DNA of 64,000 bases, taken from a virus (lineage: Duplodnaviria > Caudoviricetes). Within the stretch, counting starts at the first letter, position 1. Each line of letters starts with the position of its first letter. The translations under genes were made by a program, and so were the position numbers. This document shows positions 1 to 64,000 of the stretch, one piece after another. Where the stretch lies: IMG/VR virus record IMGVR_UViG_3300028025_000089; one strand, 5' to 3'. The notes under the pieces are model-generated. The model did no database searches and was not told the DNA's origin. It saw only the letters and a program-made list of their open reading frames with translations.

Positions 1-2
1 TT

Positions 3-413
3 CAAAGTGTAACATGCGGGTTATATCCTTGGACGACAGATCCAAACACAACATCATTTGGTGTGGTATTAAACCAAACACTCCAAGACTATTTTACATC
101 ACAAGGTATTAACCCTGGTCAGTGTCAATTGAATTCAACAGTTTCAAATTGGTTTGTTGATATAAGAGTTAATGGATTACTTATTACTCAATATGGTTTC
201 TTTACAGGAATCGGAACTTCAGGTTATCCATCAAGTTCACAATGGTTACAAGGATTGCAAGAAGCTTTGGATGGTTTACTAACAAGTGGTTATAGTTATA
301 ATATTGATGAAGATACAAATGAATTAGTGGTCTTTAATAATAATTGTTTACCAAACTTTGATGACTTTGAATTGAATGTTGGAATAAACTTTGAAACTTA
401 CTGTAACGCATAA
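3..413 (+). CDS. C-terminal part of a putative virion structural protein, truncated at window edge
   Basis: The frame stays open upstream of the track start at 63 back to the window edge. Composition matches the downstream structural-type genes, and the stop overlaps the next ATG. Confidence 0.6.
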   Translation, partial: QSVTCGLYPWTTDPNTTSFGVVLNQTLQDYFTSQGINPGQCQLNSTVSNWFVDIRVNGLLITQYGFFTGIGTSGYPSSSQWLQGLQEALDGLLTSGYSYNIDEDTNELVVFNNNCLPNFDDFELNVGINFETYCNA

Positions 414-2599
414 TGAGTATAACAATTTATAATTATAGTGTAACTGGTGATTGTAGTAATACGGGGTCAGGAGCATTTTCATTTGACATTACAGGAACAA
501 CACCTCCTTTTGCCGTAACGTGTATTAGTTCAGGTTGTAGTTTACCAACCTCAGCAACCACAACTTCTTATGGTGTTTCAGGAATTACCGCTGACACATA
601 TTTTTTACAAGTCGTTGATGGATCGTCAAATAATTACGTTCAGGCTGTTTATATATCATCAGGAACAACCGCAACGATTGATTCTGAAAATACAACGTGT
701 GGGTTGAGTAATGGATCTATTACAGGATATACTTCAGGTGTTTATAATATTGCAACATTTAGTTTGTATGATGGACTTAACAATTTAGTCACCTCATCAC
801 AAGTTTCGAATAATTATTATAATTTCACATCTCTTTCTGCTGGAACATATTATATAGTTGCTGATGATGGTGGTGGTTGCACAGGAATCACAGCCTCAGT
901 AATTGTTACACCATCAACAGGTTTTACTTTTGGTGGTTATGTTGTTGATGACGCAAGTTGTAACGGAGTTGGAAGTGGAAAAATATTTCTTACAGGTTTA
1001 ACATTACCTTCATCCGCATATACAATAAATTGGTCACCAAATGTTAATGGACAAACAGGAACAACTGTTACAGGTTTAACGGGGGGAACTTATATAGTCA
1101 CAGTAACAGATCCTATTAATTGTTCTAATACACAATCATTTAATGTTCAAGCCGTTGATCCTTTGGGTTCAGGTGGTTTTATTACTATATCACAACCAAC
1201 TTGTTTTGCTAATGACGGTGAAGTTGAATTTATTGTGACAGGAGGAACTCCTCCATATTTCTTTAGCGGTTCGTCAGGTCAAGTTGATGTTACGTTTGCA
1301 TCATCAGTAACATTTACTGGTTTATCATCGGGTATTTATTCGTTTTTAGTTACAGATGCAGGACTATGCACCATATACGATTCGGTTTCAATGTTGACAC
1401 CAAACTCATTCACTACGGTTGCGGTTAACACAACACCATCTTTTTGTTCTCAAAACTCGGGATCTATTCAGGTTATAGTTGATAATGGATTGAGCACAGA
1501 ACCAAGTTTATTAATTTCAATATCAGGAACAAGCGGAACACAACAAGTTGGAAGTTTAGGAAACCCAACTCAAACATTCAACGGACTTCCAAATGGGACT
1601 TATTTAATCACCGTTCAATCAACAAGTTGCACTTATACCGCAACAACTAATATAACTTCTGTTGATTTATTTACGGTTACAGCATCAACAACAGGAACAA
1701 CTTGTGGTGGTAATAATGGTATTTTAGATGTTGTAGTTTCAACAGGAGGAACATTACCATACATATTTACTCTTACGGGACCAACTTATAGTCCTGTAAC
1801 CACAACAACTTTTTTATCTACATTTACAAATCTTAAATATGGTAATTATACCTTGACAGTTCAAGATTCAGGATCACCGAGTTGTAGTCAAACCTATAAT
1901 GTTTATATTGATGATAGTCAAAATGTATTTTTTAATTTAATACCATCACAACCAATTACAGGAAATGATGGGGCAATTACCACATATATTCTATCGGGAG
2001 TTCCGACCTTCAATCTAACATGGAGTAGTAATGTTAATGGTCAAACAGGATCAACTGTGACAGGACTAACGGCAGGGACTTATACTTTGACGGTTGTTGA
2101 TAGTGAAGATTGTTCCTTGACAAAATCAATTACATTAACGGGAACTAAAAAATATAGTGATTACAGATACTATAATATTTGTGATAATACATTTGCAGAC
2201 ACGGGAACGGTAACCAAAAGAAGTATGAGAGCAATGTATTTGGAAGGTTTTTCTGATCTTACAAGTGGGGATACAAATTGTATTATAAACGAAGCAACGT
2301 TTTCGATATATGCACAAGTTGGATCACAATCCGCTCAAACACAATTCTACACTTCAAGTGGATCAACCGATTACCCAACAGATGTTTTGTGGGCTCAAAC
2401 GATTGTTGAAACCTTAGATTCATTTGTAGGTATTTCAGGAACTACCGTCGACATAGTATCAAATAGAATAACAATAACCACAACATGTGAAGACATACCA
2501 AAAGGGTGTGAAATAGTCCCTTTGAATCCATTACAAGATAATGAGATTATTGTTAAGTTAGTTATTGATTATGATATATCTTGTGTAAGCTGTAGTTAA
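413..2599 (+). CDS. SprB-repeat-like, Cys/Thr/Gly-rich putative virion structural protein
   Basis: 728 aa with repeated GGTPPY/GLTAGTY.VTVTD..GC motifs typical of SprB beta-sandwich repeats; no signal peptide. Confidence 0.65.
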   Translation: MSITIYNYSVTGDCSNTGSGAFSFDITGTTPPFAVTCISSGCSLPTSATTTSYGVSGITADTYFLQVVDGSSNNYVQAVYISSGTTATIDSENTTCGLSNGSITGYTSGVYNIATFSLYDGLNNLVTSSQVSNNYYNFTSLSAGTYYIVADDGGGCTGITASVIVTPSTGFTFGGYVVDDASCNGVGSGKIFLTGLTLPSSAYTINWSPNVNGQTGTTVTGLTGGTYIVTVTDPINCSNTQSFNVQAVDPLGSGGFITISQPTCFANDGEVEFIVTGGTPPYFFSGSSGQVDVTFASSVTFTGLSSGIYSFLVTDAGLCTIYDSVSMLTPNSFTTVAVNTTPSFCSQNSGSIQVIVDNGLSTEPSLLISISGTSGTQQVGSLGNPTQTFNGLPNGTYLITVQSTSCTYTATTNITSVDLFTVTASTTGTTCGGNNGILDVVVSTGGTLPYIFTLTGPTYSPVTTTTFLSTFTNLKYGNYTLTVQDSGSPSCSQTYNVYIDDSQNVFFNLIPSQPITGNDGAITTYILSGVPTFNLTWSSNVNGQTGSTVTGLTAGTYTLTVVDSEDCSLTKSITLTGTKKYSDYRYYNICDNTFADTGTVTKRSMRAMYLEGFSDLTSGDTNCIINEATFSIYAQVGSQSAQTQFYTSSGSTDYPTDVLWAQTIVETLDSFVGISGTTVDIVSNRITITTTCEDIPKGCEIVPLNPLQDNEIIVKLVIDYDISCVSCS

Positions 2600-2602
2600 T
2601 TT

Positions 2603-2827
2603 ATGTCAAACCAAATAACAATAACTTCTGTTACAGGATTAACAACCCCATTTAGTGGATACTGTTGTGACGTATATGGAAATCAATGTTCATTTGTTGG
2701 AGTGATTAGTAGTTTACCAACAACAATAACTTTACCAAATCAGTTTAACACCGCTCCTGCGATAGGTTTAAAACTTAATGATGGTGCTGGATGTGAAACT
2801 TTAGAAACAATTTACTGTTCTTCATAA
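2603..2827 (+). CDS. Small Cys-containing structural-type protein, paralog of 10692..10910
   Basis: Shares the pattern QITI.S..GL.P...Y.CD.....C..V..I...P....LP..........LK..D..GC...ETL with 10692..10910. Confidence 0.6.
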   Translation: MSNQITITSVTGLTTPFSGYCCDVYGNQCSFVGVISSLPTTITLPNQFNTAPAIGLKLNDGAGCETLETIYCSS

Positions 2828-2861
2828 TTCACTTTACATATTTTTCCTTTAATTTTTCTTT

Positions 2862-3842
2862 ATGGAAAAAATTTTATTTGTCACCGCACAACCTGACGTG
2901 CCATATTTTATTTGGCAAATCAAACTATACGTTCATAATTTCATAGAGAAAGGAATTAACCCAAATCAAATCCACGTTATTTTTAGTTTACAAAATGAAA
3001 ATAATGAACCGTCAAGAGAATCTTTACAGTTGAAAGATCTTGGGATTAATGTTCATCACTTTGTTGATGAAAGGGTTAAAAAACATTATATACCATCAAT
3101 AAAACCATTTTTAATTTCAAAGTGGATTCAAAAAAATCCTAAATACGGTGAGTTATTTTTTCTTCACGATTCAGATATTATTTTTAACGAACTACCGAGT
3201 TTTGATCGGTTATTGAATGATGAGGTTTGTTACATGTCAGATACGATTGGATATATTGGATATAACTACATTATGGATTGTTGTAAAAGATATGAAAGTC
3301 AAAACCCAACTTCTGAGAAAGGACAACTCATTTCTGAAATGGCAAATGTTGTTGGAGTTGATGTTGACACAATTAAACAAAATCAAAAAAATTCAGGAGG
3401 AGGTCAATACCTTTTTAAAAACACAAATTGTGAATTATGGGATAAAATGTATAAAGACTCAATAAAATTATACGATCAAATGTTAGATTATCAAAAACGT
3501 TTTCCGATCAATCCAGGTCAAATACAATTTTGGACCGCAGAAATGTGGGCAGTGTTGTGGAATCTTTGGTTATATGAATACGAAACAAAAATAATTTCAG
3601 ATCTTGATTTTTCATGGGCTACTGACACCATTGAGATTTATAATTCAAAAAACATATTACACATGGCAGGTGTCACAGATGATCTAAAAACTACAAAATT
3701 CTATAAAGGTGATTATATTAATATTGACCCCATTTTGAAATTAAAGGAGGATGAAAACTTTTTTAATTACATAGATAAAAACAGTTCGACAATTAAATAC
3801 ATCGAAAACATGAAATCATATATAAAAAAATACGAAAATTGA
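2862..3842 (+). CDS. Putative protein O-glycosyltransferase resembling GT96 SERGT / GT95 HPAT
   Basis: Motifs YFIWQ...HNF, SIKPFLISKW, HDSDII (DxD) and WTAEMW parallel the plant SERGT1/HPAT motifs YFDWQ, NKP...HWL, DADMI and WISEMY, recalled from memory. Confidence 0.55.
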   Translation: MEKILFVTAQPDVPYFIWQIKLYVHNFIEKGINPNQIHVIFSLQNENNEPSRESLQLKDLGINVHHFVDERVKKHYIPSIKPFLISKWIQKNPKYGELFFLHDSDIIFNELPSFDRLLNDEVCYMSDTIGYIGYNYIMDCCKRYESQNPTSEKGQLISEMANVVGVDVDTIKQNQKNSGGGQYLFKNTNCELWDKMYKDSIKLYDQMLDYQKRFPINPGQIQFWTAEMWAVLWNLWLYEYETKIISDLDFSWATDTIEIYNSKNILHMAGVTDDLKTTKFYKGDYINIDPILKLKEDENFFNYIDKNSSTIKYIENMKSYIKKYEN

Positions 3843-3858
3843 TTATTTATAATATTAT

Positions 3859-5931
3859 ATGATTGAAAACTGTTATATACTATATTCTTGTGATGGAGGT
3901 TACCAACCGATCATTTCTAATTACAGTGGATTAAGCGCTTATTCTGAAAGTTACGTATCCATTAACATTATTGATTTGGGTGAAACTCCTGACACTTGTT
4001 TTTATGTTTTAAGTTTAGGTGAAATAGAATGTGATATAACCTATGATATTGACATAAACACAGGAACAACATGTTCTTGTCAGTGTTATTGTTATTTTAT
4101 AAGAAGTTTAGAAACAAATGTTGATGTGACTTATGTAGATTGTAATGATCTTATTGTTGTTGAAACATTACAAGAAGGACAAACATATAATATTTGTAGT
4201 AAAGTATTTCCTCAATTTGATGGAGAATCTCAAATACCAATTAAAATAACGGATATTTGTCAAAACAACCAATGTCCTCCAACAATACCAACAGTAAAAC
4301 CACCTAACGAATGTGATGTTATTACAATATTTCCAATGGACGTTGAGTGTATTGTTCAAAACCCATCCAACGACAGATCTTTTGATGGGGCTGCGACATT
4401 AGCAATTACAGGAGGAACACCACCTTATACCATATTTTGGGAAATCGGAAGTTTTGCTCCAGCCCTTAATAATTTAGGTGTTGGTGAGTATTCAGCAACT
4501 GTGACTGATTACTATGGTGATTTTACTGCGAACACCACTTGTGTTTTAACGGCAGAAACATTAACCATATCTGGTATGTGTTTTGTTATGACGGGAATTA
4601 CAGGTGAAGTTTTAACTTATATTTCAGCCGAAAGTCTTGGACTTAAAAACGGAAAACCATATTATGAAATACAATATTTGGGTGAAACGTATGGTTATGT
4701 ATTTTGGAATACAGAATATGAAACTTGGTATTTTTGTCAAACATTAGATTGTCAAAATATAAGCCCATATAACACTTATACAGGAACAACTTATTATCCT
4801 TCAGGTGCTACAGGTGATTGGGTTATTGAATCTGATACACAATATCAAATAATTGAATCTTATGTTGGTCCATGTCAAATACCTGCAATTGTTAAAGGAG
4901 ACACCAATCTTTGTGTTACGTTAATTATAAATACAGGAAATTCAGACTCACCAACAGATACTTTAAATATTGGATTAGACCCAAGTAATGAAATTAATGG
5001 ACAACCAAGTTGGTCATCATCAACGGGACAATATGTGATTTATTGGAATACAGGATCAACACCTAATCAATGGGTTATGACGGGATATACTAATCCATAT
5101 GTTACATTAACAAACAATGATCCATCAGATCCACCTATTAGTAATTGGGTTGTTAATGGTGAACCTGAAGTTTTAGAAATGTTTGTTTTGACTGGTGATT
5201 GTTCCACTGGTTATACAATAAATGTCAATGCTGCAATAAATGATGCCTTATGTGAAGAAACGGGAAGTATAACACTAACCGCAAGTGGAGGTATTGCACC
5301 ATACGAATATTCTGTTGATGGGATTAATTTTCAACCATCCCCAATATTCAACGGACTAACACCGGGGTCTTATATAGTTTATGCGAAAGATTCATTAAAT
5401 AATATTGGGTTATATTCACCTGTTGTGATAAATAATACACCACCTGTATCATATTCAGTCGTGTTGAATGTAAACTATAGCACGGGATTATTTACTATAA
5501 CGGCACCTACTTTACCTGCAGGTGTTACAATAGATCTTAATTTGGTGATGACTTCAACGTTTAGTTATTACCCAACAACACTTTCACCACAACCAACTTA
5601 TAATAATTTTACAACAATTATTGGAACAGGACTTATGACTTTGACAAATACTATGTTAAATATAACTCCGTTGACAGGTCCTTGTGTTAGAACAGGTTCT
5701 ATTGGAGTTGCACAAACAACAAATACTTATACAAATACAATTACTTTGGTGAGTAATCAAGTTGTTAGTGGAACAACCACAAATAACATTATCAATGACC
5801 CAACTGGAAATTGTAAAAATGCTATTGGTTCATATAACTTAACAATGACAAACCCTACGATAAATAATTGTCAGTGTTGTTCGGTATTTCTTCTTAACCC
5901 AAGATTAAACCCAGCACCTCCAATTACATAA
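3859..5931 (+). CDS. SprB-repeat-containing putative virion structural protein
   Basis: Contains GGTPPY and GGIAPYEYS SprB-like repeats, is Cys-rich, and has TATTTAT upstream. Confidence 0.6.
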   Translation: MIENCYILYSCDGGYQPIISNYSGLSAYSESYVSINIIDLGETPDTCFYVLSLGEIECDITYDIDINTGTTCSCQCYCYFIRSLETNVDVTYVDCNDLIVVETLQEGQTYNICSKVFPQFDGESQIPIKITDICQNNQCPPTIPTVKPPNECDVITIFPMDVECIVQNPSNDRSFDGAATLAITGGTPPYTIFWEIGSFAPALNNLGVGEYSATVTDYYGDFTANTTCVLTAETLTISGMCFVMTGITGEVLTYISAESLGLKNGKPYYEIQYLGETYGYVFWNTEYETWYFCQTLDCQNISPYNTYTGTTYYPSGATGDWVIESDTQYQIIESYVGPCQIPAIVKGDTNLCVTLIINTGNSDSPTDTLNIGLDPSNEINGQPSWSSSTGQYVIYWNTGSTPNQWVMTGYTNPYVTLTNNDPSDPPISNWVVNGEPEVLEMFVLTGDCSTGYTINVNAAINDALCEETGSITLTASGGIAPYEYSVDGINFQPSPIFNGLTPGSYIVYAKDSLNNIGLYSPVVINNTPPVSYSVVLNVNYSTGLFTITAPTLPAGVTIDLNLVMTSTFSYYPTTLSPQPTYNNFTTIIGTGLMTLTNTMLNITPLTGPCVRTGSIGVAQTTNTYTNTITLVSNQVVSGTTTNNIINDPTGNCKNAIGSYNLTMTNPTINNCQCCSVFLLNPRLNPAPPIT

Positions 5932-5958
5932 AATTAAAAGAATAATATTTATTCAATA

Positions 5959-8478
5959 ATGGCCTACATAATTAAAAATACATCAGGTTTGGTTAACACC
6001 CGAGTTACTGACACGGGAAGACAAAGATTGTCTGAAGGTAGATTCAATATCACATATTTTGCTATTGGTGATAGTGAAATATCTTATAATCAATTACCCA
6101 ACACTTATAACCAATCAAACACCGTTGTATTGGAACCTCAATTTAATGCTCAAAATAGTTCAGGCGTTCCTGAATCAAATAGACAATATATTAAATATCC
6201 TTATTTGGTTGATGAAGGTCAAACAAACCTTTATGGTATTCCATTTATGGATTCGCAAATTGAATCTGTTTATAATAGAGCTGCAATGAGAGGATTTTTT
6301 ACAGGAAACACAACAGCGTCAACTGTAAATTGGAAGGCTCTTGTTAATAATTCATATGTTGTGACACCAAATTATGTTGTTAATATGTCAACGTTAAATG
6401 GGTCAAATGAAATCAACGTATATCGATTAGATTGTAATAGTCAAAATAATAATACACCACAAGTTGGTGATTTTATTACAATATATTATGATGGGTTTGC
6501 AAAAAATGATTGTTCTTGTTCTAATTTCCCGACACCAACACCATCGGCATCGGTAGGACAAACACCAACACCTACACCAACTCCATCGGCAACATTATCA
6601 AACCCTTGTGCGTCACCAACACCGACACCAAGCCCAACTCAAACACCTTGTATATCACCTACACCAAGTGCTCAATGTCCTTTACCACCACCACCTGATT
6701 GTTTGAAAAATGTTAATTCTTGTTTTTCAATATTAACATATAGAATCGTTGCGGTATGTAATGATAAATTAACATTAGATAGACCAACACCCGACTTTAC
6801 CAATCTTTCAAGTGATTGTATTGCAAGAACATTAATATATCCACCACAAATGGTTCCTTTGTATGATAGTTTTACACCTGAACCGCATTGGGCTCAAAGT
6901 GTTATTGATTTTGAATCAGTTTGTGATACGGATCAATTTGATGTTAAAATTTGGAACATGAATATTCCGTGGACTGAAAGTCCGGCAGGTTTATTGCCAT
7001 CACAATACCAAGACTATACCAAATTTGGATCAATTAATTATATCGGTCAAAAAGAATACTTTGGTTATACAACAAGTGCTCAAACATCTACAGACGATGT
7101 TTATTATTATAACTCTTTTGGTGAAAAACAAGTTGTGACACCGCAAGATCAAAAGGCTATTGCAATTATTCATTATACTAATCAAACAATAGATTTCTTT
7201 TATGGTGAAAAATTTGCTTTAGAACCATATGACACACAAAACCCTGAAAACACACAAGGTCAAGCAAGAAACTTTAAGTTACACATGCCAACAATAATGT
7301 GGCATAAAAACCCTGAATGTTGTTTTGGTCAAACATTCTATGTTGATCCTCCAGGGTTCGAAGGTAAAAACTTGTTTACAGTTCAATATACAAAATCAAA
7401 TATTTCGTCCAACATGAATAAACCTGGATTGAGATATTATAATTTATGGGACACATTTGCACAACCAAATGGACTTCCAAGTAGAATTGGAAAAGTATAT
7501 CCTGATTCTAAAATGATAATAATAGATGACGAAGAATTGGTTGCTGCACTTTCATATAAGTCAAATCGAAATTGGACTTTACCGGCACCTCAAGTTTCGT
7601 TATTAACACCAAACACTTGTGGTGTTTCTAATACTACAGGAGTTTTAACTGGTGGCAGTGAAACAATGTGGGTGACTTATAGATTAACAAACACTAATTA
7701 CTTTACTAATTCATTACATTGTAATTACTATGTGAACGTAGTTGGAACTGAAAATGTTTGTTCACCTGAAACACCAAAAAATGTTGCGGTTAGATTCGGA
7801 GGAGATTTCCCTTGTTTAGTTCAACCAGGTTTTACACCAACAACCACAACCACAACAATTCCTTTTACAACAACCACAACTACAAGTCCATTAACAACAA
7901 CTACAACTACAAGTCCATTAATTACAACCACAACAACTATTTGTCCAACTTGTGTTGTTCCTGCAGGTTTTTACGCGACTGAATTCCAAGTATTAGCTCA
8001 AAGAGTTCCTACGGGACAAAGACCAACCCCTGAAAGTTGGAAGATGATTGATTTTACACAACAAATAAGTAGTTTATTTATTAATGGATATGTAACACAA
8101 GAATCATTAACGGCAACAACATTTACAATTACTGCTGAAAATTATGACAGCGCTCCATTCTACAATCTAAATGATTATGTTACACTTGTTCCTAATGGTG
8201 CGACAGGTCAACAATTAAACTTTGGTGATGAATATTATTTCTATGGAAATTTAGAGACAGATATTCAAGCAACGATCTACGAAATGAAATATAAGATAAA
8301 CTTGAATTCTTCTGAATTTTTGGTGTCTCAAAACCCAACATGGACAAAAGGGACTCAATCTTATGTTACGGAAATTGCGTTATTAGATGAAAATGAAGAT
8401 ATTCTTGTTATGTCAAAATTACAATCACCTGTTTTACGACAAGGAATACAACAATACGTGGTAAAATTAGATTTCTAA
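5959..8478 (+). CDS. Large virion structural protein (tail/baseplate-associated type) with Pro/Thr-rich insertions
   Basis: N-terminal TDTGR...ITYFAIGDSE and C-terminal TEIALLDENEDILVMSKL...VKLDF motifs resemble those of phage tail/baseplate proteins. Contains PTPTP and poly-Thr linkers. Confidence 0.6.
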   Translation: MAYIIKNTSGLVNTRVTDTGRQRLSEGRFNITYFAIGDSEISYNQLPNTYNQSNTVVLEPQFNAQNSSGVPESNRQYIKYPYLVDEGQTNLYGIPFMDSQIESVYNRAAMRGFFTGNTTASTVNWKALVNNSYVVTPNYVVNMSTLNGSNEINVYRLDCNSQNNNTPQVGDFITIYYDGFAKNDCSCSNFPTPTPSASVGQTPTPTPTPSATLSNPCASPTPTPSPTQTPCISPTPSAQCPLPPPPDCLKNVNSCFSILTYRIVAVCNDKLTLDRPTPDFTNLSSDCIARTLIYPPQMVPLYDSFTPEPHWAQSVIDFESVCDTDQFDVKIWNMNIPWTESPAGLLPSQYQDYTKFGSINYIGQKEYFGYTTSAQTSTDDVYYYNSFGEKQVVTPQDQKAIAIIHYTNQTIDFFYGEKFALEPYDTQNPENTQGQARNFKLHMPTIMWHKNPECCFGQTFYVDPPGFEGKNLFTVQYTKSNISSNMNKPGLRYYNLWDTFAQPNGLPSRIGKVYPDSKMIIIDDEELVAALSYKSNRNWTLPAPQVSLLTPNTCGVSNTTGVLTGGSETMWVTYRLTNTNYFTNSLHCNYYVNVVGTENVCSPETPKNVAVRFGGDFPCLVQPGFTPTTTTTTIPFTTTTTTSPLTTTTTTSPLITTTTTICPTCVVPAGFYATEFQVLAQRVPTGQRPTPESWKMIDFTQQISSLFINGYVTQESLTATTFTITAENYDSAPFYNLNDYVTLVPNGATGQQLNFGDEYYFYGNLETDIQATIYEMKYKINLNSSEFLVSQNPTWTKGTQSYVTEIALLDENEDILVMSKLQSPVLRQGIQQYVVKLDF

Positions 8479-8535
8479 CCAAAAACTTTAATTTTAATTC
8501 TTTTCACTTATAATAATTTAATACAAACAATTTTT

Positions 8536-9144
8536 ATGGCAAAAAATCTGAAAAACACACCAAAAGTCTTGGGACTTGATATATCAACCAAAACAATTGG
8601 TTGGGCGTTATTCGACATCCAAACTCAAGAGTTATTAGAACTTACCCATGTTTCACCAAGACCTAAAATGGATAAAGATGACGATGATAAATTAAAAGAG
8701 TTATTACTTAAATCAGAAATTTTTTCAGAGAAGTTAAAACAATATAAAAATCTTGGAATTGTAAGAATCGTAATTGAAGAGCCTTTATTAAATTCTAACA
8801 ATGTATATACAATTCAAACCCTATTAAGATTTAATAGTTTTGTTTTCAAAGAGATATACAACATATTTGGAATTGTTCCCGAATTTATTTCAACATACAA
8901 TTCAAGAAAGTTTGCATTTCCCGAATTAGTCCAAGAAAACGATAAAAAGAAACACGTTCTATTTGGAGGTCTTCCAAAAGATGTGGATAAGAAAATGATA
9001 ATTTGGGAAAAGGTTGCAAAAAGAGAACCTCAAATCAAATGGTTATATACCAAAAATAATACACTTAAAAAGGAAAACTTTGACCAAACTGATGCTTATA
9101 CTTGTGCGTTAGGTTTTATGAGGTCTAAAGGTATTTGGGAATAA
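8536..9144 (+). CDS. RuvC-like Holliday junction resolvase
   Basis: Motifs VLGLDISTKTIGWA, VIEEP and C-terminal DQTDAY give an RNase H-fold acidic tetrad. Confidence 0.8.
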   Translation: MAKNLKNTPKVLGLDISTKTIGWALFDIQTQELLELTHVSPRPKMDKDDDDKLKELLLKSEIFSEKLKQYKNLGIVRIVIEEPLLNSNNVYTIQTLLRFNSFVFKEIYNIFGIVPEFISTYNSRKFAFPELVQENDKKKHVLFGGLPKDVDKKMIIWEKVAKREPQIKWLYTKNNTLKKENFDQTDAYTCALGFMRSKGIWE

Positions 9145-9169
9145 TATTGTATAATATATTGATAATTTG

Positions 9170-9202
9170 AAATATCGTCTTTTTAGACGATATTTTTTTT
9201 TA
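9170..9202. terminator. Bidirectional intrinsic terminator between convergent genes
   Basis: Stem aaatatcgtct/agacgatattt followed by a T-run. Confidence 0.75.
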
Positions 9203-10690
9203 ACAAGAAAATCCTGTATTTGTTATTAGAGTGTTTTGAGGGTTGTTGGATACTGGTGTTGTTGATGAACACAAATAAATTGAAGTATTTGGATTCATAG
9301 ATATTGAAGAAGGACCATTTTCACAACTAAAATAAGATATTGATATTTTAGATGGACTGTCATTAACAATCGAATATTCAAACTGAACACATGGTGTAGG
9401 ACTTGGAGTCGGTGTTGGTGTTTGAGTTGGAGTTTGTGTTGGAGTTTGTGTTAATTCAGGAACGCAGTTTAAACAAGCGCCATCTGTAGTTGATCCTATT
9501 TCTGTTAATAACTGAATTGTATCCACACCACTTATATTTTCAAATAACCCATCATAAATAACACAATATCCTTGTCCGTTAATTATTGCGTTATATACAT
9601 AACCTTCTTTTGGTGATGTAGTTCCTGAAACCAAAACCAAATCTGATGTAAAATATTGAATACCTGTAAAGCAATCTCTGAATTTTTTACTATTTGCACA
9701 TTGTATAATTTCAGAAAATGTATTAAATATAACTTCACCCGAAAAATTGCAAGGTCTATCAACTTGTGGTGTTGGAGTTGGTGTCGGTGTAAACGAAGGC
9801 GTTGGAGTTGGTGATATACCTAATTTTGAAACTACCATTGATACACCACCACAAATTGCCGAACTTGTCGGTGTCATTGTTGGTGTGGGGGTTGGTGTTT
9901 TTGGTGGTGTTGTAGAAGGTGTTGGTGGTATATAACAATCAAAAACCGCTTCCAAATCTAACGTAGAACAAGGATTAATTGTTGTTGTAGTTGTTGTGCA
10001 TGGACCAAAATAAAGAACACTATCATCTAAATCAGGACAAGAGGATGCGCTACCATATGGTCCGAATTGATCACAAGGATCACCAAGATTTTGAGCTAAA
10101 CACCATCTTGTTTCACCTGTAGAGTAATAAATCACAAAACTTGTAGATTCACCTGTATAATATGATTGACCATCAAAAGTTCCTGCAATTTCATATGTGT
10201 CGTCGTATGTTGTATCATTTTGAATACAAAATGTTCCTGTGCAAGTGCAGGCAGATATACCTAATATTTCACCAGCACTATCAACATCATAAACATCAAC
10301 ACCGTCAGAATAGTAAGAAATTAATGCTGTAGTTGTGCAAGCAGAATCTGTGTATACAATAGACCCAATGTTTAAATCAGAACCATACAAGATATAATCT
10401 AATGGTGATAAACAAGAAAGTTCAGGATCTGAAGCCGATGAAAAATTTCCTAAAAAATTACAAGAACAACCTGAAACTCCGGTAATTTCTCCCGAACCAT
10501 TTGTTGAATATAAATTAGACCCGTTACTCAAATATATTGATGCTAAAGGCATCGTGCAACCTGAATCAATATACATCTCTTCACCAATTACCAAACTATC
10601 TCCGTATACCGTAGTTGTAAGTGCAGATAAACACAAATCCAAACTAGCGGATGTGTCAAGAGCAAATAAACCTAAATCATTACAAGCCAT
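9200..10690 (-). CDS. Cys-rich, Pro/Thr-repeat putative virion structural protein
   Basis: 496 aa with repeated GEI.G.S.C.C modules and several PTPTP tracts. Confidence 0.65.
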   Translation of the reverse strand: MACNDLGLFALDTSASLDLCLSALTTTVYGDSLVIGEEMYIDSGCTMPLASIYLSNGSNLYSTNGSGEITGVSGCSCNFLGNFSSASDPELSCLSPLDYILYGSDLNIGSIVYTDSACTTTALISYYSDGVDVYDVDSAGEILGISACTCTGTFCIQNDTTYDDTYEIAGTFDGQSYYTGESTSFVIYYSTGETRWCLAQNLGDPCDQFGPYGSASSCPDLDDSVLYFGPCTTTTTTINPCSTLDLEAVFDCYIPPTPSTTPPKTPTPTPTMTPTSSAICGGVSMVVSKLGISPTPTPSFTPTPTPTPQVDRPCNFSGEVIFNTFSEIIQCANSKKFRDCFTGIQYFTSDLVLVSGTTSPKEGYVYNAIINGQGYCVIYDGLFENISGVDTIQLLTEIGSTTDGACLNCVPELTQTPTQTPTQTPTPTPSPTPCVQFEYSIVNDSPSKISISYFSCENGPSSISMNPNTSIYLCSSTTPVSNNPQNTLITNTGFSC

Positions 10691-10691
10691 A

Positions 10692-10910
10692 TTATGTTAA
10701 AGTTTCAGTTACCACACATTCATTACTATCAACCACTTTCACACTAAAAGATCCCATACCCTCCAATATAATTGGAAGATTGAAAACGTAAGGTATATCT
10801 CCCGAAGTGATTGTTGCAACATAAACACAAGTTGTGAAACCTGTATCACATGTATATACATCAAAAGGGGAAAGACCCGAAAGTGAGGAAATTGTAATTT
10901 GCGTTGGCAT
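10692..10910 (-). CDS. Small structural-type protein, paralog of 2603..2827
   Basis: Shared motif with 2603..2827; TATTTAT on the minus strand at 10918-10924. Confidence 0.6.
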   Translation of the reverse strand: MPTQITISSLSGLSPFDVYTCDTGFTTCVYVATITSGDIPYVFNLPIILEGMGSFSVKVVDSNECVVTETLT

Positions 10911-10949
10911 ATCAGTAATAAATATAAATGAAGAGAAAACTTTGTGTAG

Positions 10950-10978
10950 TTGATTAAGTAAAAGATGTTTTTTATATT
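10950..10978 (+). promoter_or_regulatory. Class-2 (classical sigma70-like) promoter for the primase operon
   Basis: TTGATT-N17-TATATT. Confidence 0.45.
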
Positions 10979-10984
10979 TTAGGT

Positions 10985-11239
10985 ATGACAGAAAAAGAAA
11001 TACAATTACTGGGTTTTCAAAGAGAAGAGTCCACTGAAGGGTTTGACGAACCTTTTTACTATTACACTTACAGAATTGCTGACGGATTGGAATTTATCAG
11101 TTGTGCTAACGATGAGGTAAAAGAAGATGAAGAGTGGTATGTTGACATATTCAATACAGATCCCCATATTAGATTTACCGAGTTTGGTGATGTTCAGGGT
11201 TTAATCAATATTTTAGAAAAAAGAAAGGTAAAAAAATAA
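10985..11239 (+). CDS. Hypothetical protein
   Basis: 84-aa ORF translationally coupled to the primase gene. Confidence 0.6.
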   Translation: MTEKEIQLLGFQREESTEGFDEPFYYYTYRIADGLEFISCANDEVKEDEEWYVDIFNTDPHIRFTEFGDVQGLINILEKRKVKK

Positions 11240-12138
11240 TGGATGAAAATGAAGCGTTAGTTGAATTATTAGAGGAGGTTCTTGGAGATCACGGACTTCA
11301 CTATCCTAATCGCGGTCAAATATCCTTCAATTGCCCTGTTTGTGATGATGATAGAAACAAACATAATTTAGAGGTTAATTACATAGACAACGTATATAAA
11401 TGTTGGAGTTGTGGTGATAGTGAGGGAACACACGGACCTTTGGGTAGAATTTTTGATAAATACGGAAATAAAAAACATAAGAAATTATATAATGTTTTAA
11501 AACCTGAAACTGTTGTAAAACGAGAAAGACCTAAAAAAACCCTTAAACTTCCTGACTCTTTCACTTTATTCAAAGACTCAAGTCCGGTATATCCCGTTAG
11601 AAGACAAGCCATGAATTATTTAAAAAGTCGTGGTATTACAGATGAGATGATTGAAAGGTATGGTATTGGATTTTGTGATAAAGGTGATCACTCAGGTCGT
11701 ATTGTGGTTCCGTCTTATAATAAAAATGGTGAGTTAAACTATTATATTGCAAGAAGTTGGAATCCAATGTCAAAAGCCAAATATAAGAATCCTGAGGCAG
11801 AAAAAGATAAAATCATATTTTGGGAAAACCTTATTGATTGGAATAAAGACATCTTTTTAGTTGAGGGTGCTTTTGACGGATTGTTTTTAGAAAACTCAAT
11901 ACCGATGCTTGGAAAACATATGTCCGAACTATTGTTTGAGACATTATATATGAACGCGAAAGGTAACATAACAATATGTTTAGATAGTGACGCTTGGGAA
12001 AATGCTGTAAAACTTTACCACGAGTTAAATGGTGGTGAAATGTGGGGTAGAATTAAATTAATCAAATTACCTGATGATAAGGATATTGCCGATCTTCGAG
12101 GTGAAATAAAAGATGAATATTATCGTATAATAAAATAA
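11239..12138 (+). CDS. DNA primase (Zn finger + TOPRIM)
   Basis: CPVC...CWSC zinc finger, VEGAFD and DSD TOPRIM acidic motifs, and DIAD. Confidence 0.85.
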   Translation: MDENEALVELLEEVLGDHGLHYPNRGQISFNCPVCDDDRNKHNLEVNYIDNVYKCWSCGDSEGTHGPLGRIFDKYGNKKHKKLYNVLKPETVVKRERPKKTLKLPDSFTLFKDSSPVYPVRRQAMNYLKSRGITDEMIERYGIGFCDKGDHSGRIVVPSYNKNGELNYYIARSWNPMSKAKYKNPEAEKDKIIFWENLIDWNKDIFLVEGAFDGLFLENSIPMLGKHMSELLFETLYMNAKGNITICLDSDAWENAVKLYHELNGGEMWGRIKLIKLPDDKDIADLRGEIKDEYYRIIK

Positions 12139-13001
12139 TGGAGTTAAAAAAAATCGCGGAGGAGATTAGACAAATCATATCCGAAAAACAGAAAGAATTA
12201 CAACTAACCTTCGAAGAGGAAAGTCACAAATATACAATGTTGGATAAAGACGGAAATCTAAGAAGTGATTTTCCATCTGTTTCAAAAGTGATGAAACTTT
12301 TTTATGACGAGTTTCCAACTGAACAAGCGGCCTTTAATAAAGCCGGTGGTGATCCTGATGAAGCCGAAAGATTAATTAATGAATGGGCTGAATTAGGAAG
12401 AAAATCAACAAATCTTGGATCTCGTTGTCATTACTTGTTAGAGGAACACACATTAAAAGAATTTGGTATTGAAAAAGAAGTTCGTCAACCAATATTTGAT
12501 TGTGACGCCGAACAAATAGTCAAAAGTGATTCGATGATCATGGCCGGAAAACACTATATTGAACTTCTTAAAGAGAGGGGATGTGAATTGATTGATACTG
12601 AAATGGTTTTGGGACATCCTGAATTGGAATATACAGGACAACCCGATAAGGTTTGGTTGGTAGTTGGAACAAATGGTAATTTAGGTATTTTAATAACAGA
12701 CTGGAAAAGTAATAAACCAAAAAACTTTGTGGTCACACGTTATACCAAAAAAATGAAAAAACCATTTGAAGATCTACCTGATAATGCGTTGGGACACTAC
12801 AACACACAATTACCTTTTTATGGTAAATTACTTTTAAAAATGTTGGAGGGAACCAAATATGAAAACATACAATTATTAGGATGTATTGTGGTGTTGATTA
12901 CTGATGAGAGGGAATATCACGAATATCGAGTATCTAAAAAAACAATCAACACAATTTTAGAAATGGATATGAAACAATATTTGACTAAACTTAAAAAATA
13001 A
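12138..13001 (+). CDS. PD-(D/E)XK (Cas4/RecB-like) exonuclease
   Basis: Motifs GSRCHYLLE, GQPD, ITDWKS and HYNTQL.FY. Confidence 0.75.
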   Translation: MELKKIAEEIRQIISEKQKELQLTFEEESHKYTMLDKDGNLRSDFPSVSKVMKLFYDEFPTEQAAFNKAGGDPDEAERLINEWAELGRKSTNLGSRCHYLLEEHTLKEFGIEKEVRQPIFDCDAEQIVKSDSMIMAGKHYIELLKERGCELIDTEMVLGHPELEYTGQPDKVWLVVGTNGNLGILITDWKSNKPKNFVVTRYTKKMKKPFEDLPDNALGHYNTQLPFYGKLLLKMLEGTKYENIQLLGCIVVLITDEREYHEYRVSKKTINTILEMDMKQYLTKLKK

Positions 13002-13009
13002 ACTATAAT
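12981..13009 (+). promoter_or_regulatory. Class-2 near-consensus sigma70 promoter
   Basis: TTGACT-N17-TATAAT. Confidence 0.6.
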
Positions 13010-13100
13010 TAGGTATGGAAACTACATTTACACCCATTTATTATACTAATACTACTTGGGACAACGAAACAATTAAAATAAACATAAATTATATTATAAA

Positions 13101-13319
13101 ATGAGCGACGATATTATCAGACCAAAAATCGACTTACGACAACAAGAAACAATTAAATGTGAAAAGTGTGAGTCAAAGTTCTTCAAAGAAATCACAATGT
13201 TGAAGAAAGTTCCAAAATTATTAACAGGAAGTCATGAAGACACGATTGTTCCATTCCCAACTTACATGTGTATTGATTGTGGTCATGTGAATGCAGACTT
13301 CGAATTGTTTATTGACTAA
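13101..13319 (+). CDS. Small zinc-ribbon protein
   Basis: CEKC and CIDC pairs. Confidence 0.65.
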   Translation: MSDDIIRPKIDLRQQETIKCEKCESKFFKEITMLKKVPKLLTGSHEDTIVPFPTYMCIDCGHVNADFELFID

Positions 13320-13465
13320 TGGAAACAAGAAAAATGACTATTACTGAGGCGTATCCACACCTTCAAAGTATTGCAACTCTTTATGGTTTAAAACTTAATA
13401 GAGCGAAAGAATTCAAATTGGCAAGGACTATTTTAATTAATCTTTATTGTAGAGAATTAGTATGA
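13319..13465 (+). CDS. Small hypothetical protein (48 aa, not in ORF track)
   Basis: METRKMTITEAYPHLQSIA...CRELV; overlaps both flanking genes by TAATG/ATGA. Confidence 0.5.
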   Translation: METRKMTITEAYPHLQSIATLYGLKLNRAKEFKLARTILINLYCRELV

Positions 13466-13701
13466 CACACAAAGAATTTTATATTTGGTTACAAGGTTAC
13501 CTTCATGGAAAATTAGAAGATAAGAACATCGATATTGCACCAATTCTTGAAAAGATGGATTTGGTAAAAGAAAGTAGCAAGATTGATATTTCTGAACCAT
13601 TTAGAATTCCAATACCGGTGAATCCTTTTCCAATTCAAGACGACCCATATAAACCACCATTTGAGGTATATTGTAATGATAAACAACAATTAAATGATTA
13701 A
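13462..13701 (+). CDS. Hypothetical protein
   Basis: Coupled ORF with a FYIWLQGY motif. Confidence 0.55.
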   Translation: MTHKEFYIWLQGYLHGKLEDKNIDIAPILEKMDLVKESSKIDISEPFRIPIPVNPFPIQDDPYKPPFEVYCNDKQQLND

Positions 13702-13876
13702 AATTATGAAAAGAATACCAGCATTATTTGTAAAATGGTTAGCAAACCTTTTTGGATATAAAATTGTTATGTTAAAGGCAAAAAATGGAACAACAACAAT
13801 TGAAGGCGATAAGGAAGTTATGAAATATACTGATATTTCAGGATACTTTTTTAAAAAAGAACCACTTCGTAGATGA
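13694..13876 (+). CDS. Hypothetical protein
   Basis: Coupled 60-aa ORF. Confidence 0.5.
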   Translation: MIKIMKRIPALFVKWLANLFGYKIVMLKAKNGTTTIEGDKEVMKYTDISGYFFKKEPLRR

Positions 13877-14658
13877 TTATGATTAAAAAACTAATACATT
13901 TTTCTGACCTACACATCCGTCTTTTTAAAGACCACGATTTGTATAAATCAATTTTGGAAACTGCCATTGAACAATGGAGAGAGTTAGAACCTGATCGTAT
14001 TGTATTTACGGGAGATCTTGTTCATTCTAAAAACCAAATGACACCTGAACTTATTGAGATGGTTAGATGGTTATTGACCGAATGTTCGTTTGTTGCAAAG
14101 ACAATCATTATACCTGGAAACCACGACTTCTTGGTAAATAACACCGAAAGAATGGATGCATTATCACCAATCATTAGTTCTTTGAATAGTAAAAACATTT
14201 ATTATTACAAAGACAGAGGTGTATATGAAGATGAAAACATCAGTTGGTGTGTGTATTCACAATATCAAGGAAATATTCCACCTGACATTACAGAATCAAA
14301 AGGTAAAAGAATTGGATTATTTCACGGACCAATTCAAGGAATGAAAACCGATCTTGGATTTGACTTTGGTGAAGAGGCATACGATGTTGAAAAGTTTGAT
14401 GGACTTGAAACCGTATTATGTGGAGATATTCACAAAAGACAAGAATTCAAATTCAAGACTGGTAAAGGTTATATGATCGGATCGCCAATTCAACAAAACA
14501 TTGGTGAGAGTATTGGAAAACATGGTTATGGTATTTATGATGTTGAAACAAAAGAATATTCTTACGTTGATTTACCAAACCCAAAACCATTTTTGAAGTT
14601 CTCCATAAAATCATTTGAAGATATTGAAAATGGATTCGAAAAACTCCAAAATATTTAA
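13873..14658 (+). CDS. SbcD/Mre11-like (gp47-like) metallophosphoesterase nuclease
   Basis: Motifs HFSDLH, TGDLVH, PGNHD, FHG and GDIHK..., plus GSPIQQN.GE. Confidence 0.85.
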   Translation: MIMIKKLIHFSDLHIRLFKDHDLYKSILETAIEQWRELEPDRIVFTGDLVHSKNQMTPELIEMVRWLLTECSFVAKTIIIPGNHDFLVNNTERMDALSPIISSLNSKNIYYYKDRGVYEDENISWCVYSQYQGNIPPDITESKGKRIGLFHGPIQGMKTDLGFDFGEEAYDVEKFDGLETVLCGDIHKRQEFKFKTGKGYMIGSPIQQNIGESIGKHGYGIYDVETKEYSYVDLPNPKPFLKFSIKSFEDIENGFEKLQNI

Positions 14659-15514
14659 TAAGGAAACAATGCAGGCGGTGTCTGCATTTTGTGAATCACA
14701 AGAAATTAAGGATATTGATAATTTCATATACCTATGTTTCAAACAAGGATTCGATATTAAAAAATATGGTTTTTTGGGAAAAACGGATAATGAAGAGGAA
14801 AAACGGGTAGAAATTGAGGTAATCCGTGAAAAACGTGTTGAGGTTCCTGTTGAAGTCATCAAAGAAGTTGAGGTAATTAAAGAAGTTGAAAAGATCGTTG
14901 AGGTTCCTGTGGAAATAATAAAGGAAGTTGAAAAGATAGTTGAGGTTCCGATTGAGATAATCAAAGAAGTTGAGAAGATTGTTGAGGTTACAAAAGAAAT
15001 ACCCGTTGACAGGGTAGTTGTTAAGGAAGTTATTAAAGAAGTTCCGGTTGATAGAGTGGTTGAGAAAATAATCTATACCACCGATGACAACCAAATAAAC
15101 GAACTTGGCGAAAAAAACGCCAAGTTGGAAATTGAACTATTAAGAAATTCCGAACAGTTGAACGAATTGTTGTCAAAAATACAACAGTTAAACGGAGAAA
15201 TTTCGATCAAGACAGCAGAAATTGACAACATTAGACAAGAACATTCTTCTAAAACAGAAGAAATAGAAAGTAATTTTCAAACTACATTGTCTATGAAAGA
15301 AGTTGAATTACAACAACTTAAAATAAGTTTAGAAGAAAACCTAAACAACGAAAAATTGAAACTTCTTCAACAGACAATACAAAATCTTAGAGGGGAACTT
15401 CAACAAAAGAATGAACAAATAAAAGAGTTAGAAAAAATAAACCGAGAACTTTTGAATGGTAACCAAAATCAGGCTTATCTTCTTAGGGGATCAAATTTAA
15501 ATAGAAGATTATGA
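14615..15514 (+). CDS. Protein with EKIVEVPVE repeats and a C-terminal coiled coil
   Basis: Tandem VEVPVE(V/I)IKEVEKI repeats followed by a long heptad-rich region. The true start may be a downstream ATG. Confidence 0.7.
   Translation: MKILKMDSKNSKIFNKETMQAVSAFCESQEIKDIDNFIYLCFKQGFDIKKYGFLGKTDNEEEKRVEIEVIREKRVEVPVEVIKEVEVIKEVEKIVEVPVEIIKEVEKIVEVPIEIIKEVEKIVEVTKEIPVDRVVVKEVIKEVPVDRVVEKIIYTTDDNQINELGEKNAKLEIELLRNSEQLNELLSKIQQLNGEISIKTAEIDNIRQEHSSKTEEIESNFQTTLSMKEVELQQLKISLEENLNNEKLKLLQQTIQNLRGELQQKNEQIKELEKINRELLNGNQNQAYLLRGSNLNRRL
14808..15070 (+). repeat. Coding tandem repeats of about 33 nt (gaagttgaaaagatcgttgaggttcc...)
   Basis: Visible in both the DNA and the protein sequence. Confidence 0.75.
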
Positions 15515-15864
15515 TAATTTTAATGTGGATTTTAGCGTCATACGGAATGACAACAATATTGGTCTATGGGTCAATATTTAATGGATTAAGAAATTGGATA
15601 CATAGAAATGCAGAACCGAATATCGGGTGGGTAATTTTTACTCCTGTATTTAAATTTATTTCAGGGTTGATACAATGTATGTTATGCACATCAACATGGG
15701 TTGGGTTTTTTCTTTCTTACGCACTTTATTCACCATGGCACGAAATTATTGGACTTAATCAATATATTTCCATATTCTTTGATGGAATGTTATCGGCAGG
15801 TGCCGTTTGGGCATTGAATGGTATAATAGAGTGGTTTGAAGAAAATAGACCTAATAACAATTAA
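15511..15864 (+). CDS. Membrane protein, DUF1360-like
   Basis: Several hydrophobic helices and a C-x-x-C-TSTWVG motif. Confidence 0.5.
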   Translation: MIILMWILASYGMTTILVYGSIFNGLRNWIHRNAEPNIGWVIFTPVFKFISGLIQCMLCTSTWVGFFLSYALYSPWHEIIGLNQYISIFFDGMLSAGAVWALNGIIEWFEENRPNNN

Positions 15865-15874
15865 AAATAAATAA

Positions 15875-16027
15875 ATGGAAACAAAAAAAGTTATCGAAGT
15901 AAATCTCGGAGTTGGAATGGACCAATTATTTCCAAGACCAATTCAAATCGTAGTTAATGACGAAGTTGAAGAAACTAATGAAGAAAATAATAATTTAAAC
16001 ACACAAGAAAATGGGGAAGAACGCTAA
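15875..16027 (+). CDS. Small acidic hypothetical protein (50 aa, not in track)
   Basis: METKKVIEVNLGVGMDQLFPRPIQ...; fills the gap in the operon. Confidence 0.4.
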   Translation: METKKVIEVNLGVGMDQLFPRPIQIVVNDEVEETNEENNNLNTQENGEER

Positions 16028-16304
16028 AGAACACAAAAAAAGAGTTGCAAAACGTAACGCAAGATTGGCACAACAAAAATCAGGAATGCAAAAAGCATTT
16101 GACATGTTAGTTCAACAACAACTTGCAAAGTTGAAAGAAGATGAATTAAAAGTTCAAACAAATGGACAAGAAATAAACTATGATGTTGTTCAAGATAAAA
16201 TTGTCGATACTGCATTTAGTTTCATTCCAAATGATGAAGAGTCATCAAAAATTAACAAAGAGTTTGAAGAAACGACAGAGGAACAATCAGAAGTAGAAAA
16301 CTAA
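16011..16304 (+). CDS. Hypothetical protein
   Basis: Basic N-terminus MGKNAKEHKKRV. Confidence 0.6.
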   Translation: MGKNAKEHKKRVAKRNARLAQQKSGMQKAFDMLVQQQLAKLKEDELKVQTNGQEINYDVVQDKIVDTAFSFIPNDEESSKINKEFEETTEEQSEVEN

Positions 16305-16305
16305 A

Positions 16306-18678
16306 ATGGATTTATTTAATCCGCCAAAATTATTCAATTATAATATTATGATAAAAGATTTGGACTTTTCAAAATTTGAAAATCCCATCATACAAGTTGT
16401 TTGGGAAGATTTACCAGAAAACTTTACACAAGATAAAATCAAAAGTGTAAAGCATTATTTTTCCAAAAAGTATAATACAACAAACGTTAATGTTTTAACA
16501 AAGGCAAAGAACGTTGAAAGTGAAACTATGCAAAGTATTGATGTGTCGGTGAATATTACTGACACACAATACCAACTTGATCTTATTACCAATTACCTTA
16601 AATCAAAAGGACATGAAGACAAAACTGATGATGTGTTAAACATCAACAGAATGGTTGAAAATAAAATGTCTGGTGATGAAGAAACTTCGGCACAATTCAA
16701 GAAATGGTATATCAGAAATATTGAGTTTTCAAACTTTTTATCATACGGTGAAAATCAAAAATTAAATTTTGATGCGTTGAATGGTATCGTGGTGGTTGAA
16801 TCTGATCCTCCTAATTTTGGTGGTAAAACTGTATTAACGGTGGATCTTTTAATGTTTTTGTTTTTTAACGAAACAACAAAAACAACAAAGGCCGAAGAAA
16901 TATTTAACCGATTTTCAAACAAAGACAAAGTTCATGTTAAAGGTGAAATCACAATTGATGGTGAAGATTATGTTATTGTTAGAAACATCGAAAGAAAGAT
17001 GTCCAAAAAAGGTGAATGGAATGTCAAAACCGAATTGGACTTCTTTAAAAAGTTGTCAGATGGTTCTTTATTAAATTTCACAGGAGAACAAAGAAGGGAA
17101 ACAGAAGCCTTCATTAAAAACTCAATTGGAACAAAGGAGGACTTTTTAATGACGATCCTTACAACAGGATCAAACCTTGAAGATTTATTAGAATCAAAAC
17201 CAACGGCAAGAGGTCAGGTGTTGTCAAGATTTATGGGTCTTGAGTTTTTGAAAAGAAAAGAAGAAGTTGCAAAAGAAATCTATTCAGAGTTTTCAAAACA
17301 AAAAATGTCAAATTTATATTCTTCAGAACAATTAAAAAATGATATTGAAACACACCAAACCTCAATCATAGAATTAAAGAACACAATCGCCGAAAGCAAA
17401 AAAAGTTTATCTGAAGTTGATGAGGCAATTGTAAAAGGAAAAACATATCGTGATGATATGTTAAAAAGAAAACATACCAACATTGATCAAGAATTAAGTT
17501 TATTAAATCCTGATAAAACCAAAGATGAAATAAAAGAAATTGAACGTGAGAAGTCAGGTTATTTAACAAAAATATCTGAAATCAAAGTCGTTGAACCATC
17601 TGAGTTTTACCATGAGGATAAACATGATGAGGTTAAAGAACAATATAACAACGTTTATAAAGAAGTTATTCAAATTGACACTGAAATCGCATCAATCAAC
17701 AAACTAAAATCTTCCGTTGAAGGTGGAATCAAATGTGAGCACTGTGGAATTGAGTTAATGAACGCAGCAATCACAAATTCGAAAATCGCAGAATTAGATG
17801 GACTTATCGTGCAAAAAAACACAAAAACAACACTTATGACGGATTTATCCAACAAAGAACAAAGTTTTGTGAAACTTAAAAAAGAGTTTGATGAATATGA
17901 AAAAAATAAGTTGGTTAAAGAGAAATATGAAATTTCGATTGAAAGTTGTGATTTAAAGATCGGTTCATTAAACGATAAGATTAAACGTTGGGAAGAAATA
18001 CAAGATAAGATTTCTGAAAACCAAAAGATTGATTCGTTGTTGATTAAAGCTGACGTTAGATTAGATGAATTGGAACTTCAAAGAAGAACGATCAGTAATT
18101 CAATTTTAACAAACGAGGGATCGATTAAATCACTTGATGAAAAGATTGATAACAACAAAAAAATGATTGTTAAAATTAAAGAGGAAGAAGAGAAAGAAAA
18201 AATCTTTAAGATCTATTTGGAACTTTATGGTAAAAATGGAATTTCAAAAATGATTATGAAAACTATGATGCCTTTAATCAATACAGAACTTCAAAGACTT
18301 ATGGAAGATTCATGTTATTTCAAAATGGAAATAAGAATTAACGACAAAAATGAAGTTGAGTTTATGATGATTGATAATGGAACTGGGGTTGAAAAACTAA
18401 TGACATCGGGAAGTGGATATGAGAAGACTTTATCGTCATTAGCGTTAAGAGCGGTATTAACAAAAATATGTAGTTTACCAACTCCCAACCTGGTCGTATT
18501 AGACGAAGTCTTTGGTAAAATATCTCCTGAGAACTTAGATATGGTTTATGAATTCTTTGTAAAGATTAAAGATTATTTTGAAAAAGTGTTTGTTATATCG
18601 CATAATAGCGCAGTGTCATCATGGGGTGACCATGTGGTGAAAATTAAAAAAGAAAATAATTTGTCAAAAGTTTTGTAG
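16306..18678 (+). CDS. SbcC/Rad50-like (gp46-like) SMC ATPase with an N-terminal extension
   Basis: Motifs NFLSYG, Walker A NFGGKT, coiled coils, zinc hook CEHCG, signature-like SGSGYEK, Walker B VVLDEVFG and H-loop ISH. Confidence 0.85.
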   Translation: MDLFNPPKLFNYNIMIKDLDFSKFENPIIQVVWEDLPENFTQDKIKSVKHYFSKKYNTTNVNVLTKAKNVESETMQSIDVSVNITDTQYQLDLITNYLKSKGHEDKTDDVLNINRMVENKMSGDEETSAQFKKWYIRNIEFSNFLSYGENQKLNFDALNGIVVVESDPPNFGGKTVLTVDLLMFLFFNETTKTTKAEEIFNRFSNKDKVHVKGEITIDGEDYVIVRNIERKMSKKGEWNVKTELDFFKKLSDGSLLNFTGEQRRETEAFIKNSIGTKEDFLMTILTTGSNLEDLLESKPTARGQVLSRFMGLEFLKRKEEVAKEIYSEFSKQKMSNLYSSEQLKNDIETHQTSIIELKNTIAESKKSLSEVDEAIVKGKTYRDDMLKRKHTNIDQELSLLNPDKTKDEIKEIEREKSGYLTKISEIKVVEPSEFYHEDKHDEVKEQYNNVYKEVIQIDTEIASINKLKSSVEGGIKCEHCGIELMNAAITNSKIAELDGLIVQKNTKTTLMTDLSNKEQSFVKLKKEFDEYEKNKLVKEKYEISIESCDLKIGSLNDKIKRWEEIQDKISENQKIDSLLIKADVRLDELELQRRTISNSILTNEGSIKSLDEKIDNNKKMIVKIKEEEEKEKIFKIYLELYGKNGISKMIMKTMMPLINTELQRLMEDSCYFKMEIRINDKNEVEFMMIDNGTGVEKLMTSGSGYEKTLSSLALRAVLTKICSLPTPNLVVLDEVFGKISPENLDMVYEFFVKIKDYFEKVFVISHNSAVSSWGDHVVKIKKENNLSKVL

Positions 18679-18694
18679 ATTGAAATATTATTGT

Positions 18695-18702
18695 TAGATT
18701 TG
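18695..18702 (+). promoter_or_regulatory. Bacteroidota-type -7 promoter element (TAnnTTTG)
   Basis: TAGATTTG upstream of the restriction-modification pair. Confidence 0.45.
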
Positions 18703-18719
18703 TTATATAAATAAAAAAA

Positions 18720-19322
18720 ATGACTAATAAAAATAAGTATACAATTGACGATGTTATTGCAATTTTAGAAAATAAATTCATTAACACTTTAAAACCGGTT
18801 GATTATGGTAAGGCAATACAGAGTGCCGCAGAAAGTTATGTGGAGTTGAAAGTAAACGAAATTTTAGGTGAAAATTGTATTATTGATGTAACTGAAAATG
18901 ATGATTTAATTGAAAAATATAATTACGTAAATAATGGGCCTGGTTTTGATAGATTGGTCACACAAAGTAATACTCGACTACAAATAAAATTTAGACAAGT
19001 GGAAGGAGTGCACCCATATAGTCGACAAACACACTTTTCTAATACTAGACGACATAGTAAAAAAAATAAAGGAAATGGTGATTCTACAGGTAATATTGCT
19101 TATCGTTGTGATGAATTTGATTATGTTTTAGTTGTTCTTTGTCATATAAAAAATAAAGTAAGAACTACATTTGATAAATGGTGTTTCTCATTAATCCCGA
19201 CCTGTGAATTGGTTGATGTTAACAATACAGAATATTGTTCTCCAAATATATCGTCAGATAAACTTTACAAATATAAATTAGATGATATTTATATGTTAAC
19301 AAAAAAACTAAAATCATTATGA
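18720..19322 (+). CDS. Putative type II restriction endonuclease (PD-(D/E)XK)
   Basis: AE...PGFD...LQIK catalytic-like motif; overlaps the methyltransferase gene by ATGA. Confidence 0.5.
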   Translation: MTNKNKYTIDDVIAILENKFINTLKPVDYGKAIQSAAESYVELKVNEILGENCIIDVTENDDLIEKYNYVNNGPGFDRLVTQSNTRLQIKFRQVEGVHPYSRQTHFSNTRRHSKKNKGNGDSTGNIAYRCDEFDYVLVVLCHIKNKVRTTFDKWCFSLIPTCELVDVNNTEYCSPNISSDKLYKYKLDDIYMLTKKLKSL

Positions 19323-20242
19323 ACGAATATGTTGTAGGAGATAATTTAAATGAATTATGCAAATTAAAAGAAGAAGGTAAAAAAATTAATTTAATTTATT
19401 TTGACCCACCATATAACACTGGGAGAGATTTCGATGATTTTGATGATAAATATAAATCATATGAATCCTATCGAAATGATTTTATAAAACCAAGATTAGA
19501 AATTATGTATGATTTGTTGGTTAGTTCTGGTGTTATAGTTGTTCATGTCGAACCTTCAGTTTCACACCATATCAGAATAGTATTGGACGAAGTTTTTGGT
19601 GAAAAAAATTTTAGAAATGAAATAGTTTGGAAAAGCGGAGGAAATAAAAAATCAACAAAAAAATTAATGAGATTTCATGACACCATCATCGTCTATTCAA
19701 AATCTTCAAAATATACCTATAACCCACAATATTTACCTTATAATGAGGATTATAAGAAAAAAAATAATCTTAAAAAAGACGATATAGGTGAATATACCAC
19801 TAGCGCCGCCCACAACTCACAACCTAATGTTGTACAAAGACCTAATCTAAGATATGAATGGAAGGGACACTTCAAGCAATGGTGGTGGTCGATAGAAAAA
19901 ATGAAAGAATTGGATTCTCAGAAAAGATTGGAATATAATTCTAATGGAATACCAAGAGTTAAAAAATATCTACATGAAATGGATGGAATACCGGTAAGAG
20001 ATTTGTGGGTGGATATTAATCAAATACAGGGAAATGAAAAATTAGATTATGCAACTCAAAAACCTGTTAAATTACTTGAAAGGATTGTTAAAATGTTTTC
20101 TAATGAGAATGATTTGGTTTTAGATCCTTTCGGTGGATCAGGTACGACAGGTAGGGCTTGTATTAATTTAAACAGAAATTTTATATTATTAGATATAAAT
20201 GAAAAAGGTAAAAAAATTTTTTTACAATCATTAGAAAAATAG
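19319..20242 (+). CDS. Adenine DNA methyltransferase, beta class (N6_N4_Mtase)
   Basis: Motif IV DPPY precedes motif I DPFGGSGTT; also YATQKP..LLERI. Confidence 0.85.
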   Translation: MNEYVVGDNLNELCKLKEEGKKINLIYFDPPYNTGRDFDDFDDKYKSYESYRNDFIKPRLEIMYDLLVSSGVIVVHVEPSVSHHIRIVLDEVFGEKNFRNEIVWKSGGNKKSTKKLMRFHDTIIVYSKSSKYTYNPQYLPYNEDYKKKNNLKKDDIGEYTTSAAHNSQPNVVQRPNLRYEWKGHFKQWWWSIEKMKELDSQKRLEYNSNGIPRVKKYLHEMDGIPVRDLWVDINQIQGNEKLDYATQKPVKLLERIVKMFSNENDLVLDPFGGSGTTGRACINLNRNFILLDINEKGKKIFLQSLEK

Positions 20243-20263
20243 AACAAATCCCAACTTTATTCG

Positions 20264-20271
20264 TATATTTG
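20264..20271 (+). promoter_or_regulatory. Bacteroidota-type -7 promoter element driving the sigma-factor operon
   Basis: TATATTTG. Confidence 0.55.
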
Positions 20272-20293
20272 TAGAACAATTAAAAACACACAT

Positions 20294-20818
20294 ATGAATT
20301 ACTTACTTTTTGCATATTACAACGACACAGTAGAAAACACAGAAGAAAAAACACAAGAAATCGGAACCAAATTAGCAGAACACATGACTAGCGGTCAAGT
20401 TAAGTTCATGTATGGTGAAAGACACGCAATTTTCCATTTTGCATACAAAGGAGATTTCCAAGACGTGTCAGATGTAATGTTTTTTATTCATGAAGAACTT
20501 GAAGGATTTGAATACTTCATCACAAAAAAATCAAAAGATTACTCTTCAAACTTTGATGAAGACAACTTAAATCATTTAATGTCGTTAAGAAACACAACAC
20601 CAAAAAAACGTAAACCAACACCACCAAGATTAAGAACAAAAGATCTAAATGGTGAAGACACATTTATGGACCTTTCTGATTTATTTTTACATTTCAAAAA
20701 ACCAAATGTTTGCAATCTAACTCTTGATGAATTACTTGATAAGATTAGCGAACAAGGTATGGAATCGTTATCTGAAATCGAAAAAGAAAAATTAGAAGAA
20801 TACTCAAAATCACTTTAA
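20294..20818 (+). CDS. Hypothetical protein with a C-terminal DUF6576-like motif
   Basis: LDELLDKISEQGMESLSEIEKEKL resembles the IDxILDKIxxxGxxSLTxxEK motif. Confidence 0.5.
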   Translation: MNYLLFAYYNDTVENTEEKTQEIGTKLAEHMTSGQVKFMYGERHAIFHFAYKGDFQDVSDVMFFIHEELEGFEYFITKKSKDYSSNFDEDNLNHLMSLRNTTPKKRKPTPPRLRTKDLNGEDTFMDLSDLFLHFKKPNVCNLTLDELLDKISEQGMESLSEIEKEKLEEYSKSL

Positions 20819-20827
20819 AACAAATAT

Positions 20828-21628
20828 ATGAAGGACAAAAACACAGGAGCACCTATTAATCAGGAGGAAATTTCGCACTACCTTAAAGACATTCGAAAAA
20901 TTAAGGTAATGACCGCAGAACGGGAGCGTGAACTGGCTAAAAAAATGAAGTCAGAAGATACGCCAATGTCCGAAAGACGAAGAATCGAACAAGAGTTAAT
21001 TGAAGGAAATCTTCGTTTTGTTATTACGGTGGCAAAACAATATCAAAATCAAGGTCTTGATTTATCAGATCTAATTGCTGAAGGAAATCTTGGTCTTATG
21101 AAAGCTATTAAAAACTTTGATTGGAACAAAGATCTTCGATTTATATCTTACGGCGTTTGGTGGATAAAACAATCTATCATTCAGTCTTTAAATGATAATT
21201 CAAGAACCATTCGACTACCAGTCAATGTTGTTCAGGATCTACAAAGAGCGAAAAAAGAAGTTGAACAATCAGGTAAAAAACTTGAAGACAAGTTTGCATC
21301 ACTACCTTCAATGGTAGACTTAGATATGAATATCAATGAAGACGGAGATACTTTATTGGATATGATTTCAAATAAGGATGCTGAATTACCTGATGCGGTA
21401 TTTGACACCAAAGACATTTTAAAAGATAAAATGTTAAAACTTCTAAACGTATTGGATGATCGTGAAAAGTCGATTGTTGGAGATTACTTTGGTCTAACAG
21501 GGACTCCAAGAACATTGGAAGATATCGGATCTGATTTTGGTCTTACAAAGGAGCGTGTTCGTCAGATCAAAGAAAAGGCTCTACGTAGACTTAGAAATGA
21601 TTCTTCAGAATTATTCGATTATTTATAA
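20828..21628 (+). CDS. RNA polymerase sigma-70 family factor (RpoD/RpoS-like, regions 1.2-4)
   Basis: Motifs YLKDI, NLRFVITVAKQY, DLIAEGNLGLMKA..FD, FISYGVWWI.Q.I, TIRLP, and region 4 RTLEDIG..FGLTKERVRQI. Confidence 0.92.
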   Translation: MKDKNTGAPINQEEISHYLKDIRKIKVMTAERERELAKKMKSEDTPMSERRRIEQELIEGNLRFVITVAKQYQNQGLDLSDLIAEGNLGLMKAIKNFDWNKDLRFISYGVWWIKQSIIQSLNDNSRTIRLPVNVVQDLQRAKKEVEQSGKKLEDKFASLPSMVDLDMNINEDGDTLLDMISNKDAELPDAVFDTKDILKDKMLKLLNVLDDREKSIVGDYFGLTGTPRTLEDIGSDFGLTKERVRQIKEKALRRLRNDSSELFDYL

Positions 21629-21657
21629 AAAAGTTTTGGCGGTTTAAAAAAAACAAT

Positions 21658-21665
21658 TATCTTTG
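21658..21665 (+). promoter_or_regulatory. Bacteroidota-type -7 element with no downstream plus-strand ORF
   Basis: TATCTTTG followed by GC-rich structured sequence. Confidence 0.55.
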
Positions 21666-21671
21666 TATCAC

Positions 21672-21920
21672 AAACGACGAAAGATATGGTCAATCAAGTT
21701 TGTCGGGAAGCTTACTCCTGGGGTCGTAAGTCGTCGTGACACCGCGGTTAGTGTGTCGGGTTTAAATTCCTCGAATCGGACCGAAAAATGGGTAAAGGTC
21801 AGAATGATATCTAACTGACTGGATGAGTAGAAGTGGCTTGGGATTAAAGAGTCTTAAGTTGATAGGAGAATGGGAAACGATTAAGATACTAAATAACTAT
21901 CCTACTCAATCCACCCAAAT
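21672..21920 (+). ncRNA. Candidate structured non-coding RNA
   Basis: Stems acgacga/tcgtcgt, gacac/gtgtc, gtcag/ctgac and tcttaa/ttaaga, plus long-range pairing of ggatgagtag and tgggt with ctactcaatccaccca. GC content is visibly above background. Confidence 0.45.
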
Positions 21921-22328
21921 TACAAATTGATTTTTAGAAACCCTAAATGGGTTTGTTAAACTTTCCCTCCATAAAGTTCCGATATTCATAACCCAATACG
22001 ATCCTTCTTGATGTTCAGGATATATTGGAAATGCTAACTCCCACTTTAAAGATTTTACCACAAATGGTTGACCATTTATTATTGATTGATTGATAATACC
22101 TTCGGCAATCTGATATTTTACAAAATTCTCAATAAAAAATTTTAGTTCTTTATTTGAAATTTCCCTTTGATTGTATCCCTCACCCTGTTCAGGTCTTGTT
22201 TTTCTTGATGAAGCGTGACTACCTGTAAAGAATTCAAAATTAAATTTGACATCCATATTGGTAATAATTTGTGCGATCTTCTTTTCTAATAATAAATGTT
22301 TCCTTATTATTTCAGTTATTAGACTCAT
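21906..22328 (-). CDS. Hypothetical protein with an N-terminal (L-x-E) leader
   Basis: MSLITEIIRKHLLLE; TATTTAC variant motif upstream. Confidence 0.6.
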   Translation of the reverse strand: MSLITEIIRKHLLLEKKIAQIITNMDVKFNFEFFTGSHASSRKTRPEQGEGYNQREISNKELKFFIENFVKYQIAEGIINQSIINGQPFVVKSLKWELAFPIYPEHQEGSYWVMNIGTLWRESLTNPFRVSKNQFVIWVD

Positions 22329-22374
22329 ATATGTAAATATTATGTTTTGATATTTATATTATAAAACAAATTAA

Positions 22375-23718
22375 ATGAATAGAAAATTATTACCCTGGTT
22401 ATTGTTATTTTGTGCGTTAGGTCTTTCGGGAACTGCGGCTTATTATAGTGTTTATGGTTTATCCATCATATTTTCAGGAGTTGCAATTCCTGTAATCATA
22501 ATGGGTAGTTTTTTGGAAGTATCCAAATTATCAATTGCCACTTATCTTCATAATAGTTGGAAAAACATTTATGGATCGTTAAAGATCTATTTAACTTTTG
22601 CAATTGTAATCTTATCGATTCTAACATCTGTTGGTATATATGGACTCTTATCTACAGGATTTCAAAAAAGTATTGCAGGACTTGAGATTCAAAACAAAAA
22701 AATTGAAAACATCGAAGTAAAAAAGAAAAGGTTCGAACAAATCAAAAAAGAAACTCAAAAAGAAAAATCCGTTTTAGATAAAGACATAACAAGTCTTAGA
22801 ATGGCACTTTCAACAAATACCACAACACAATCTGTTGATAGACAAACGGGAATTGTTATTACTAGAGCAAATAATCAAAATAGAAGATCTTTTGAAACCC
22901 AATTAAAAATTGCTCAACAAAACAGAGATACTTTATCAAAAAAAATAGACAACATAAATGATAGTATTACAAGTTTGGACACAAAGATCTTGGATATGGC
23001 ATCAAAAGAAATTGAGTCTGGTGAGTTAGGATCTATTAAATATTTAAGTGAGATCACAGGATGGAACATTAAAACAACTGCCAACTTTTTTATTCTAACT
23101 TTAATATTCGTATTTGACCCATTGGCAATTGCCCTTGTTATATCCACAAATCAGGCATTTATTGCATATAGAAGAAAAAAAGAAGAGGAAGAAGAGAATA
23201 AACCGGTTATTGAAGAAATTTTTGAAGAGGATGAAATTGAAATACCTGAAAGTTATTTAACACATCATACACCCCAAGTTGAACCCGAAGTAATTGAAAC
23301 AATCGTTGAAGTAGAAAAGATCGTTGAAGTTCCTGTGGATAGAATCGTTGAGGTTCCTGTAGAGGTAATTAAAGAGGTTGAGAGAATCGTTGAGGTTCCC
23401 GTTGATAGATTGGTTGAAGTTGTTCGTGAAGTTCCCGTAGATAGAATTGTTGAGGTTATTCGTGAGGTTCCTGTTGAGGTGATCAAAGAAGTGGAGAAGA
23501 TCGTTGAGGTTCCTGTTGAAGTTGAAAAAATAATTCATGTTCCTGTTGAGGTGATCAAAGAAGTTGAAAAGATCGTTGAGGTTCCAGTAGATAGAATTGT
23601 TGAGGTGATCAAAGAAGTAGAAAAGATTGTTGAGGTTCCCGTTCAAATTGAAGAACAAAAAGAGAATAGTGTTGACTCTTCTGAAGAAAATGTTAGAGTT
23701 TTATCTTATAAAAAATAA
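22375..23718 (+). CDS. Multi-pass membrane protein with a periplasmic coiled coil and C-terminal VEVPV repeats
   Basis: About three N-terminal TM helices, a long coiled coil, a further TM (LIFVFDPLAIAL), then the repeats. Confidence 0.75.
   Translation: MNRKLLPWLLLFCALGLSGTAAYYSVYGLSIIFSGVAIPVIIMGSFLEVSKLSIATYLHNSWKNIYGSLKIYLTFAIVILSILTSVGIYGLLSTGFQKSIAGLEIQNKKIENIEVKKKRFEQIKKETQKEKSVLDKDITSLRMALSTNTTTQSVDRQTGIVITRANNQNRRSFETQLKIAQQNRDTLSKKIDNINDSITSLDTKILDMASKEIESGELGSIKYLSEITGWNIKTTANFFILTLIFVFDPLAIALVISTNQAFIAYRRKKEEEEENKPVIEEIFEEDEIEIPESYLTHHTPQVEPEVIETIVEVEKIVEVPVDRIVEVPVEVIKEVERIVEVPVDRLVEVVREVPVDRIVEVIREVPVEVIKEVEKIVEVPVEVEKIIHVPVEVIKEVEKIVEVPVDRIVEVIKEVEKIVEVPVQIEEQKENSVDSSEENVRVLSYKK
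23300..23645 (+). repeat. Coding tandem repeats (IVEVPVDR / EVIKEVEK)
   Basis: Recurring atcgttgaggttcctgt units. Confidence 0.8.
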
Positions 23719-23721
23719 AAT

Positions 23722-24315
23722 ATGGACATTATTGAATCAAAATTTGATGTTGACTATTCACACGTAGACAAAAAAACACAAATAATTTTGATTCATACCT
23801 CAAGACCATTGATTGATTTCATGGTGTCATTAAAACATCGTTTTTTAGGTAAACCACCAAGATTACCGCATTATTTAATATCAAGAGATGGGAAAATACT
23901 TCAAACTCTTGATGACAATATGGATAGTAATTATTTCAATAGTGTTACAATTAACTACAAATCTATCGTCATTAGTTTAGAAAATTTAGGTTGGTTAGAA
24001 AAAGTTCCTTTAAGAAAGTATCACATTAATTGGATTGGCAATATTTATAAAGACAAAGTGGTGGAGAAAAAGTGGAGGGATAATTATTTTTGGCAACCTT
24101 ATACTGAAGTTCAATATGAAAAAGCAGCTGAACTTTGTATAGAATTGTCAAAAAAACATAACATAAATTTAAATTTTGTTGGACATAATACAAAAATAAA
24201 AGGGATTGAAACTTTTATGGGTATTATAACAAGAGCAAATTTTGATTCAAAAGCAACGGATTTAAGTCCGGCATTTGACTTTGAAAAGTTTAATAAATTA
24301 TTGAAAAATGAATAA
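23722..24315 (+). CDS. N-acetylmuramoyl-L-alanine amidase (endolysin, Amidase_2-like)
   Basis: Motifs ILIHT, PHYLISRDG, SIVISLEN, VGHN and TDLSPAFDF. Confidence 0.7.
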   Translation: MDIIESKFDVDYSHVDKKTQIILIHTSRPLIDFMVSLKHRFLGKPPRLPHYLISRDGKILQTLDDNMDSNYFNSVTINYKSIVISLENLGWLEKVPLRKYHINWIGNIYKDKVVEKKWRDNYFWQPYTEVQYEKAAELCIELSKKHNINLNFVGHNTKIKGIETFMGIITRANFDSKATDLSPAFDFEKFNKLLKNE

Positions 24316-24895
24316 CTACGAAGAAATAAAAAATTTAATTGAAGCATCAAGAAGGGCTCTTTCTAAAAACATTAATGAAAGTTCAAAAAAACAAATCAGA
24401 AAACAATATGGTTTATTAATTGAACAAAAAGAAGAAGAGGTTGATGTGGACATCGACGCTGACGTATCTTTTGATGAAAAAAAACCTAAAAAAGACTCTG
24501 ATGAGATTGGAAAACCAAAAGACAAACAAAAAACATATAAAATTCAAGGTAACCTATTGGTTTTAAACGGGAAAACAGAGGCAGATATTCAATTAACAAC
24601 AGATGAAAAAAATGCGTTTGTAGAAACTGTTGATGAATTTAGAAATGATGTTGCCGAATTGGCGGAGTTTGATAAGTTAAAAGTTTACCAAGATAATGTT
24701 GAATGGTCAGGTAAAATTTTGGAATTAGATTTGGAGTTTTTCTACACTATTAAAGAACCAAATGGAATCTATATCAATGGTGAAATGATGAAATTGGATG
24801 AGAAATATTTGGAGATGATTCCCAAGATTCAATCATTCTACGAAAAATTTAAAAATAAATGGAGTAAAATTGTCTCATCAAGACTTGAAGATTAA
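24308..24895 (+). CDS. Hypothetical protein with leader-like I-x-E sites
   Basis: Contains NINE and LLIE|Q; coupled ORF. Confidence 0.6.
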   Translation: MNNYEEIKNLIEASRRALSKNINESSKKQIRKQYGLLIEQKEEEVDVDIDADVSFDEKKPKKDSDEIGKPKDKQKTYKIQGNLLVLNGKTEADIQLTTDEKNAFVETVDEFRNDVAELAEFDKLKVYQDNVEWSGKILELDLEFFYTIKEPNGIYINGEMMKLDEKYLEMIPKIQSFYEKFKNKWSKIVSSRLED

Positions 24896-25248
24896 TGAAG
24901 GACTTTTTTGTATATAATTGGAAAACAATCACTCTTACAATATTGGGAGTGATTTTTGTGTATTTATTAGTTCGAGTTTTTACACCAACACCAGATCATA
25001 GTGAATTGAATAAATATAAGTTGGACCAAATTGATCAAAAGGTTAAGGATATTGAAAAACTTCAAAAAGATATTAAAGATTCTATAAAATTATATAGATC
25101 ACAAATTAAAGATATTGATACAAAAATTTCAAAGATTAAATTACAACGAAACGAAATTAATAATTACTATACTATCAAGGAAGACGAAATTAAAAGTGCG
25201 GACAAAAAAAAAATTGATAGTTTGTTTAAAAAAAGATATAACTTTTAA
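24895..25248 (+). CDS. N-terminal TM plus coiled-coil protein (inner-membrane spanin-like)
   Basis: One N-terminal TM helix then a coiled coil; lies near the amidase. Confidence 0.45.
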   Translation: MKDFFVYNWKTITLTILGVIFVYLLVRVFTPTPDHSELNKYKLDQIDQKVKDIEKLQKDIKDSIKLYRSQIKDIDTKISKIKLQRNEINNYYTIKEDEIKSADKKKIDSLFKKRYNF

Positions 25249-25249
25249 T

Positions 25250-25663
25250 ATGAAAAAAAATATATTACTTATCATTTTTACTTTTTTGTGTTTAGGGTTT
25301 CTTTCACAAAAGAATAACTCCGACACCTCTCAAATGTGTATTCCTTATCCTGTGGCAAAACAAATACTATTGGATTTAAATAACTACGATAAGTTGCAAG
25401 AGGTTGTAAAAACTTATAAAGAGGAGATTTATGAACTTAACAAAAAAACACAAGTTCTACAAAAAGAAAACGATTCGTGGGAAAAAGAAGATAGTCTTAA
25501 TAGAGAAATCATTAGTGAAAAAAACAAAGCAATTGAAATCATTAAAGAAGAGAATAAAGGTCTTAGAGAAGAAAATAAAAGAATCAAAACTAAAAATACT
25601 TTATATAATATAATCTCTGCGGTAATCATAGCACCATTAACCTACATAGCACTTTTAAAATAA
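25250..25663 (+). CDS. Signal-peptide, coiled-coil, C-terminal TM protein (spanin-like)
   Basis: The likely start is the ATG at 25250 (MKKNILLIIFTFLCLG), not 25115; C-terminal hydrophobic helix. Confidence 0.45.
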   Translation: MKKNILLIIFTFLCLGFLSQKNNSDTSQMCIPYPVAKQILLDLNNYDKLQEVVKTYKEEIYELNKKTQVLQKENDSWEKEDSLNREIISEKNKAIEIIKEENKGLREENKRIKTKNTLYNIISAVIIAPLTYIALLK

Positions 25664-25908
25664 TGGCACTGACACAAACAGATAAGAATGAAATTGAAGT
25701 GATGATCAGAAAAGAAATAAAAAGTTTTCTTGACTCCAACACGTCTAAACAATTTGAAGATAAACTAATGGATAAAATATCCACAGAACTTCAAAGAGGA
25801 AAATATAAAAATCACGTAAAAGACATTGTCATAAAATCTTTTCAAGAATACTTTAACATGATGTATCATCAAAAAGGATATTGGGAGTCTAAATTTAGAA
25901 ACATGTAA
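25663..25908 (+). CDS. Hypothetical protein
   Basis: Coupled ORF. Confidence 0.6.
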   Translation: MALTQTDKNEIEVMIRKEIKSFLDSNTSKQFEDKLMDKISTELQRGKYKNHVKDIVIKSFQEYFNMMYHQKGYWESKFRNM

Positions 25909-26651
25909 TGGAAGATATAATACAAAAACTTCAGTCAGGTTTGGTTAGTGGTGGTGTTAGGCCGAAACAAAGATACGAAATCAATAAACTGATTGATGCT
26001 GAAATGAAAGAAGGTAAAAACAAAAAAAGAGATTATTTAAGTTTTTTAAAAGACGAGGACGATCTTCTTCAGATTTATAACTTGATAAAAAATAAAAAAT
26101 TATCAAATAACCAAATTAGAAAAAAAATTAAAGAGTTTTTAAATGACCCTGAAGACTTGAATGATTTTTTAAAATCAATTTTATCTGAAAAAGGAAAAAA
26201 AGAAGAAAACACCGAAGCAACAGGTGCAGGATCTGCGGGTGGATATTCTATGCCATTATTCTCAACAACAAAGGGTGATATTACAAAAAATGTGAAAACA
26301 GTAAGAGAAAGTTTAGATGTAGAAGATTCTGAATTGAAAAAAACTGAAACTAAAGAAGCCACTACATCAGCGTCTTCAGGACAATATTCACAACCCGCAA
26401 TTTGGGCAAAATCACTAAAGAAAAAAGATTTTGCTGGTTATAAAAAACCACTATACAAAGGAGGAAAATTTGTTCAAGTAAAAAAGAAATGTAAAACGTT
26501 CCCGTATTGTAATCAAGGTGATATTGGATCTTTAAACATTTTTGAAAATGAATCAGTAAAAAGTGCGGTTGACAGTGTCTCGAAAAACTATGGGTTGGAT
26601 AAGAACTACATTTTCGAATTACTTTATCAAGAAATGACTAAAACAAAATAA
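25908..26651 (+). CDS. Hypothetical protein, possibly head-associated
   Basis: Two similar motifs, EATGAGSAGGYSMP and EATTSASSGQYSQP. Confidence 0.6.
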   Translation: MEDIIQKLQSGLVSGGVRPKQRYEINKLIDAEMKEGKNKKRDYLSFLKDEDDLLQIYNLIKNKKLSNNQIRKKIKEFLNDPEDLNDFLKSILSEKGKKEENTEATGAGSAGGYSMPLFSTTKGDITKNVKTVRESLDVEDSELKKTETKEATTSASSGQYSQPAIWAKSLKKKDFAGYKKPLYKGGKFVQVKKKCKTFPYCNQGDIGSLNIFENESVKSAVDSVSKNYGLDKNYIFELLYQEMTKTK

Positions 26652-26678
26652 TAAGATATTTATAAAATAAAAAGAAAA

Positions 26679-28319
26679 ATGAATCAAAAACAATATATCC
26701 GATCAAGATTTGAAAAAATACTTAAAGAAAGTATTCACGAAAAAGCAGAATCTATTATGAATAGATTGAACCTTAAAAAGGAAACAGATTTGTATGACAC
26801 AAACGAGTTTGATTATGTTCAAGAGGGTGAAACATGTGAACAATGCGGTTCATCAGAAGTGACAGAAAAAGAGTGTATGGAATGTGGTTGGAAGGGTTCA
26901 TCTGAAGTTATGGAATTTGAAGATGATATTGACTATGGTAATACTAAATATGGTTTAGGTGATGATGACGATGAAGAATTCGTAAATTATGATGATATTA
27001 ATTATGACGATGAAGAAGAATATTATCCTGAACTAAGAATGCCTCGTGACATGCCATCATACAAAACTAAATATAGACATAGTGATGATGAAGAAGAAAT
27101 AACAGAAAAACTTCATGGTAAACAACGTAAATTAGACAAAAACAAAAATAATAGGATTGACTCCGAAGATTTAAAAATGTTAAGAAAACAACAAGATGAA
27201 ACAGAACAACTTTATGAAGTAGAGTTTGAAAAAGAAGTAGGAGAAGGTGAAACTGATGAAAGTAAAGAATTCGCCTATGCCGCTATGATGGCTAAAAAGA
27301 AAGGTAAAAAAACTTTTGAGTTGGATGGGGAAACATTTGATGTTAAAGAATCATACATAACTGAAAAATGGAAAGGTGATGTTGAGGTTGAACAAACTGG
27401 TGAATATTCAGACATGTCTATTGCTGAGTTGAATGCAGCAATCAAAAAACAAAAGGCTAAAAACGATAGAACAAAAGAGGCTGGTAAAAAAGTCTCTCAT
27501 GCAGATAAAACAAAAATGAGTCAATTATATTTTGCTAAAAGAGCAAAACAAGGTTGGAAAGGTAAAGGAAAGGCAAAAGTTAATGAAAGTATTTTGTTTA
27601 CTGAAACAGACTTAATCGACTTTATCGAAAAAATCGTAAACGAAGATAAAAAATTCAGAAAATCAGAATCTAAAGGTTTTAGAGAATATGAAAGAGTTCA
27701 CAAAGCAGACAAGAAAGAAAATGAAGATTATTTGAAAAGTGTTGCTAAAAAAATGACTGATTATTTGAAAGGTATGAACGACGAAAGTTCAAAATATGAG
27801 ATGAAAGAAACTCAAAAATTCCCAACTGAAAATGGTGGATTAAAAAAGGGTAATAGAAAAAAATACACACCATCGGATGCAGTCGACGAATACATTGATG
27901 CTTTTTCATATCCAGGTCAAACTAATTTAGTTTATGATGAAATAAAACCTAATGAGGAGTGGATAGAAGATTTAATAAAAGGGTCTTCAAGAACAGGAAA
28001 CGCTCAAGTTGACAAAGATGGAAATGCTTTGGGTAATGTCGTTCCAAGTAAAACAGGAGAAAAGTTCTTTAAAAATTATAAAGACAATCTCTATGGTCAA
28101 GAACAACAAGAAGCATCTTATAAAAGACAACCACAACCTGTAGACCAAGCTGGTGAACACACTGAAAGAGGATCTTTAAAATCAAGAAAAGGAAAAAAGA
28201 CTTCACAATCAGTTCTAAATAAGTTAGAAGAAAATGTAAATGAGAAAGAAAGTAAAAAGTTGAACGAAGAGTTTGATCGAATTCAAGATTTAATGGGATA
28301 CAATAGAAAAACTCAATAA
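26679..28319 (+). CDS. Large charged protein with leader, Zn-ribbon and EF-hand-like loop (putative internal head protein)
   Basis: ILKE|SIHE leader, CEQC...CMEC, DKNKNNRIDSED; TATTTAT upstream. Confidence 0.6.
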   Translation: MNQKQYIRSRFEKILKESIHEKAESIMNRLNLKKETDLYDTNEFDYVQEGETCEQCGSSEVTEKECMECGWKGSSEVMEFEDDIDYGNTKYGLGDDDDEEFVNYDDINYDDEEEYYPELRMPRDMPSYKTKYRHSDDEEEITEKLHGKQRKLDKNKNNRIDSEDLKMLRKQQDETEQLYEVEFEKEVGEGETDESKEFAYAAMMAKKKGKKTFELDGETFDVKESYITEKWKGDVEVEQTGEYSDMSIAELNAAIKKQKAKNDRTKEAGKKVSHADKTKMSQLYFAKRAKQGWKGKGKAKVNESILFTETDLIDFIEKIVNEDKKFRKSESKGFREYERVHKADKKENEDYLKSVAKKMTDYLKGMNDESSKYEMKETQKFPTENGGLKKGNRKKYTPSDAVDEYIDAFSYPGQTNLVYDEIKPNEEWIEDLIKGSSRTGNAQVDKDGNALGNVVPSKTGEKFFKNYKDNLYGQEQQEASYKRQPQPVDQAGEHTERGSLKSRKGKKTSQSVLNKLEENVNEKESKKLNEEFDRIQDLMGYNRKTQ

Positions 28320-28361
28320 TTTACAATAAAATACCTTAACCTATATTATCCATAGTTAGTA

Positions 28362-28835
28362 ATGACTATGGATAATTTTTTTAACTATATCACCAAAAAT
28401 TTAAATCCTGAAGACGTTGATACGTGGTTTAGGGCCAATAATATAATTTCTGAAAAAATGGAGTTGTATTATGATTTTTCTTATAGTCTACATCTACTAA
28501 TTAAAAGCACGTATTTAGGGTCAAAAAATGAAAAAAATGAAACCTTAGTTAAAATGACTAATGAGGATGATATTAATCATTTTGATTGGTGTTGGAAAAA
28601 AACAGTAGAAAACTTTAAAAAAGAAAGTATTATCTTCAGAACGGATGGAGATCATTACAAATACTTTTTTACTTTATTTGATGAAATATTCTATAAACAA
28701 GAAAAGGAACAAATTAGAGAATCGATAGACGTTTTTTTTAACGACTTGTTTAACAAAGACAAACCATTTACACAAGTTGATTTAGACCTTATTTATAATA
28801 TATATAAATCTTTGGATAATAATCTTATTATCTAA
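28362..28835 (+). CDS. Hypothetical protein
   Basis: 157-aa ORF. Confidence 0.6.
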   Translation: MTMDNFFNYITKNLNPEDVDTWFRANNIISEKMELYYDFSYSLHLLIKSTYLGSKNEKNETLVKMTNEDDINHFDWCWKKTVENFKKESIIFRTDGDHYKYFFTLFDEIFYKQEKEQIRESIDVFFNDLFNKDKPFTQVDLDLIYNIYKSLDNNLII

Positions 28836-28837
28836 AC

Positions 28838-28866
28838 TTTACTAATATAATATTGAATGGTATTAT
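28838..28866 (+). promoter_or_regulatory. Class-2 promoter upstream of the histone-like gene
   Basis: TTTACT-N17-TATTAT. Confidence 0.45.
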
Positions 28867-28898
28867 TTAGTGAAATAAACTATAATTTTTAATAACAA

Positions 28899-29069
28899 AT
28901 GGAAACATTAGAGAAAATTAAAGAGCTTACTGAACAATTGAGCTTAGATGTTACAAAGTTTTATTCTGGAAACAAAAGTGCCGGAACAAGAGCAAGAAAA
29001 TCATCTCAAGACCTTAAAACTCTTTTACAACAATTAAGAAGCGAAATTCTTGAAGAAAGAAAAAAATGA
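28899..29069 (+). CDS. Histone H1-like protein, Hc1 family (56 aa, not in track)
   Basis: METLEKIKELTEQLSLDVTKFYSGNKSAGTRARKSSQDLKTLLQQLRSEILEERKK contains the GNK(A/S)AGTRARK signature. Confidence 0.8.
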   Translation: METLEKIKELTEQLSLDVTKFYSGNKSAGTRARKSSQDLKTLLQQLRSEILEERKK

Positions 29070-29266
29070 TTATGATTAGTTTGGATATTTTTTCCCTTTT
29101 TATTTTTATCCTTTCAACACTCTATGTGATGAACGGAATTTTTAGAATTATTAAAAACATTTTAAGTCAGAACCCTTCTGAAATGAGATACTCAATTTGG
29201 GAAAAAATATCCAACTATTTTTTCATCACTTATCTAATAACCTATATTTTAACAAAATATCTATAA
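29066..29266 (+). CDS. Small membrane protein
   Basis: Two hydrophobic segments. Confidence 0.5.
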   Translation: MIMISLDIFSLFIFILSTLYVMNGIFRIIKNILSQNPSEMRYSIWEKISNYFFITYLITYILTKYL

Positions 29267-29267
29267 T

Positions 29268-29696
29268 ATGTATAACGAACTCAAAGATATATTCGAATAT
29301 TTAGTTTCAGTTAGAAAACTAAAAAATTATTTAACTGTGGATATTGAATTTCCTAATCATTGGAAAATACCAAAAAGATATGTTCAAGAAGACAAAATAA
29401 TTGAAAATCAAAAGGTAAATGAAAACAAAAGATTTTTTTCATTTGTAAGTGAGTTTAATGAAGATGTTTTAAACAAAACCGTTGAAAACATTAAAAATAT
29501 TATAGCATACAATAAAGAAATTGAAATGAAAGAAAGTTTATTGAAACAAAAAATCGATGAACTTAAAAAGATTTTTGAAAAGGAAAAGTTAGAAAGTTTA
29601 CAATTATTAAAATTTGATATTTTTGAAGAAAAATTAGACGATGGAGAAGAAATTATTGACACGAGAAGAACAAGCGGTGGGTTGGTTGAAGAGTGA
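29268..29696 (+). CDS. Hypothetical protein
   Basis: 142-aa ORF in the operon. Confidence 0.6.
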   Translation: MYNELKDIFEYLVSVRKLKNYLTVDIEFPNHWKIPKRYVQEDKIIENQKVNENKRFFSFVSEFNEDVLNKTVENIKNIIAYNKEIEMKESLLKQKIDELKKIFEKEKLESLQLLKFDIFEEKLDDGEEIIDTRRTSGGLVEE

Positions 29697-29841
29697 AATG
29701 GAAAAAGATAACAAAGAGCTTGAAAATGAGAAAAAACGAATCATTGACTCATTGAAACAAATTAAAAAGGATGAAATTATACCAACAAAAGAAGAGTTAT
29801 CATTATGGAAGAGGATAAAAAGAGTGTTGATGGGATCTTAG
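29641..29841 (+). CDS. Hypothetical protein
   Basis: 66-aa ORF overlapping its neighbours. Confidence 0.5.
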   Translation: MEKKLLTREEQAVGWLKSEMEKDNKELENEKKRIIDSLKQIKKDEIIPTKEELSLWKRIKRVLMGS

Positions 29842-30113
29842 AGAACATTGCCCTTATCACTGATGGACTACAGTCATTGTTTCCTGATGGAAAGATGATA
29901 TGTGTCTACGAACTCAATAATGACGATTACAAAAAAGTCCAAACTAATTTTAGAAAAATTGATCACCAACATAAAAGGTTTTCAATTGATATATCTGGTG
30001 TGGAACATGTTTTTATTCACGAAGATTACCAAACACCATTACCCAAAGAAGAGGTTGAGATCCCCAAAAAAACTTTAAAAGAGAAGTTATCTTCTTTCTT
30101 TAAACGTAGTTGA
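29805..30113 (+). CDS. Hypothetical protein
   Basis: 102-aa ORF. Confidence 0.55.
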   Translation: MEEDKKSVDGILENIALITDGLQSLFPDGKMICVYELNNDDYKKVQTNFRKIDHQHKRFSIDISGVEHVFIHEDYQTPLPKEEVEIPKKTLKEKLSSFFKRS

Positions 30114-30734
30114 TTTCCGGTATAAGATTTTCTTATCTATACCCATATTATTTAACAAATCATATAAATATTTTTTTTGTTCTTTAGAACTTTCACTAAC
30201 TAAAATGGTGTCCGATCTATTTTGAGAAATCATATAGTTAGATAATGACATTAGAAATCTTTCAGATTCAAATTCATTCTTCAAAGAAAACAAATTAACA
30301 TCACTATCATTTTGAAGGACTATTTTGTTATTTAAACAAGAAATAAGTTTAATTGAATTTTTTGGTAGATACTTTTTTATAAAAAAATCGACAGAAATCT
30401 TTTTATTTAAAGATACGTCAAACAACATCTCTTCAAGTTTATAGTTTGAAATTTTTATAATCTTATATTCAGGATCGTCAATTTCAACTTTAACTTGTCT
30501 ACCCATATTGTCTTTAACAAACAACGAATCAAAGTTGGAATCAGTCTTTTCTAATAAACCAAGTTCAAATACACATTCTTTTGTGTTTTCAATTTTTTTA
30601 TCAAAAATAACAGACTCGTTGTTTTTCAATAAGTTATTATAAAATTCATTACACCTTTCAAATGTCTGAAACTTATTGATTATTTTTTTTCTTTCTTTAT
30701 TTTTAAACAATACTACTAAATAGTTCATATACAA
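30087..30734 (-). CDS. Hypothetical protein
   Basis: 215-aa ORF. Confidence 0.6.
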   Translation of the reverse strand: MYMNYLVVLFKNKERKKIINKFQTFERCNEFYNNLLKNNESVIFDKKIENTKECVFELGLLEKTDSNFDSLFVKDNMGRQVKVEIDDPEYKIIKISNYKLEEMLFDVSLNKKISVDFFIKKYLPKNSIKLISCLNNKIVLQNDSDVNLFSLKNEFESERFLMSLSNYMISQNRSDTILVSESSKEQKKYLYDLLNNMGIDKKILYRKSTTFKERR

Positions 30735-30757
30735 AATATACCCTTTTTAATAAATAA

Positions 30758-31684
30758 ATGAATAATGAAAACTTTTATGACGTTTTAGGTGTTAGCGAAA
30801 CCGCAACACAAGATGAAATCAAAAAAACGTATCGAAAATTAGCAAAAGAAAATCATCCCGATATTGGAGGGAATGAAGACCTGTTTAAAAAAATATCATC
30901 GGCTTATGATGTATTGGGTGATGAACAAAAAAGACAACAATACGACCAACAAAGAAAAAATCCATTTGGTGGGGGAGGGTTTAACTTCAACGAAATGTTT
31001 AATGACTTATTTGGTCAAAAACAAAGACCGCAAAATCGACAAGCTCACGTTACAAATATCACCGTCAATATTGGTGTTTTGGATTCTTATTTATCAAAAA
31101 AACATAACCTAACTTATAAAAGACAAACTAAATGTGATCCTTGCAATGGATCAGGTGGTGATAAGAGAACCTGTGTGTCTTGCAATGGATCTGGTGTGAT
31201 TTTAAGACAATTTGGATCAGGAATGTTCACCCAAGTTGCGCAATCGGTTTGTGAGTCATGTCAAGGTAAGGGTCACATTTTAATAAATGCTTGTTTTTTA
31301 TGTTCTGGTGTTGGATCAAGACCTGAAATGAAAACAATTGAAGTGGGACTTCCACATGGAATTGATAATGGACAATTTTTAAGATTATCTCAAATTGGTG
31401 ATTTTAAAAATGGAATGTATGGTGATCTAATAATTAGAGTTGATCTAAAACCACAAAACGGATTCAACAAAGTTGGAAATCATTTGGTGTATGATTGTTT
31501 TATGAATATTGATGAGTTAAAAAGTGGGACAATAACCATTCCACATCCTGAAAGTAGTTTGAATATTAAACTACCAAAAAACATTGACACGTCAAAACCT
31601 TTAAGAGTGAAATCAAAAGGATTCAAATTAGATAGTGTTGGTGATTTAATTGTAAATCAGTTTGTTAAATTTGATCGGGATTAA
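30758..31684 (+). CDS. dnaJ: DnaJ/Hsp40 co-chaperone (type I)
   Basis: J-domain with HPD, a G/F region, four CxxCxGxG repeats and a C-terminal GDL domain. Confidence 0.9.
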
Positions 31685-31842
31685 AAAAGGGAGATAATGT
31701 CTTTAATAAACGATACAATACCGTATACACCAAAAAAGAAAAATATCCCACCAAAAAATAAAACAAATCTTTGGGTATTTTTAACTTGTCTACTATCTTC
31801 ACAAGCTTTACACTTAACTTCTGTTGCTTTTTGTTCTTCCAT
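31681..31842 (-). CDS. Small membrane protein with CxxC (53 aa, not in track)
   Basis: [19 protein letters not shown]...[18 protein letters not shown]. Confidence 0.45.
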
Positions 31843-31866
31843 ACCTATAATTTAATTACTATTCAG

Positions 31867-31895
31867 TTGAAAATAAATAATAAAAAAACTATAAT
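31867..31895 (+). promoter_or_regulatory. Class-2 promoter upstream of the dam-like gene
   Basis: TTGAAA-N17-TATAAT. Confidence 0.5.
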
Positions 31896-31901
31896 TATAT
31901 C

Positions 31902-32741
31902 ATGTTAAGCTATATCGGAGGTAAGAGTAAAATTGGTAAATGGATTGTTCCATTCTACGACAAAAATATGGAGGTCTATTTAGAGACTTTCGGAGGAATG
32001 TTTTGGTGTTTTTATAATATGGACCTAAAACAATTTCCTAATTTAAATAAAGTGGTTTATAACGACTTTAACCCACTAAACTATAACCTATTCAAGTGTG
32101 TTCAAAACCCAACTGAATTGTTAAGAGCAATCAACTCAATTGATTGTCAAAAACAAGGTGAGGATCTTACACCTGAAATATACAAACAACAATTTATCAG
32201 TTTTCAAGCTGAAGTTTTTAATGAAGGTTTCAGCGTAGAACCTGGCGATTATGAGGTGGCAGCCAAATACGTTTATATTCTAACACAAGTTTTCAGTGGA
32301 TCAAAACCTGAAACATCTAACTTTATTGACCTTAAAGGAAAATACAAATCAAAATATCTTACGTTTAGAGATAAGTTATCTAAACCTGATTGGGTGGATC
32401 ACTTTTTAAAGATTACCGATGTTGAAAATATGGATTTTGCAGATGTGATTAATAAGTATGACTCACCATCGACTTACATTTATTTGGATCCACCGTATTG
32501 GAAAACTGAAAATTATTACTCCAACCACGACTTTGATCGTCAAGACCACGAGAGATTGGCAAATGTATTACATGGAGTTAAAGGTAAGTTTTCATTATCT
32601 TATTATGACTTTGAACTTCTTCACCAATGGTTCCCCGAAGATCAATACACTTGGGTTAAAAAAGAGTTTGCAAAAGCAGCTTCCGCCAAGAAAGGTGAGA
32701 AACAAAATATGGGGGAAGAATTATTGATTATGAATTATTAA
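31902..32741 (+). CDS. dam: DNA adenine methyltransferase (Dam/D12 class)
   Basis: Motifs YIGGKS, ETFGG, YND.N and YLDPPY; the target sequence is not verified. Confidence 0.8.
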   Translation: MLSYIGGKSKIGKWIVPFYDKNMEVYLETFGGMFWCFYNMDLKQFPNLNKVVYNDFNPLNYNLFKCVQNPTELLRAINSIDCQKQGEDLTPEIYKQQFISFQAEVFNEGFSVEPGDYEVAAKYVYILTQVFSGSKPETSNFIDLKGKYKSKYLTFRDKLSKPDWVDHFLKITDVENMDFADVINKYDSPSTYIYLDPPYWKTENYYSNHDFDRQDHERLANVLHGVKGKFSLSYYDFELLHQWFPEDQYTWVKKEFAKAASAKKGEKQNMGEELLIMNY

Positions 32742-32782
32742 TTTTTTACTATTTACGAATATTTATTAATAAAAAAATTATT

Positions 32783-34165
32783 ATGTCACTTAGATTCACT
32801 AGTCTATTACGAGATCTTATTGTTGAAAGTTCAAGATTTCAAGTATTATTCGATAAGTTCGTAAAACCAAAGGAAAGAGGTCAAAGAGGTATTATGCCTT
32901 TTGAAACATTATTCGCACTTATCGCAGCCGACCCAACCACAAAAATTCCAGAAGGAATGGATATTGATAATGTTAAACCTGAACAAATGGAAAAGGTTAA
33001 AATTGGAAAATATGCTCAGTGGTTATTAAAAAACTTTGTTACACCTAAGTTACCGGCAGATCACCCATTAATGATTACTGATCCACAATCAGGTCAATAT
33101 AAGGCGGCATTAAAGTCATTTCAAGATCTTTTTATGGAAGACTTATATAAAGTCACAACAAACCTTCAAAAGTTTGAAAGATTTAAAAATAGATTACCTC
33201 AAGAGTTTAGAGATATTAATAAACTAACTCCTGAGACTTTATATGATCAAGTTAAAGATTTCAGTTTAGAAAAAACTAAGGCAACTGCTGCTGAGAAAAA
33301 AGAGGCTTCTCAGACATTTGCTCACCCTGGTGCTGACATCGTTTATAGAGGTCAAGATTGGACGGTTGCTAAAATCTCAAACACAGGACCATTAGGAAAA
33401 GAAGCTGCTTGTTTCTACGGTGGATCACATAATGAGGCAAGAAGAGGAGAAACCAATTGGTGCACCTCATCACCAGGATATACTTGGTTTGAAAGATATA
33501 TTGCTAAAGGACCTTTATATGTTGTAATCCCAAACAAACCAACATCTTTCAAAACTTATGGTAAGGAAACTGGTGAGGTTTCAGGACTTCCAGCAAATCG
33601 TTATCAATTCCACTTCCCTGATAATCAATTCATGGATGCTGACGACAGACAAATCAACTTGATTGAATTTCTAAACACAAATGAAGAAGGGTTAAAACAA
33701 TTCTTCAAACCTGAATTCATGAAGTCATTGGCAGGTGATAAAGGAGAAAAAGTTGTTATTGACTATCCAAGTGATTCAGCATCTAAGTTCATTGCACTTT
33801 ACGGATTTGATGAGTTCTTCTCAACTCTTCCTACAACTTTAAAAAGACTTACATTTAAAAATACATCAAGAGACAAGATCTCACTTAATATTCCTAACGA
33901 CATTGGAAGATTCAAACAGCTAAACGCAATTAACTTCGTTGGATGTGTTGCATCTCTACCTGAAGCGATCTGTGGTTTAGAAAACCTACAATATTTATCG
34001 TTAGTTAATAACCCTGATTTACAAATGTTACCTGAATGTATTGGTGACATGCCAAACCTTATGGTTTTAAACTTAGGAGGAAGTAATCCACAACAAGTTC
34101 TACCTGAATCAGTGTTCAGAAGAGCTGAAGAGGATGAGGACTTCAACTTATTTACACATAGTTAA
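32783..34165 (+). CDS. Leader-bearing protein with a WCT domain and C-terminal leucine-rich repeats
   Basis: LIVE leader, TNWCTSS...YQFHF...QFMD, then LRRs (IPNDIGRFKQL, LPEAICGLENLQYLSL, LPECIGDMPNLMVLNL). Confidence 0.75.
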   Translation: MSLRFTSLLRDLIVESSRFQVLFDKFVKPKERGQRGIMPFETLFALIAADPTTKIPEGMDIDNVKPEQMEKVKIGKYAQWLLKNFVTPKLPADHPLMITDPQSGQYKAALKSFQDLFMEDLYKVTTNLQKFERFKNRLPQEFRDINKLTPETLYDQVKDFSLEKTKATAAEKKEASQTFAHPGADIVYRGQDWTVAKISNTGPLGKEAACFYGGSHNEARRGETNWCTSSPGYTWFERYIAKGPLYVVIPNKPTSFKTYGKETGEVSGLPANRYQFHFPDNQFMDADDRQINLIEFLNTNEEGLKQFFKPEFMKSLAGDKGEKVVIDYPSDSASKFIALYGFDEFFSTLPTTLKRLTFKNTSRDKISLNIPNDIGRFKQLNAINFVGCVASLPEAICGLENLQYLSLVNNPDLQMLPECIGDMPNLMVLNLGGSNPQQVLPESVFRRAEEDEDFNLFTHS

Positions 34166-34186
34166 TATTAAATCAAATAAAAACAT

Positions 34187-34214
34187 AACCCCACCCTTTA
34201 AAGTGGGGTTTTTT
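34187..34214 (+). terminator. Intrinsic terminator
   Basis: Stem aaccccac/gtggggtt plus T-run; near-identical to 41394-41429. Confidence 0.75.
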
Positions 34215-34236
34215 GTTTTAATAGATATTTATTATT

Positions 34237-34572
34237 ATGAAAAATATTATAAGACTAACAGAAACAGATTTAGTAAAATTAATTCAAAGAGTTATTCAAG
34301 AGGGTAAGACCGATAAAGGGGTTAAAGAAAAAGACCTTGATGTGAAACTTGAAAGATTCCAAGACACTATCGAAAACTTTATTAAATCACACGATGGTAA
34401 AGTAAAAAGAGTTGGTAATGATTTTGAAATTCATTTTGATGGGGATCATATCGCTCAAGTTATGTTTAGAAAAGATGGTATCACCGTTAAAAAAGAAGGT
34501 AGTAGATTTGGTAAAGAATTTGACTTCAATGAACTTGGTAAAGTAAAAAGTGAGATTAAAAAATTCTTTTAA
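34237..34572 (+). CDS. Leader-family protein (MKNIIRLTETDL...VIQE)
   Basis: Conserved N-terminal leader; TATTTAT at 34226. Confidence 0.7.
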   Translation: MKNIIRLTETDLVKLIQRVIQEGKTDKGVKEKDLDVKLERFQDTIENFIKSHDGKVKRVGNDFEIHFDGDHIAQVMFRKDGITVKKEGSRFGKEFDFNELGKVKSEIKKFF

Positions 34573-34575
34573 CAA

Positions 34576-34950
34576 ATGAAAATCATTGTAACCCAACATC
34601 AACTTGATTTAATCAACGAAACTTATAAAAGGGATCGTTTTGATGCTGAGTATGCTGATGAATACCCAAAATATAAGAAGTTGTTTTTAAAGACCATTTC
34701 TAAAGATGTTAAAAGTTGGGGTGAATGGCCAGGATCAATTTATCTAATGAACGAAACTGGGGAACCTTTATTTGTATATAGAATACCATCAAAAACCGTA
34801 TATTACGATTATTCAATAGATAGTGAGATGGAGGATTATATACCTTCTCATATAATATCAAGACACTTGAAAAACGCTGTTTATGATTATTTCAAAGGAC
34901 TTTTTCCTGATGTTGAAATAAAAGAGGTAAGCGGGGCTAATATTGTATAG
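34576..34950 (+). CDS. Leader-family protein (MKIIVTQHQLDLINE)
   Basis: Conserved N-terminal leader. Confidence 0.7.
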   Translation: MKIIVTQHQLDLINETYKRDRFDAEYADEYPKYKKLFLKTISKDVKSWGEWPGSIYLMNETGEPLFVYRIPSKTVYYDYSIDSEMEDYIPSHIISRHLKNAVYDYFKGLFPDVEIKEVSGANIV

Positions 34951-34952
34951 TT

Positions 34953-35504
34953 ATGAAAGTAATAATATCTAATAAACAATATAGTCTTATTAAAGAATCT
35001 TATCGAAATAAAGGGATTGGTGCGGTTATTAAGTATTGGAAAAAAGAGTTAGAAAAAGGTAACAAAATTAGATTTGATAGAGATGAACTTGAATTTTGGG
35101 GTATAACCGAATTTACCGATAAGTTACATGCTCAAATAGAATTTCAAGAACTTGTAGGGGATGAGGTATTTGTTAAAAAATTTATAAATACATTAAAAAA
35201 TAAAAAATTTTCAACGAAAGATTTTAGTGAAAGATTAGTTGGTGGTTATGATTTTGAGTGGGAAATCACTAATATGGAATATAGAGATTATGATTTTTTT
35301 CTATATGGAAAAACTCTACCTGGGGGTTCCGTAACACTTATGGAGGATGGAAGACATCTAACCTTAGATCAAGCCTTGGAGGATGAAGATATAGGTTGGG
35401 AAATCCAAGAAGAAGTTAATGATGTTGTTCAAGATTGTATGAATGAAATAATTTTACCTGTTACAGGATATGATGTAACGGTTCCTTTGGTTACTATTTA
35501 TTAG
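34953..35504 (+). CDS. Leader-family protein (MKVIISNKQYSLIKE)
   Basis: Conserved N-terminal leader; acidic body. Confidence 0.7.
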   Translation: MKVIISNKQYSLIKESYRNKGIGAVIKYWKKELEKGNKIRFDRDELEFWGITEFTDKLHAQIEFQELVGDEVFVKKFINTLKNKKFSTKDFSERLVGGYDFEWEITNMEYRDYDFFLYGKTLPGGSVTLMEDGRHLTLDQALEDEDIGWEIQEEVNDVVQDCMNEIILPVTGYDVTVPLVTIY

Positions 35505-35506
35505 AA

Positions 35507-36094
35507 ATGAAAATAATAATTACAGAATCACAATATAACAAACTAACTGAAGAAAAACTTCAAAAACTTTGCTATACGGTATGGAATAAACAAAAAAAGA
35601 TGGGTGAAGAACCACATCTTGATGAAGTGATTTATGATATATCTGGAATTAGAAAAAATACAAACGAAGACTTCCAACTCATTAGACCCATTTGGTATGA
35701 ATACAACGGTGGATTTAACAATTTAGTTGAAAAACTGAAAAATGAAATTGAAGATAAAACATATGATCTGAAAAGTAGTTGGGGTAATCTTGATACAAGA
35801 ATTGAAGTTATTGAAGTAAATCAGTTTGGTAGATTAGGAGAAGATTTTGGGGTTGATATTTTTGTGTATGTTGATGATCAAGGAACAATGGACTTCAACG
35901 TGTTTGAAGAAGGAACTGATAATGAAATAGAAGTAAATGATACGATTGAAGCTGCTTATTTAGAGGCTCAAGGTAATTATGAGACTGGAGATCTTCTTGC
36001 TTATTTAAGAAGTGAGGTTTATGACTTTTTTTATAAAAAGTTAGAAAAATACGGAATTCCAATTGATGTGGATCTTGATCTAAAAGAAATTTAA
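35507..36094 (+). CDS. Leader-family protein (MKIIITESQYNKLTE)
   Basis: Conserved N-terminal leader; body loosely similar to the preceding ORF. Confidence 0.7.
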   Translation: MKIIITESQYNKLTEEKLQKLCYTVWNKQKKMGEEPHLDEVIYDISGIRKNTNEDFQLIRPIWYEYNGGFNNLVEKLKNEIEDKTYDLKSSWGNLDTRIEVIEVNQFGRLGEDFGVDIFVYVDDQGTMDFNVFEEGTDNEIEVNDTIEAAYLEAQGNYETGDLLAYLRSEVYDFFYKKLEKYGIPIDVDLDLKEI

Positions 36095-36113
36095 ATTTAT
36101 AATTATTATCACT

Positions 36114-36353
36114 ATGGGACCAATTGAAAAAAAAATATTAGAATTATCTAAAACTGAAGGACTTTCAGAAGAAACAAAGTTGGCATTAACTATAATTAAA
36201 AATCAGATCAAAGAAGACGAGAAACGAATTGTTAATGAAGCTTATCACAAAGGGTTTTATGATAAAGAAATGAATAGAAAACCCTCTTGGAACTACTTTG
36301 ATAGTAAATACAAATGTTATTTTTCAAATACCACATTTGGCCAAATCAAATAA
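36114..36353 (+). CDS. Hypothetical protein
   Basis: 79-aa ORF. Confidence 0.55.
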   Translation: MGPIEKKILELSKTEGLSEETKLALTIIKNQIKEDEKRIVNEAYHKGFYDKEMNRKPSWNYFDSKYKCYFSNTTFGQIK

Positions 36354-36359
36354 TTTTCA

Positions 36360-36367
36360 TATCTTTG
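36360..36367 (+). promoter_or_regulatory. Bacteroidota-type -7 promoter element
   Basis: TATCTTTG, 4 nt before the ATG at 36372. Confidence 0.5.
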
Positions 36368-36371
36368 TGGT

Positions 36372-36656
36372 ATGGAAGACTTAAACAAACTCGAATTACC
36401 CGAAATTAAATCACTTTGCAAACAATATGGTATTAGTGTTGTGGGTGATAAAAAAACTTTAGTTAAAAAACTCAAATACTATTTGGACCCTGTTGAAGAT
36501 GTGTTAAACACGCATCCTGGAAGAAAATTACCAAAGGATAAAAAAATTGTTGGTGTTAAAGTTGATAATCAAGAAAATATAAATAATGTTTTAAGAAAAA
36601 AAGGTCAATTTTTGTATTATTCTTTGGGTCATCAATATTATATGGTGCCAGAATAA
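36372..36656 (+). CDS. SAP-domain-like DNA-binding protein
   Basis: LNKLELPEIKSLCKQYGISVVGDKKTLVKKL matches the SAP pattern. Confidence 0.55.
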   Translation: MEDLNKLELPEIKSLCKQYGISVVGDKKTLVKKLKYYLDPVEDVLNTHPGRKLPKDKKIVGVKVDNQENINNVLRKKGQFLYYSLGHQYYMVPE

Positions 36657-36688
36657 AAAACCTTGATATTTATAATAAAAAAATATCT

Positions 36689-37150
36689 ATGAAAAATAAA
36701 TTAAATGAAGAATTAAAGGATATTAAATATCTTTTTAATTACAATAGAGGTCGTGTAATTTCTGAACAAGAAAGATTTGACGATAAAGAAGAATTCGTAA
36801 ATTATGATGATATCAATTATGATGATGAAGAAGAATTCGTAGATTATGAGGATATTCACTCTAGAACTCCTGAAGCAAGTGACGATTTTTATCCTAGAAC
36901 TCCTGAAGAAAGAGAAGGGGATATGAGAGACATAGATATGGAAATTGACGAAGAAATGGATTTGCCTGTAATGTTACCGGGAACAAAAGAAAAGGAAAGA
37001 ACAAAGGTAACTCCTGGAACCAAACCTAAAACTCCAAGCACACCTTATAAACCAAAACCTGGACCAAAACCGGATCCTAAAGCGAGAAAAAGAAAAGGTG
37101 ACATGCCAACTTGGTTAACCTTTGATGAACTTGGAATTGATTTTGAATAA
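36689..37150 (+). CDS. Leader-family acidic / Pro-Lys-rich protein
   Basis: VISE|Q leader, EEFVNYDDINYDDEEE, and a KPKPGPKPDPKA tract. Confidence 0.65.
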   Translation: MKNKLNEELKDIKYLFNYNRGRVISEQERFDDKEEFVNYDDINYDDEEEFVDYEDIHSRTPEASDDFYPRTPEEREGDMRDIDMEIDEEMDLPVMLPGTKEKERTKVTPGTKPKTPSTPYKPKPGPKPDPKARKRKGDMPTWLTFDELGIDFE

Positions 37151-37151
37151 G

Positions 37152-38387
37152 ATGAGAAATATTAGAAAAAAATTATATACTGAGGGTATATCCAAAAAAG
37201 ACTTATTAAGACTTATGGAAGCCCCAATCGACTACGAAGGACCTGAAAGGATGGCCGGAGATGTCGAGAGAAAGATTACAGGAAAACAAACACCGTTTCA
37301 TAATTTTCCTGCTATGCCAGAAATGGATAGAGACTTTATTGAGTTAATATCTTCTAAAAGATTCAAAGACTCAGTTGATAAAGTTAGAATGGCAATGGGA
37401 GACACAAGAACCATTCAAGGATCAAATGCTCTTATGCAGTTGATGGGAACCGTAGGTCAAGCGATGCAAAGACTTATAATGATCCAATCACAAAACAAAG
37501 AAGAACTTGAAGCACTTGCAGTTAAACTTGTTAAAGAAGAATTGGGTATTCCTGAAGGAGCTATGCAATTCGATGCTCAACTTGTGATGCAACCTATGGG
37601 TGCTGCTGAAGGAATGAAAAGTGAGCCTGAAATGCCAAGTGAAGAAGAAGTTGAAGAACTTATGGGAGACATTGAAAACTTTAACTTGGAAAGAGCAAAA
37701 AGAAGATTTATCAATTCATTAATTCAAGGAGCGGCTTTTAAAGGTGGTCATATGTATGTTATGGTTAGAGATGAGATTAACGACATTAATCCACAATTAA
37801 TGAATCTATACGCAGTAACTCAAGCTTTAATGGAACACGCTTATTGGATATTTCCTGATATGGAAGGAATGGCCGGAGGTGGTGGTGGTCAAATGGGACA
37901 ATCTGAATTTGACCCTGAAACAGATCCACCAACAGTAAAGGCGAGAGCCGTTACATTCCCATTACTTGTTCATGAGTTAGTTAAAGGGGTTTACGAGGTA
38001 TTTGGAACACACGGATTACCTGATGACCCAAGACAAGCTGAAATGGTGTTAAGTGCTGAAGATTCATTACCATCAGAAATTTGGGATTCTCGTTTAGGTC
38101 CAATTTTTTGGGAAAAGTTTGTTGCAACATATCCAATGGAGTTATTCGAAGATGATATGAAACATATCCAACATTATTTATTTATGCGTTTTTCAGCGTT
38201 AAACGCTGAGGAGTTCATGACGTTGGCTAAAAAGATTCTTAAAGGAGAACCTGAAGGGCAGAGAATCATTCAAAGAATGGTTGATGATATTGTTAAAGAA
38301 TTAAAAGAACAAGATTACAAAGATGCGATGGGTGGTGAAGATGATGAAGATTTTGATGATGTTGATTTAAGCGATTTGGGACTTTAA
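37152..38387 (+). CDS. Hypothetical protein (leader-like MRNIRKKLYTE)
   Basis: Long ORF; the start is more likely 37152 than 37122. Confidence 0.7.
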   Translation: MRNIRKKLYTEGISKKDLLRLMEAPIDYEGPERMAGDVERKITGKQTPFHNFPAMPEMDRDFIELISSKRFKDSVDKVRMAMGDTRTIQGSNALMQLMGTVGQAMQRLIMIQSQNKEELEALAVKLVKEELGIPEGAMQFDAQLVMQPMGAAEGMKSEPEMPSEEEVEELMGDIENFNLERAKRRFINSLIQGAAFKGGHMYVMVRDEINDINPQLMNLYAVTQALMEHAYWIFPDMEGMAGGGGGQMGQSEFDPETDPPTVKARAVTFPLLVHELVKGVYEVFGTHGLPDDPRQAEMVLSAEDSLPSEIWDSRLGPIFWEKFVATYPMELFEDDMKHIQHYLFMRFSALNAEEFMTLAKKILKGEPEGQRIIQRMVDDIVKELKEQDYKDAMGGEDDEDFDDVDLSDLGL

Positions 38388-38390
38388 TTT

Positions 38391-38419
38391 TTGACTTAGT
38401 TTCATAAATATATTATTAT
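38391..38419 (+). promoter_or_regulatory. Class-2 promoter
   Basis: TTGACT-N17-TATTAT. Confidence 0.55.
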
Positions 38420-38426
38420 TGAACTT

Positions 38427-38708
38427 ATGGGAAATATTGACTGCGAAATCTACATAAGCCAACTTATAACTTTTTTTGAAAACAATCCTAATGATTTAAT
38501 GTCATTGATCGGTGAGGTCCAAAAGGAACAGTTTTACGATGCGTTACGAGAACAGTGCGAAACAAATTCAAAAAAAGGTGAAGATCATATAATCTCAAGA
38601 GATCAAATGATTAAAATCGTTTTAAATTTGAAAATACCTGAACTAAGTGAAGAAAGTGTTGAATCTTTTATTCAGACCACAAAATGGGGACAAATTAATT
38701 TGAATTAA
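38427..38708 (+). CDS. Hypothetical protein
   Basis: 93-aa ORF. Confidence 0.6.
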   Translation: MGNIDCEIYISQLITFFENNPNDLMSLIGEVQKEQFYDALREQCETNSKKGEDHIISRDQMIKIVLNLKIPELSEESVESFIQTTKWGQINLN

Positions 38709-38729
38709 TTGTCAGAATACGATTAATTG

Positions 38730-38760
38730 AACCACAGTCAGAAAACTGTGGTTTTTTTTT
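38730..38760 (+). terminator. Intrinsic terminator
   Basis: Stem aaccacagt/actgtggtt plus T-run. Confidence 0.75.
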
Positions 38761-38769
38761 ATAAAAATG

Positions 38770-38800
38770 TTTGGTATTTATTAAAAGTTATTTATCTTTG
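38770..38800 (+). promoter_or_regulatory. Bacteroidota-type promoter (-33 TTTG / -7 TATCTTTG)
   Basis: tttg at 38770 and TATCTTTG at 38793. Confidence 0.6.
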
Positions 38801-38823
38801 TAATGTGATAAACAAGAAACAAA

Positions 38824-38940
38824 ATGAAAACAGTTGAACTTACTATGAAAGAAATATGGGCGGCAACTAGACCGGTCGTTCAAAAAAGTAAGAAAACGTA
38901 TTCACGAAAACAAAAACACAAAAACAAGGAAAATAATTAA
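38824..38940 (+). CDS. Small basic peptide (38 aa, not in track)
   Basis: MKTVELTMKEIWAATRPVVQKSKKTYSRKQKHKNKENN, directly after the promoter. Confidence 0.5.
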   Translation: MKTVELTMKEIWAATRPVVQKSKKTYSRKQKHKNKENN

Positions 38941-38942
38941 AT

Positions 38943-39704
38943 ATGATATACACACCAGAATTAATCAAATCAATTGCCCCGGCAGTATTCGCAACATCAC
39001 CATCTTCAAAAATGACAAACAAGTATGAGTTTGTTCCAACACACGAGGTTATGGAAATGTTCGATCGTGAAGGTTGGCAACTTTCATCTGTAAAACAAAC
39101 AGGTAGAGGAATTCATAACGTTCATGAATTAAAATATCGTAACGGACAACTACCCAAAGTTGGTGATACGGTTGTTGAAGCAATTATCCGTAACTCTCAT
39201 GATGGATCGGCAACATTCTCTATGGCGGCTGGATTATTCAGGCTTTGTTGTTCTAACGGACTCACAGTTCCAACATCAGTTGCAGAACGTTTTTCACTTC
39301 GTCATAACCACTTCTCTTTAGATGAGGTTAAAGGATTAGCAGAAGACTTCTCTAAAAAACTTCCAAAGATAGAGGCTTCGGTTTCTCGAATGATGGAAAA
39401 AGAAATGACCGAGAAAGAAAAACTTCGTCTAATCAAAAGGGCGGTTGAGATTCGATGGGCTTTGGGTAGTGCTCCTTCAGCACTTGACATCAACGACCTT
39501 CTAACACCATTTCGACCTGAAGATGAAGGAAGTGATCTTTGGACCGTATTTAACGTGATCCAAGAGAAAATGATGAAGGGTGGATTCTCTTATCAAACAC
39601 CACGAGGTCGAACAACTAAACTACGAGGAATTAAAAGTATTCAAGCATCCCACCGATTAAACACTAAACTTTGGGAAGCGGCTGAAGAATTAGTTTTGGT
39701 ATAA
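38943..39704 (+). CDS. DUF932/DUF945 family protein
   Basis: Motifs SIAPAVFA, Y..VPT, NSHDGS, GLFRLCCSNGL and DLWTVFNVIQE. Confidence 0.75.
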   Translation: MIYTPELIKSIAPAVFATSPSSKMTNKYEFVPTHEVMEMFDREGWQLSSVKQTGRGIHNVHELKYRNGQLPKVGDTVVEAIIRNSHDGSATFSMAAGLFRLCCSNGLTVPTSVAERFSLRHNHFSLDEVKGLAEDFSKKLPKIEASVSRMMEKEMTEKEKLRLIKRAVEIRWALGSAPSALDINDLLTPFRPEDEGSDLWTVFNVIQEKMMKGGFSYQTPRGRTTKLRGIKSIQASHRLNTKLWEAAEELVLV

Positions 39705-39714
39705 CAAATAAAAA

Positions 39715-39737
39715 CGGGGGTCAGTGACCCCCATTTT
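39715..39737 (+). terminator. Intrinsic terminator
   Basis: Stem gggggtc/gaccccc. Confidence 0.6.
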
Positions 39738-39742
39738 AGATT

Positions 39743-40078
39743 ATGGAAAAATTTAAACACGAAGAAAGATTTTTAAATATGATCACCGAAAAAACAGGTG
39801 AGTTATATTCAACAATAAACTTAAACGACTCTCACGGTCTGAGTCCACAAAACCTATTTGATAAACCAAAGTTTTTTGAATTCATGTTGGATGGTATTGA
39901 ATACTCAAGTGGGGTGTCATATACGGATGCTATTTTCTTATATGATAATAACATTTATATATATTTGTCTAAAACAGAACCAATGATTTCTACATTTTTT
40001 TGTAAGATTTATTATCCTGTTAATAGAAAAAAAGACGTTGAGTTCTTTATCTTAAACTTAAAAAAATTAAAAAAATAA
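39743..40078 (+). CDS. Hypothetical protein
   Basis: 111-aa ORF. Confidence 0.55.
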   Translation: MEKFKHEERFLNMITEKTGELYSTINLNDSHGLSPQNLFDKPKFFEFMLDGIEYSSGVSYTDAIFLYDNNIYIYLSKTEPMISTFFCKIYYPVNRKKDVEFFILNLKKLKK

Positions 40079-40119
40079 TTTTTTATGCTAATTGGTGATA
40101 TTTATAATAAAACACCAAG

Positions 40120-40776
40120 ATGTCTGAAAAAGGTTATATATACGTAATTAAAAATTTGGTTAACAATAAAGAATATGTTGGGTGCACAATTCACCCAATC
40201 AAAAAAAGATTTGAAGAACATATTTGGAGGTGTATTAATACCGATTCAAATACAAAATTTTGTAACTCAATTAGAAAATATGGTGTTGAAAATTTTATTA
40301 TTGAAATGATCGAAGAGTGTGATGTTAAAATAATATATCAGAGAGAAAAATTTTACATAAACGAAAGAAAGACATTTGAAAAAGGATTAAACACAACAAT
40401 TGGGGGTGAGGGTTGTTTGGGTTATAAACACTCAAAACAAATTAGAGAAAAAATTTCCTCAATAATTAAAGATGGTAGATCACATAGAGGTAAAACTTAT
40501 GAACAAATATATGGTGATAGGGCCAATGAAGAAAAATTAAAAAGGAAAAAATCTAATGTTTGGAATAATATATCTGAAGAAGATAAAAAAATACGAGTCG
40601 ATAATCTTAAATCTGCAGTTCGAAAAAAATCGAAATATGGGGTTGAATTAGTTAAAGAGATTAAACAAAAAATAAAAGAAGGTGTTAAGATCAAAGAACT
40701 AAAAAAAATGTATCCCCAAGTTTATGATAATTTTTTTTATGACATAAAAAATGGTAGAAGATGGTCGGACATATAA
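40120..40776 (+). CDS. GIY-YIG homing endonuclease, free-standing
   Basis: Motifs GYIYVIKNLVNNKEYVGCT, RFEEH, E...E, GLNTTIGGEG and NUMOD3-like HS...R.KIS. Confidence 0.85.
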   Translation: MSEKGYIYVIKNLVNNKEYVGCTIHPIKKRFEEHIWRCINTDSNTKFCNSIRKYGVENFIIEMIEECDVKIIYQREKFYINERKTFEKGLNTTIGGEGCLGYKHSKQIREKISSIIKDGRSHRGKTYEQIYGDRANEEKLKRKKSNVWNNISEEDKKIRVDNLKSAVRKKSKYGVELVKEIKQKIKEGVKIKELKKMYPQVYDNFFYDIKNGRRWSDI

Positions 40777-40797
40777 ACAATAAAAAAAATAAAAAAG

Positions 40798-41112
40798 ATG
40801 GAAATTAGTAGTGTAGAATTACAAAAAAAAATAAATGCCGGTGAAAAATTAATGATTGAATTTCATGGTGTTTGGTGCGGACCCTGTAAATTAATGAAAC
40901 CAATTTTTGAAAAAATTGCAAAAGAAAATACATCTGATGTTCAAATGTATACTATGGATATTGATGAAAATAGAGAGGTTGCAATTAGTCTTGGGATTAG
41001 AAGTATCCCAACAATTAAAATGTTCAATTCAGGAGAAGTCGTTGAAACAAAAGTTGGACTTTTAAATGAAGGACAGATAAATAATCTTTTAACGGAATTG
41101 ATCAATGGATAA
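40798..41112 (+). CDS. trxA: Thioredoxin
   Basis: WCGPC active site and SIPT cis-Pro motif. Confidence 0.9.
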   Translation: MEISSVELQKKINAGEKLMIEFHGVWCGPCKLMKPIFEKIAKENTSDVQMYTMDIDENREVAISLGIRSIPTIKMFNSGEVVETKVGLLNEGQINNLLTELING

Positions 41113-41392
41113 GATAGCAGTTATTTTTACTATGAAATCATGTCCTTTTTGTAGTATGTTAAAAGAGATGTTAGATAAAGAAGACATAGGTTATATTGAT
41201 CGAGACATTGAAGAATTTGAAGAAGAATATGATATGTTTGTTGAAGCAACAGGTAATGATTTTGTTCCTGCGTTTATGTTAATCGAAAATTATGATAGCG
41301 AAACCCCAACAACAAGTTTATTTGCTCCTGATCGTGATTTTGAAGATATTGATCACGGACTTAAAATAATCAAAGAGTTTTACGAAAGATAA
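41105..41392 (+). CDS. Glutaredoxin-like protein
   Basis: CPFC active site and FVP motif. Confidence 0.75.
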   Translation: MDKIAVIFTMKSCPFCSMLKEMLDKEDIGYIDRDIEEFEEEYDMFVEATGNDFVPAFMLIENYDSETPTTSLFAPDRDFEDIDHGLKIIKEFYER

Positions 41393-41393
41393 T

Positions 41394-41429
41394 AAAAAAC
41401 CCCACCTTTAAAGGTGGGGTTTGTTTTTT
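41394..41429. terminator. Bidirectional intrinsic terminator
   Basis: Stem aaaccccacc/ggtggggttt between convergent genes. Confidence 0.75.
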
Positions 41430-42123
41430 ATACTAATACTATGTCTTTTAGTCGGTCTTGAACCAAGTATGGTTTCTCTGTGGTTTGATTCGTCACATCG
41501 TTTGTGAAGTCATAATTAGATAGTCTTTCGTTGAACTCAGTTAGATCCATATCAAAACAATCTAAAACAAGACTTTCAATGGAAGTCTTTGAAAGTCGAG
41601 AATCACAAATTACTTTAATTTTATAATCTTCATTTTCATTAAGATCGTTTGAGTAACGAAAGTATAATTGATTCACTCCCAACAAAGAATACATTTGATT
41701 AAAGATATAATGTGAATAATAGAAGATTGATCTTCCACATCCTAAACTATGTCCATAAGGAAACTCTGATGAAATGTTAATTTCTGAAATGGGTTCGTAT
41801 TCTGTAACATAAAGAGATTTATTAACCGTGATCCATGACTTTGAAAAATCTGTAATTTCTTGATCATATTTGATTATATCAATAATGTTAAGATCTTCTT
41901 TGTTTAAAGATTCGAATAATTCTTTGTTTGATTTTATGAACTCCACTTTAAGTGTGTTAAGTTCCAAAACATTACCACTTGTGGTTTGACCATTTACAAC
42001 AACAAAGGTTTCAAAATCTGTTACTTGAATAATGGTATTTTCTTTCTTATCGAATTGCGATAAGATGTAGTCTGCAAATAGATTTACAAAATACCGTCTT
42101 GTGTTTTTTTCTAATTTTCTCAT
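41428..42123 (-). CDS. Hypothetical protein, possibly a degenerate SAM-synthetase (MetK)-fold fragment
   Basis: VNLFADYILSQF...VVVNGQTTS and FPYGHS loosely follow MetK N-terminal and middle domains; the GHPDK and GAGDQG motifs are absent. Confidence 0.35.
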   Translation of the reverse strand: MRKLEKNTRRYFVNLFADYILSQFDKKENTIIQVTDFETFVVVNGQTTSGNVLELNTLKVEFIKSNKELFESLNKEDLNIIDIIKYDQEITDFSKSWITVNKSLYVTEYEPISEINISSEFPYGHSLGCGRSIFYYSHYIFNQMYSLLGVNQLYFRYSNDLNENEDYKIKVICDSRLSKTSIESLVLDCFDMDLTEFNERLSNYDFTNDVTNQTTEKPYLVQDRLKDIVLV

Positions 42124-42173
42124 ATTCTTGGTTTTGTATAATGAATATGAGAATTAAATGAAACTATAAAGAG

Positions 42174-43286
42174 TTAAATATAATCTAAAAACATTTCGTT
42201 TATGTTTCTTATTGTTCTATCCCAATCAGGATATTCAGGGATTCTAATATCAATACATTCTACTTCATCATTATAAATCATACCATTAATAAGTGATGTA
42301 TATCCACCAAAATACTCTAAAAATGAATCACTCCAAGTTGCACCCTTATTATTTTCTAAAAATGTTGTTATATTTCCAATAAAATCTCTGATTTTAATAT
42401 ATTGGTCGTATTTGGTTTTTTCACCAACCTTTCTTGGAACCTCATCAACATGACCTTCAAAGTATTCACTAAGACCATTATAAACATATTCATAAACTTC
42501 ATCTTCATATGCTTGATTTTCAGAGTTATAATAGATTCTTCTTAGTTCATCACCAATATCTTCTAAATCATTTATGAAAAGTTCGTTTGATGCGTCACTA
42601 TCTTTTAATAGGTCATTTAAATCTTCAGGTCTTATTCTAAAATAACCTTCTGTCCCTTGTATTTCAGATAAATGTTCAAAAAAGTCGGAATTATAATCCT
42701 CTAATGGTAATTCTTGATTTCCTATTTTTTTATAAATAACATCTTTGAGATGTGTAATATTAGAATCATTTAAAACATCTACTGTATCGTGTGGCATCAT
42801 ATCAGAATTATAATACCAATCGTGACCTAAACCTTCTTCACTTAAAATTAGTTTTGCAACATATCTAGGATCACTACTACCTCTTGGATTACTACAAAAA
42901 TAATCACCTAACTCTTCTCTATCTCTTAATCTTAGATAAAAACCACCATTTCTAATTTCAACATCAGTTATTAGATTTTTAATTATAAAATAAACTGTGT
43001 CTGCGTAGTTGTCTTCTAAACCTATTAAAAGTAATATGTTTTTAAGTTCCTCAGGTGCACTATCATAACTAAGATTTTTTAATACACCATTCTCTTCTAA
43101 AAAATTAAATAGTTCATTATCCCAATTACGATAACCTATTTCGTCTAAATCAATTTCATCTAAAAGATTATATTTTTTAACAAACTTAAAGAAAGTAATA
43201 AGGTCATTAAAATATGGCTCAATTTCATCTTCAAATTCACCATTATTAAATGAATCAACTAATTGTCTTGCTCTATCTAAACTCAT
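42174..43286 (-). CDS. Acidic hypothetical protein
   Basis: 370 aa; TATTTAT on the minus strand at 43292-43298. Confidence 0.7.
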   Translation of the reverse strand: MSLDRARQLVDSFNNGEFEDEIEPYFNDLITFFKFVKKYNLLDEIDLDEIGYRNWDNELFNFLEENGVLKNLSYDSAPEELKNILLLIGLEDNYADTVYFIIKNLITDVEIRNGGFYLRLRDREELGDYFCSNPRGSSDPRYVAKLILSEEGLGHDWYYNSDMMPHDTVDVLNDSNITHLKDVIYKKIGNQELPLEDYNSDFFEHLSEIQGTEGYFRIRPEDLNDLLKDSDASNELFINDLEDIGDELRRIYYNSENQAYEDEVYEYVYNGLSEYFEGHVDEVPRKVGEKTKYDQYIKIRDFIGNITTFLENNKGATWSDSFLEYFGGYTSLINGMIYNDEVECIDIRIPEYPDWDRTIRNINEMFLDYI

Positions 43287-43308
43287 ATGGTATAAATATC
43301 AATTAAAT

Positions 43309-43340
43309 AAAAAAGGTGTCCCAAATAGAACACCTTATTT
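43309..43340. terminator. Hairpin terminator
   Basis: Stem aaggtgt/acacctt flanked by A and T runs. Confidence 0.5.
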
Positions 43341-43357
43341 TCGATGATACGCAAATA

Positions 43358-43519
43358 TTATCTTCTGTAGTATTTGCTAATTACTTTTTTTACCGACTCT
43401 TGAACATTAGTTCTATTTTGAGCGGCACTTGCACCTTGTTGAGCTTGTTGAGTTTGCTGACCTTGTTGAGTCTGTTGCCCTTGTTGCGCTTGTTGTTTTT
43501 GCTTGCATCCACACCCCAT
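43358..43519 (-). CDS. MGCGCK peptide with Gln-rich repeats (53 aa, not in track)
   Basis: MGCGCKQKQQAQQGQQTQQGQQTQQAQQGASAAQNRTNVQESVKKVISKYYRR; TATTTAT upstream at 43551-43557. Confidence 0.65.
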   Translation of the reverse strand: MGCGCKQKQQAQQGQQTQQGQQTQQAQQGASAAQNRTNVQESVKKVISKYYRR

Positions 43520-43626
43520 CTTAATTTTTTTTTTAGTGGTTTATTTGTTTATAAATATCAACTAACTAAACTTTAATCACTAAATAAAAAAAATCAATTA
43601 TTTTTATTTTGTTATATTTATCAAGT

Positions 43627-44832
43627 ATGAGAGACTTTCTAAAAAATTTCATATTAGAACAAGATGAGAATCTTGTCACATTAACTCCTGAACAATATAA
43701 AGATGTGTTAGAAGATGTTGGAGGTATTGCGGCAAGAGTGTCAATGTTAAAACCTTACAGAGGTAAGGGTATTGTAATTAACGGTGATTTAGATCTTAGA
43801 AAATTTAAAACTGTTGGACCACTTACAGGTATTGTAAGAGTTATGGGAAGATTAGATATTTCTGGAACCAATGTCCCACATCTTGATGGTGTTACTGTTG
43901 ATCGATACATTAGTGATTGGGGATCGACAATGCATACAATAAATCTAAAAAAACAAAGAGATTATAAAATTTCGCAACTTGATGGTTACAGAGAAGATGA
44001 TGAGTGGAATATTGAAAATAATGATGATGAGTCTGAAAGAACTGAAGCGTTATATAAATTCTTAGTTCAAGAAGGTATTCCTACTTTATATGAAGACGAC
44101 AATGGTGAAGAAGTGGAAGAAGATAAGTATTTTATTTATCCGACTGGTCGTGGAAGTCATGGTGTTGGAAAACAATACGAATGGTTGGGTGGTGATACTT
44201 TACAACCAGACACATATGATGTTTATGCTCAAGAAGAGTTAGATAGTGCCGCAAGACAATATGTTGAAAATGCGGTTGATGACATGGGTTATGAAGCATT
44301 TACAAGTTGGGTATGGGATCAAGCAATTGATAGAGAACAGTGGAATAGTTGGCTAGAAAGTTTTTATGAAGATATTATTAGAGACGATCCCGAAAATTAT
44401 GATATACCACTTCAACTATCTGTAAATCAACAACATCAAGTTAATCAATTAACAAAAACTATAGAAAATCTAAATAACAGATTAAGAAACGAGGAATTGT
44501 CTGACGAAGAATACGAAAAAATTGAAGGAAAAATAGAAGGGTTGGAAGAGACAATAGAAGAGATCAAAGAAGATCCACAAGGTGATTATGATGAAGATAT
44601 GATTGAACAAGAAGTTGCCGATAGAGTTAGTGAATATATTGATGACATAGATGATTTTATTAAACACTATGGTTTTGATAAAGATTTTATCATGGATTTT
44701 GTTGATTTAGATGAGGTTACGGATATTGTCGTGAATAGTGATGGATATGGTAATCTATTAAACTCTTATGACGGAGAAATGTTTGAAACACAGGTAAATG
44801 GTGATTGGTATTTTGTGATGAGAGCGAGTTAG
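43627..44832 (+). CDS. Acidic leader-family protein (MRDFLKNFILE)
   Basis: The start fits the ATG at 43627 after TATTTAT (43615-43621); very D/E-rich with a short coiled coil. Confidence 0.7.
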   Translation: MRDFLKNFILEQDENLVTLTPEQYKDVLEDVGGIAARVSMLKPYRGKGIVINGDLDLRKFKTVGPLTGIVRVMGRLDISGTNVPHLDGVTVDRYISDWGSTMHTINLKKQRDYKISQLDGYREDDEWNIENNDDESERTEALYKFLVQEGIPTLYEDDNGEEVEEDKYFIYPTGRGSHGVGKQYEWLGGDTLQPDTYDVYAQEELDSAARQYVENAVDDMGYEAFTSWVWDQAIDREQWNSWLESFYEDIIRDDPENYDIPLQLSVNQQHQVNQLTKTIENLNNRLRNEELSDEEYEKIEGKIEGLEETIEEIKEDPQGDYDEDMIEQEVADRVSEYIDDIDDFIKHYGFDKDFIMDFVDLDEVTDIVVNSDGYGNLLNSYDGEMFETQVNGDWYFVMRAS

Positions 44833-44875
44833 GACTTTATTTGTTCATCTTTTTGTATTACTTTTTAACACAGAG

Positions 44876-45619
44876 ATGGCAAGAAGAAAAAAAATAGAAT
44901 TTTTATTAAATACCGATTGGATGTTTGAAAAACCAATCGATCGAGAATATAAAGAATACAAATTACTTTCTTATTTTCAAAAGATGGGAGAAAAACTCGA
45001 CAAGTTAGAGTTATACCCGGGATTCATTGAGTTGTCATTACATTTAATGAATGTTCAGGCTTTAATGAGAGATCAAAAAATTGTTTATACCGATAAAAAA
45101 CTAAACAATATTGATGATGAATTATTAGTTAAAGACCTCAAAGTCAAAGAAATTCCAAAATTAACAGAAGAAGAACAAAAAGAATTCATTTCCATTTTAA
45201 GTTATTCGGCACCAAGAATTATGGAATACTTCAACATCGCAAAATCTGTATGGACAATTGTTTTTGATTCATTGGATATGAAAATTAGACGAAACAAGAA
45301 AAATGTCGTAAATCCCAAAGGTTACTTTTACTTTATCGACAATTCAAAAAAACATTATGTTTGGGAATACACGATAAAAAAACAAACAAAATCTAATCCC
45401 CAACAAATGACAAACGTAAATTTGGTTTATTCTGACCAAGTAAATGATTTGACTATTTCAAAAATAATAAATAACTTTTCAACATTCACGGTTGAAGAGA
45501 GAAGATCCGCACCAATCTTTCAAATGACATGTTCAGGTGAGTTTCCAATAGAAGAAACTTTACTTCCAATGTTTAAAAGAAGAATATCAGGATTTATTTC
45601 ACAATCAAAAACTTTATAA
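44876..45619 (+). CDS. Hypothetical protein
   Basis: 247-aa ORF. Confidence 0.65.
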   Translation: MARRKKIEFLLNTDWMFEKPIDREYKEYKLLSYFQKMGEKLDKLELYPGFIELSLHLMNVQALMRDQKIVYTDKKLNNIDDELLVKDLKVKEIPKLTEEEQKEFISILSYSAPRIMEYFNIAKSVWTIVFDSLDMKIRRNKKNVVNPKGYFYFIDNSKKHYVWEYTIKKQTKSNPQQMTNVNLVYSDQVNDLTISKIINNFSTFTVEERRSAPIFQMTCSGEFPIEETLLPMFKRRISGFISQSKTL

Positions 45620-45641
45620 AAGAAAATTTAATTAAATTGTT

Positions 45642-46763
45642 ATGAAACTGAAACTAGAATATGTATGGCTAGATGGGTATAAGCCAGAACCAAATTTAAG
45701 AAGCAAAGTTAAAATTGTTGATTATGATTCTGTTTCCACAGCATTTCTTGACGGAAATTTTCCAATGTGGAACTTTGATGGATCATCCACATCACAAGCA
45801 AATACGGGAAATTCAGATCGTTTGTTGAAACCTGTTAGACATTATGTTCAAGACATGCAATCAACAATCTATATTTTATGTGAGGTGTTAAACCCAGATG
45901 GAACACCACACGAATCAAATAAAAGATCTAGTATTGGTGAAGGATTTGAAGACCTTTGGTTTGGTTTTGAACAGGAGTATTTCATTCGAGAAGAAGTCAA
46001 TGGAAACATCTTGGGTCACAAAAGAAATATTCTAAAAGGTCAAGGTGAATATTATTGTGGTGTTGGACATAATGTTGTTGGTCGTGAGTTTGTTGATGAA
46101 CATTTAAATATGTGTTTGAACTACGGTATTAACATCACAGGAATAAACGCCGAGGTTGCTTTAGGTCAGTGGGAATATCAAGTATTTTCGCAAGGTAAAT
46201 TACAAGGTGGAGACGATCTTTGGATGACAAGATATTTTCTATTCAAGATTGCAGAAAAATATGGTTATCATATTGAATTACACCCAAAACCAATCACACA
46301 CGGAGAATGGAACGGATCAGGTCTTCATACAAACTTTTCAACAGACATGATGAGATTTGATGGAAACGAAGAATACTTCATGGCATTATTCAACGCATTT
46401 GAATCAAGACATGAAGATCATATCAAAGCATACGGATCAAATAATCATTTGAGATTAACAGGACAATACGAGACTCAGGCGATTGATAAGTTCAGTTGGG
46501 GCGTATCTGATCGTGGAGCGTCAATTAGAGTTCCACAGGACACCGCAAAAGAATGGAAAGGATATGTTGAAGATAGAAGACCAGGGTCAAATGCTGATCC
46601 ATACAAGATCATTTGTGAAATTGTTAAATCATTGGATGTTACGCAACTACTTTATGATACAAAAACTATGATCAATAAAGATGTTGATTTGAATGGCCTT
46701 AGTGAAAAGTATGGAACTATGTCTAATGATGAATTGTTAAAAGAATATAGAGAAGAAGAATAA
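45642..46763 (+). CDS. glnII: Glutamine synthetase type II
   Basis: Motifs LEYVWLDG, WNFDGSST, WFGFEQEY, GINAEVALGQWEYQ, HPKP...WNGSGLHTNFST, GASIRVP and YVEDRRP.SNADPY. Confidence 0.92.
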   Translation: MKLKLEYVWLDGYKPEPNLRSKVKIVDYDSVSTAFLDGNFPMWNFDGSSTSQANTGNSDRLLKPVRHYVQDMQSTIYILCEVLNPDGTPHESNKRSSIGEGFEDLWFGFEQEYFIREEVNGNILGHKRNILKGQGEYYCGVGHNVVGREFVDEHLNMCLNYGINITGINAEVALGQWEYQVFSQGKLQGGDDLWMTRYFLFKIAEKYGYHIELHPKPITHGEWNGSGLHTNFSTDMMRFDGNEEYFMALFNAFESRHEDHIKAYGSNNHLRLTGQYETQAIDKFSWGVSDRGASIRVPQDTAKEWKGYVEDRRPGSNADPYKIICEIVKSLDVTQLLYDTKTMINKDVDLNGLSEKYGTMSNDELLKEYREEE

Positions 46764-47113
46764 TGGTTAATGGATGGGCGTTATTAGTGGGGATAGTTTT
46801 TGGATTTTTAGCTCAAATTGGAACGTTCTTCCAACTTCAAGGACCTTTGAAATATGAATGGATTAAAAATCATTATTGGATAATGGTAATGATGGGTATT
46901 CCAATATCAATGTTGTTTATGTATTCAGTTAAGAATATGATAATCGCATACAATGGTCAAATGTGGCCTTCAAGGTTGATTGGGTTTAGCATTGGAGCGG
47001 TTGTTTTTACATGGTTAAGTTGGTTGATTTTTAAAGAACCCTTAACATTAAAAACCATAGTTTGTTTGATTTTAGCGATAGGAATTTTAATAATACAATT
47101 ATTTTGGAAATAG
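46763..47113 (+). CDS. Small multi-pass membrane protein (DMT/SMR-like)
   Basis: Four TM helices and a C-terminal FKEPLTLK..V pattern. Confidence 0.5.
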   Translation: MVNGWALLVGIVFGFLAQIGTFFQLQGPLKYEWIKNHYWIMVMMGIPISMLFMYSVKNMIIAYNGQMWPSRLIGFSIGAVVFTWLSWLIFKEPLTLKTIVCLILAIGILIIQLFWK

Positions 47114-47114
47114 A

Positions 47115-47360
47115 ATGGAAAATAAAGAACATGTAAATCACCCACAACATTATGGGGGATCAGAAAACATTTACGAAGCCATCAAAGTGATTGATGCTTG
47201 GGATCTAGGGTTTAGTTTAGGAAATACAATAAAATATATAAGTCGTGCAGGAAAAAAAGGAAAAAACAAAGAATTGGAAGATCTACAGAAAGCCTCGTGG
47301 TATCTCCAACACCACATCGAACAACTCAAACAAAAAATCGAGTCTGAATCAAGAGATTAA
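47115..47360 (+). CDS. DUF3310 family protein
   Basis: Motifs VNHPQHY, GNTIKYISRAGKK and EDLQKA.WY. Confidence 0.85.
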   Translation: MENKEHVNHPQHYGGSENIYEAIKVIDAWDLGFSLGNTIKYISRAGKKGKNKELEDLQKASWYLQHHIEQLKQKIESESRD

Positions 47361-47640
47361 CATCTTAGATGCGATCACCACACCAAATGAATTAATTCGT
47401 GAAACCCTTATCAACTTTACTTGGGGGTTCTTAGGAAATTCTATTGTTGTTTTTGTTGCAAAAGAACTGGACTTTTTAGTTTTAATAAACTATATTGTTT
47501 ATTACATTTTAATTTCTTATATTGTGAATAGAAATAAGTATGAAACTATATTAGGTAAGTTTATTATTCTTCCCGGATCAGCAGCGGCAGGTGCTTTTAC
47601 GGGATATAAATTGGCTCAAATAATATCGAATTTTTTATAA
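47245..47640 (+). CDS. Membrane protein
   Basis: Hydrophobic helices in the C-terminal two-thirds; start uncertain. Confidence 0.55.
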   Translation: MQEKKEKTKNWKIYRKPRGISNTTSNNSNKKSSLNQEINILDAITTPNELIRETLINFTWGFLGNSIVVFVAKELDFLVLINYIVYYILISYIVNRNKYETILGKFIILPGSAAAGAFTGYKLAQIISNFL

Positions 47641-47641
47641 C

Positions 47642-48181
47642 ATGAACTATTACAAAATTACACTTGGTGGTCGAGGATCCGAAGTTTATCCTTTTGAATT
47701 GAATGAAGAACAATATGAGAGTCTTTTGGAAGGAAATGTTGAGACCGATGGTTTAGATTATGACGATATATGTCAAATTTTAAATGTTGAATCATATTTT
47801 GATTGTATAAATGAAACCATAATGGGGCCATATACAGAAACAATTTATATGACAGTTGAAGATTCAAATGGTGTAATCATATATGAAACTGAAAGTGTTG
47901 ATTATGACAAGTGTAGTCATAGAGAATTATATAATGAAAATAAAAAATATCTCTTTATTGAAGATTATTGTAAAGGACAACATATAGTTTATGATATTCC
48001 TTTAGAGGAAGAATTTGACATCTCCAAATTAAAGTTCAAAATTGCAGACATTTCAGAAAGAATTGAAATTGTTGAAGGTATTTCTTACGAAGGTCAAGAT
48101 TTTGATATATACAAAGGATATGGATCAACAGATAGTAAAGGTTACTATTATACATTAAAACAAGAATATAAAAATGATTGA
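47642..48181 (+). CDS. Acidic hypothetical protein
   Basis: 179-aa ORF. Confidence 0.6.
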   Translation: MNYYKITLGGRGSEVYPFELNEEQYESLLEGNVETDGLDYDDICQILNVESYFDCINETIMGPYTETIYMTVEDSNGVIIYETESVDYDKCSHRELYNENKKYLFIEDYCKGQHIVYDIPLEEEFDISKLKFKIADISERIEIVEGISYEGQDFDIYKGYGSTDSKGYYYTLKQEYKND

Positions 48182-49028
48182 AACAGGAAAAATAATAAAC
48201 GGTGATTGTATTGAGGTAATGAAGACATTACCTGAAGGGTCTGTAGATTTAGTTGTTACATCTCCACCTTACGGAGTTGGAATCGATTACGATGTCCATG
48301 AAGATGATATTGAATTTAACGAATACGTTGAGTTTGCCAAGTCTTGGTTGTCTGAGGTGTATAGATTATTAAAAGATGATGGACGGATTGCTCTGAACAT
48401 CCCTTATGAAATTAACAGACAGAAAAAAGGTGGTCGTATCTTCTTTGTATCAGAAATGTGGCAGATTATGAAAGAAATTGGTTTTGGTTTCTTTGGTATT
48501 GTTGATTTAGAAGAACAATCACCACATAGAAGTAAGACAACAGCTTGGGGTTCTTGGATGAGCCCGAGTTCACCATACATTTATAACCCGAAGGAGTGTG
48601 TTATTTTGGCTTATAAAAAACAACACATTAAAAAGGTTAAGGGTCAACCACAATGGATTGGCGAATTAACTGAAGTTGAAAAAGAAGATGGGTCTAAACG
48701 AAATAAAATGGTTTATAGTGAGAATGATAAGAAAGAATTTATGGAGCTTGTTTTTGGTCAGTGGAATTACTTTGCAGATACTAAATCACTCACCAAGGCG
48801 ACCTTCTCGATGGACATACCTACCAAAGCAATTAAAATATTATCCTACAAAAACGATGTAGTTTTGGATCCATTTGCTGGTTCGGGAACTAGTTTAGTTG
48901 CGGCGGAAATCTTGGATCGAAGATGGTTGGGAATAGAATTGTCACCAAATTATGCTGATATTGCAAGAGGAAGAGTTCAGGTTTTTGTTGATGAAAAAAA
49001 TAAAGTTAAAGTTGAAGAGTTAAACTAA
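48174..49028 (+). CDS. DNA methyltransferase, N4-C/N6-A, beta class (orphan)
   Basis: Motifs GDCIEVM, VTSPPY and VLDPFAGSGTS. Confidence 0.85.
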   Translation: MIETGKIINGDCIEVMKTLPEGSVDLVVTSPPYGVGIDYDVHEDDIEFNEYVEFAKSWLSEVYRLLKDDGRIALNIPYEINRQKKGGRIFFVSEMWQIMKEIGFGFFGIVDLEEQSPHRSKTTAWGSWMSPSSPYIYNPKECVILAYKKQHIKKVKGQPQWIGELTEVEKEDGSKRNKMVYSENDKKEFMELVFGQWNYFADTKSLTKATFSMDIPTKAIKILSYKNDVVLDPFAGSGTSLVAAEILDRRWLGIELSPNYADIARGRVQVFVDEKNKVKVEELN

Positions 49029-49364
49029 GTCAACTTTATCACCTTCTTTGATATTATATTTTTTACAAGATCCACCTGGAAGTTCTAAAACAAGATTACC
49101 ACTTCCTTCGTATCTATCACATTCATTAGTGATGCAAGGTTTACAATTATGATGAATTTTTACAACCTTATCATCGTTGATAAAAATAATATCTAAATGA
49201 ACCAAACAATTTTTCATCCAAAAAGAATGTGGTTCGTCATCCATAAAAAATAACATACCATCGAATGATCCATCAAATCGTTTTCCCATCATACCTTTTT
49301 GAATATCTTTTGATGTTAATAATGTTTTAACGTCAAAAAGACTATCATTTACTTTTACCTTCAT
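49020..49364 (-). CDS. DUF192 family protein
   Basis: Motifs GMM.R, GMLF, FWMKN....LDIIF and VLELPGG. Confidence 0.8.
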   Translation of the reverse strand: MKVKVNDSLFDVKTLLTSKDIQKGMMGKRFDGSFDGMLFFMDDEPHSFWMKNCLVHLDIIFINDDKVVKIHHNCKPCITNECDRYEGSGNLVLELPGGSCKKYNIKEGDKVDLV

Positions 49365-49375
49365 ATTTATAAATA
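49364..49375. promoter_or_regulatory. Palindromic late-type motif TATTTATAAATA between divergent start codons
   Basis: The start codons of the DUF192 and NUDIX genes are 14 nt apart; TATTTAT reads on both strands. Confidence 0.5.
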
Positions 49376-49378
49376 TCT

Positions 49379-49795
49379 ATGGTTAAATTTAAAAAATGGG
49401 CTGGTATAATTTTAAAACATAACGATGAGGTTTTGTTATGTAAAAGAGCCCCCGAAAAGTCTTTACCAAATACTTGGTCAATACCGTCAGGAAAAATGGA
49501 AGATGGTGAATCACCGGGTTATTCTGCTTTAAGAGAGTTTTATGAGGAAACGAATATTGAACTTGATCGGAAAATTGATTTGGTTGGTTTTATAACTAAA
49601 TATAAAAAAGACGGAACAAAAAAAGGACATATGTTTGTTTTCAAGTCCGAAACCCAAGAAAAACAAGAACCTGATTTAGAAAAGGCACAAGACGGATTTG
49701 AACATACCTCTTGTAGATATTACAAAAAAGAAGAACTACCTGAACAAGAAGGTAATGAAGAATTGATGGAACTTATTAAAAAAGTTTTGAAATAA
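49379..49795 (+). CDS. NUDIX hydrolase
   Basis: Nudix box W..PSGKMEDGESP..SALREFYEETNI. Confidence 0.85.
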   Translation: MVKFKKWAGIILKHNDEVLLCKRAPEKSLPNTWSIPSGKMEDGESPGYSALREFYEETNIELDRKIDLVGFITKYKKDGTKKGHMFVFKSETQEKQEPDLEKAQDGFEHTSCRYYKKEELPEQEGNEELMELIKKVLK

Positions 49796-49827
49796 TTTGA
49801 ATCACAATTAAAAGTTTATTATATTTG
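49796..49827 (+). promoter_or_regulatory. Bacteroidota-type promoter (-33 TTTG / -7 TATATTTG)
   Basis: tttg at 49796 and TATATTTG at 49820. Confidence 0.55.
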
Positions 49828-49843
49828 TAGAAATATAAACCAA

Positions 49844-50119
49844 ATGATAAAATTAACATTTCAACATACCGTAACAATAATGAACGAAAAGTTCGGAAAT
49901 TTATTAACCGAATCTTTTGTTGATCCAATTCAGTTTAAAATATTTTTAAAAATGATTGATGGGGCTTTGAATCTTAAAGAAGATCTTTCGTTTTATGACG
50001 GGAACACATTTATGGTTCATATTCCACACAAGATATTAAAAGAATCTGTAATTTTGACTAACGTTAAAGAAGTCACTATGGCGGAGCAAGTAAGAAATAA
50101 AATTGAAACATTAGTATAA
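49844..50119 (+). CDS. Hypothetical protein
   Basis: 91-aa ORF. Confidence 0.6.
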   Translation: MIKLTFQHTVTIMNEKFGNLLTESFVDPIQFKIFLKMIDGALNLKEDLSFYDGNTFMVHIPHKILKESVILTNVKEVTMAEQVRNKIETLV

Positions 50120-50554
50120 ATGAAATATATAACATCACTTTTTTTATTGGTTTTACTAATCACTTCTTGTGTAAAAGAAGACGTAACTCCACAACAACCA
50201 TTACCACCACAACCCATAATCACTGACACAACAACTGTGGACTCCACCATAAGTCTAAAAAACACAACGTGGGTCATTACAAAGATTCTAAACACAAGTT
50301 TTAATCAAGAACTTAGATCTGACACACTTGTTTTTATTTCAAATAATGTGTATTCTTTCAATGGAGTTCAGTCAACATATAATTTGTATTCAAATGCTTT
50401 TGGATATTCTTTAACTTTGAACAATACGCCTTGGGGTCATATTAGTGGAACTATATATGATTACAACTTAACACAAGGTTTAGTTGAAAATTGTCAATTT
50501 AAAAACTATTTTACAGGACAAAATAGTGTTAGAATTTGGATGGAAAAACAATAG
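50120..50554 (+). CDS. Lipoprotein
   Basis: Lipobox LITSC after a hydrophobic signal; possible lipocalin-like beta domain. Confidence 0.7.
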   Translation: MKYITSLFLLVLLITSCVKEDVTPQQPLPPQPIITDTTTVDSTISLKNTTWVITKILNTSFNQELRSDTLVFISNNVYSFNGVQSTYNLYSNAFGYSLTLNNTPWGHISGTIYDYNLTQGLVENCQFKNYFTGQNSVRIWMEKQ

Positions 50555-50616
50555 TTTCCTTGTTCTTTTAAAAACAAGGTGGTGGAGAAATGACACATTC
50601 AGTGTCGACCAAAAAT

Positions 50617-50644
50617 AAAGGTGAGAATTTTTCTCACCTTTTTT
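50617..50644 (+). terminator. Intrinsic terminator
   Basis: Stem aaaggtgagaa/ttctcaccttt. Confidence 0.75.
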
Positions 50645-50678
50645 ATTTTTAATGGTATTTATAATAAAAATATCATTT

Positions 50679-51116
50679 ATGAAAAAAGATCTTTTCAAAA
50701 TCAACGAAGAAGACAGAAATAGAATTTTGGAAATGCATATAACGGCAACCAAAAATAAATATTTGTTTGAAGATGACACAACAACCACAACAACAACTAC
50801 AGTGGCCGCCGCACCTACAACACCAACACCCGCAGCAAGATACACAACAGCAACTTGTGCAGGAAAAAAACCTAACTGCCAAGAAAAAGTTTTAAAAATT
50901 CAAATTAGAATGAATGATGAATGTCCTGCCGAAGTCTTGACCACAAAACTTGTTGAAGATGGGGCTTGGGGAACAAAAAGTTCGACAGCGTGGGAAGCTT
51001 GTAAAGGTAAATTAAAACCAACAAAACAAGCACCAACAAATCCTACTACCGATCAAAAACCGGCGGTAGACAATACGACAAGTCAAGATACAATGAATCA
51101 AATGTTTAATAGTTAA
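50679..51116 (+). CDS. Leader-family protein with a Thr-rich linker and a PG-binding-like motif
   Basis: MKKDLFKINEEDRNRILEMH...YLFE leader; LVEDGAWGTKS; start at 50679 after TATTTAT. Confidence 0.65.
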   Translation: MKKDLFKINEEDRNRILEMHITATKNKYLFEDDTTTTTTTTVAAAPTTPTPAARYTTATCAGKKPNCQEKVLKIQIRMNDECPAEVLTTKLVEDGAWGTKSSTAWEACKGKLKPTKQAPTNPTTDQKPAVDNTTSQDTMNQMFNS

Positions 51117-51120
51117 AAAG

Positions 51121-51891
51121 ATGGGAAATATAATACTAACAGAAAACCAATATTCAAGAATAAAAGATTTTATTATCGAACAAGGATTAAAAATGGATGA
51201 ATTTTTTAAAATTGATAATAAAACTGGACAGGCAACAACGATAAAAGACATACAACTACTTCAAAACACGTTCATAAAACAAGGTGCCGTATTTAAGTTA
51301 AGTCCCAATGGGAATGTTACTTCTAACGCCACTGTAACCACAAACGGAACTGATTATAAAAAGTTTGTTGCAATTTATTGCGATAAAAATTATAAAATTC
51401 AATGGGGAAATGATAAAACTGGAAATTCTTATCTTGAAAACACATCAAATTTAAGTGCTAGAAAAGCACTTGAAAGTGTTTGTAGCACTTTGAAAAAAAT
51501 TAAACAAGGATTATCTAAAACTTATGGAACTGAGGCCGTTGGTGGTGGAATGGGTTATACTCAAAAATATGATCAACCAATAACAAGTCAAGATAATAAA
51601 AAAATGACAATACCAAAAGGAACAGGTTTTGTCCCTAAAAAAGATGGTGCTGGTGCTAGTTTTAAACTTGGAAATGATTTTGGTTGGTTTGATTGTAAAA
51701 CTAAAAACTTTGTGATAAATAAAGTTAAATATACTAGCGATACTTTGTCTAAATCACTATCAGCAAATTTGTGTAAATCTGAAACTCCAACACCAAACGT
51801 TGTTGGTGGAGGTGGTGGAACTAATACACCTGGTTCGAAAGGAGGAGGATCTTCTACAGCACTTCCACCTGATATTGATTTATATATTTAA
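51121..51891 (+). CDS. Leader-family protein (MGNIILTENQY...FIIE)
   Basis: Conserved leader; Gly-rich C-terminus. Confidence 0.65.
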   Translation: MGNIILTENQYSRIKDFIIEQGLKMDEFFKIDNKTGQATTIKDIQLLQNTFIKQGAVFKLSPNGNVTSNATVTTNGTDYKKFVAIYCDKNYKIQWGNDKTGNSYLENTSNLSARKALESVCSTLKKIKQGLSKTYGTEAVGGGMGYTQKYDQPITSQDNKKMTIPKGTGFVPKKDGAGASFKLGNDFGWFDCKTKNFVINKVKYTSDTLSKSLSANLCKSETPTPNVVGGGGGTNTPGSKGGGSSTALPPDIDLYI

Positions 51892-51931
51892 AATATAAAT
51901 AATTTATATAATATTTATTAAAAAAAAAGAA

Positions 51932-52894
51932 ATGAAAAATAAGTTACATATGACAGAAAGCGAAATGAAAAGAATACTTTCGCTTCACAAAGAAAGAATT
52001 GATAAAGAAAGAAAAATTATCAAAGAACAAAATGGTGACATTGAAGAAGATGTTGATCCAGGACAATCTACAGGTAGAATCTTTGCCGGTTCTGCGGCGG
52101 GTGCTGGAACAGGTGCTCTTGTTGGATTGTCGGTGGCGGGACTTGCTGGACTTCCTGTAGGTGCTGTAATCGGTGCTGGAGTTGGTGCTTTATCAGGTTG
52201 GTTTACGACAGGAGGTGGATATGCCGAAAGAGTTCAAAAGTTATTTAAATTTTGTAGAGATCACAGATCAGATTTAACTAAACCTTTAAATTCAATAGAT
52301 AAAATTAGAGATATTGCTGACAATCTAAGAGCCGCAATGGCGGGTGTAGGAACTGATGAAGTTTTAATTGCAAAAAATCTTAGAAAACTTAAAACGATTC
52401 CAGATCTTTGTAAGTTGAGTCAAGTATATAATCAAAGATACGATCAAACTTTATTTGACGCATTAAATGGCGATATTGACCAAGATGGTGAGTGGAGAGA
52501 TTTTGTATGGGTTCCACTTTCTGAATTAACAAAAAATACAAAAAAAGTAGATCCTTCCAAATTAAAAGAAAATGCAAGACAATGTGGTTGGGGTAGTGAT
52601 ATTGATGGTTATAGAAATTCAGGATGGAGATGTCCAAAAGATAAAAATGTAACACCACCACCAGGACCATACCCACCTGGGCCAGGACCAAGTCCTGTTC
52701 CTGGAGGTGGCGGATATTCGTTTGATTACGAAAAAATAATGAAAGAGATCAATTCAAAATGTAAAGGAACACCAACACCTGGTGGAGGTGGAGAAGAAGA
52801 AATTCAAAATATTGAATGGAGTGTAACTGACGTGAATCAACCAACACAAGACACTAAAGTTTCTTCAGAAACAATTAACAAATTATTTAAATAA
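51932..52894 (+). CDS. Leader-family protein with a glycine-zipper hairpin and an annexin-like repeat
   Basis: AAGAGTGALVGLSVAGLAGLPVGAVIGAGVGALSG, then LRAAMAGVGTDEVLIAKNL...YNQRYDQTLFDAL. Confidence 0.7.
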   Translation: MKNKLHMTESEMKRILSLHKERIDKERKIIKEQNGDIEEDVDPGQSTGRIFAGSAAGAGTGALVGLSVAGLAGLPVGAVIGAGVGALSGWFTTGGGYAERVQKLFKFCRDHRSDLTKPLNSIDKIRDIADNLRAAMAGVGTDEVLIAKNLRKLKTIPDLCKLSQVYNQRYDQTLFDALNGDIDQDGEWRDFVWVPLSELTKNTKKVDPSKLKENARQCGWGSDIDGYRNSGWRCPKDKNVTPPPGPYPPGPGPSPVPGGGGYSFDYEKIMKEINSKCKGTPTPGGGGEEEIQNIEWSVTDVNQPTQDTKVSSETINKLFK

Positions 52895-52901
52895 TTAAAA
52901 T

Positions 52902-53063
52902 ATGGAAAAGAGAAGATTATTAGAGCAGACCATGAGTCAAATTAAAGAAGTTCAAAGTAAATTAAATAGTTGTTTTAATGCTGGTTTAGTTGTTGACGGA
53001 AAACTAGGACCCAAAACCGCAAACGCAATTATGAAACATCTCGGTATTAATATATCGAATTAA
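52902..53063 (+). CDS. Small peptidoglycan-binding-like protein (53 aa, not in track)
   Basis: MEKRRLLE|Q...EVQSKLN...GLVVDGKLGPKTANAI fits the PG_binding_1 pattern. Confidence 0.6.
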   Translation: MEKRRLLEQTMSQIKEVQSKLNSCFNAGLVVDGKLGPKTANAIMKHLGINISN

Positions 53064-53081
53064 TATTTCAAAAATTCACAT

Positions 53082-53106
53082 AAAGGGAGTTTGACTCCCT
53101 TTTTTT
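53082..53106 (+). terminator. Intrinsic terminator
   Basis: Stem aaagggagt/actcccttt. Confidence 0.75.
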
Positions 53107-53122
53107 ATGCGATTTTTTTTCT

Positions 53123-53130
53123 TATCTTTG
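53123..53130 (+). promoter_or_regulatory. Bacteroidota-type -7 element
   Basis: TATCTTTG, 4 nt before the ATG at 53135. Confidence 0.55.
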
Positions 53131-53134
53131 TTGT

Positions 53135-53524
53135 ATGGAAAAAATGTTGTATTTAGTAAGAGGTTTACCAGGATCAGGTAAATCAACATTTGCAAAAACT
53201 TTGGGTGGAGAACATTACGAAGCCGATATTTTTTTTATAGATGGGAACGGTGAATATAAATTTGATGGTTCAAAAATTAAATGGGCTCACGAGTGGTGTC
53301 ACGATATGGTTTATATGGATATGATAAAAGAAATACCAAAAATTGTCGTTTCAAATACATTTACACAAGACTGGGAAATGGAACCCTACTTTGAATTAGC
53401 AGAAAAATATGGATATAAAGTATTTTCAATTATTATTGAGAATAGACACAAGGGAACAAATGTTCATGGTGTTCCTGAAGATAAGTTAGAACAAATGAAA
53501 AATCGTTTTGAAATAAAATTATGA
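53135..53524 (+). CDS. P-loop kinase (AAA_33 / N4BP2-like polynucleotide kinase)
   Basis: Motifs LVRGLPGSGKST, EAD.FF, IVVSNTFT..WE and NVHGVP. Confidence 0.75.
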   Translation: MEKMLYLVRGLPGSGKSTFAKTLGGEHYEADIFFIDGNGEYKFDGSKIKWAHEWCHDMVYMDMIKEIPKIVVSNTFTQDWEMEPYFELAEKYGYKVFSIIIENRHKGTNVHGVPEDKLEQMKNRFEIKL

Positions 53525-54177
53525 TGAAATTTGATAAAATATTAACAACAGGAACTGTGTGGATCACATCTGATACACACTATCACCACACAAATATCTG
53601 TCGAGGAGTTACAAGATGGAGAACTTTAGATGGTAAAATCCCTACAGATCATACAAGAAATTTTCAAGATCTTGATGAGATGGATTCGGTTATTGTTAAT
53701 AACATAAATTCAAAAGTCGGACCTAACGACACTTTAATACATTTGGGTGATGTGGCTTTTGGTGGGTTTGAAAAGATTGGTGAATTTTTGAATCGACTTG
53801 TTTGTAAAAATATTCACCTTGTTTTAGGTAATCACGATCAACACATAACCAAAAATAAAGAAGACATCAGAAGTAGATTTTTATCCGTTTCAAATTATTT
53901 AGAAGTTGAAATAGGTGGGGTTGAATTTGTTTTATCACATTATCCCCTTTGTAGTTGGAATAAATTAGGGAAAGGATCTATTCATTTACACGGACACGTT
54001 CATTTGTCTGCTAAAGATAAATGGGGTAATGGAAAACGATTAGATGTTGGTATGGATGGTAATAACATGCACCCATATAAATTATCAGAGATAGTTCATA
54101 TGATGGATCGTCGTGAGGTTAAATCTGAGATGAATCTTGATCATCACACATTCGAAATGGTTGGGGTTGTGGGATAA
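53521..54177 (+). CDS. Calcineurin-like metallophosphoesterase
   Basis: Motifs SDTHYHH, HLGDV, GNHD, SHYP and HLHGHVH. Confidence 0.85.
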   Translation: MMKFDKILTTGTVWITSDTHYHHTNICRGVTRWRTLDGKIPTDHTRNFQDLDEMDSVIVNNINSKVGPNDTLIHLGDVAFGGFEKIGEFLNRLVCKNIHLVLGNHDQHITKNKEDIRSRFLSVSNYLEVEIGGVEFVLSHYPLCSWNKLGKGSIHLHGHVHLSAKDKWGNGKRLDVGMDGNNMHPYKLSEIVHMMDRREVKSEMNLDHHTFEMVGVVG

Positions 54178-54203
54178 ACCATAACTCCAACATATTTATT
54201 ATT

Positions 54204-55451
54204 ATGAAAATTATTATATCTGAAAACCAATTAAGACTTATAAATGAAGCTTTAGGTGTTCCTGATTTTATTTTGGATGCTGCCGACATGTTATATGATG
54301 TTGTTGAAAATGACATCAGATCAATAGACGACATTCAAGATGAATATAATTTTAAGGGTAAAATTAATTTTGAATTGGGTGATAAGAAGAAAATAAGAAT
54401 CGACTCTTATGAACTTAACGTAAAAATCGAAGAAATGGAAGATGAAGAGGGAGTTTTAGATATTATTTCAATGGGTATGGGAGGAAGATTTGGTTTTGAC
54501 AGAGATGTTAATTTAAAAATAAATGAACCCTCAACCACCTTGAACTTAGATATAACTTTTGCTGTTGGTGACAATTGGAAACCAGAAGAGCTTATCGATA
54601 AAATGGAAGAGGAAAGAGATGAAAATGTATCGGCTTTGGCTCATGAAATAAAACACAAATACGATAAACAAGCTAAAGAATATAGTCGTATGGGTCCTGA
54701 TGCGGTTTATCAAGCAACACAACAAAAAGGGAATTTTGCAATACCGGCAATTGATAGAGTTTTTTATAGATTTATGTATTACATTCACGCAATTGAAAAC
54801 CTTGTTAGACCAACAGAAGTTGCATATTCTATGAAGAGAAAGAACATTACAAAATCACAGTTCAAAGACTTTTTAGAGGATAATAGAGTTTATAAAGAGT
54901 TATTAAGAATTAAAAACTACACTTTTGATAATTTTATACAAGATTTAAAACAACAAGAAGATAGATTGGATGCTCTTTTAGAACACATCGGTGAAGACCC
55001 ATCTGACATGTCTATTGATGAAAAAATAAACCGAGTATTAGAAGTTGTTTATATTGATTTAGTAAATAACAGAATGGACTTTTTTATGCAAATGACTCAA
55101 GGTCCTATGGATGACTTTTTAACATTTGGAGCACAACTTGGAATGATACCACCAGGATTTGAAGAAAAAATGAAACAACTTCAAAAAACAAATGAGATTA
55201 GACAAAAGTTTTTATCACGAACTATGAGGTATGAAAAAAACCCAACTAAGTTTTTTGAGGACGAATTTGAAGAATTTAATTATGTTGCAAACAAAATGTT
55301 AAAGAAAATTTCTAAACTATACGCAATGGCAAAAGACGACGAACAAGTCAGTGAATCGATTCTAAATTGGGATCTTCACCAACAAATTATGGAAAAAAAA
55401 TATGGAAAAAGAAAAATCGAAACAAAATACAAAAATTGGAATCTTAAATAA
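54204..55451 (+). CDS. Leader-family protein with an HExxH (zincin-like) motif
   Basis: MKIIISENQLRLINE leader; ALAHEIKH and a downstream PTE. Confidence 0.65.
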   Translation: MKIIISENQLRLINEALGVPDFILDAADMLYDVVENDIRSIDDIQDEYNFKGKINFELGDKKKIRIDSYELNVKIEEMEDEEGVLDIISMGMGGRFGFDRDVNLKINEPSTTLNLDITFAVGDNWKPEELIDKMEEERDENVSALAHEIKHKYDKQAKEYSRMGPDAVYQATQQKGNFAIPAIDRVFYRFMYYIHAIENLVRPTEVAYSMKRKNITKSQFKDFLEDNRVYKELLRIKNYTFDNFIQDLKQQEDRLDALLEHIGEDPSDMSIDEKINRVLEVVYIDLVNNRMDFFMQMTQGPMDDFLTFGAQLGMIPPGFEEKMKQLQKTNEIRQKFLSRTMRYEKNPTKFFEDEFEEFNYVANKMLKKISKLYAMAKDDEQVSESILNWDLHQQIMEKKYGKRKIETKYKNWNLK

Positions 55452-55809
55452 ATTATTGGTATTCTTACCATTTCTGACATTATCTTTTATTTTAAAATTA
55501 CCCGAATATAAAGGAATTGCCACTTACTACGGACAACATTGGACAGGAAGATTAACGGCATCAGGAGAAAGATTTCATGCCGATAGTCTAACCGCAGCTC
55601 ACAAATACTTTAAGTTTGGAACAATAGTAAAAGTTGTTAATCATCATAACGACTCAGTTTGTTATGTTAAGGTTAATGATCGACTACCAAAAAGTTCAAA
55701 ATTCATCATTGATTTGAGTTATGGAACCGCAAAACAACTTAATTTTTTAAAGAGAGGTGTGATAAATGTCACACTAACACCGGTTGATACGGTTGAAATT
55801 AGAAAATAA
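55402..55809 (+). CDS. rlpA: RlpA-like double-psi beta-barrel lytic transglycosylase
   Basis: Motifs GIATYYG, TASGERF...LTAAH, V.VNDR and IIDLS...A. Confidence 0.85.
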   Translation: MEKEKSKQNTKIGILNKLLVFLPFLTLSFILKLPEYKGIATYYGQHWTGRLTASGERFHADSLTAAHKYFKFGTIVKVVNHHNDSVCYVKVNDRLPKSSKFIIDLSYGTAKQLNFLKRGVINVTLTPVDTVEIRK

Positions 55810-55973
55810 TAAATGTAACGGGTGGTTTGCTCAATGGGGTGTATTTAATATACAACAATTAAGTAGTTCTTCGTATTTATTGTAGTAACTCGACCGGCCC
55901 ATGGTAGATGGGGGTTTCCAATTAGGATTCTTCAAGTGAGTATAATAATTAATGTGTTTTAATTTTATACGCA

Positions 55974-58427
55974 ATGAAGAATCTATTATTATCGATTTTT
56001 GTTTTTTTTACAACTTTCGTCACTTTATCACAATCTTGCACTCACACTATAAGACTAACCGATACTTTTGGTGATGGTTGGAATGGGGGTGCGGTTTCTG
56101 TTTCTGTTAATGGTGCTACTGTTCTGAGTAACATTACTTTTAGTTCTGGATTGGGACCAGTAAATTTTAACTTTAGTGCGTCATCAGGTCAAACAATTAG
56201 AGTATGGAGAACTTTATCGGGAACATATCCATCTGAAATGAGAGTTCAAATAGTAAATAATGTTGGCACAATTCTATTAAATACAATACAACCCGTAACA
56301 GGAACCGCAACAACAGGTGGTTATACTTGTGTTGCTAGTTGTTCAGGTGGTGGAAGTGGAGGTTGTATTAATCTAAGTTCATATGGGTCACTAACCGCAC
56401 CATCCATACCTGGAGCTCAAACAATTAGCACTTGCACATTTCAATCAGAGTATAATACCATTTTTAGTGTTGTTTCTGGAAGACAATATAGATCGACATA
56501 TAATTTAGGTGGTTATATAACAGTTAGACATACATCATACAATGGAACTGTGGTTGCAGCAGGTTTTTCACCTTTAACATGGACTGCTCCTGTGTCGGGA
56601 ACTTATTATATTCACTACAATACTAATTCATCATGTGGAACCGCATCATCTTGTGGAACAACAACGATTGAATGTCTTTCTTGTTCGGCTCCTGCGGCAC
56701 CTGTAAATGATTTAGTTTGTAATGCAACATCAATATCTTGTGGTCAAATTATTTCAGGAACAACAGTCAATGCCACTAACAGCGGAAACGGAGAAAATGG
56801 GTTTTGTGATGTATCACAAACTCAACCTGGAGTTTGGTATATGATTCCTGGGAATGGACAGATTATGACGGCTTATCTCTGTAATACTGCTTGGGATAGT
56901 AAGATCTCGGTTTTTAGTGGTCCTAATTGTTCATCTTTAACTTGCGTTGGCGGTAACGATGATTATGGACCAACGTGTGCCACAACATCAGCATCTTATC
57001 AATGGACATCGACGGTTGGACTAAATTACTACATACTAGTTCATGGATACAGCTCAACTAGTGCCTTTCAGATTGGATTGATCTGCTCAACACCACCACC
57101 CCCTTCACCAACATCAATCACACAGTCAAGTAATCCGATCTGTTCTGGAGGATCAACAACTTTAACTGCGAATGGTGCCGTTGGAACGGTTTATTGGTAT
57201 ATTAATGGGTGTGGTGTAACTCAGATTGGTGTAGGAAATTCCATCACGGTGTCTCCTACTACAACTACCACTTATAACGCTAGAAATTACAATGGAGGGC
57301 TTTTTAGTAATGGATGTGTCTCGACTACGGTTACCGTTAATCCAACACCAACAGTTTCGGTAAGTTCAGTAACAAACACAATTTGTTCGGGATCTAACAC
57401 ACAATTGATTTCATCAGTGGGGAATAATGGAGGATCACCAATAACATACTCATGGTCTCCATCTACAGGACTAACAAATCCAAATGCACCAAGTCCTTTT
57501 GCATCACCGACAAGTAATCAATCATATACACTAACGGTGTCATCAAATGGATGTTCAAATGCGACATCAACAACAATAAATGTTAATCCGTCTGTTGGAT
57601 TTGTATCAACAATATCAGGAAACAACACAATTATTGCGGGAACTCAAGAAACATATTCTATTACACCTGTTCCAAACGCAACATATCAGTGGGCTTACAC
57701 TCAATCGATAACGGCACCATATTGGTCAAACTTACCAAACTCTAATACGCCATCAATATCTTTTTATTGGCCTCAAACAACAACCGATGGGTCTGTTAAA
57801 GTTACGGTTTCAAATTCAAACAATTGTGGAACTCAAGTTAGGTTTTTTAATATCATAACAAACGGAGCTTTACCTGTCGAACTATTATCATTTGACGGAA
57901 TTTGTAATGATAATCTTATCACATTAAATTGGAGAACTGCCACTGAACATAACACATCCCACTTTGATGTTCTTAAATCAAGAGATGGTGAGAATTGGTC
58001 TAAATTAACAACCTTGAATTCTGCTGGTAACTCAACTCAAGAATTAAGTTATTCTACAAAAGATGAAAATGCAATTGACGGAAACAATTATTATAAATTA
58101 ATCCAATATGATATAGATGGGGTTAGTGATGAATACGGACCGATTAATATTATTTGTAATGGAAATTCAAAAGGGTATTTTTCAACATTTCCAAATCCAA
58201 GTTCAGGATCTTTTCAAGTTGTGTTAAATAATAAAAATATGATCGGAAATGGTAAAATTGAAATTCAAGATTCAAAAGGGTCAATTGTTTTAGAAAAAGA
58301 AATTGAAATAAAGGGAGGTATTAATTTATATAATCTTGATATGTTAAATATTGTGTCAGGAGTATATTACATAAAAGTAACATCAAACGAGTTTTCAACT
58401 AATACCATAAAACAAATAATCAAGTAA
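55974..58427 (+). CDS. Secreted multidomain protein with a type IX secretion (Por) C-terminal sorting domain
   Basis: Sec signal MKNLLLSIFVFF..., DTFGDGWNG, Ig-like repeats, LPVELLSF domain, and CTD FPNPSSG...GVYYIKV...KQIIK. Confidence 0.85.
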   Translation: MKNLLLSIFVFFTTFVTLSQSCTHTIRLTDTFGDGWNGGAVSVSVNGATVLSNITFSSGLGPVNFNFSASSGQTIRVWRTLSGTYPSEMRVQIVNNVGTILLNTIQPVTGTATTGGYTCVASCSGGGSGGCINLSSYGSLTAPSIPGAQTISTCTFQSEYNTIFSVVSGRQYRSTYNLGGYITVRHTSYNGTVVAAGFSPLTWTAPVSGTYYIHYNTNSSCGTASSCGTTTIECLSCSAPAAPVNDLVCNATSISCGQIISGTTVNATNSGNGENGFCDVSQTQPGVWYMIPGNGQIMTAYLCNTAWDSKISVFSGPNCSSLTCVGGNDDYGPTCATTSASYQWTSTVGLNYYILVHGYSSTSAFQIGLICSTPPPPSPTSITQSSNPICSGGSTTLTANGAVGTVYWYINGCGVTQIGVGNSITVSPTTTTTYNARNYNGGLFSNGCVSTTVTVNPTPTVSVSSVTNTICSGSNTQLISSVGNNGGSPITYSWSPSTGLTNPNAPSPFASPTSNQSYTLTVSSNGCSNATSTTINVNPSVGFVSTISGNNTIIAGTQETYSITPVPNATYQWAYTQSITAPYWSNLPNSNTPSISFYWPQTTTDGSVKVTVSNSNNCGTQVRFFNIITNGALPVELLSFDGICNDNLITLNWRTATEHNTSHFDVLKSRDGENWSKLTTLNSAGNSTQELSYSTKDENAIDGNNYYKLIQYDIDGVSDEYGPINIICNGNSKGYFSTFPNPSSGSFQVVLNNKNMIGNGKIEIQDSKGSIVLEKEIEIKGGINLYNLDMLNIVSGVYYIKVTSNEFSTNTIKQIIK

Positions 58428-58428
58428 T

Positions 58429-58632
58429 ATGGAAATAATAATCTTCGGATTTTTGATTGTCATAATGGTTTATTGTATTAGAGATCTTGTCGAGTTATTT
58501 TCCGAAATTATAAAACTAAATTTTTTAGTTGGGGTTTCTTTAGTAGTCTTAATTCTAGTTTCAATATTTTTATTTGTTTATTATGAGACAGTGTTTCTTT
58601 GTTATTTACTAAATAATGAAATTTTTAATTAA
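58429..58632 (+). CDS. Small membrane protein
   Basis: Very hydrophobic 67-aa ORF. Confidence 0.45.
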   Translation: MEIIIFGFLIVIMVYCIRDLVELFSEIIKLNFLVGVSLVVLILVSIFLFVYYETVFLCYLLNNEIFN

Positions 58633-58662
58633 AATAATTTTCATTCATTCAAATTAATTTCT

Positions 58663-58670
58663 TATCTTTG
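58663..58670 (+). promoter_or_regulatory. Bacteroidota-type -7 element
   Basis: TATCTTTG, 4 nt before the GTG at 58675. Confidence 0.55.
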
Positions 58671-58674
58671 TAAG

Positions 58675-58857
58675 GTGAAAAAACCCTGTAAAGAATGCCC
58701 CCATTTAATTCGTAATCGTCACAACGATATGATTGTTGATTTTGGTCGTAGAACTGGAAAAAGACACAATTGTCATATGACAGAGGGGGTAAAAGATTTG
58801 TGGAATGTTAAAGATGAAAAGTTTGAATGTTATGGATCAAAAAAAGAAAAAGTTTAG
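58675..58857 (+). CDS. Small Cys/His-rich protein
   Basis: Motifs PCKECPH, CHM and C.GS. Confidence 0.55.
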   Translation: MKKPCKECPHLIRNRHNDMIVDFGRRTGKRHNCHMTEGVKDLWNVKDEKFECYGSKKEKV

Positions 58858-59038
58858 ATTACCAAGAAAAACCAAAAAAAGATTAGAAAAGGATTTCTAT
58901 ACTTATCCAAAAAGTGAAAGAGATACTTACTTAATTGCTTGGCCATCCAAATACGAGGAAGATTATATTGCGTATAAAAAAGGTTTATTAAGAGGTTTAA
59001 AAGAAGAATCAAAAAAAAGATTAAAAGATGAAAAATAG
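58805..59038 (+). CDS. Basic hypothetical protein
   Basis: RLPRKTKK motif. Confidence 0.5.
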   Translation: MLKMKSLNVMDQKKKKFRLPRKTKKRLEKDFYTYPKSERDTYLIAWPSKYEEDYIAYKKGLLRGLKEESKKRLKDEK

Positions 59039-59249
59039 AGAAATAATTTACGGAGTTTGTGACAAGACAGGATCTTGCGAAACATATTTTGGGTTCTTCA
59101 AAACTAAAGAAGATGCCGAACACGAAGTTCAAGTTCAGGCGAATAGACTCAAAGAGGATTTGGGTTGGATGGATATTGAAATAAAAAACGATAGAGCCAT
59201 AGTTGAAGGAAAATTAGTGATAGTAATTCACCAATATGTTCTTCGATGA
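59028..59249 (+). CDS. Hypothetical protein, paralog of 61954..62202
   Basis: IIYGVCDKTGSC..YFGFFK.KEDA matches IIFGVYDKT...C..YFGYFK.ESDA. Confidence 0.6.
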   Translation: MKNREIIYGVCDKTGSCETYFGFFKTKEDAEHEVQVQANRLKEDLGWMDIEIKNDRAIVEGKLVIVIHQYVLR

Positions 59250-59509
59250 TTAAAAGGTATTTGATTGTTTTCTTATCAGCTCTTATATTAGAGATTGGAA
59301 GCACATTTTATATCACTGTTGTTGCCGACAAAAATTATCTTGGAATGTTATTTTTTGCATTCATCGGACCATTTTTGTCATTACCTTTCGTGGGATTTAT
59401 GGTTGAGTCAAAGACTTGGAAGGAGAGATTAAAATTGGCTTTATGTTCAGGACTTGGATATTTGTTTGGGTCTGTAGTTGTTATTATATTTTTGGAGTTA
59501 ATGAAATAG
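59246..59509 (+). CDS. Small multi-pass membrane protein
   Basis: About three TM helices. Confidence 0.55.
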   Translation: MIKRYLIVFLSALILEIGSTFYITVVADKNYLGMLFFAFIGPFLSLPFVGFMVESKTWKERLKLALCSGLGYLFGSVVVIIFLELMK

Positions 59510-59510
59510 T

Positions 59511-59738
59511 ATGGAAGATAAAAAAAAGGGTGGATTAGATGGTCTTATTGACATGATTGCGAGTATTGCGATTGTTTTTGTTGTATTTGCCGTTCTTTGG
59601 TATTTTATTTCTGAATATATTGATTATATCAAAAACAAAGAAACAAGGGTCGTTACAATAGTTACAACCATAATAACAATCATTTTGATGGTTTTAATTT
59701 ATAACAACCCTGAATATGTAAAAAGTTTATTAAAATGA
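59511..59738 (+). CDS. Small membrane protein
   Basis: Two TM helices. Confidence 0.5.
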   Translation: MEDKKKGGLDGLIDMIASIAIVFVVFAVLWYFISEYIDYIKNKETRVVTIVTTIITIILMVLIYNNPEYVKSLLK

Positions 59739-60097
59739 AAAAAGAAACTAAATTTGGAACTTATATAGAAAAAGAAAATGACCCTACAAAATTGACTGGT
59801 GATAAAATCAAGGTCTTTGTAGATAGATTGAAAAAAATTGGAATTGAGGTTAAACTCGTGGGTAACTTTCCTTGGGTTTATATTGATGAAATCTGCGGTA
59901 AAAAAGTAACTGAAACATTTGAGGGAAATTGGGGATTTACTTTGATATTTCTTCCTAGTAGAAATGATAGTCCTCCATCAGAATTTACAGATATTACAGA
60001 GATTTTTAAATTAATTAGAAAGTATGTCCAAGAAACAAAATTAAGAATGAAAGATTCCAAAGATGAGTTAGATGATTTTGGTATAAAAAGTTTATAA
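59735..60097 (+). CDS. Hypothetical protein
   Basis: RLKKIGIEV.LVGNFPW.YI motif. Confidence 0.6.
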   Translation: MKKETKFGTYIEKENDPTKLTGDKIKVFVDRLKKIGIEVKLVGNFPWVYIDEICGKKVTETFEGNWGFTLIFLPSRNDSPPSEFTDITEIFKLIRKYVQETKLRMKDSKDELDDFGIKSL

Positions 60098-60102
60098 AAA
60101 TT

Positions 60103-60519
60103 ATGAAAGATAAAAAAATATATTTAGATGATGTTCGAACACCTATTGATAAAGATTGGATTGTTGTTCGTTCTTACGAAGAGTTTGTTAGTAAAGTAAA
60201 TGAAATTGGTTTGAATAATATTGAACTAATTTCGTTAGATCACGATTTGGGGGACACTGCAATTGATGAATGGAAAAGAAATGTTTATACAAATTATACA
60301 ATTGATTACAATAATATTACAGAAAAAACAGGTATGGATTGTGTTAAGTGGTTAGTTAATGAGTGGATGAATGGTAAACCAGTTGTTGATGTTGTTGTTC
60401 ATTCACACAACGCAATTGGAAGTGGTAATATGATGGGTTATATTAATAACTACCGACATATCAATCGTTTGAAACAGAATTGCATTAGACTTGAGTGGGA
60501 TTATACAATAGAAAAATAA
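60103..60519 (+). CDS. Cyclic-phosphate-processing receiver-like domain protein
   Basis: Motifs IYLDDVR.P, W.VVRSY.EF, ISLDHDLG, TG.DC.KWL and VHS.N..G..NM. Confidence 0.75.
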   Translation: MKDKKIYLDDVRTPIDKDWIVVRSYEEFVSKVNEIGLNNIELISLDHDLGDTAIDEWKRNVYTNYTIDYNNITEKTGMDCVKWLVNEWMNGKPVVDVVVHSHNAIGSGNMMGYINNYRHINRLKQNCIRLEWDYTIEK

Positions 60520-60525
60520 TAGAAA

Positions 60526-61647
60526 ATGGAAAATTTAAATAGTGTATGTTATGTTGGTTTAGTTTGTGAAATAAAACCAATAGAAGGGGCTGATAATATA
60601 GAACTTGCCGTTGTTGGCGGATGGAACGCAATCGTAAAAAAAGGTGAATACAAAGTTACCGATTTGGTTGTTGTTGCAACTACTGACGCTGTAATACCAT
60701 TGAAACTTTCTGATGGTTTGGGTGTTACAGGTTATTTACGAAAAGGACAACGAGTAAGAACTGTAAAACTTCGCGGAGTATATTCTGAATGTTTAATAAT
60801 ACCAATAGGTTTTGTTCCCCCTAAATACAGATATGAAGGATCTGATTGTATGGAATTACTTGAGGTTTTCAAATACGAACCGCCAGTTAAAATGGTTGAA
60901 ATGAGTGTTGGAGGTAGAAAGGTTAAATACCACCAAAATCCTAACTTCCACGTTTATTATAAGTTTCCTAACTTGAAGAATGTTCCTGAGTTATTCACCG
61001 AAGAAGATGAGGTCGTTATCACTCGTAAAATGCATGGAACAAACGCTCGTTATGGTATTGTAAGAAAGAAAAGATTAAGTCTTTGGGATCGTGTTAGAAA
61101 GTTCTTTGGTAATGAATGGGTCGAATTCGATTATGTCTATGGATCCCACAATGTCGAGAAAGGTTCTACATCTCAAGGATTTTATTCTACTGATGTTTGG
61201 AGAACTGTGGCGGAACAATACAATATCCAAAACAAACTTTGGAAGTATGTTAAAGAATATTACACCCCTGAAAGATTGGGAACTGGTATTGTAATCTATG
61301 GTGAAATCTATGGACATGGAATACAAAAAAATTATGACTATGGATTAAGTGATATTCGTTTTTCTGGATTTGACGTTGAGGTTGATGGGGTTTATCGTGA
61401 GTTTTTAGTTGAAAGGGGAATATTTAATGATTTAGATTTACCTGTGGTTGATTTACTTTATCAAGGTAATTGGAATAAAGAAACTCAAGATAGATTTGTA
61501 TTCAACAATTTTGTTGAAGGAACCAAAGTTCCACACGAAGGTGTTGTTGTAAAACATATCAGCGGTGATCGTCAAAAAGTTGGAAAAGTTATAAATCCGG
61601 ATTATCACATATTCAGCGAAAAAAACAACGTTGGTGACTCCCATTAA
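60526..61647 (+). CDS. RNA ligase (DRB0094 / Rnl2-like) with an N-terminal OB-like domain
   Basis: IEGADNIE, VRTVKLRGVYSECL, motif I KMHGTN, YGEIYG, FDV, EGVVVK and KVINPDY. Confidence 0.85.
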   Translation: MENLNSVCYVGLVCEIKPIEGADNIELAVVGGWNAIVKKGEYKVTDLVVVATTDAVIPLKLSDGLGVTGYLRKGQRVRTVKLRGVYSECLIIPIGFVPPKYRYEGSDCMELLEVFKYEPPVKMVEMSVGGRKVKYHQNPNFHVYYKFPNLKNVPELFTEEDEVVITRKMHGTNARYGIVRKKRLSLWDRVRKFFGNEWVEFDYVYGSHNVEKGSTSQGFYSTDVWRTVAEQYNIQNKLWKYVKEYYTPERLGTGIVIYGEIYGHGIQKNYDYGLSDIRFSGFDVEVDGVYREFLVERGIFNDLDLPVVDLLYQGNWNKETQDRFVFNNFVEGTKVPHEGVVVKHISGDRQKVGKVINPDYHIFSEKNNVGDSH

Positions 61648-61669
61648 CTTGATGGGATCACCTTTTTTT
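61633..61669 (+). terminator. Intrinsic terminator overlapping the ligase stop
   Basis: Stem ggtga-tcccat/atggga-tcacc plus T-run. Confidence 0.65.
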
Positions 61670-61677
61670 ATTATTAT
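61649..61677 (+). promoter_or_regulatory. Class-2 promoter
   Basis: TTGATG-N17-TATTAT. Confidence 0.4.
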
Positions 61678-61696
61678 TTAAAAAAAAGAAAATACT

Positions 61697-61957
61697 ATGG
61701 CAACATTTTGGACAGAAGCAGAAGTAGAATTAGATGTAAATGACATCTACGAAAATTTATCAGACCGAGAGGTTTTGAAAATGGTTGATTTATTTGTTGA
61801 AGAAGGTTTGGTGATTTCAACAAACACAAGTAAAAATGAAAGTATGAATTTTTTAGATCAGGAGTGGAAGAAAACACTAGTGAATCTAATGAACAATAGA
61901 CACAGACTTTCAAACGAAGATGAAGAAATGATTAAATCAATCTCAAACAAGTTGTGA
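61697..61957 (+). CDS. Hypothetical protein
   Basis: 86-aa ORF. Confidence 0.6.
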   Translation: MATFWTEAEVELDVNDIYENLSDREVLKMVDLFVEEGLVISTNTSKNESMNFLDQEWKKTLVNLMNNRHRLSNEDEEMIKSISNKL

Positions 61958-62202
61958 TGAGTAAAGAAACTAACATTATTTTTGGTGTCTATGATAAAAC
62001 AAGAGGTGTTGGAGGTTGCGATGATTACTTTGGATATTTCAAAAAAGAATCGGATGCAAGAACCGAAATGAAAACACAATTCGAACACCTTAAAACTAAA
62101 AACCCAAAAGATACTTTAAAACTTCATAAAGATAGAGTTGTTAAGGTTAAAGAAAAAACAGAAGAGATATTAATAATAATACACCCAATTTTAGTGAGAT
62201 GA
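61954..62202 (+). CDS. Hypothetical protein, paralog of 59028..59249
   Basis: Shared N-terminal motif with 59028..59249. Confidence 0.6.
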   Translation: MMSKETNIIFGVYDKTRGVGGCDDYFGYFKKESDARTEMKTQFEHLKTKNPKDTLKLHKDRVVKVKEKTEEILIIIHPILVR

Positions 62203-63137
62203 TAGAGAAATTAAAAACTATATATATTGATGATGAACCTATGTTAGATCATGATGATAAACCAACCAGTAATTCACCAACATGTTGGGGTAGATTACAA
62301 GATGAGGAGTATTCACCATCATTTCCATCGGCCAATAAAGTTCCTGCAGGTATTTATGAAATAGTATGGAACAGACAATTAAGTCAGCACACCCTAAAAA
62401 AACAACCTTTTAAAACAGATGAGTTATATCAATTACCTTCTTATGAAATTCAGGACATTCTCAAAGACATTCAAAATTTTTGGGATCGTAGAGAGAAATA
62501 TAGAAAATATAATTTTGTTCATAAGCGTGGGATTTTAATGTATGGAGAACCTGGTTGCGGGAAATCAGGAATTATTCAGTTGATTTCAAAACAACTTATT
62601 GAAAATGACGGAATTATTATCAACGTAAAAGACCAAGATGATATTGACTATTTTATAGATTTTATATCAACGTTCAGAAAGATTGAAAAAGAAAGACCTT
62701 TGATTGTGATCTTGGAAGACATCGACTCAATTGCCGGTGAAAGTAGTCATTCAACAAGTAGATTATTAAACATCTTGGATGGTGTAAAACAAATTGAAGA
62801 TGTTGTTTATATTGCGACAACCAATTACCCTGAAAAACTACAAGATCGTATCACAAACAGACCATCACGTTTTGACAGACGTTATAAAGTTGAATTACCT
62901 AATGAGGAGATTAGACGAGCATACATCCAACACAAATTAACTGAAGAAGATATTAAAAATATTAATATCGAAGAATGGGTAAAAAGAACTGATGGAATGT
63001 CCCTTTCACACTTGAAAGAGGTTGTAATTTCAACTATAGTTATGGGTAGAGAATTCGAGGAAGTTATGGACAACCTTGAAGGATTAAAAAGAGCTCCGTC
63101 AGTAAGGGGTTCAGGAAAAATGGGATTTGGAAAATAA
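62199..63137 (+). CDS. AAA+ ATPase (BCS1/proteasome-like clade)
   Basis: Motifs RGILMYGEPGCGKS, ILEDID, LLNILDG, ATTNYPEKL and RPSRFD. Confidence 0.85.
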   Translation: MIEKLKTIYIDDEPMLDHDDKPTSNSPTCWGRLQDEEYSPSFPSANKVPAGIYEIVWNRQLSQHTLKKQPFKTDELYQLPSYEIQDILKDIQNFWDRREKYRKYNFVHKRGILMYGEPGCGKSGIIQLISKQLIENDGIIINVKDQDDIDYFIDFISTFRKIEKERPLIVILEDIDSIAGESSHSTSRLLNILDGVKQIEDVVYIATTNYPEKLQDRITNRPSRFDRRYKVELPNEEIRRAYIQHKLTEEDIKNINIEEWVKRTDGMSLSHLKEVVISTIVMGREFEEVMDNLEGLKRAPSVRGSGKMGFGK

Positions 63138-63142
63138 GAAAA

Positions 63143-63322
63143 ATGGAAATAGAGCACGAAGGAAGTATTTATGAAACAAACATCACTAAACCAATATTGG
63201 AAGGTGATTTATATTATGATTGTATGATTAACGAAGTTAAGATGTGTAAATCTTATATTTGTTTTGATCCTTGGTCATTAAAGATGGAATTAAAAAAAGA
63301 AGAAGAAAATGAAAAAGTTTAG
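63143..63322 (+). CDS. Small Cys-containing protein (59 aa, not in track)
   Basis: MEIEHEGSIYETN...YDCMINEVKMCKSYICFDPW. Confidence 0.5.
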   Translation: MEIEHEGSIYETNITKPILEGDLYYDCMINEVKMCKSYICFDPWSLKMELKKEEENEKV

Positions 63323-63488
63323 TTTAATAGTTGGATTATTGTTACTTGTAAGTTGCAAAAGTTCAAAAAGTGGATGTGATGCATATGGAAGTAACACTAT
63401 GAAAAGTGATTCAATTAAAATTAAAGTCGAACATTGTCATATAGAAGAAGAAAACTATTGTTACTATTCTATTGATACACTTAGATAA
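63309..63488 (+). CDS. Small lipoprotein (59 aa, not in track)
   Basis: MKKFSLIVGLLLLVSC lipobox followed by KSSKSGCDAYG. Confidence 0.65.
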   Translation: MKKFSLIVGLLLLVSCKSSKSGCDAYGSNTMKSDSIKIKVEHCHIEEENYCYYSIDTLR

Positions 63489-63520
63489 TTGATTGTTGTT
63501 GGTTCAATCATTAAAAAATA

Positions 63521-63703
63521 CCAATCGTAGGGTGTCTGGCGTAATCCGACACAGGTTGAAAATCCCACTCCTAGGTAAAATTAATCCCCATCTTAGTGGT
63601 GGGGATCTCATTTAAGAGACCCCATCCTTAGTGGTGGGCTTTTAGGACCGTTATCCGTTAGGGTAACAATCAAAAGGGGGAATTCGCTACTCCCCCTTTT
63701 TTT
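63521..63703 (+). ncRNA. Candidate structured ncRNA with two near-identical hairpins, ending in an intrinsic terminator
   Basis: Stems gtgtc/gacac, atcccca-TCTTAGTGG-tggggat, ccccatCCTTAGTGGtggg and gttatcc/gggtaac; terminator aaaaggggga/tcccccttttt. Confidence 0.5.
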
Positions 63704-63726
63704 ATTTAACAAAGTATTTATCTTAT

Positions 63727-64000
63727 ATGAAAATAATAATAACAGAAAGTCAGTATAATCTTTTATTTGAAAATAAAAAAAATCAATCTTTATTTGATAT
63801 TATTAAATACGAAGGTTGGGAATCTGCCGCTGAATTAGTTGGAGGTATTGAGAATCTTAAAAAATTGACAGGAATTGAAACTCCTATAGATTTTTTAAAT
63901 ATTTTTACTGATTTGGATGTTGTTCAGAGTGAAGAAGAACCTGATTGGACTTTATTTAGGTATGAAAAAAAAAATAATGTAATGATTTACGATAGAAAAA
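63727..64000 (+). CDS. Leader-family protein (MKIIITESQYNLLFE), truncated at window end
   Basis: TATTTAT at 63715-63721; frame open to the window edge. Confidence 0.7.
   Translation, partial: MKIIITESQYNLLFENKKNQSLFDIIKYEGWESAAELVGGIENLKKLTGIETPIDFLNIFTDLDVVQSEEEPDWTLFRYEKKNNVMIYDRK

Follow-up and report, generated by a model that had tools for sequence, protein, structure and literature searches.

The jumbo-phage gene at positions 2862..3842 (+ strand) of the window, a stretch of virus DNA of 64,000 nucleotides (Duplodnaviria; Caudoviricetes; IMG/VR record IMGVR_UViG_3300028025_000089), probably encodes a cytoplasmic O-glycosyltransferase (GT) for Thr-rich tracts of the phage's own virion proteins. 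Glycosylation of virion proteins by this enzyme had been proposed in a first-pass annotation of the DNA. That reading is supported within the limits of computation, and comparative genomics adds strong support. New here is the observation that, in cultured Firmicutes phages, a homolog lies directly after a major tail or major capsid gene whose product has a poly-Thr tail, and that orthologs of these proteins have no tail in four relatives without the enzyme. No earlier description of such enzyme/poly-Thr coupling was found in the literature searched.

Motifs, fold and family of the glycosyltransferase

The gene and its conserved blocks were located as follows.

2862..3842, + strand: GT gene, ATG start, 326 aa; predicted soluble GT-A glycosyltransferase of the phrog_4417 family, putative distant HPAT/GT95 relative
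2904..2942, + strand: motif 1, YFIWQIKLYVHNF (Y15, W18, Q19), after the first beta strand, on conserved columns
3087..3125, + strand: motif 2, YIPSIKPFLISKW (Y76 invariant), on a conserved column
3165..3176, + strand: motif 3, HDSD (D103, D105), DxD metal/nucleotide-sugar motif, assigned from conservation and the model
3525..3548, + strand: motif 4, QFWTAEMW (W224, M228, W229), on conserved columns
3660..3707, + strand: fifth block, H267-x-x-G270 ... K282 (H267, G270 and K282 invariant in the 52-sequence alignment)

The four ordered motifs described at first pass were confirmed in this open reading frame (PYFIWQIKLYVHNF, residues 14-27; YIPSIKPFLISKW, 76-88; HDSD, 102-105; QFWTAEMW, 222-229). 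Conservation was read from an alignment of 52 sequences, with relatives 29-53% identical. Y15, W18, Q19, Y76, D103, D105, W224, M228 and W229 were invariant or at least 90% conserved (D105 invariant, D103 at least 90%). Motif 1 was aligned with YMQWQ of HPAT proteins, whose W16 and Q17 are invariant, motif 2 with YpiYNKP (N74, K75 and P76 invariant), HDSD with the invariant D96-P-D98, and motif 4 with W-E-S-D-M (W191, E192, D194, M195). H267 and K282 of the fifth block were aligned with the invariant H232 and K248. Because the motifs stand on conserved columns and match invariant Pfam HPAT residues, they are not chance strings. By analogy with GT8 enzymes, from which the roles are carried over, the fifth block may hold a third metal ligand and a diphosphate-binding lysine.

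The protein opens with MEKILFVTAQPD and then runs straight into the first strand, with no N-terminal hydrophobic segment and no membrane segment. It forms a single Rossmann-like alpha/beta/alpha domain that was superposed on solved GT-A enzymes, and in the model HDSD comes after strand 98-101, the fourth beta strand. The best solved structural matches were GT8 enzymes, some of which act on lipooligosaccharide, at Foldseek TM scores of 0.4-0.5, which indicate the same fold class and not the same family. Sequence identity was 8-10% to glycogenin and LgtC and 8-13% across the GT8 enzymes and AgtA (GT77). No DNA glycosyltransferase was among the top structural matches, and single-sequence and profile searches of PDB sequences returned noise only. 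A fold outside GT-A had been named at first pass as a ground for rejection; structure comparison gave a GT-A fold, and the proposal therefore stands on this point. The protein is best explained as a GT-A glycosyltransferase that is soluble, depends on metal and has the structural type of retaining (GT8-like) enzymes.

The GT matched phrog_4417, a family annotated as 'unknown function', at E 3.7e-68 (GT residues 6-319 against positions 3-290 of the 293 in the profile). It had no Pfam match at E up to 1, hence no HPAT or GT8 (PF01501) assignment. It fell short of the gathering threshold of the Pfam HPAT family PF23452 (23.9 bits), which was matched directly by three of the 52 relatives (best E 1.3e-4). 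The PF23452 HMM had zero matches across five carrier phage genomes and in 401 genomes from the phylum of genome G002. One PF23452 protein was obtained from a Myxococcales MAG and served as a bridge to the HPAT family. With hhalign, the window GT (A1) was aligned to one PF23452+PqqD protein at probability 88.8 (E 2.5e-6) and to 24 such proteins at probability 70.3 (E 4e-5, 266 columns, all motifs superposed), and the alignment with bona fide HPAT (PF23452, GT95) proteins spans the whole catalytic domain. Statistically, this HPAT link is modest (probability 70-89%, below the Pfam threshold). In the ESM-Atlas, the closest structural neighbours that are annotated and not viral were HPAT-family clusters (TM 0.72), one of them from Chlorophyta and others bacterial with PqqD+HPAT. 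The proposed resemblance to plant and algal protein O-glycosyltransferases (GT95) is thus borne out by a whole-domain alignment with superposed motifs and by the closeness of HPAT clusters, one of which is green-algal. The relationships suggest, as the best explanation, that phrog_4417 is a large, unnamed, mostly phage-borne family forming a distant branch of the HPAT (GT95) superfamily.

HPAT relatives were fused to the peptide-binding PqqD domain, which the window GT lacks; others were fused to GT60-type and O-FucT-type protein-glycosylation domains. Of 80 chromosomal loci, assigned to Bacteroidota from their record titles, 29 had a LanC-like gene after the homolog, and a C39-peptidase protein was often close by. 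Inspection upstream of a Mucilaginibacter cluster gave no convincing precursor peptide. One bacterial RiPP-like context had a prolyl-hydroxylase-like neighbour. The PqqD fusions and the LanC-like and C39 neighbours suggest peptide glycosylation in RiPP pathways for these bacterial cousins, and a peptide substrate is probably a trait of the family.

Neighbourhood in the window and candidate acceptors

The features around the GT gene were as follows.

413..2599, + strand: 728-aa SprB/Ig-like repeat protein, putative fibre or adhesin (Pfam Y_Y_Y, SprB, Ig_J)
2603..2827, + strand: 74-aa Cys-rich open reading frame directly upstream of the GT gene, in a slot variable among relatives
3859..5931, + strand: 690-aa SprB-repeat protein directly downstream of the GT gene (Pfam SprB, E 1.1e-11)
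5959..8478, + strand: best candidate acceptor, a conserved protein of 839 aa interrupted by two low-complexity inserts (a PT tract; T5-T6 runs, four in all)
6523..6669, + strand: insert 1 of the 839-aa protein, a Cys-flanked (PT/TP)n tract
7831..7941, + strand: insert 2 of the 839-aa protein, made of TTTTTT-x-P repeats up to a CPxC
9169..9196, + strand: strong terminator-like hairpin (12-bp stem and T run), closing the co-directional block 413-9144
9200..10690, - strand: second candidate acceptor (496 aa), with one T6 run and TP/PT triplets at 12 sites

The GT gene lies with SprB/fibre-type genes in the same-strand block 413-9144, within which no comparable hairpin was found. Orthologs of the 728-aa protein were present in the related contigs L004, L005, L100 and L101. 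The slot upstream of the GT gene held 71-72-aa open reading frames in L100 and L101 and collagen-like tail-fibre genes in L004 and L005. The 690-aa protein gave a weak match to phrog_26672, 'virion structural protein' (E 5.6e-6). At first pass the gene had been placed between two structural-type genes. SprB/Ig-like repeats, the one weak virion PHROG match and the fibre genes of relatives speak for this placement, which is only partly shown. No prolyl hydroxylase was noted among the genes adjacent to the GT gene.

The PTPTP and poly-Thr tracts ascribed to neighbouring proteins are real, but they lie in the 839-aa and 496-aa proteins and not in the immediate flanks. They are internal loops two and four genes away from the GT, not the C-terminal tail of an adjacent gene. 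Among 25 orthologs of the 839-aa protein the insert positions were kept and the lengths varied. Synteny of the GT and the 839-aa protein was maintained in L004, L100 and L101, down to 67% identity, and a counterpart of the 496-aa protein (426-526 aa) had the same position in these three contigs. The 839-aa and 496-aa proteins are candidate virion proteins and the likeliest acceptors in the window. The AF2 model of the 839-aa protein had a pLDDT of 44, and an ESM-Atlas feature search with this protein returned unnamed viral clusters only. Searches of phage records with the 839-aa and 690-aa proteins (tblastn) gave zero matches, and megablast of the first 20 kb of the window against the phage collection gave no match. 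The nearest virus record (G001) had no GT gene.

Coupling to poly-Thr tails and the role of the enzyme

Homologs were found in 77 phage records and were present in small temperate siphophages, virulent phages and jumbo phages. Eleven cultured phages were inspected. In eight, the gene just before the homolog is that of the major capsid or major tail protein, and in six that preceding protein has a C-terminal poly-Thr tail. A Thr-rich open reading frame adjoins the GT gene in two further phages of the 11. With poly-Thr defined as at least 7 Thr in 10 residues, the upstream open reading frame carried such a tract at 26 of 58 loci, compared with 28 of 847 other open reading frames (3.3%; Fisher p ~1e-19). 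Clustering at 50% identity gave 11 clusters, of which 7 had the tract upstream. In Enterococcus phage phiFL1A, which has the GT, both the capsid (gp45) and tail-tube (gp50) proteins have tails. The orthologous proteins of four GT-free relatives were without tails, same-genus comparisons for R3.3 included. VPE25, Planchet and several contigs have the enzyme with no poly-Thr on the adjacent gene. A survey of co-occurrence, as suggested at first pass, showed that across unrelated phages the enzyme co-varies with poly-Thr tails of the major capsid and tail proteins. This correlation throughout the family points to the tracts as probable acceptors.

In one alternative, another phage enzyme sets the first sugar on Thr and the GT adds a second, alpha-linked sugar, an extending role for which AgtA on Skp1 and GlyE on PsrP are models. 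We consider this unlikely. Five small phages that have both the GT and poly-Thr tails gave no GT2, GT4-type or GT60 family hit, so that in them the GT would have to begin the glycan itself or depend on enzymes of the host. Direct action on peptides, or direct binding of them, by the closest relatives in sequence (HPAT, PqqD fusions) also argues against an extending role.

A role of the enzyme on an envelope polymer of the host (teichoic acid, capsule, O-antigen or LOS), in the infected or lysogenic cell and for instance to block superinfection, with an incidental link to poly-Thr, is improbable. Against this, the gene lies in the late structural operon beside capsid and tail genes and not in lysogeny modules, the GT is soluble, virulent and jumbo phages carry it too, and orthologous structural proteins have or lack poly-Thr tails according to whether the enzyme is there.

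Glycosylation of hypermodified phage DNA bases, as by T4 glucosyltransferases and other phage DNA glycosyltransferases, is frequent in large phages and is the default reading for jumbo-phage glycosyltransferases in review text cited in PMC12619734. For the window GT it is very improbable, given the structural matches above, the homologs in the structural module of small temperate siphophages, where they are coupled to poly-Thr tails, and the bacterial relatives in peptide-modification clusters. Least credible is the idea that the protein has lost catalysis and serves, with its GT-A fold kept, in virion structure or assembly: the homolog gp49 of phiFL2B is labelled 'major tail protein' in one record, but this label was rejected as a mis-annotation since the true tail-tube homolog there is gp48, and divergent relatives in their hundreds have kept the DxD, His and Lys positions, which argues for retained catalysis.

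For direct glycosylation of Thr-rich virion tracts, the following course is proposed. The GT would be expressed along with the fibre-type genes beside it and, in the cytoplasm of the host, would transfer sugar from a UDP-sugar to Thr hydroxyls of disordered poly-Thr and TP/PT tracts, before or during virion assembly. The acceptors in the window would be the 839-aa protein (5959-8478) and the 496-aa protein (9200-10690), and the particle would come to carry a brush of mucin-like glycans. The GT would presumably start the glycan rather than extend it; the choice of donor sugar and a purpose in shielding, stiffening or adhesion are more conjectural. Since the enzyme co-varies with poly-Thr tracts, Thr is a more probable acceptor than Hyp. 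UDP-L-arabinofuranose is an unlikely donor in these hosts.

Implications and comparison with known systems

More broadly, the data may reflect a mobile two-part cassette, in which an HPAT-like GT is joined by a poly-Thr/TP tract grafted onto the adjacent structural protein. Such a cassette would be a widespread, undescribed route to a mucin-like coat in phages of Bacillota and Bacteroidota, with a shared superfamily and a prokaryotic or viral origin of plant GT95. This wider proposal is tentative, and we hold it somewhat less probable than its opposite. If true, the cassette coats heads, tails and fibres, and its carriers include therapy and dairy-research phages. No demonstrated phage virion glycosylation outside mycobacteriophages was found in the literature searched; the present family would add hundreds of phages that infect enterococci, staphylococci, lactobacilli, lactococci, clostridia and Bacteroidota, as well as jumbo phages from fresh water. 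A large PHROG of 'unknown function' would gain a function, and the unusual poly-Thr tails of major capsid and tail proteins would be accounted for. One superfamily would join phage virion glycosylation, bacterial glycosylated RiPPs and plant extensin glycosylation, and structural and mechanistic work would gain soluble, bacterial-type relatives of the plant enzymes that glycosylate extensins, enzymes of which the searches here returned no solved structure. There would also be a bearing on the immunogenicity and mucus adherence of therapeutic phages. The enzyme together with a poly-Thr tract offers a simple sequence rule for prediction. Several carriers are cultured, among them Enterococcus phage phiFL1A, Lactococcus phage 1706, Staphylococcus phage SA2 and Lacticaseibacillus phage R3.3, and the hypothesis is therefore directly testable.

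HPAT1-3 (GT95; PF23452; plants and green algae) have five motif blocks in common with the GT (YxxWQ, YxPxxKP, DxD, WxxxM and H...K). HPAT1-3 are Golgi type II membrane proteins, whereas the window GT is predicted to be soluble and cytoplasmic and lies below the Pfam threshold. HPAT chemistry involves a hydroxyproline acceptor, a UDP-L-arabinofuranose donor and a Golgi membrane anchor. SGT1, from the second family compared at first pass, is grouped with HPAT in InterPro. HPAT enzymes carry out direct O-glycosylation of low-complexity Pro/Ser-rich peptides and extensins, and SGT1 (GT96) is a retaining O-glycosyltransferase acting directly on extensin peptides (PMC5371791). For GT96 a novel fold was predicted by deep-learning classification (PMC8476585), whereas the window GT is clearly GT-A.

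GT8 enzymes (glycogenin, LgtC, GlyE) and AgtA (GT77, the Skp1 alpha-galactosyltransferase) have fold and motif logic in common with the GT. Glycocin-type RiPP glycosyltransferases (SunS, GccA), which belong to GT2, and RiPP enzymes with a PqqD-like recognition element have a peptide-modifying context like that suggested for the phrog_4417 bacterial cousins.

Virion glycosylation in mycobacteriophages was reportedly described by Freeman et al. in 2023. According to summaries in two sources (PMC12363180, PMC12619734), phage GTs of Che8, Corndog and Myrna glycosylate the C-termini of capsid and tail-tube subunits. Virion glycosylation in mycobacteriophages affects antibody recognition. As in that system, a phage GT was found in or next to structural genes, with co-occurring low-complexity Thr tracts on capsid and tail subunits; in phiFL1A the poly-Thr tails are on exactly the two mycobacteriophage acceptors. 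The enzyme family is different, with no Mycobacterium phage among the 77 records with a homolog, and the hosts differ from those of phrog_4417 carriers (Bacillota, Bacteroidota). Unlike in mycobacteriophages, the phrog_4417 gene adjoins its presumed acceptor, and the tracts in the window are internal loops of large fibre-type proteins rather than C-termini. The Moraphages (PMC12619734), a candidate for the freshwater jumbo-phage lineage of the window, resemble it in size, habitat and predicted host phylum.

Gene, fold and family of the enzyme

The enzyme is encoded by one ORF:

2862-3842, +, ATG start, 326 residues, glycosyltransferase

The gene lies 35 bases 3' of a 74-aa ORF and 17 bases 5' of a 690-aa ORF, all on one strand. 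Downstream of position 413, no convincing terminator hairpin occurs until 9169-9196, just beyond a RuvC-like gene. Given this tight spacing and the lack of an earlier convincing terminator, the gene is probably co-transcribed with its neighbours. G+C content of the window is 27-39%. Close relatives (72-99% identity) were found on metagenomic contigs, the longest of 311 kb, and an exhaustive HMMER search yielded 833 cluster representatives of the family (E ≤1e-3).

All four motif strings reported in the first-pass annotation were located in the protein, in the order it gave. In an alignment of 52 relatives (29-53% identity), the conserved columns (invariant or ≥90%) included Y15, W18 and Q19 in motif 1, Y76 in motif 2, D103 and D105 in HDSD, and W224, M228 and W229 in motif 4. 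The same alignment revealed a fifth conserved block, H267-x-x-G270...K282.

A Pfam scan of the protein matched no family; PHROGs assigned it to phrog_4417 (E 3.7e-68), annotated 'unknown function'. The AlphaFold2 model built on the 52-sequence alignment was very confident (pLDDT 97.5, pTM 0.94). Searched against the PDB with Foldseek, it returned GT-A glycosyltransferases only (E ~1e-6); a non-GT-A fold, which would have counted against the first-pass annotation, did not appear. The matches included WbbM, glycogenin, UGGT, blood-group GTA/GTB, XXYLT1, XXT1 and LARGE1; among the top-ranked, most are DxD-bearing GT-A enzymes of the retaining type, and the substrates of several are proteins or protein-bound glycans. 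In this protein, HDSD directly follows strand 98-101 of the model, the canonical DxD position. H267 and K282 fall where GT8 enzymes have their third metal ligand and diphosphate-binding lysine and, by analogy, may serve as these.

PF23452, the hydroxyproline O-arabinosyltransferase family (HPAT; GT95), was matched weakly by 3 of the 52 relatives. In the ESM Atlas, clusters of relatives carried HPAT on ~10% of members. The nearest annotated non-viral shape neighbours, all at TM 0.72 over ~280 residues, were a cluster from Chlorophyta, in which 99% of members carry HPAT (plus ShK), and bacterial clusters named 'PqqD family', in which 55% do. One HPAT protein from a Myxococcales MAG scored 34.4 bits against PF23452 (cut-off 23.9) and carried a C-terminal PqqD domain. 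The phage-family alignment was matched by hhalign to this single protein with probability 88.8 (E 2.5e-6), and to 24 such proteins with probability 70.3 (E 4e-5) over 266 columns, the whole catalytic domain.

Aligned motif blocks (phage family; HPAT proteins)
Block 1: YfxWQ; YMQWQ
Block 2: YiPSIrP; YpiYNKP
Block 3: FYhDsDiiF; LLlDPDCVF
Block 4: IQxWtAdMWA; pxWESDMfaY
Block 5: IxHnAGV...K; IIHYCQ...K

The plant-enzyme resemblance claimed in the first-pass annotation thus stands for HPAT (GT95) as distant homology, from hhalign, aligned motifs and shape, but falls below the Pfam threshold; the enzyme is a distant HPAT-superfamily relative and not a Pfam member.

Bacterial relatives

Bacterial HPAT relatives were fused to PqqD, a peptide-binding element of RiPP pathways. 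More than 100 such HPAT+PqqD homologs were seen, most unnamed or titled 'PqqD family protein'. In a Myxococcales MAG (L093:1009-3567, -), the gene beside the fusion (PF23452 plus PqqD) encodes 464 aa, including a 2OG-Fe(II) oxygenase domain of prolyl-hydroxylase type (PF13640). In plants, proline is hydroxylated first and then glycosylated; the pairing mirrors this route and, by analogy, may point to a pathway for Hyp-glycosylated peptides in bacteria.

A LanC-like gene was immediately 3' of the homolog in 29 of 80 homolog-bearing genomic loci (L027:6007-12184, L032:6004-8186 and 27 more), and at one of the 29 (L076) the two were fused. These loci lie on Bacteroidota chromosomes by record titles (Mucilaginibacter, Chitinophaga, Pedobacter, Sphingobacterium, Elizabethkingia). 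Their homologs, a longer form of the family, have 451-829 aa, and the one example scanned has a Glyco_transf_7C domain. A C39-peptidase/VKOR/thioredoxin protein was present at at least 12 of the 29, and thioredoxin-like proteins were often nearby. A search upstream of the Mucilaginibacter cluster identified no RiPP precursor peptide. The loci resemble a RiPP cluster of a kind so far undescribed, with a glycosylated, disulfide-rich product.

In other relatives the fusion partners were PF11397 (GT60-type polypeptide GlcNAc-transferase), O-FucT, GT2, GT6 and methyltransferase domains. Together with the PqqD fusions and LanC-class loci, the glycosyltransferase fusions suggest, from gene content, peptides or proteins as the family's substrates. 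Giant multi-transferase fusions that include the family (proteins P0155, P0147, P0168, P0226) would each build a protein O-glycan with a single polypeptide chain. One is 1369 aa long and joins the family to O-FucT, a GT60-type GlcNAc-transferase and an F5/8 type C lectin-like domain; in others the partner is GT6, GT2 or a methyltransferase.

Threonine tracts beside the enzyme gene

Homologs were detected by tblastn in 77 phage records. In the 11 cultured phages surveyed for gene position, the homolog was usually directly 3' of a major structural gene: the major tail protein in phiFL1A, SA2, Lactococcus 1706 and phiCTP1, and the major capsid protein in Enterococcus 4995_1, Planchet, VPE25 and R3.3. 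In six of these phages the product of the preceding gene has a Thr run at its C-terminus (for example ...GTTTTTSTTTTTTSSTTTTTTTQASSK, ...GVTTTTTTTTTTHHD and ...GTTTTTTKPTTTTTTTQA). In SA2 (L006:4111-4924) the C-terminus of the major tail protein is DDSTTTTTTTTP, and an 87-aa poly-Thr ORF (56% Ser/Thr) starts within the 3' end of the tail-tube gene; the overlap suggests a programmed frameshift by which some of the tail-tube subunits would gain a longer poly-Thr tail. In Lactobacillus phage Iacchus the upstream protein is 128 aa long and 55% Ser/Thr. This Herelleviridae myovirus (L007:3949-7663) has two small Thr-rich proteins with TTTTTSTTTVKP repeats 5' of the homolog and a glycerophosphodiester phosphodiesterase 3'; capsid and tail-tube genes are not adjacent. 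In phiFL2B (GQ478085.1) the homolog, gp49, is publicly labelled 'major tail protein'; the true tail-tube homolog is the preceding gp48, so that annotation is off by one gene.

ORFs were scored as Thr-rich if they contained ≥7 Thr in a 10-residue window. The upstream ORF was Thr-rich in 26 of 58 loci (all loci outside the LanC class), against 28 of 847 other ORFs of the same loci (Fisher p ~1e-19); in the LanC class the count was 0 of 29. After single-linkage clustering of stand-alone enzymes at 50% identity, coupling was found directly upstream in 7 of 11 enzyme clusters and within two genes in 10 of 12. The proteins that bear the tracts are unrelated to one another. They comprise tail tubes, capsids and small Thr-rich proteins, as well as proteins of 500-1300 aa from a Chryseobacterium phage and from contigs whose labels read Bacteroidota, Cytophagales or Gammaproteobacteria.

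In phiFL1A, capsid protein gp45 and tail tube gp50 alike bear Thr tails. Their orthologs (50-60% identity) in Streptococcus phages phiGBSVK-C and Javan505 and Lactobacillus phages Bassarid and phiJL-1 end without a Thr run, and a profile search of these four genomes found no enzyme homolog (phiFL1A, E 2.9e-100). Within the genus Coetzeevirus, enzyme and capsid-protein tail go together: both are present in R3.3 and both are absent from Bassarid and phiJL-1.

In the window, 92 non-nested ORFs were surveyed for TP/PT tracts or ≥7 Thr in 10 residues, and only three bore them:

5959-8478, 839-aa protein, ≤7 kb from the enzyme
9200-10690, -, 496-aa protein, ≤7 kb from the enzyme
50652-51116, 154-aa ORF, T8 run then AAAPTTPTPAA, far from the enzyme

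The last is a possible additional acceptor. The 839-aa protein gene is well conserved in the lineage (67-94% identity). Its product has two Cys-flanked low-complexity inserts, fixed in position, of ~10 to >200 residues across orthologs and of varying composition (poly-Thr, TP repeats); some orthologs hold an entire extra Cys-rich module within insert 2. Its AlphaFold2 model showed no confident fold (pLDDT 44). Four related contigs share one gene arrangement: a gene for about 995 aa, one for a SprB protein, a small or collagen-like fibre gene, the enzyme gene, a second SprB-protein gene, the gene for the T/PT-rich protein and a RuvC-like gene. The slot preceding the enzyme holds collagen-like tail-fibre genes in two of the four (PHROG tail-fibre matches to E 3.5e-21). 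The enzyme's neighbours in the window are putative virion proteins. The RuvC-like Holliday junction resolvase (8536-9144; phrog_159, E 1.1e-7) is the last gene of the fibre-type block, and the terminator after it (9169-9196) is strong and bidirectional-looking.

Proposed role and known systems

The analysis shows the fold, motifs, homology and coupling directly; acceptor, donor, initiation as against extension, and purpose are proposed from these patterns. A soluble GT-A enzyme, expressed late, would use its DxD motif and a divalent metal ion to hold a UDP-sugar and, in the cytoplasm, would glycosylate the hydroxyl groups of Thr residues in the disordered, Thr-rich tracts of structural proteins, so that the particle would carry a brush of glycans. 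The retaining structural neighbours suggest a retaining mechanism, from which an alpha linkage would be expected.

The enzyme might instead extend a glycan begun by another transferase. In five small carrier phages, a search with positive controls for GT2 and GT4-type found no GT2, GT4-type or GT60 family genes, and in these phages the enzyme probably adds the first sugar itself. We consider extension rather unlikely. Modification of the host envelope is improbable beside the coupling to tracts on capsids and tail tubes, and glycosylation of DNA, for an enzyme whose bacterial HPAT relatives are joined to peptide-binding domains, is more so. A non-catalytic role, set against the conserved DxD aspartates, is the least credible.

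Comparative support for the coupling of enzyme and poly-Thr is unusually strong, and the cultured carriers offer easy experimental access. In the literature searched, no paper connects phage glycosylation with HPAT-like enzymes, with poly-Thr tails or with this family. The principle of phage capsid and tail glycosylation is known: in mycobacteriophages, phage-encoded enzymes are reported to glycosylate the C-termini of capsid and tail-tube proteins (Freeman et al., 2023, as summarised in PMC12363180 and PMC12619734). The enzyme family described here is a different one, since no mycobacteriophage was among the tblastn homologs.

Follow-up and report, generated by a model that had tools for sequence, protein, structure and literature searches.

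The gene P0001 (positions 55974..58427, 817 amino acids), found in a 64,000-nucleotide stretch of a Caudoviricetes record (hereafter, the window), in our judgement quite probably encodes a cargo of the host Sec pathway and type IX secretion system (T9SS), and belongs to a mobile, moron-like cassette of T4-like jumbo phages of freshwater Flavobacteriales-type Bacteroidota. The domain composition of its product, the C-terminal sorting domain (CTD), the phage context, the conservation of the gene, the joint mobility of leader and open reading frame, and the predicted sequestration of the AUG have each been established by computation. The initial annotation had read the gene as that of an adhesin-like protein routed through the host T9SS, a reading that agrees with all sequence-level features of a Sec and type A cargo, the T4-like context and the T9SS-rich bacterial genomes in which homologues occur. 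It had placed the start at 55874, which is the first base of an upstream TATTTAT motif and not that of the open reading frame. All features described below lie on the plus strand.

Domain architecture of the P0001 protein

The N-terminus has the n-h-c layout of a Sec/SPI signal peptide (55974..56033, residues 1-20), in which MKN is followed by a 15-residue hydrophobic core and the sequence ..LSQSC, with probable cleavage between LS and Q. The AF2 model places a helix at residues 2-15. A small residue followed by Gln closes the hydrophobic core in 71 of the 74 distinct N-termini of leader-linked proteins, an arrangement known as the Bacteroidetes "Q-rule" (PMC5837995). Layout, modelled helix and Q-rule site thus all point to a Sec signal, as had been suspected. 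A lipoprotein reading, with cleavage between ..SQS and C, was rejected because a lipobox is absent and the Cys is missing in many relatives.

The AF2 model of the protein is all-beta (mean pLDDT 77.5) and includes three Cys-rich beta-sandwich modules, in keeping with the Cys-rich beta domains first noticed in the translation. At least 16 Cys are invariant across 52 homologues, and this pattern implies an oxidising compartment. N1 (56034..56333, residues 21-120), a weakly CBM-like beta-sandwich, carries an invariant TDTxGDGWNGG motif; its similarity to 2xhh (Z 7.4, rmsd 3.5, 96 residues aligned) falls in the range where a common arrangement alone may account for it. N2 (56361..56678, residues 130-235) resembles jelly-roll or CBM domains through weak fold matches to HA70 D3, CBM6 and a GH43 CBM (Z 6-8). 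The third domain (56694..57089, residues 241-372) is modelled as a PPC or collagenase collagen-binding-domain fold: structure comparison aligns 109 of 117 residues with 3jqw, the ColH CBD (Z 12.3, rmsd 2.4), with further matches to 1nqd (Z 11.4) and 5sv5 (Z 10.3), and in the model the jelly-roll extends across the whole domain. The Pfam PPC profile gave no score on the protein.

Three Ig-like domains follow (57102..57863, residues 377-630), the first two of which correspond to Pfam Ig_7 (PF19081, CHU_C-associated), with 31.3 bits against a cut-off of 27.3 over two stretches, the best being residues 377-457. The best whole-model matches in the PDB are the Ig arrays of GhpA (Foldseek E 5e-16, HMM E 8e-6). 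Next comes a pre-CTD module (57864..58172, residues 631-733), in which the LPVELLSF motif, at residues 633-640, stands at the head of a modelled beta-sandwich (631-730), confirming an earlier sighting of such a domain. This module is 53% identical to its bacterial homologue. ESM Atlas look-ups with the N1 and LPVELLSF parts stayed under a score of 0.9 and serve as leads only.

The extreme C-terminus is a T9SS type A sorting domain (58188..58424, residues 739-817). It had been proposed from its motifs together with a suggestion to scan TIGR04183, and that scan gives 29.9 bits against a cut-off of 23 over residues 739-817; PF18962 gives 31.0 bits against 27 over residues 739-815. The AF2 model suggests a compact Ig-like beta-sandwich of seven strands between residues 735 and 816 (block pLDDT about 62-86), and a weak sequence match (E 0.022) links it to the 75-residue chain 8glk_D. 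No catalytic domain was found in the P0001 protein, and therefore a lectin- or adhesin-like surface protein that alters the adhesion or exposure of the infected cell appears most likely on sequence grounds.

Phage context, relatives and bacterial homologues

P0001 has 879 homologues. Those of full length share 60-93% identity and come from contigs of about 283 kb, flanked by the same neighbours; this synteny is kept in many independent assemblies from different samples. Two of the syntenic relatives, G158 and G159, genomes of 273 and 292 kb, have a T4 Gp23 match of about 214 bits together with the neighbouring gene, and the genomic context is thus probably that of a T4-like jumbo phage. The window itself holds an SbcC-like protein and a weak PHROG match to a virion protein; PHROG searches with ten large ORFs of the window gave weak or uninformative matches except for the SbcC-like protein. 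A megablast search of positions 50000-64000 against a phage collection returned no match, and tblastn of the P0001 protein against phages matched in the LPVELLSF region only, in the huge-phage records LR756500/502/504. Terminase_6C (PF17289) was not found in five phage records, a result that is not evidence of its absence. The lineage name "Moraphages" was not adopted because these are described as distinct from T4-group phages (PMC12619734).

The same observations bear on the origin of the gene. The GC content at the locus is 38.6%, compared with about 31% across the window, IMG/VR labels two carrier contigs "provirus", and a bacterial homologue exists, all of which could be taken to mean that P0001 came from the host and entered a phage contig through misassembly or misbinning. 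A chimera of this kind had been named at the outset as an objection, and it is extremely improbable because the same phage neighbours flank the gene in the independent assemblies. The gene furthermore occurs in a 166-kb genome that has direct terminal repeats, its leader was not found in the bacterial genomes searched, and the flanks of the bacterial homologue differ and include no leader.

The closest bacterial homologue is 71% identical over the N-terminal 354 residues and lies in a chromosomal setting, with further T9SS cargo genes as neighbours. SprA (1,791-2,439 bits) occurs in each of five Flavobacteriales MAGs with homologous modules, and type A CTD matches number between 74 and at least 150 per genome. 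In the gene tree a Flavobacteriia MAG sequence nests among phage sequences, a position compatible with transfer in either direction. In the 52-homologue alignment the CTD shows less conservation than any other part of the protein, and many relatives (768-, 622- and 506-residue forms) lack any CTD that can be recognised, their C-terminus being formed by the LPVELLSF module and a 45-residue tail; T9SS routing may therefore not be obligatory for the family. In distant phage lineages, too, there are CTDs that score above the curated cut-offs.

A mobile, phage-only leader

A TATTTAT motif (55874..55880) with promoter-like character precedes P0001. Within the window, 14 of its 33 plus-strand copies lie at most 40 nt upstream of a plus-strand ORF of at least 100 residues, against 1.2 expected, and the copy at P0001 is a spacing outlier, 94 nt from the ATG. 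The motif is kept in syntenic relatives and is not conserved in other phage backbones. The late-type motif of the initial annotation is thus present as a sequence, and the word "late" reflects its association with structural-type genes only.

Downstream of the motif lies a nearly invariant, phage-only leader core of about 55 nt (55886..55945), which the covariance model R1 matches at 55884-55945 with 87.7 bits. The core is near-invariant across at least six unrelated phage backbones, with one copy in the window and one per phage genome, and homology to the non-syntenic, unrelated backbones starts at 55886-55889. Covariance-model searches of 151 Flavobacteriales genomes did not find it; a single match of 25 bits (E 0.008 per genome) was treated as chance, true copies scoring about 85 bits. 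There was no copy beside 79 bacterial homologue loci, and the exact pattern had no match in five bacterial genomes. A few viral matches of the pattern scan (L122, L132, L149 and L162) were set aside as chance half-pattern matches. Rfam 15 contains no family for the leader, the sole match being PK-repBA at 12.7 bits (gathering score 45, E = 2). A short ORF within the leader (MVDGGFQLGFFK) was rejected because its frame and stop vary between lineages in the leader alignment.

This leader precedes the genes of 88 different proteins with signal peptides, which fall into 18 combinations of modules and range from adhesins of 1,500 residues down to proteins of 110-125 residues that comprise little beyond a signal peptide and a CTD; several of the leader-headed proteins carry a type A CTD. 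The leaders share descent, and their counts are not independent. Leader and ORF form a unit that is mobile between phages. As a single-copy, phage-only marker of 55 nt, the leader can retrieve such cargo genes from metagenomes whatever their protein sequence, and it could find use in Flavobacteria as a portable regulatory part.

This repertoire is also relevant to whether the P0001 protein leaves the cell by secretion at all. It might instead be associated with the virion, as a decoration or fibre of Ig-like type, and its signal peptide and CTD would then be left over from a host gene captured in the past; Ig-like domains are common on virions (Fraser 2006, cited in PMC6949934), TATTTAT precedes structural-type genes too, and the CTD is variable and lost in some relatives. 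We consider this very unlikely: the signal peptide, the Q-rule site and the Cys pattern are conserved among the relatives of 60-93% identity, the CTD passes curated cut-offs even in distant lineages, the leader-headed mini-proteins of signal peptide and CTD make no sense as virion parts, and the neighbours of P0001 are not structural genes. Export through Sec and the T9SS is accordingly the reading that we retain as probable.

Predicted sequestration of the start codon

The hairpin cccat-ggtag-atggg that had been spotted in the leader is real and lies at 55898-55912, as the inner stem of a longer conserved hairpin; what had been missed is that it belongs to a mobile, phage-only leader with many secreted cargo genes. 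That longer hairpin, P2 (55892-55916, loop GGUAG at 55903-55907), forms a predicted three-way junction with the core helices P1 (55889-55891/55938-55940) and P3 (55917-55919/55925-55927). The junction is 96% paired, with three pairs changed on both sides, and covariation in it is slight because the core barely varies. Overlapping P3 is an invariant anti-start segment, GGAUUCUUCA (55925..55934), which in the minimum-free-energy fold pairs with positions 55975-55984 (UGAAGAAUCU). The computed energy of this duplex is -12.8 kcal/mol, and a forced fold that keeps the start region single-stranded costs 12 kcal/mol. Between the two arms, a spacer hairpin (55940..55972) is predicted to stack inside the anti-start:start helix, and its sequence differs between lineages. 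The fold of the full leader has a z of -2.8 compared with shuffles, and the core three-way junction alone is no better than shuffles (z = -0.3).

Complementarity to the start-codon region amounts to 8-10 nt, and in 78 of 87 distinct leaders the invariant GAUUCUUCA is predicted to pair with both the AUG and codons 2-3; in a smaller set, the AUG is sequestered in the predicted fold of 40 out of 41. Among 21 sequence types of the spacer, 18 retain the AUG-sequestering fold, and pairing of the AUG is weakened or lost in the other three and in variants with an AAA codon. Codon 2 is AAG in 13 of the 21 types, a codon that makes up 15% of the Lys codons in the window. The persistence of the GAUUCUUCA:AUG pairing across a varying spacer hairpin therefore suggests, on the modelled folds, that the leader gates translation by hiding the start codon. 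A conserved structure that occludes the initiation region, as expected of a translational riboregulator, is thus predicted for this leader. Bacteroidota largely do without Shine-Dalgarno-based initiation, and mRNA structure at the start codon should therefore be decisive in them.

The identity of such a regulator invites a more tentative proposal, to which we give a limited chance of being correct. The leader would represent a new kind of translational switch, specific to phages, that works as a small riboswitch or as the operator of an RNA-binding factor from phage or host and gates a swappable repertoire of exported proteins, with the proteins of 110-125 residues as possible T9SS decoys or jammers. 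RegA (PF01818) had no match in five phage records, and control genomes were equally silent, so that the result does not speak for its absence. If the proposal is true, jumbo phages of Bacteroidota run a regulated, modular remodelling of the host surface via the host's own secretion system. As a small RNA element the leader offers a clear and testable mechanism, namely start-codon occlusion.

Several of these properties would also be expected if the leader acted mainly as DNA, as a cassette-exchange or recombination boundary, or as a protein-binding or promoter-proximal site, for the swapping of secreted-protein genes and with no RNA switch. The points at which unrelated backbones become homologous fall within 4 nt of one base, the element hardly varies whereas RNA helices would be expected to covary, a CCATGG palindrome lies inside it, the cargo modules behind it are shuffled, and the gene tree, in which L008 groups with L001, is at odds with the phage backbones. 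This explanation nevertheless leaves the 8-10 nt of complementarity to the start-codon region, the retention of the rare AAG codon and the maintenance of the spacer hairpin through 21 sequences unaccounted for, and there are some compensatory changes in P3 and P1; we hold it to be unlikely as the main function. The roles of DNA site and RNA switch are not exclusive.

Proposed pathway and role

Export, timing, the switch and the biological role of the P0001 protein are what we infer from these features. Transcription would proceed from a resident phage promoter, with a TATTTAT-type motif upstream in the present case. The 5' leader would then fold, and pairing of GAUUCUUCA with the AUG and codons 2-3 would keep translation off until the conserved hairpin module at the 5' end is remodelled by some factor; the P1/P2/P3 three-way junction, as the alternative state, would free the AUG. 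The signal peptide would direct the product through Sec, with SPI cleavage exposing the Gln, and a disulfide-rich binding head (N1, N2 and the PPC fold) on an Ig-like stalk would fold in the periplasm. Finally, the type A CTD would take the protein to the SprA translocon for attachment to the surface or release.

As for the role, our preferred guess is aggregation or attachment, or the masking of receptors. The initial annotation had offered superinfection exclusion, aggregation, grazer evasion, or jamming of gliding and receptor export as conceivable purposes. In Bacteroidota, a group of major degraders in lakes and oceans, the T9SS powers gliding, the breakdown of polymers and display at the surface. 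With a widespread, conserved phage cassette feeding this system, infection would reprogramme the cell surface, and adhesion, aggregation, receptor exposure and possibly particle colonisation would therefore be affected.

Comparison with known systems

The core idea of a phage-encoded T9SS cargo is not new, since such cargo was already described for "Cryophage" (Bellas 2020, Nat Commun, PMC7468147) and ORFs with T9SS sorting domains were noted in crAss-like phages in 2019 (de Jonge, PMC6949934). As in the present case, Cryophage proteins carry type A sorting domains, the cargo differs between phage variants, and hijacking of host secretion was proposed to lead to surface change or superinfection exclusion. 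The Cryophage cargos are an endoglucanase, a GH39 protein and a PA14 protein of an unrelated cryoconite phage, whereas P0001 encodes a non-enzymatic binding protein of T4-like jumbo phages and its cassette has a conserved leader; no shared leader RNA is described in the Cryophage paper (PMC7468147). The crAss-like gut phages likewise infect Bacteroidota and combine a T9SS sorting domain with carbohydrate-binding-type repeats, but these are BACON repeats, the ORFs are located close to head genes, and they were given neither a function nor a mode of regulation (PMC6949934).

In its overall plan, with a Sec signal, an adhesin-like head, an Ig-like stalk and a C-terminal T9SS sorting domain, the P0001 protein is like SprB and the GhpA grappling hook (PDB 9flp/9flw; bioRxiv 10.1101/2024.01.29.577165). 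GhpA, however, has 5,898 residues, forms heptamers and has a PorP/PorE-homologue anchor (bioRxiv 10.1101/2024.01.29.577165), in contrast to the 817 residues and the N1/N2/PPC head of the P0001 protein. The similarity between the two is confined to generic Ig modules.

For the predicted regulation, the nearest parallels are the T4 genes e, soc and 49, which have start-codon-sequestering hairpins and a late promoter inside the hairpin, so that late transcripts are made without the inhibitory arm. In these genes, as in riboswitch and thermosensor platforms, a 5' segment pairs with the initiation region, and the upstream arm must be removed or remodelled. At P0001, by contrast, the whole leader lies downstream of both the homology boundary and the promoter-like motif; it includes an additional, invariant hairpin module, moves between phages and is linked to secreted proteins.

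Phages of Porphyromonas gingivalis (Matrishin 2023, PMC10367356) also have genes of unassigned function with Q-rule signal peptides and an exposed N-terminal Gln, which were read as an adaptation to the Bacteroidota secretion pathway. Unlike the phages considered here, they are temperate and infect an oral pathogen, and neither a T9SS CTD nor a leader was reported for them (PMC10367356). What P0001 appears to add to the known phage T9SS cargo is a phage-only leader that is predicted by folding to hide the start codon and is common to many secreted-protein genes in unrelated phages.

A predicted type IX secretion cargo with adhesin-like architecture

The sole long open reading frame (ORF) of the interval, at 55974..58427 (+), encodes a protein of 817 residues (P0001) that the initial annotation took for a cargo of the host type IX secretion system (T9SS), and this predicted identity stands by its sequence signals. 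The N-terminus, consisting of MKN, a 15-residue hydrophobic core and ..LS/QSC, is that of a typical Sec/SPI signal, with a helix modelled over residues 2-15. The TIGR04183 scan proposed at the time gives 29.9 bits over residues 739-817 (curated cut-off 23), and PF18962 gives 31.0 bits (cut-off 27), placing a type A C-terminal sorting domain (CTD) at the extreme C-terminus (Pfam, NCBIfam). The Cys-rich β domains that had been described are also borne out, as at least 16 Cys are invariant across the family and the AlphaFold2 model, which rests on 52 homologues (mean pLDDT 77.5), is all-β. This Cys pattern fits an extracytoplasmic, presumably disulfide-bonded protein.

The model begins with a sandwich (N1, residues 21-120) that carries an invariant TDTxGDGWNGG motif and is weakly CBM-like (2xhh, Z 7.4), followed by a jelly roll (N2, residues 130-235) resembling CBM6 and HA70-D3 (Z 6-8); both matches fall in the score range flagged for shared common arrangements. 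Residues 241-372 adopt a PPC/collagen-binding fold (3jqw, Z 12.3, rmsd 2.4, 109 aligned; 1nqd, Z 11.4; 5sv5, Z 10.3), and a separate model of residues 21-376 has a mean pLDDT of 78.5. Three Ig-like domains (residues 377-630) follow, the first two matching Pfam Ig_7, the CHU_C-associated Ig-like domain, above cut-off (31.3 against 27.3), and an "LPVELLSF" sandwich, recognized in both sequence and model (residues 631-730), precedes the CTD (residues 739-817). No catalytic domain was detected in P0001. In the PDB, both the whole model and the family profile match best to the Ig arrays of GhpA (Foldseek E 5e-16, HMM E 8e-6), the T9SS-exported grappling-hook adhesin of Aureispira (bioRxiv 10.1101/2024.01.29.577165), although what is shared is a generic Ig architecture and not orthology. 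Given this module anatomy, the invariant Cys, the lack of a detected catalytic domain and the likeness to GhpA, P0001 has the appearance of a small, stalked lectin or adhesin such as Bacteroidota export by the T9SS.

The cargo gene resides in the genome of a probable jumbo phage

ORFs in the window lie nearly all on one strand, and its GC content is ~31%, against 38.6% at the cargo locus, an elevation compatible with capture from a host. P0001 has 879 database relatives; full-length ones (60-93% identity) occur on ~283-kb contigs, two of which, from different sources, have an identical gene order around the cargo gene, and ~20 IMG/VR loci have most flanking genes in common with the window. Two relatives with conserved synteny, G158 (272.6 kb) and G159 (291.9 kb), encode a T4-type Gp23 capsid protein (~214 bits), and the gene that precedes the cargo gene in the window has counterparts in them of 68% and 57% identity, respectively. 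Chimerism with host DNA, which the initial annotation had raised against its own reading, is excluded, since the same junctions were assembled repeatedly and independently.

Neighbours of the cargo gene include a calcineurin-like phosphoesterase, an AAA_33 kinase-like protein, cREC_REC, an RNA ligase and an AAA ATPase, with an SbcC-like nuclease further upstream. Immediately upstream, at 55402-55809 (+), lies a gene for an RlpA-like DPBB_1 protein (135 aa, 60 bits) whose N-terminus forms a signal anchor. All syntenic relatives have it alongside the cargo gene (74-97% identity), making it a probable second exported or envelope-acting phage protein at this locus. Starting 2 nt past the cargo stop codon, a very hydrophobic 67-aa ORF (58429-58632, +) with 2-3 predicted membrane spans is also called in the relative L001 (12462-12665), and the cargo gene of the 152-157-kb lineage is not followed by it; a membrane partner, an immunity protein or a holin-like protein are possibilities. 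The gene for cREC_REC, a cyclic-phosphate-processing receiver, lies beside the RNA ligase, 1.7 kb past the cargo gene (60103-61647, +), and homologues occur within 10 kb of the cargo gene in otherwise unrelated backbones (L003:2886-3269, L114:547-942). This proximity may be coincidence, or may be a lead to a trans factor for the leader described below.

A conserved leader travels with the cargo gene

A TATTTAT motif, regarded earlier as late-type, is indeed present from 55874 (+); the start given earlier for the interval falls on this motif and not on that of the ORF. Of the 33 plus-strand copies, 14 directly precede an ORF, where 1.2 would be expected, with a usual distance to the ATG of 5-27 nt, and two of the ORFs so preceded have weak virion-protein matches. 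The cargo gene is the exception, as a leader fills the 94 nt between motif and ATG; the sequence 5' of this leader differs in other phage backbones. Late expression of the cargo gene is plausible.

The hairpin seen previously in this region does exist, but the alignment of upstream regions shows it to be no stand-alone element, belonging instead to a conserved leader of ~55 nt (55886-55945) with the consensus CUCGACCGGCCCAUGG-N-AGAUGGGGGUUUCC, 5-8 nt, then GGAUUCUUCAAGUGAG. It is near-invariant in every phage lineage, and DNA further 5' is unrelated. In blastn comparisons with six non-syntenic phages, homology starts at 55886-55889 each time and stops within the 3' part of the ORF; the mobile unit is therefore leader plus ORF, without a promoter. 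One copy occurs in the window and one per phage genome. No Rfam family matches the leader. Searches of the region preceding the closest bacterial homologue, of 79 bacterial loci that carry homologous genes (1.05 Mb) and of 151 sampled Flavobacteriales genomes did not find it (best match in these genomes 25 bits, E 0.008 per genome; real copies ~85).

The cargo gene itself occurs, at 62-81% protein identity, in phage contigs with almost no other genes in common with the window: a ~520-kb lineage (L003), a 152-157-kb lineage (L008/L114), a complete 166-kb genome with terminal repeats (L012/G004) and a 262-kb contig (L014), among others. The records behind L014 (G002, 262 kb) and L008 (G003, 152 kb) are classed as "provirus" in IMG/VR and have weak, fragmentary Gp23 matches (22-30 bits); either these are another kind of phage, or the call was set off by host-like cargo genes. 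Among bacterial sequences, the nearest homologue is a protein of 1,200 aa from a Lac Pavin Flavobacteriia MAG (61% identity over residues 5-574 of P0001, 71% over the N-terminal 354), located in chromosomal surroundings (RecJ, MlaD, Amidase_3) and adjoining other T9SS cargo genes. Five Flavobacteriales MAGs with homologous modules, this one included, each encode the SprA translocon, with type A CTD matches numbering from 74 to at least 150 per MAG. A maximum-likelihood tree built on the N-terminal 355 residues joins the 152-kb-lineage copy to one from the 283-kb lineage (support 100/99) and nests the single close bacterial sequence among the phage ones, as sister to L017 (98/86). On these placements exchange between phages is clear, and transfer between phage and bacterium may have gone either way.

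The leader heads a varied repertoire of predicted exported proteins

Pattern scans recovered the leader in 69 viral and 110 metagenomic stretches, collections that overlap. Among all fetched loci, 205 contain the motif and 132 have a complete downstream ORF, yielding 88 distinct proteins of 110-1,544 aa with 18 combinations of the P0001 modules; some have nothing in common with P0001. All begin with a signal peptide, and in 71/74 distinct N-termini a small residue plus Gln closes the hydrophobic core, which is the Bacteroidetes Q-rule (PMC5837995), noted earlier for phage proteins of P. gingivalis (PMC10367356). In several of the leader-headed proteins a type A CTD scores above cut-off (L117, 35 bits; L247, 50 bits), and in others the LPVELLSF module is followed by a terminal 45 residues unrecognized by any CTD model. 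Because proteins so varied, all with signal peptides and several with a CTD, stand behind it, the leader is a general marker of phage-borne genes for predicted exported proteins.

In the many members with no recognized CTD (L012:10001-12304, L135:2534-4399, L218:899-2416 and relatives) the conserved tail of ~45 aa has the pattern ..INLxGQEV..G.I.EIY.DG..K..IK, like the last strands of a CTD, and the bacterial homologue P0121 likewise ends in this short form; the tail may be an unrecognized short form of the sorting signal. A few mini-proteins of 110-125 aa (L195:416-754:-, L214:10714-11043:+, L217:5527-5901:+, L246:139-498:-, L205:134-499:+) contain little besides a signal peptide and a CTD-like domain with a short linker that includes DWY. 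Their TIGR04183 matches are weak (16 bits in L214 and L217), and they could possibly be decoy substrates for the T9SS; since their contigs are short, their phage context is inferred from the leader alone.

Predicted occlusion of the start codon

The invariant leader segment GAUUCUUCA is the reverse complement of UGAAGAAUC, that is, of the AUG plus codons 2-3 (Met-Lys-Asn). In the minimum free energy (MFE) fold of nt 55881-56000 (-30.3 kcal/mol, z = -2.8) the conserved hairpin is kept and 55925-55934 pairs with 55975-84 across an internal hairpin; forcing the start region single-stranded costs 12 kcal/mol. This pairing is the MFE in 40/41 distinct leaders of the viral set and in 78/87 distinct spacer-plus-start combinations overall. 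The intervening hairpin comes in 21 unrelated sequence types, 18 of which give the sequestered fold, and such retention over unrelated spacers amounts, in these models, to covariation at the whole-helix level. AAG is codon 2 in 13 of the 21 types; in window ORFs it makes up only 15% of Lys codons and 3/15 at codon 2.

An alternative three-way junction (P1 CUC/GAG, P2, P3 UCC/GGA) takes up part of the anti-start segment; its pairing stands at 96%, P3 and P1 show compensatory changes, and on its own it is no more stable than shuffled sequence. Our reading is that the leader would be a translational gate, off by default and opened by a factor acting on its invariant 5' module. A live rival is that it acts at the DNA level as a cassette boundary, a role that could coexist with that of a gate.

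Further cargo candidates and comparison with known systems

Other candidate cargo occurs in these and other phages. In the 152-157-kb lineage (L114:12461-14669, also L115), three short genes matching ALK_LTK_GRD, PKD_6 and CHU_C, the last a type B T9SS sorting domain, follow the cargo gene and precede a tRNA-synthetase-like gene; they resemble either a fragmented type B cargo or a second, modular T9SS cargo. The 292-kb genome G159 has a strong type A CTD (G159:C1:287643-287882, -; 53 bits) in a second ORF of 661 aa, ~13 kb from the conserved neighbour gene, so some of these phages encode more than one T9SS cargo. With residues ~627-744 as query, LPVELLSF-like domains (36-43% identity) are found in three published huge-phage records of 462-642 kb (LR756500.1:37108-37452, LR756502.1:552853-553113, LR756504.1:309079-309324) and may mark further secreted cargo genes in megaphages.

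Limited searches, Rfam included, returned no description of the phage-only leader, of the start-codon occlusion predicted for it, or of its use over a shuffled exported-protein repertoire in several unrelated jumbo-phage lineages. Phage-encoded T9SS cargo as such is already known: in "Cryophage" it was reported, with cargo that varies, as "a unique occurrence" (PMC7468147), and ORFs with a T9SS sorting domain were noted in crAss-like phages (PMC6949934). In light of these precedents, the headline of the initial annotation is a further instance of a known phenomenon.
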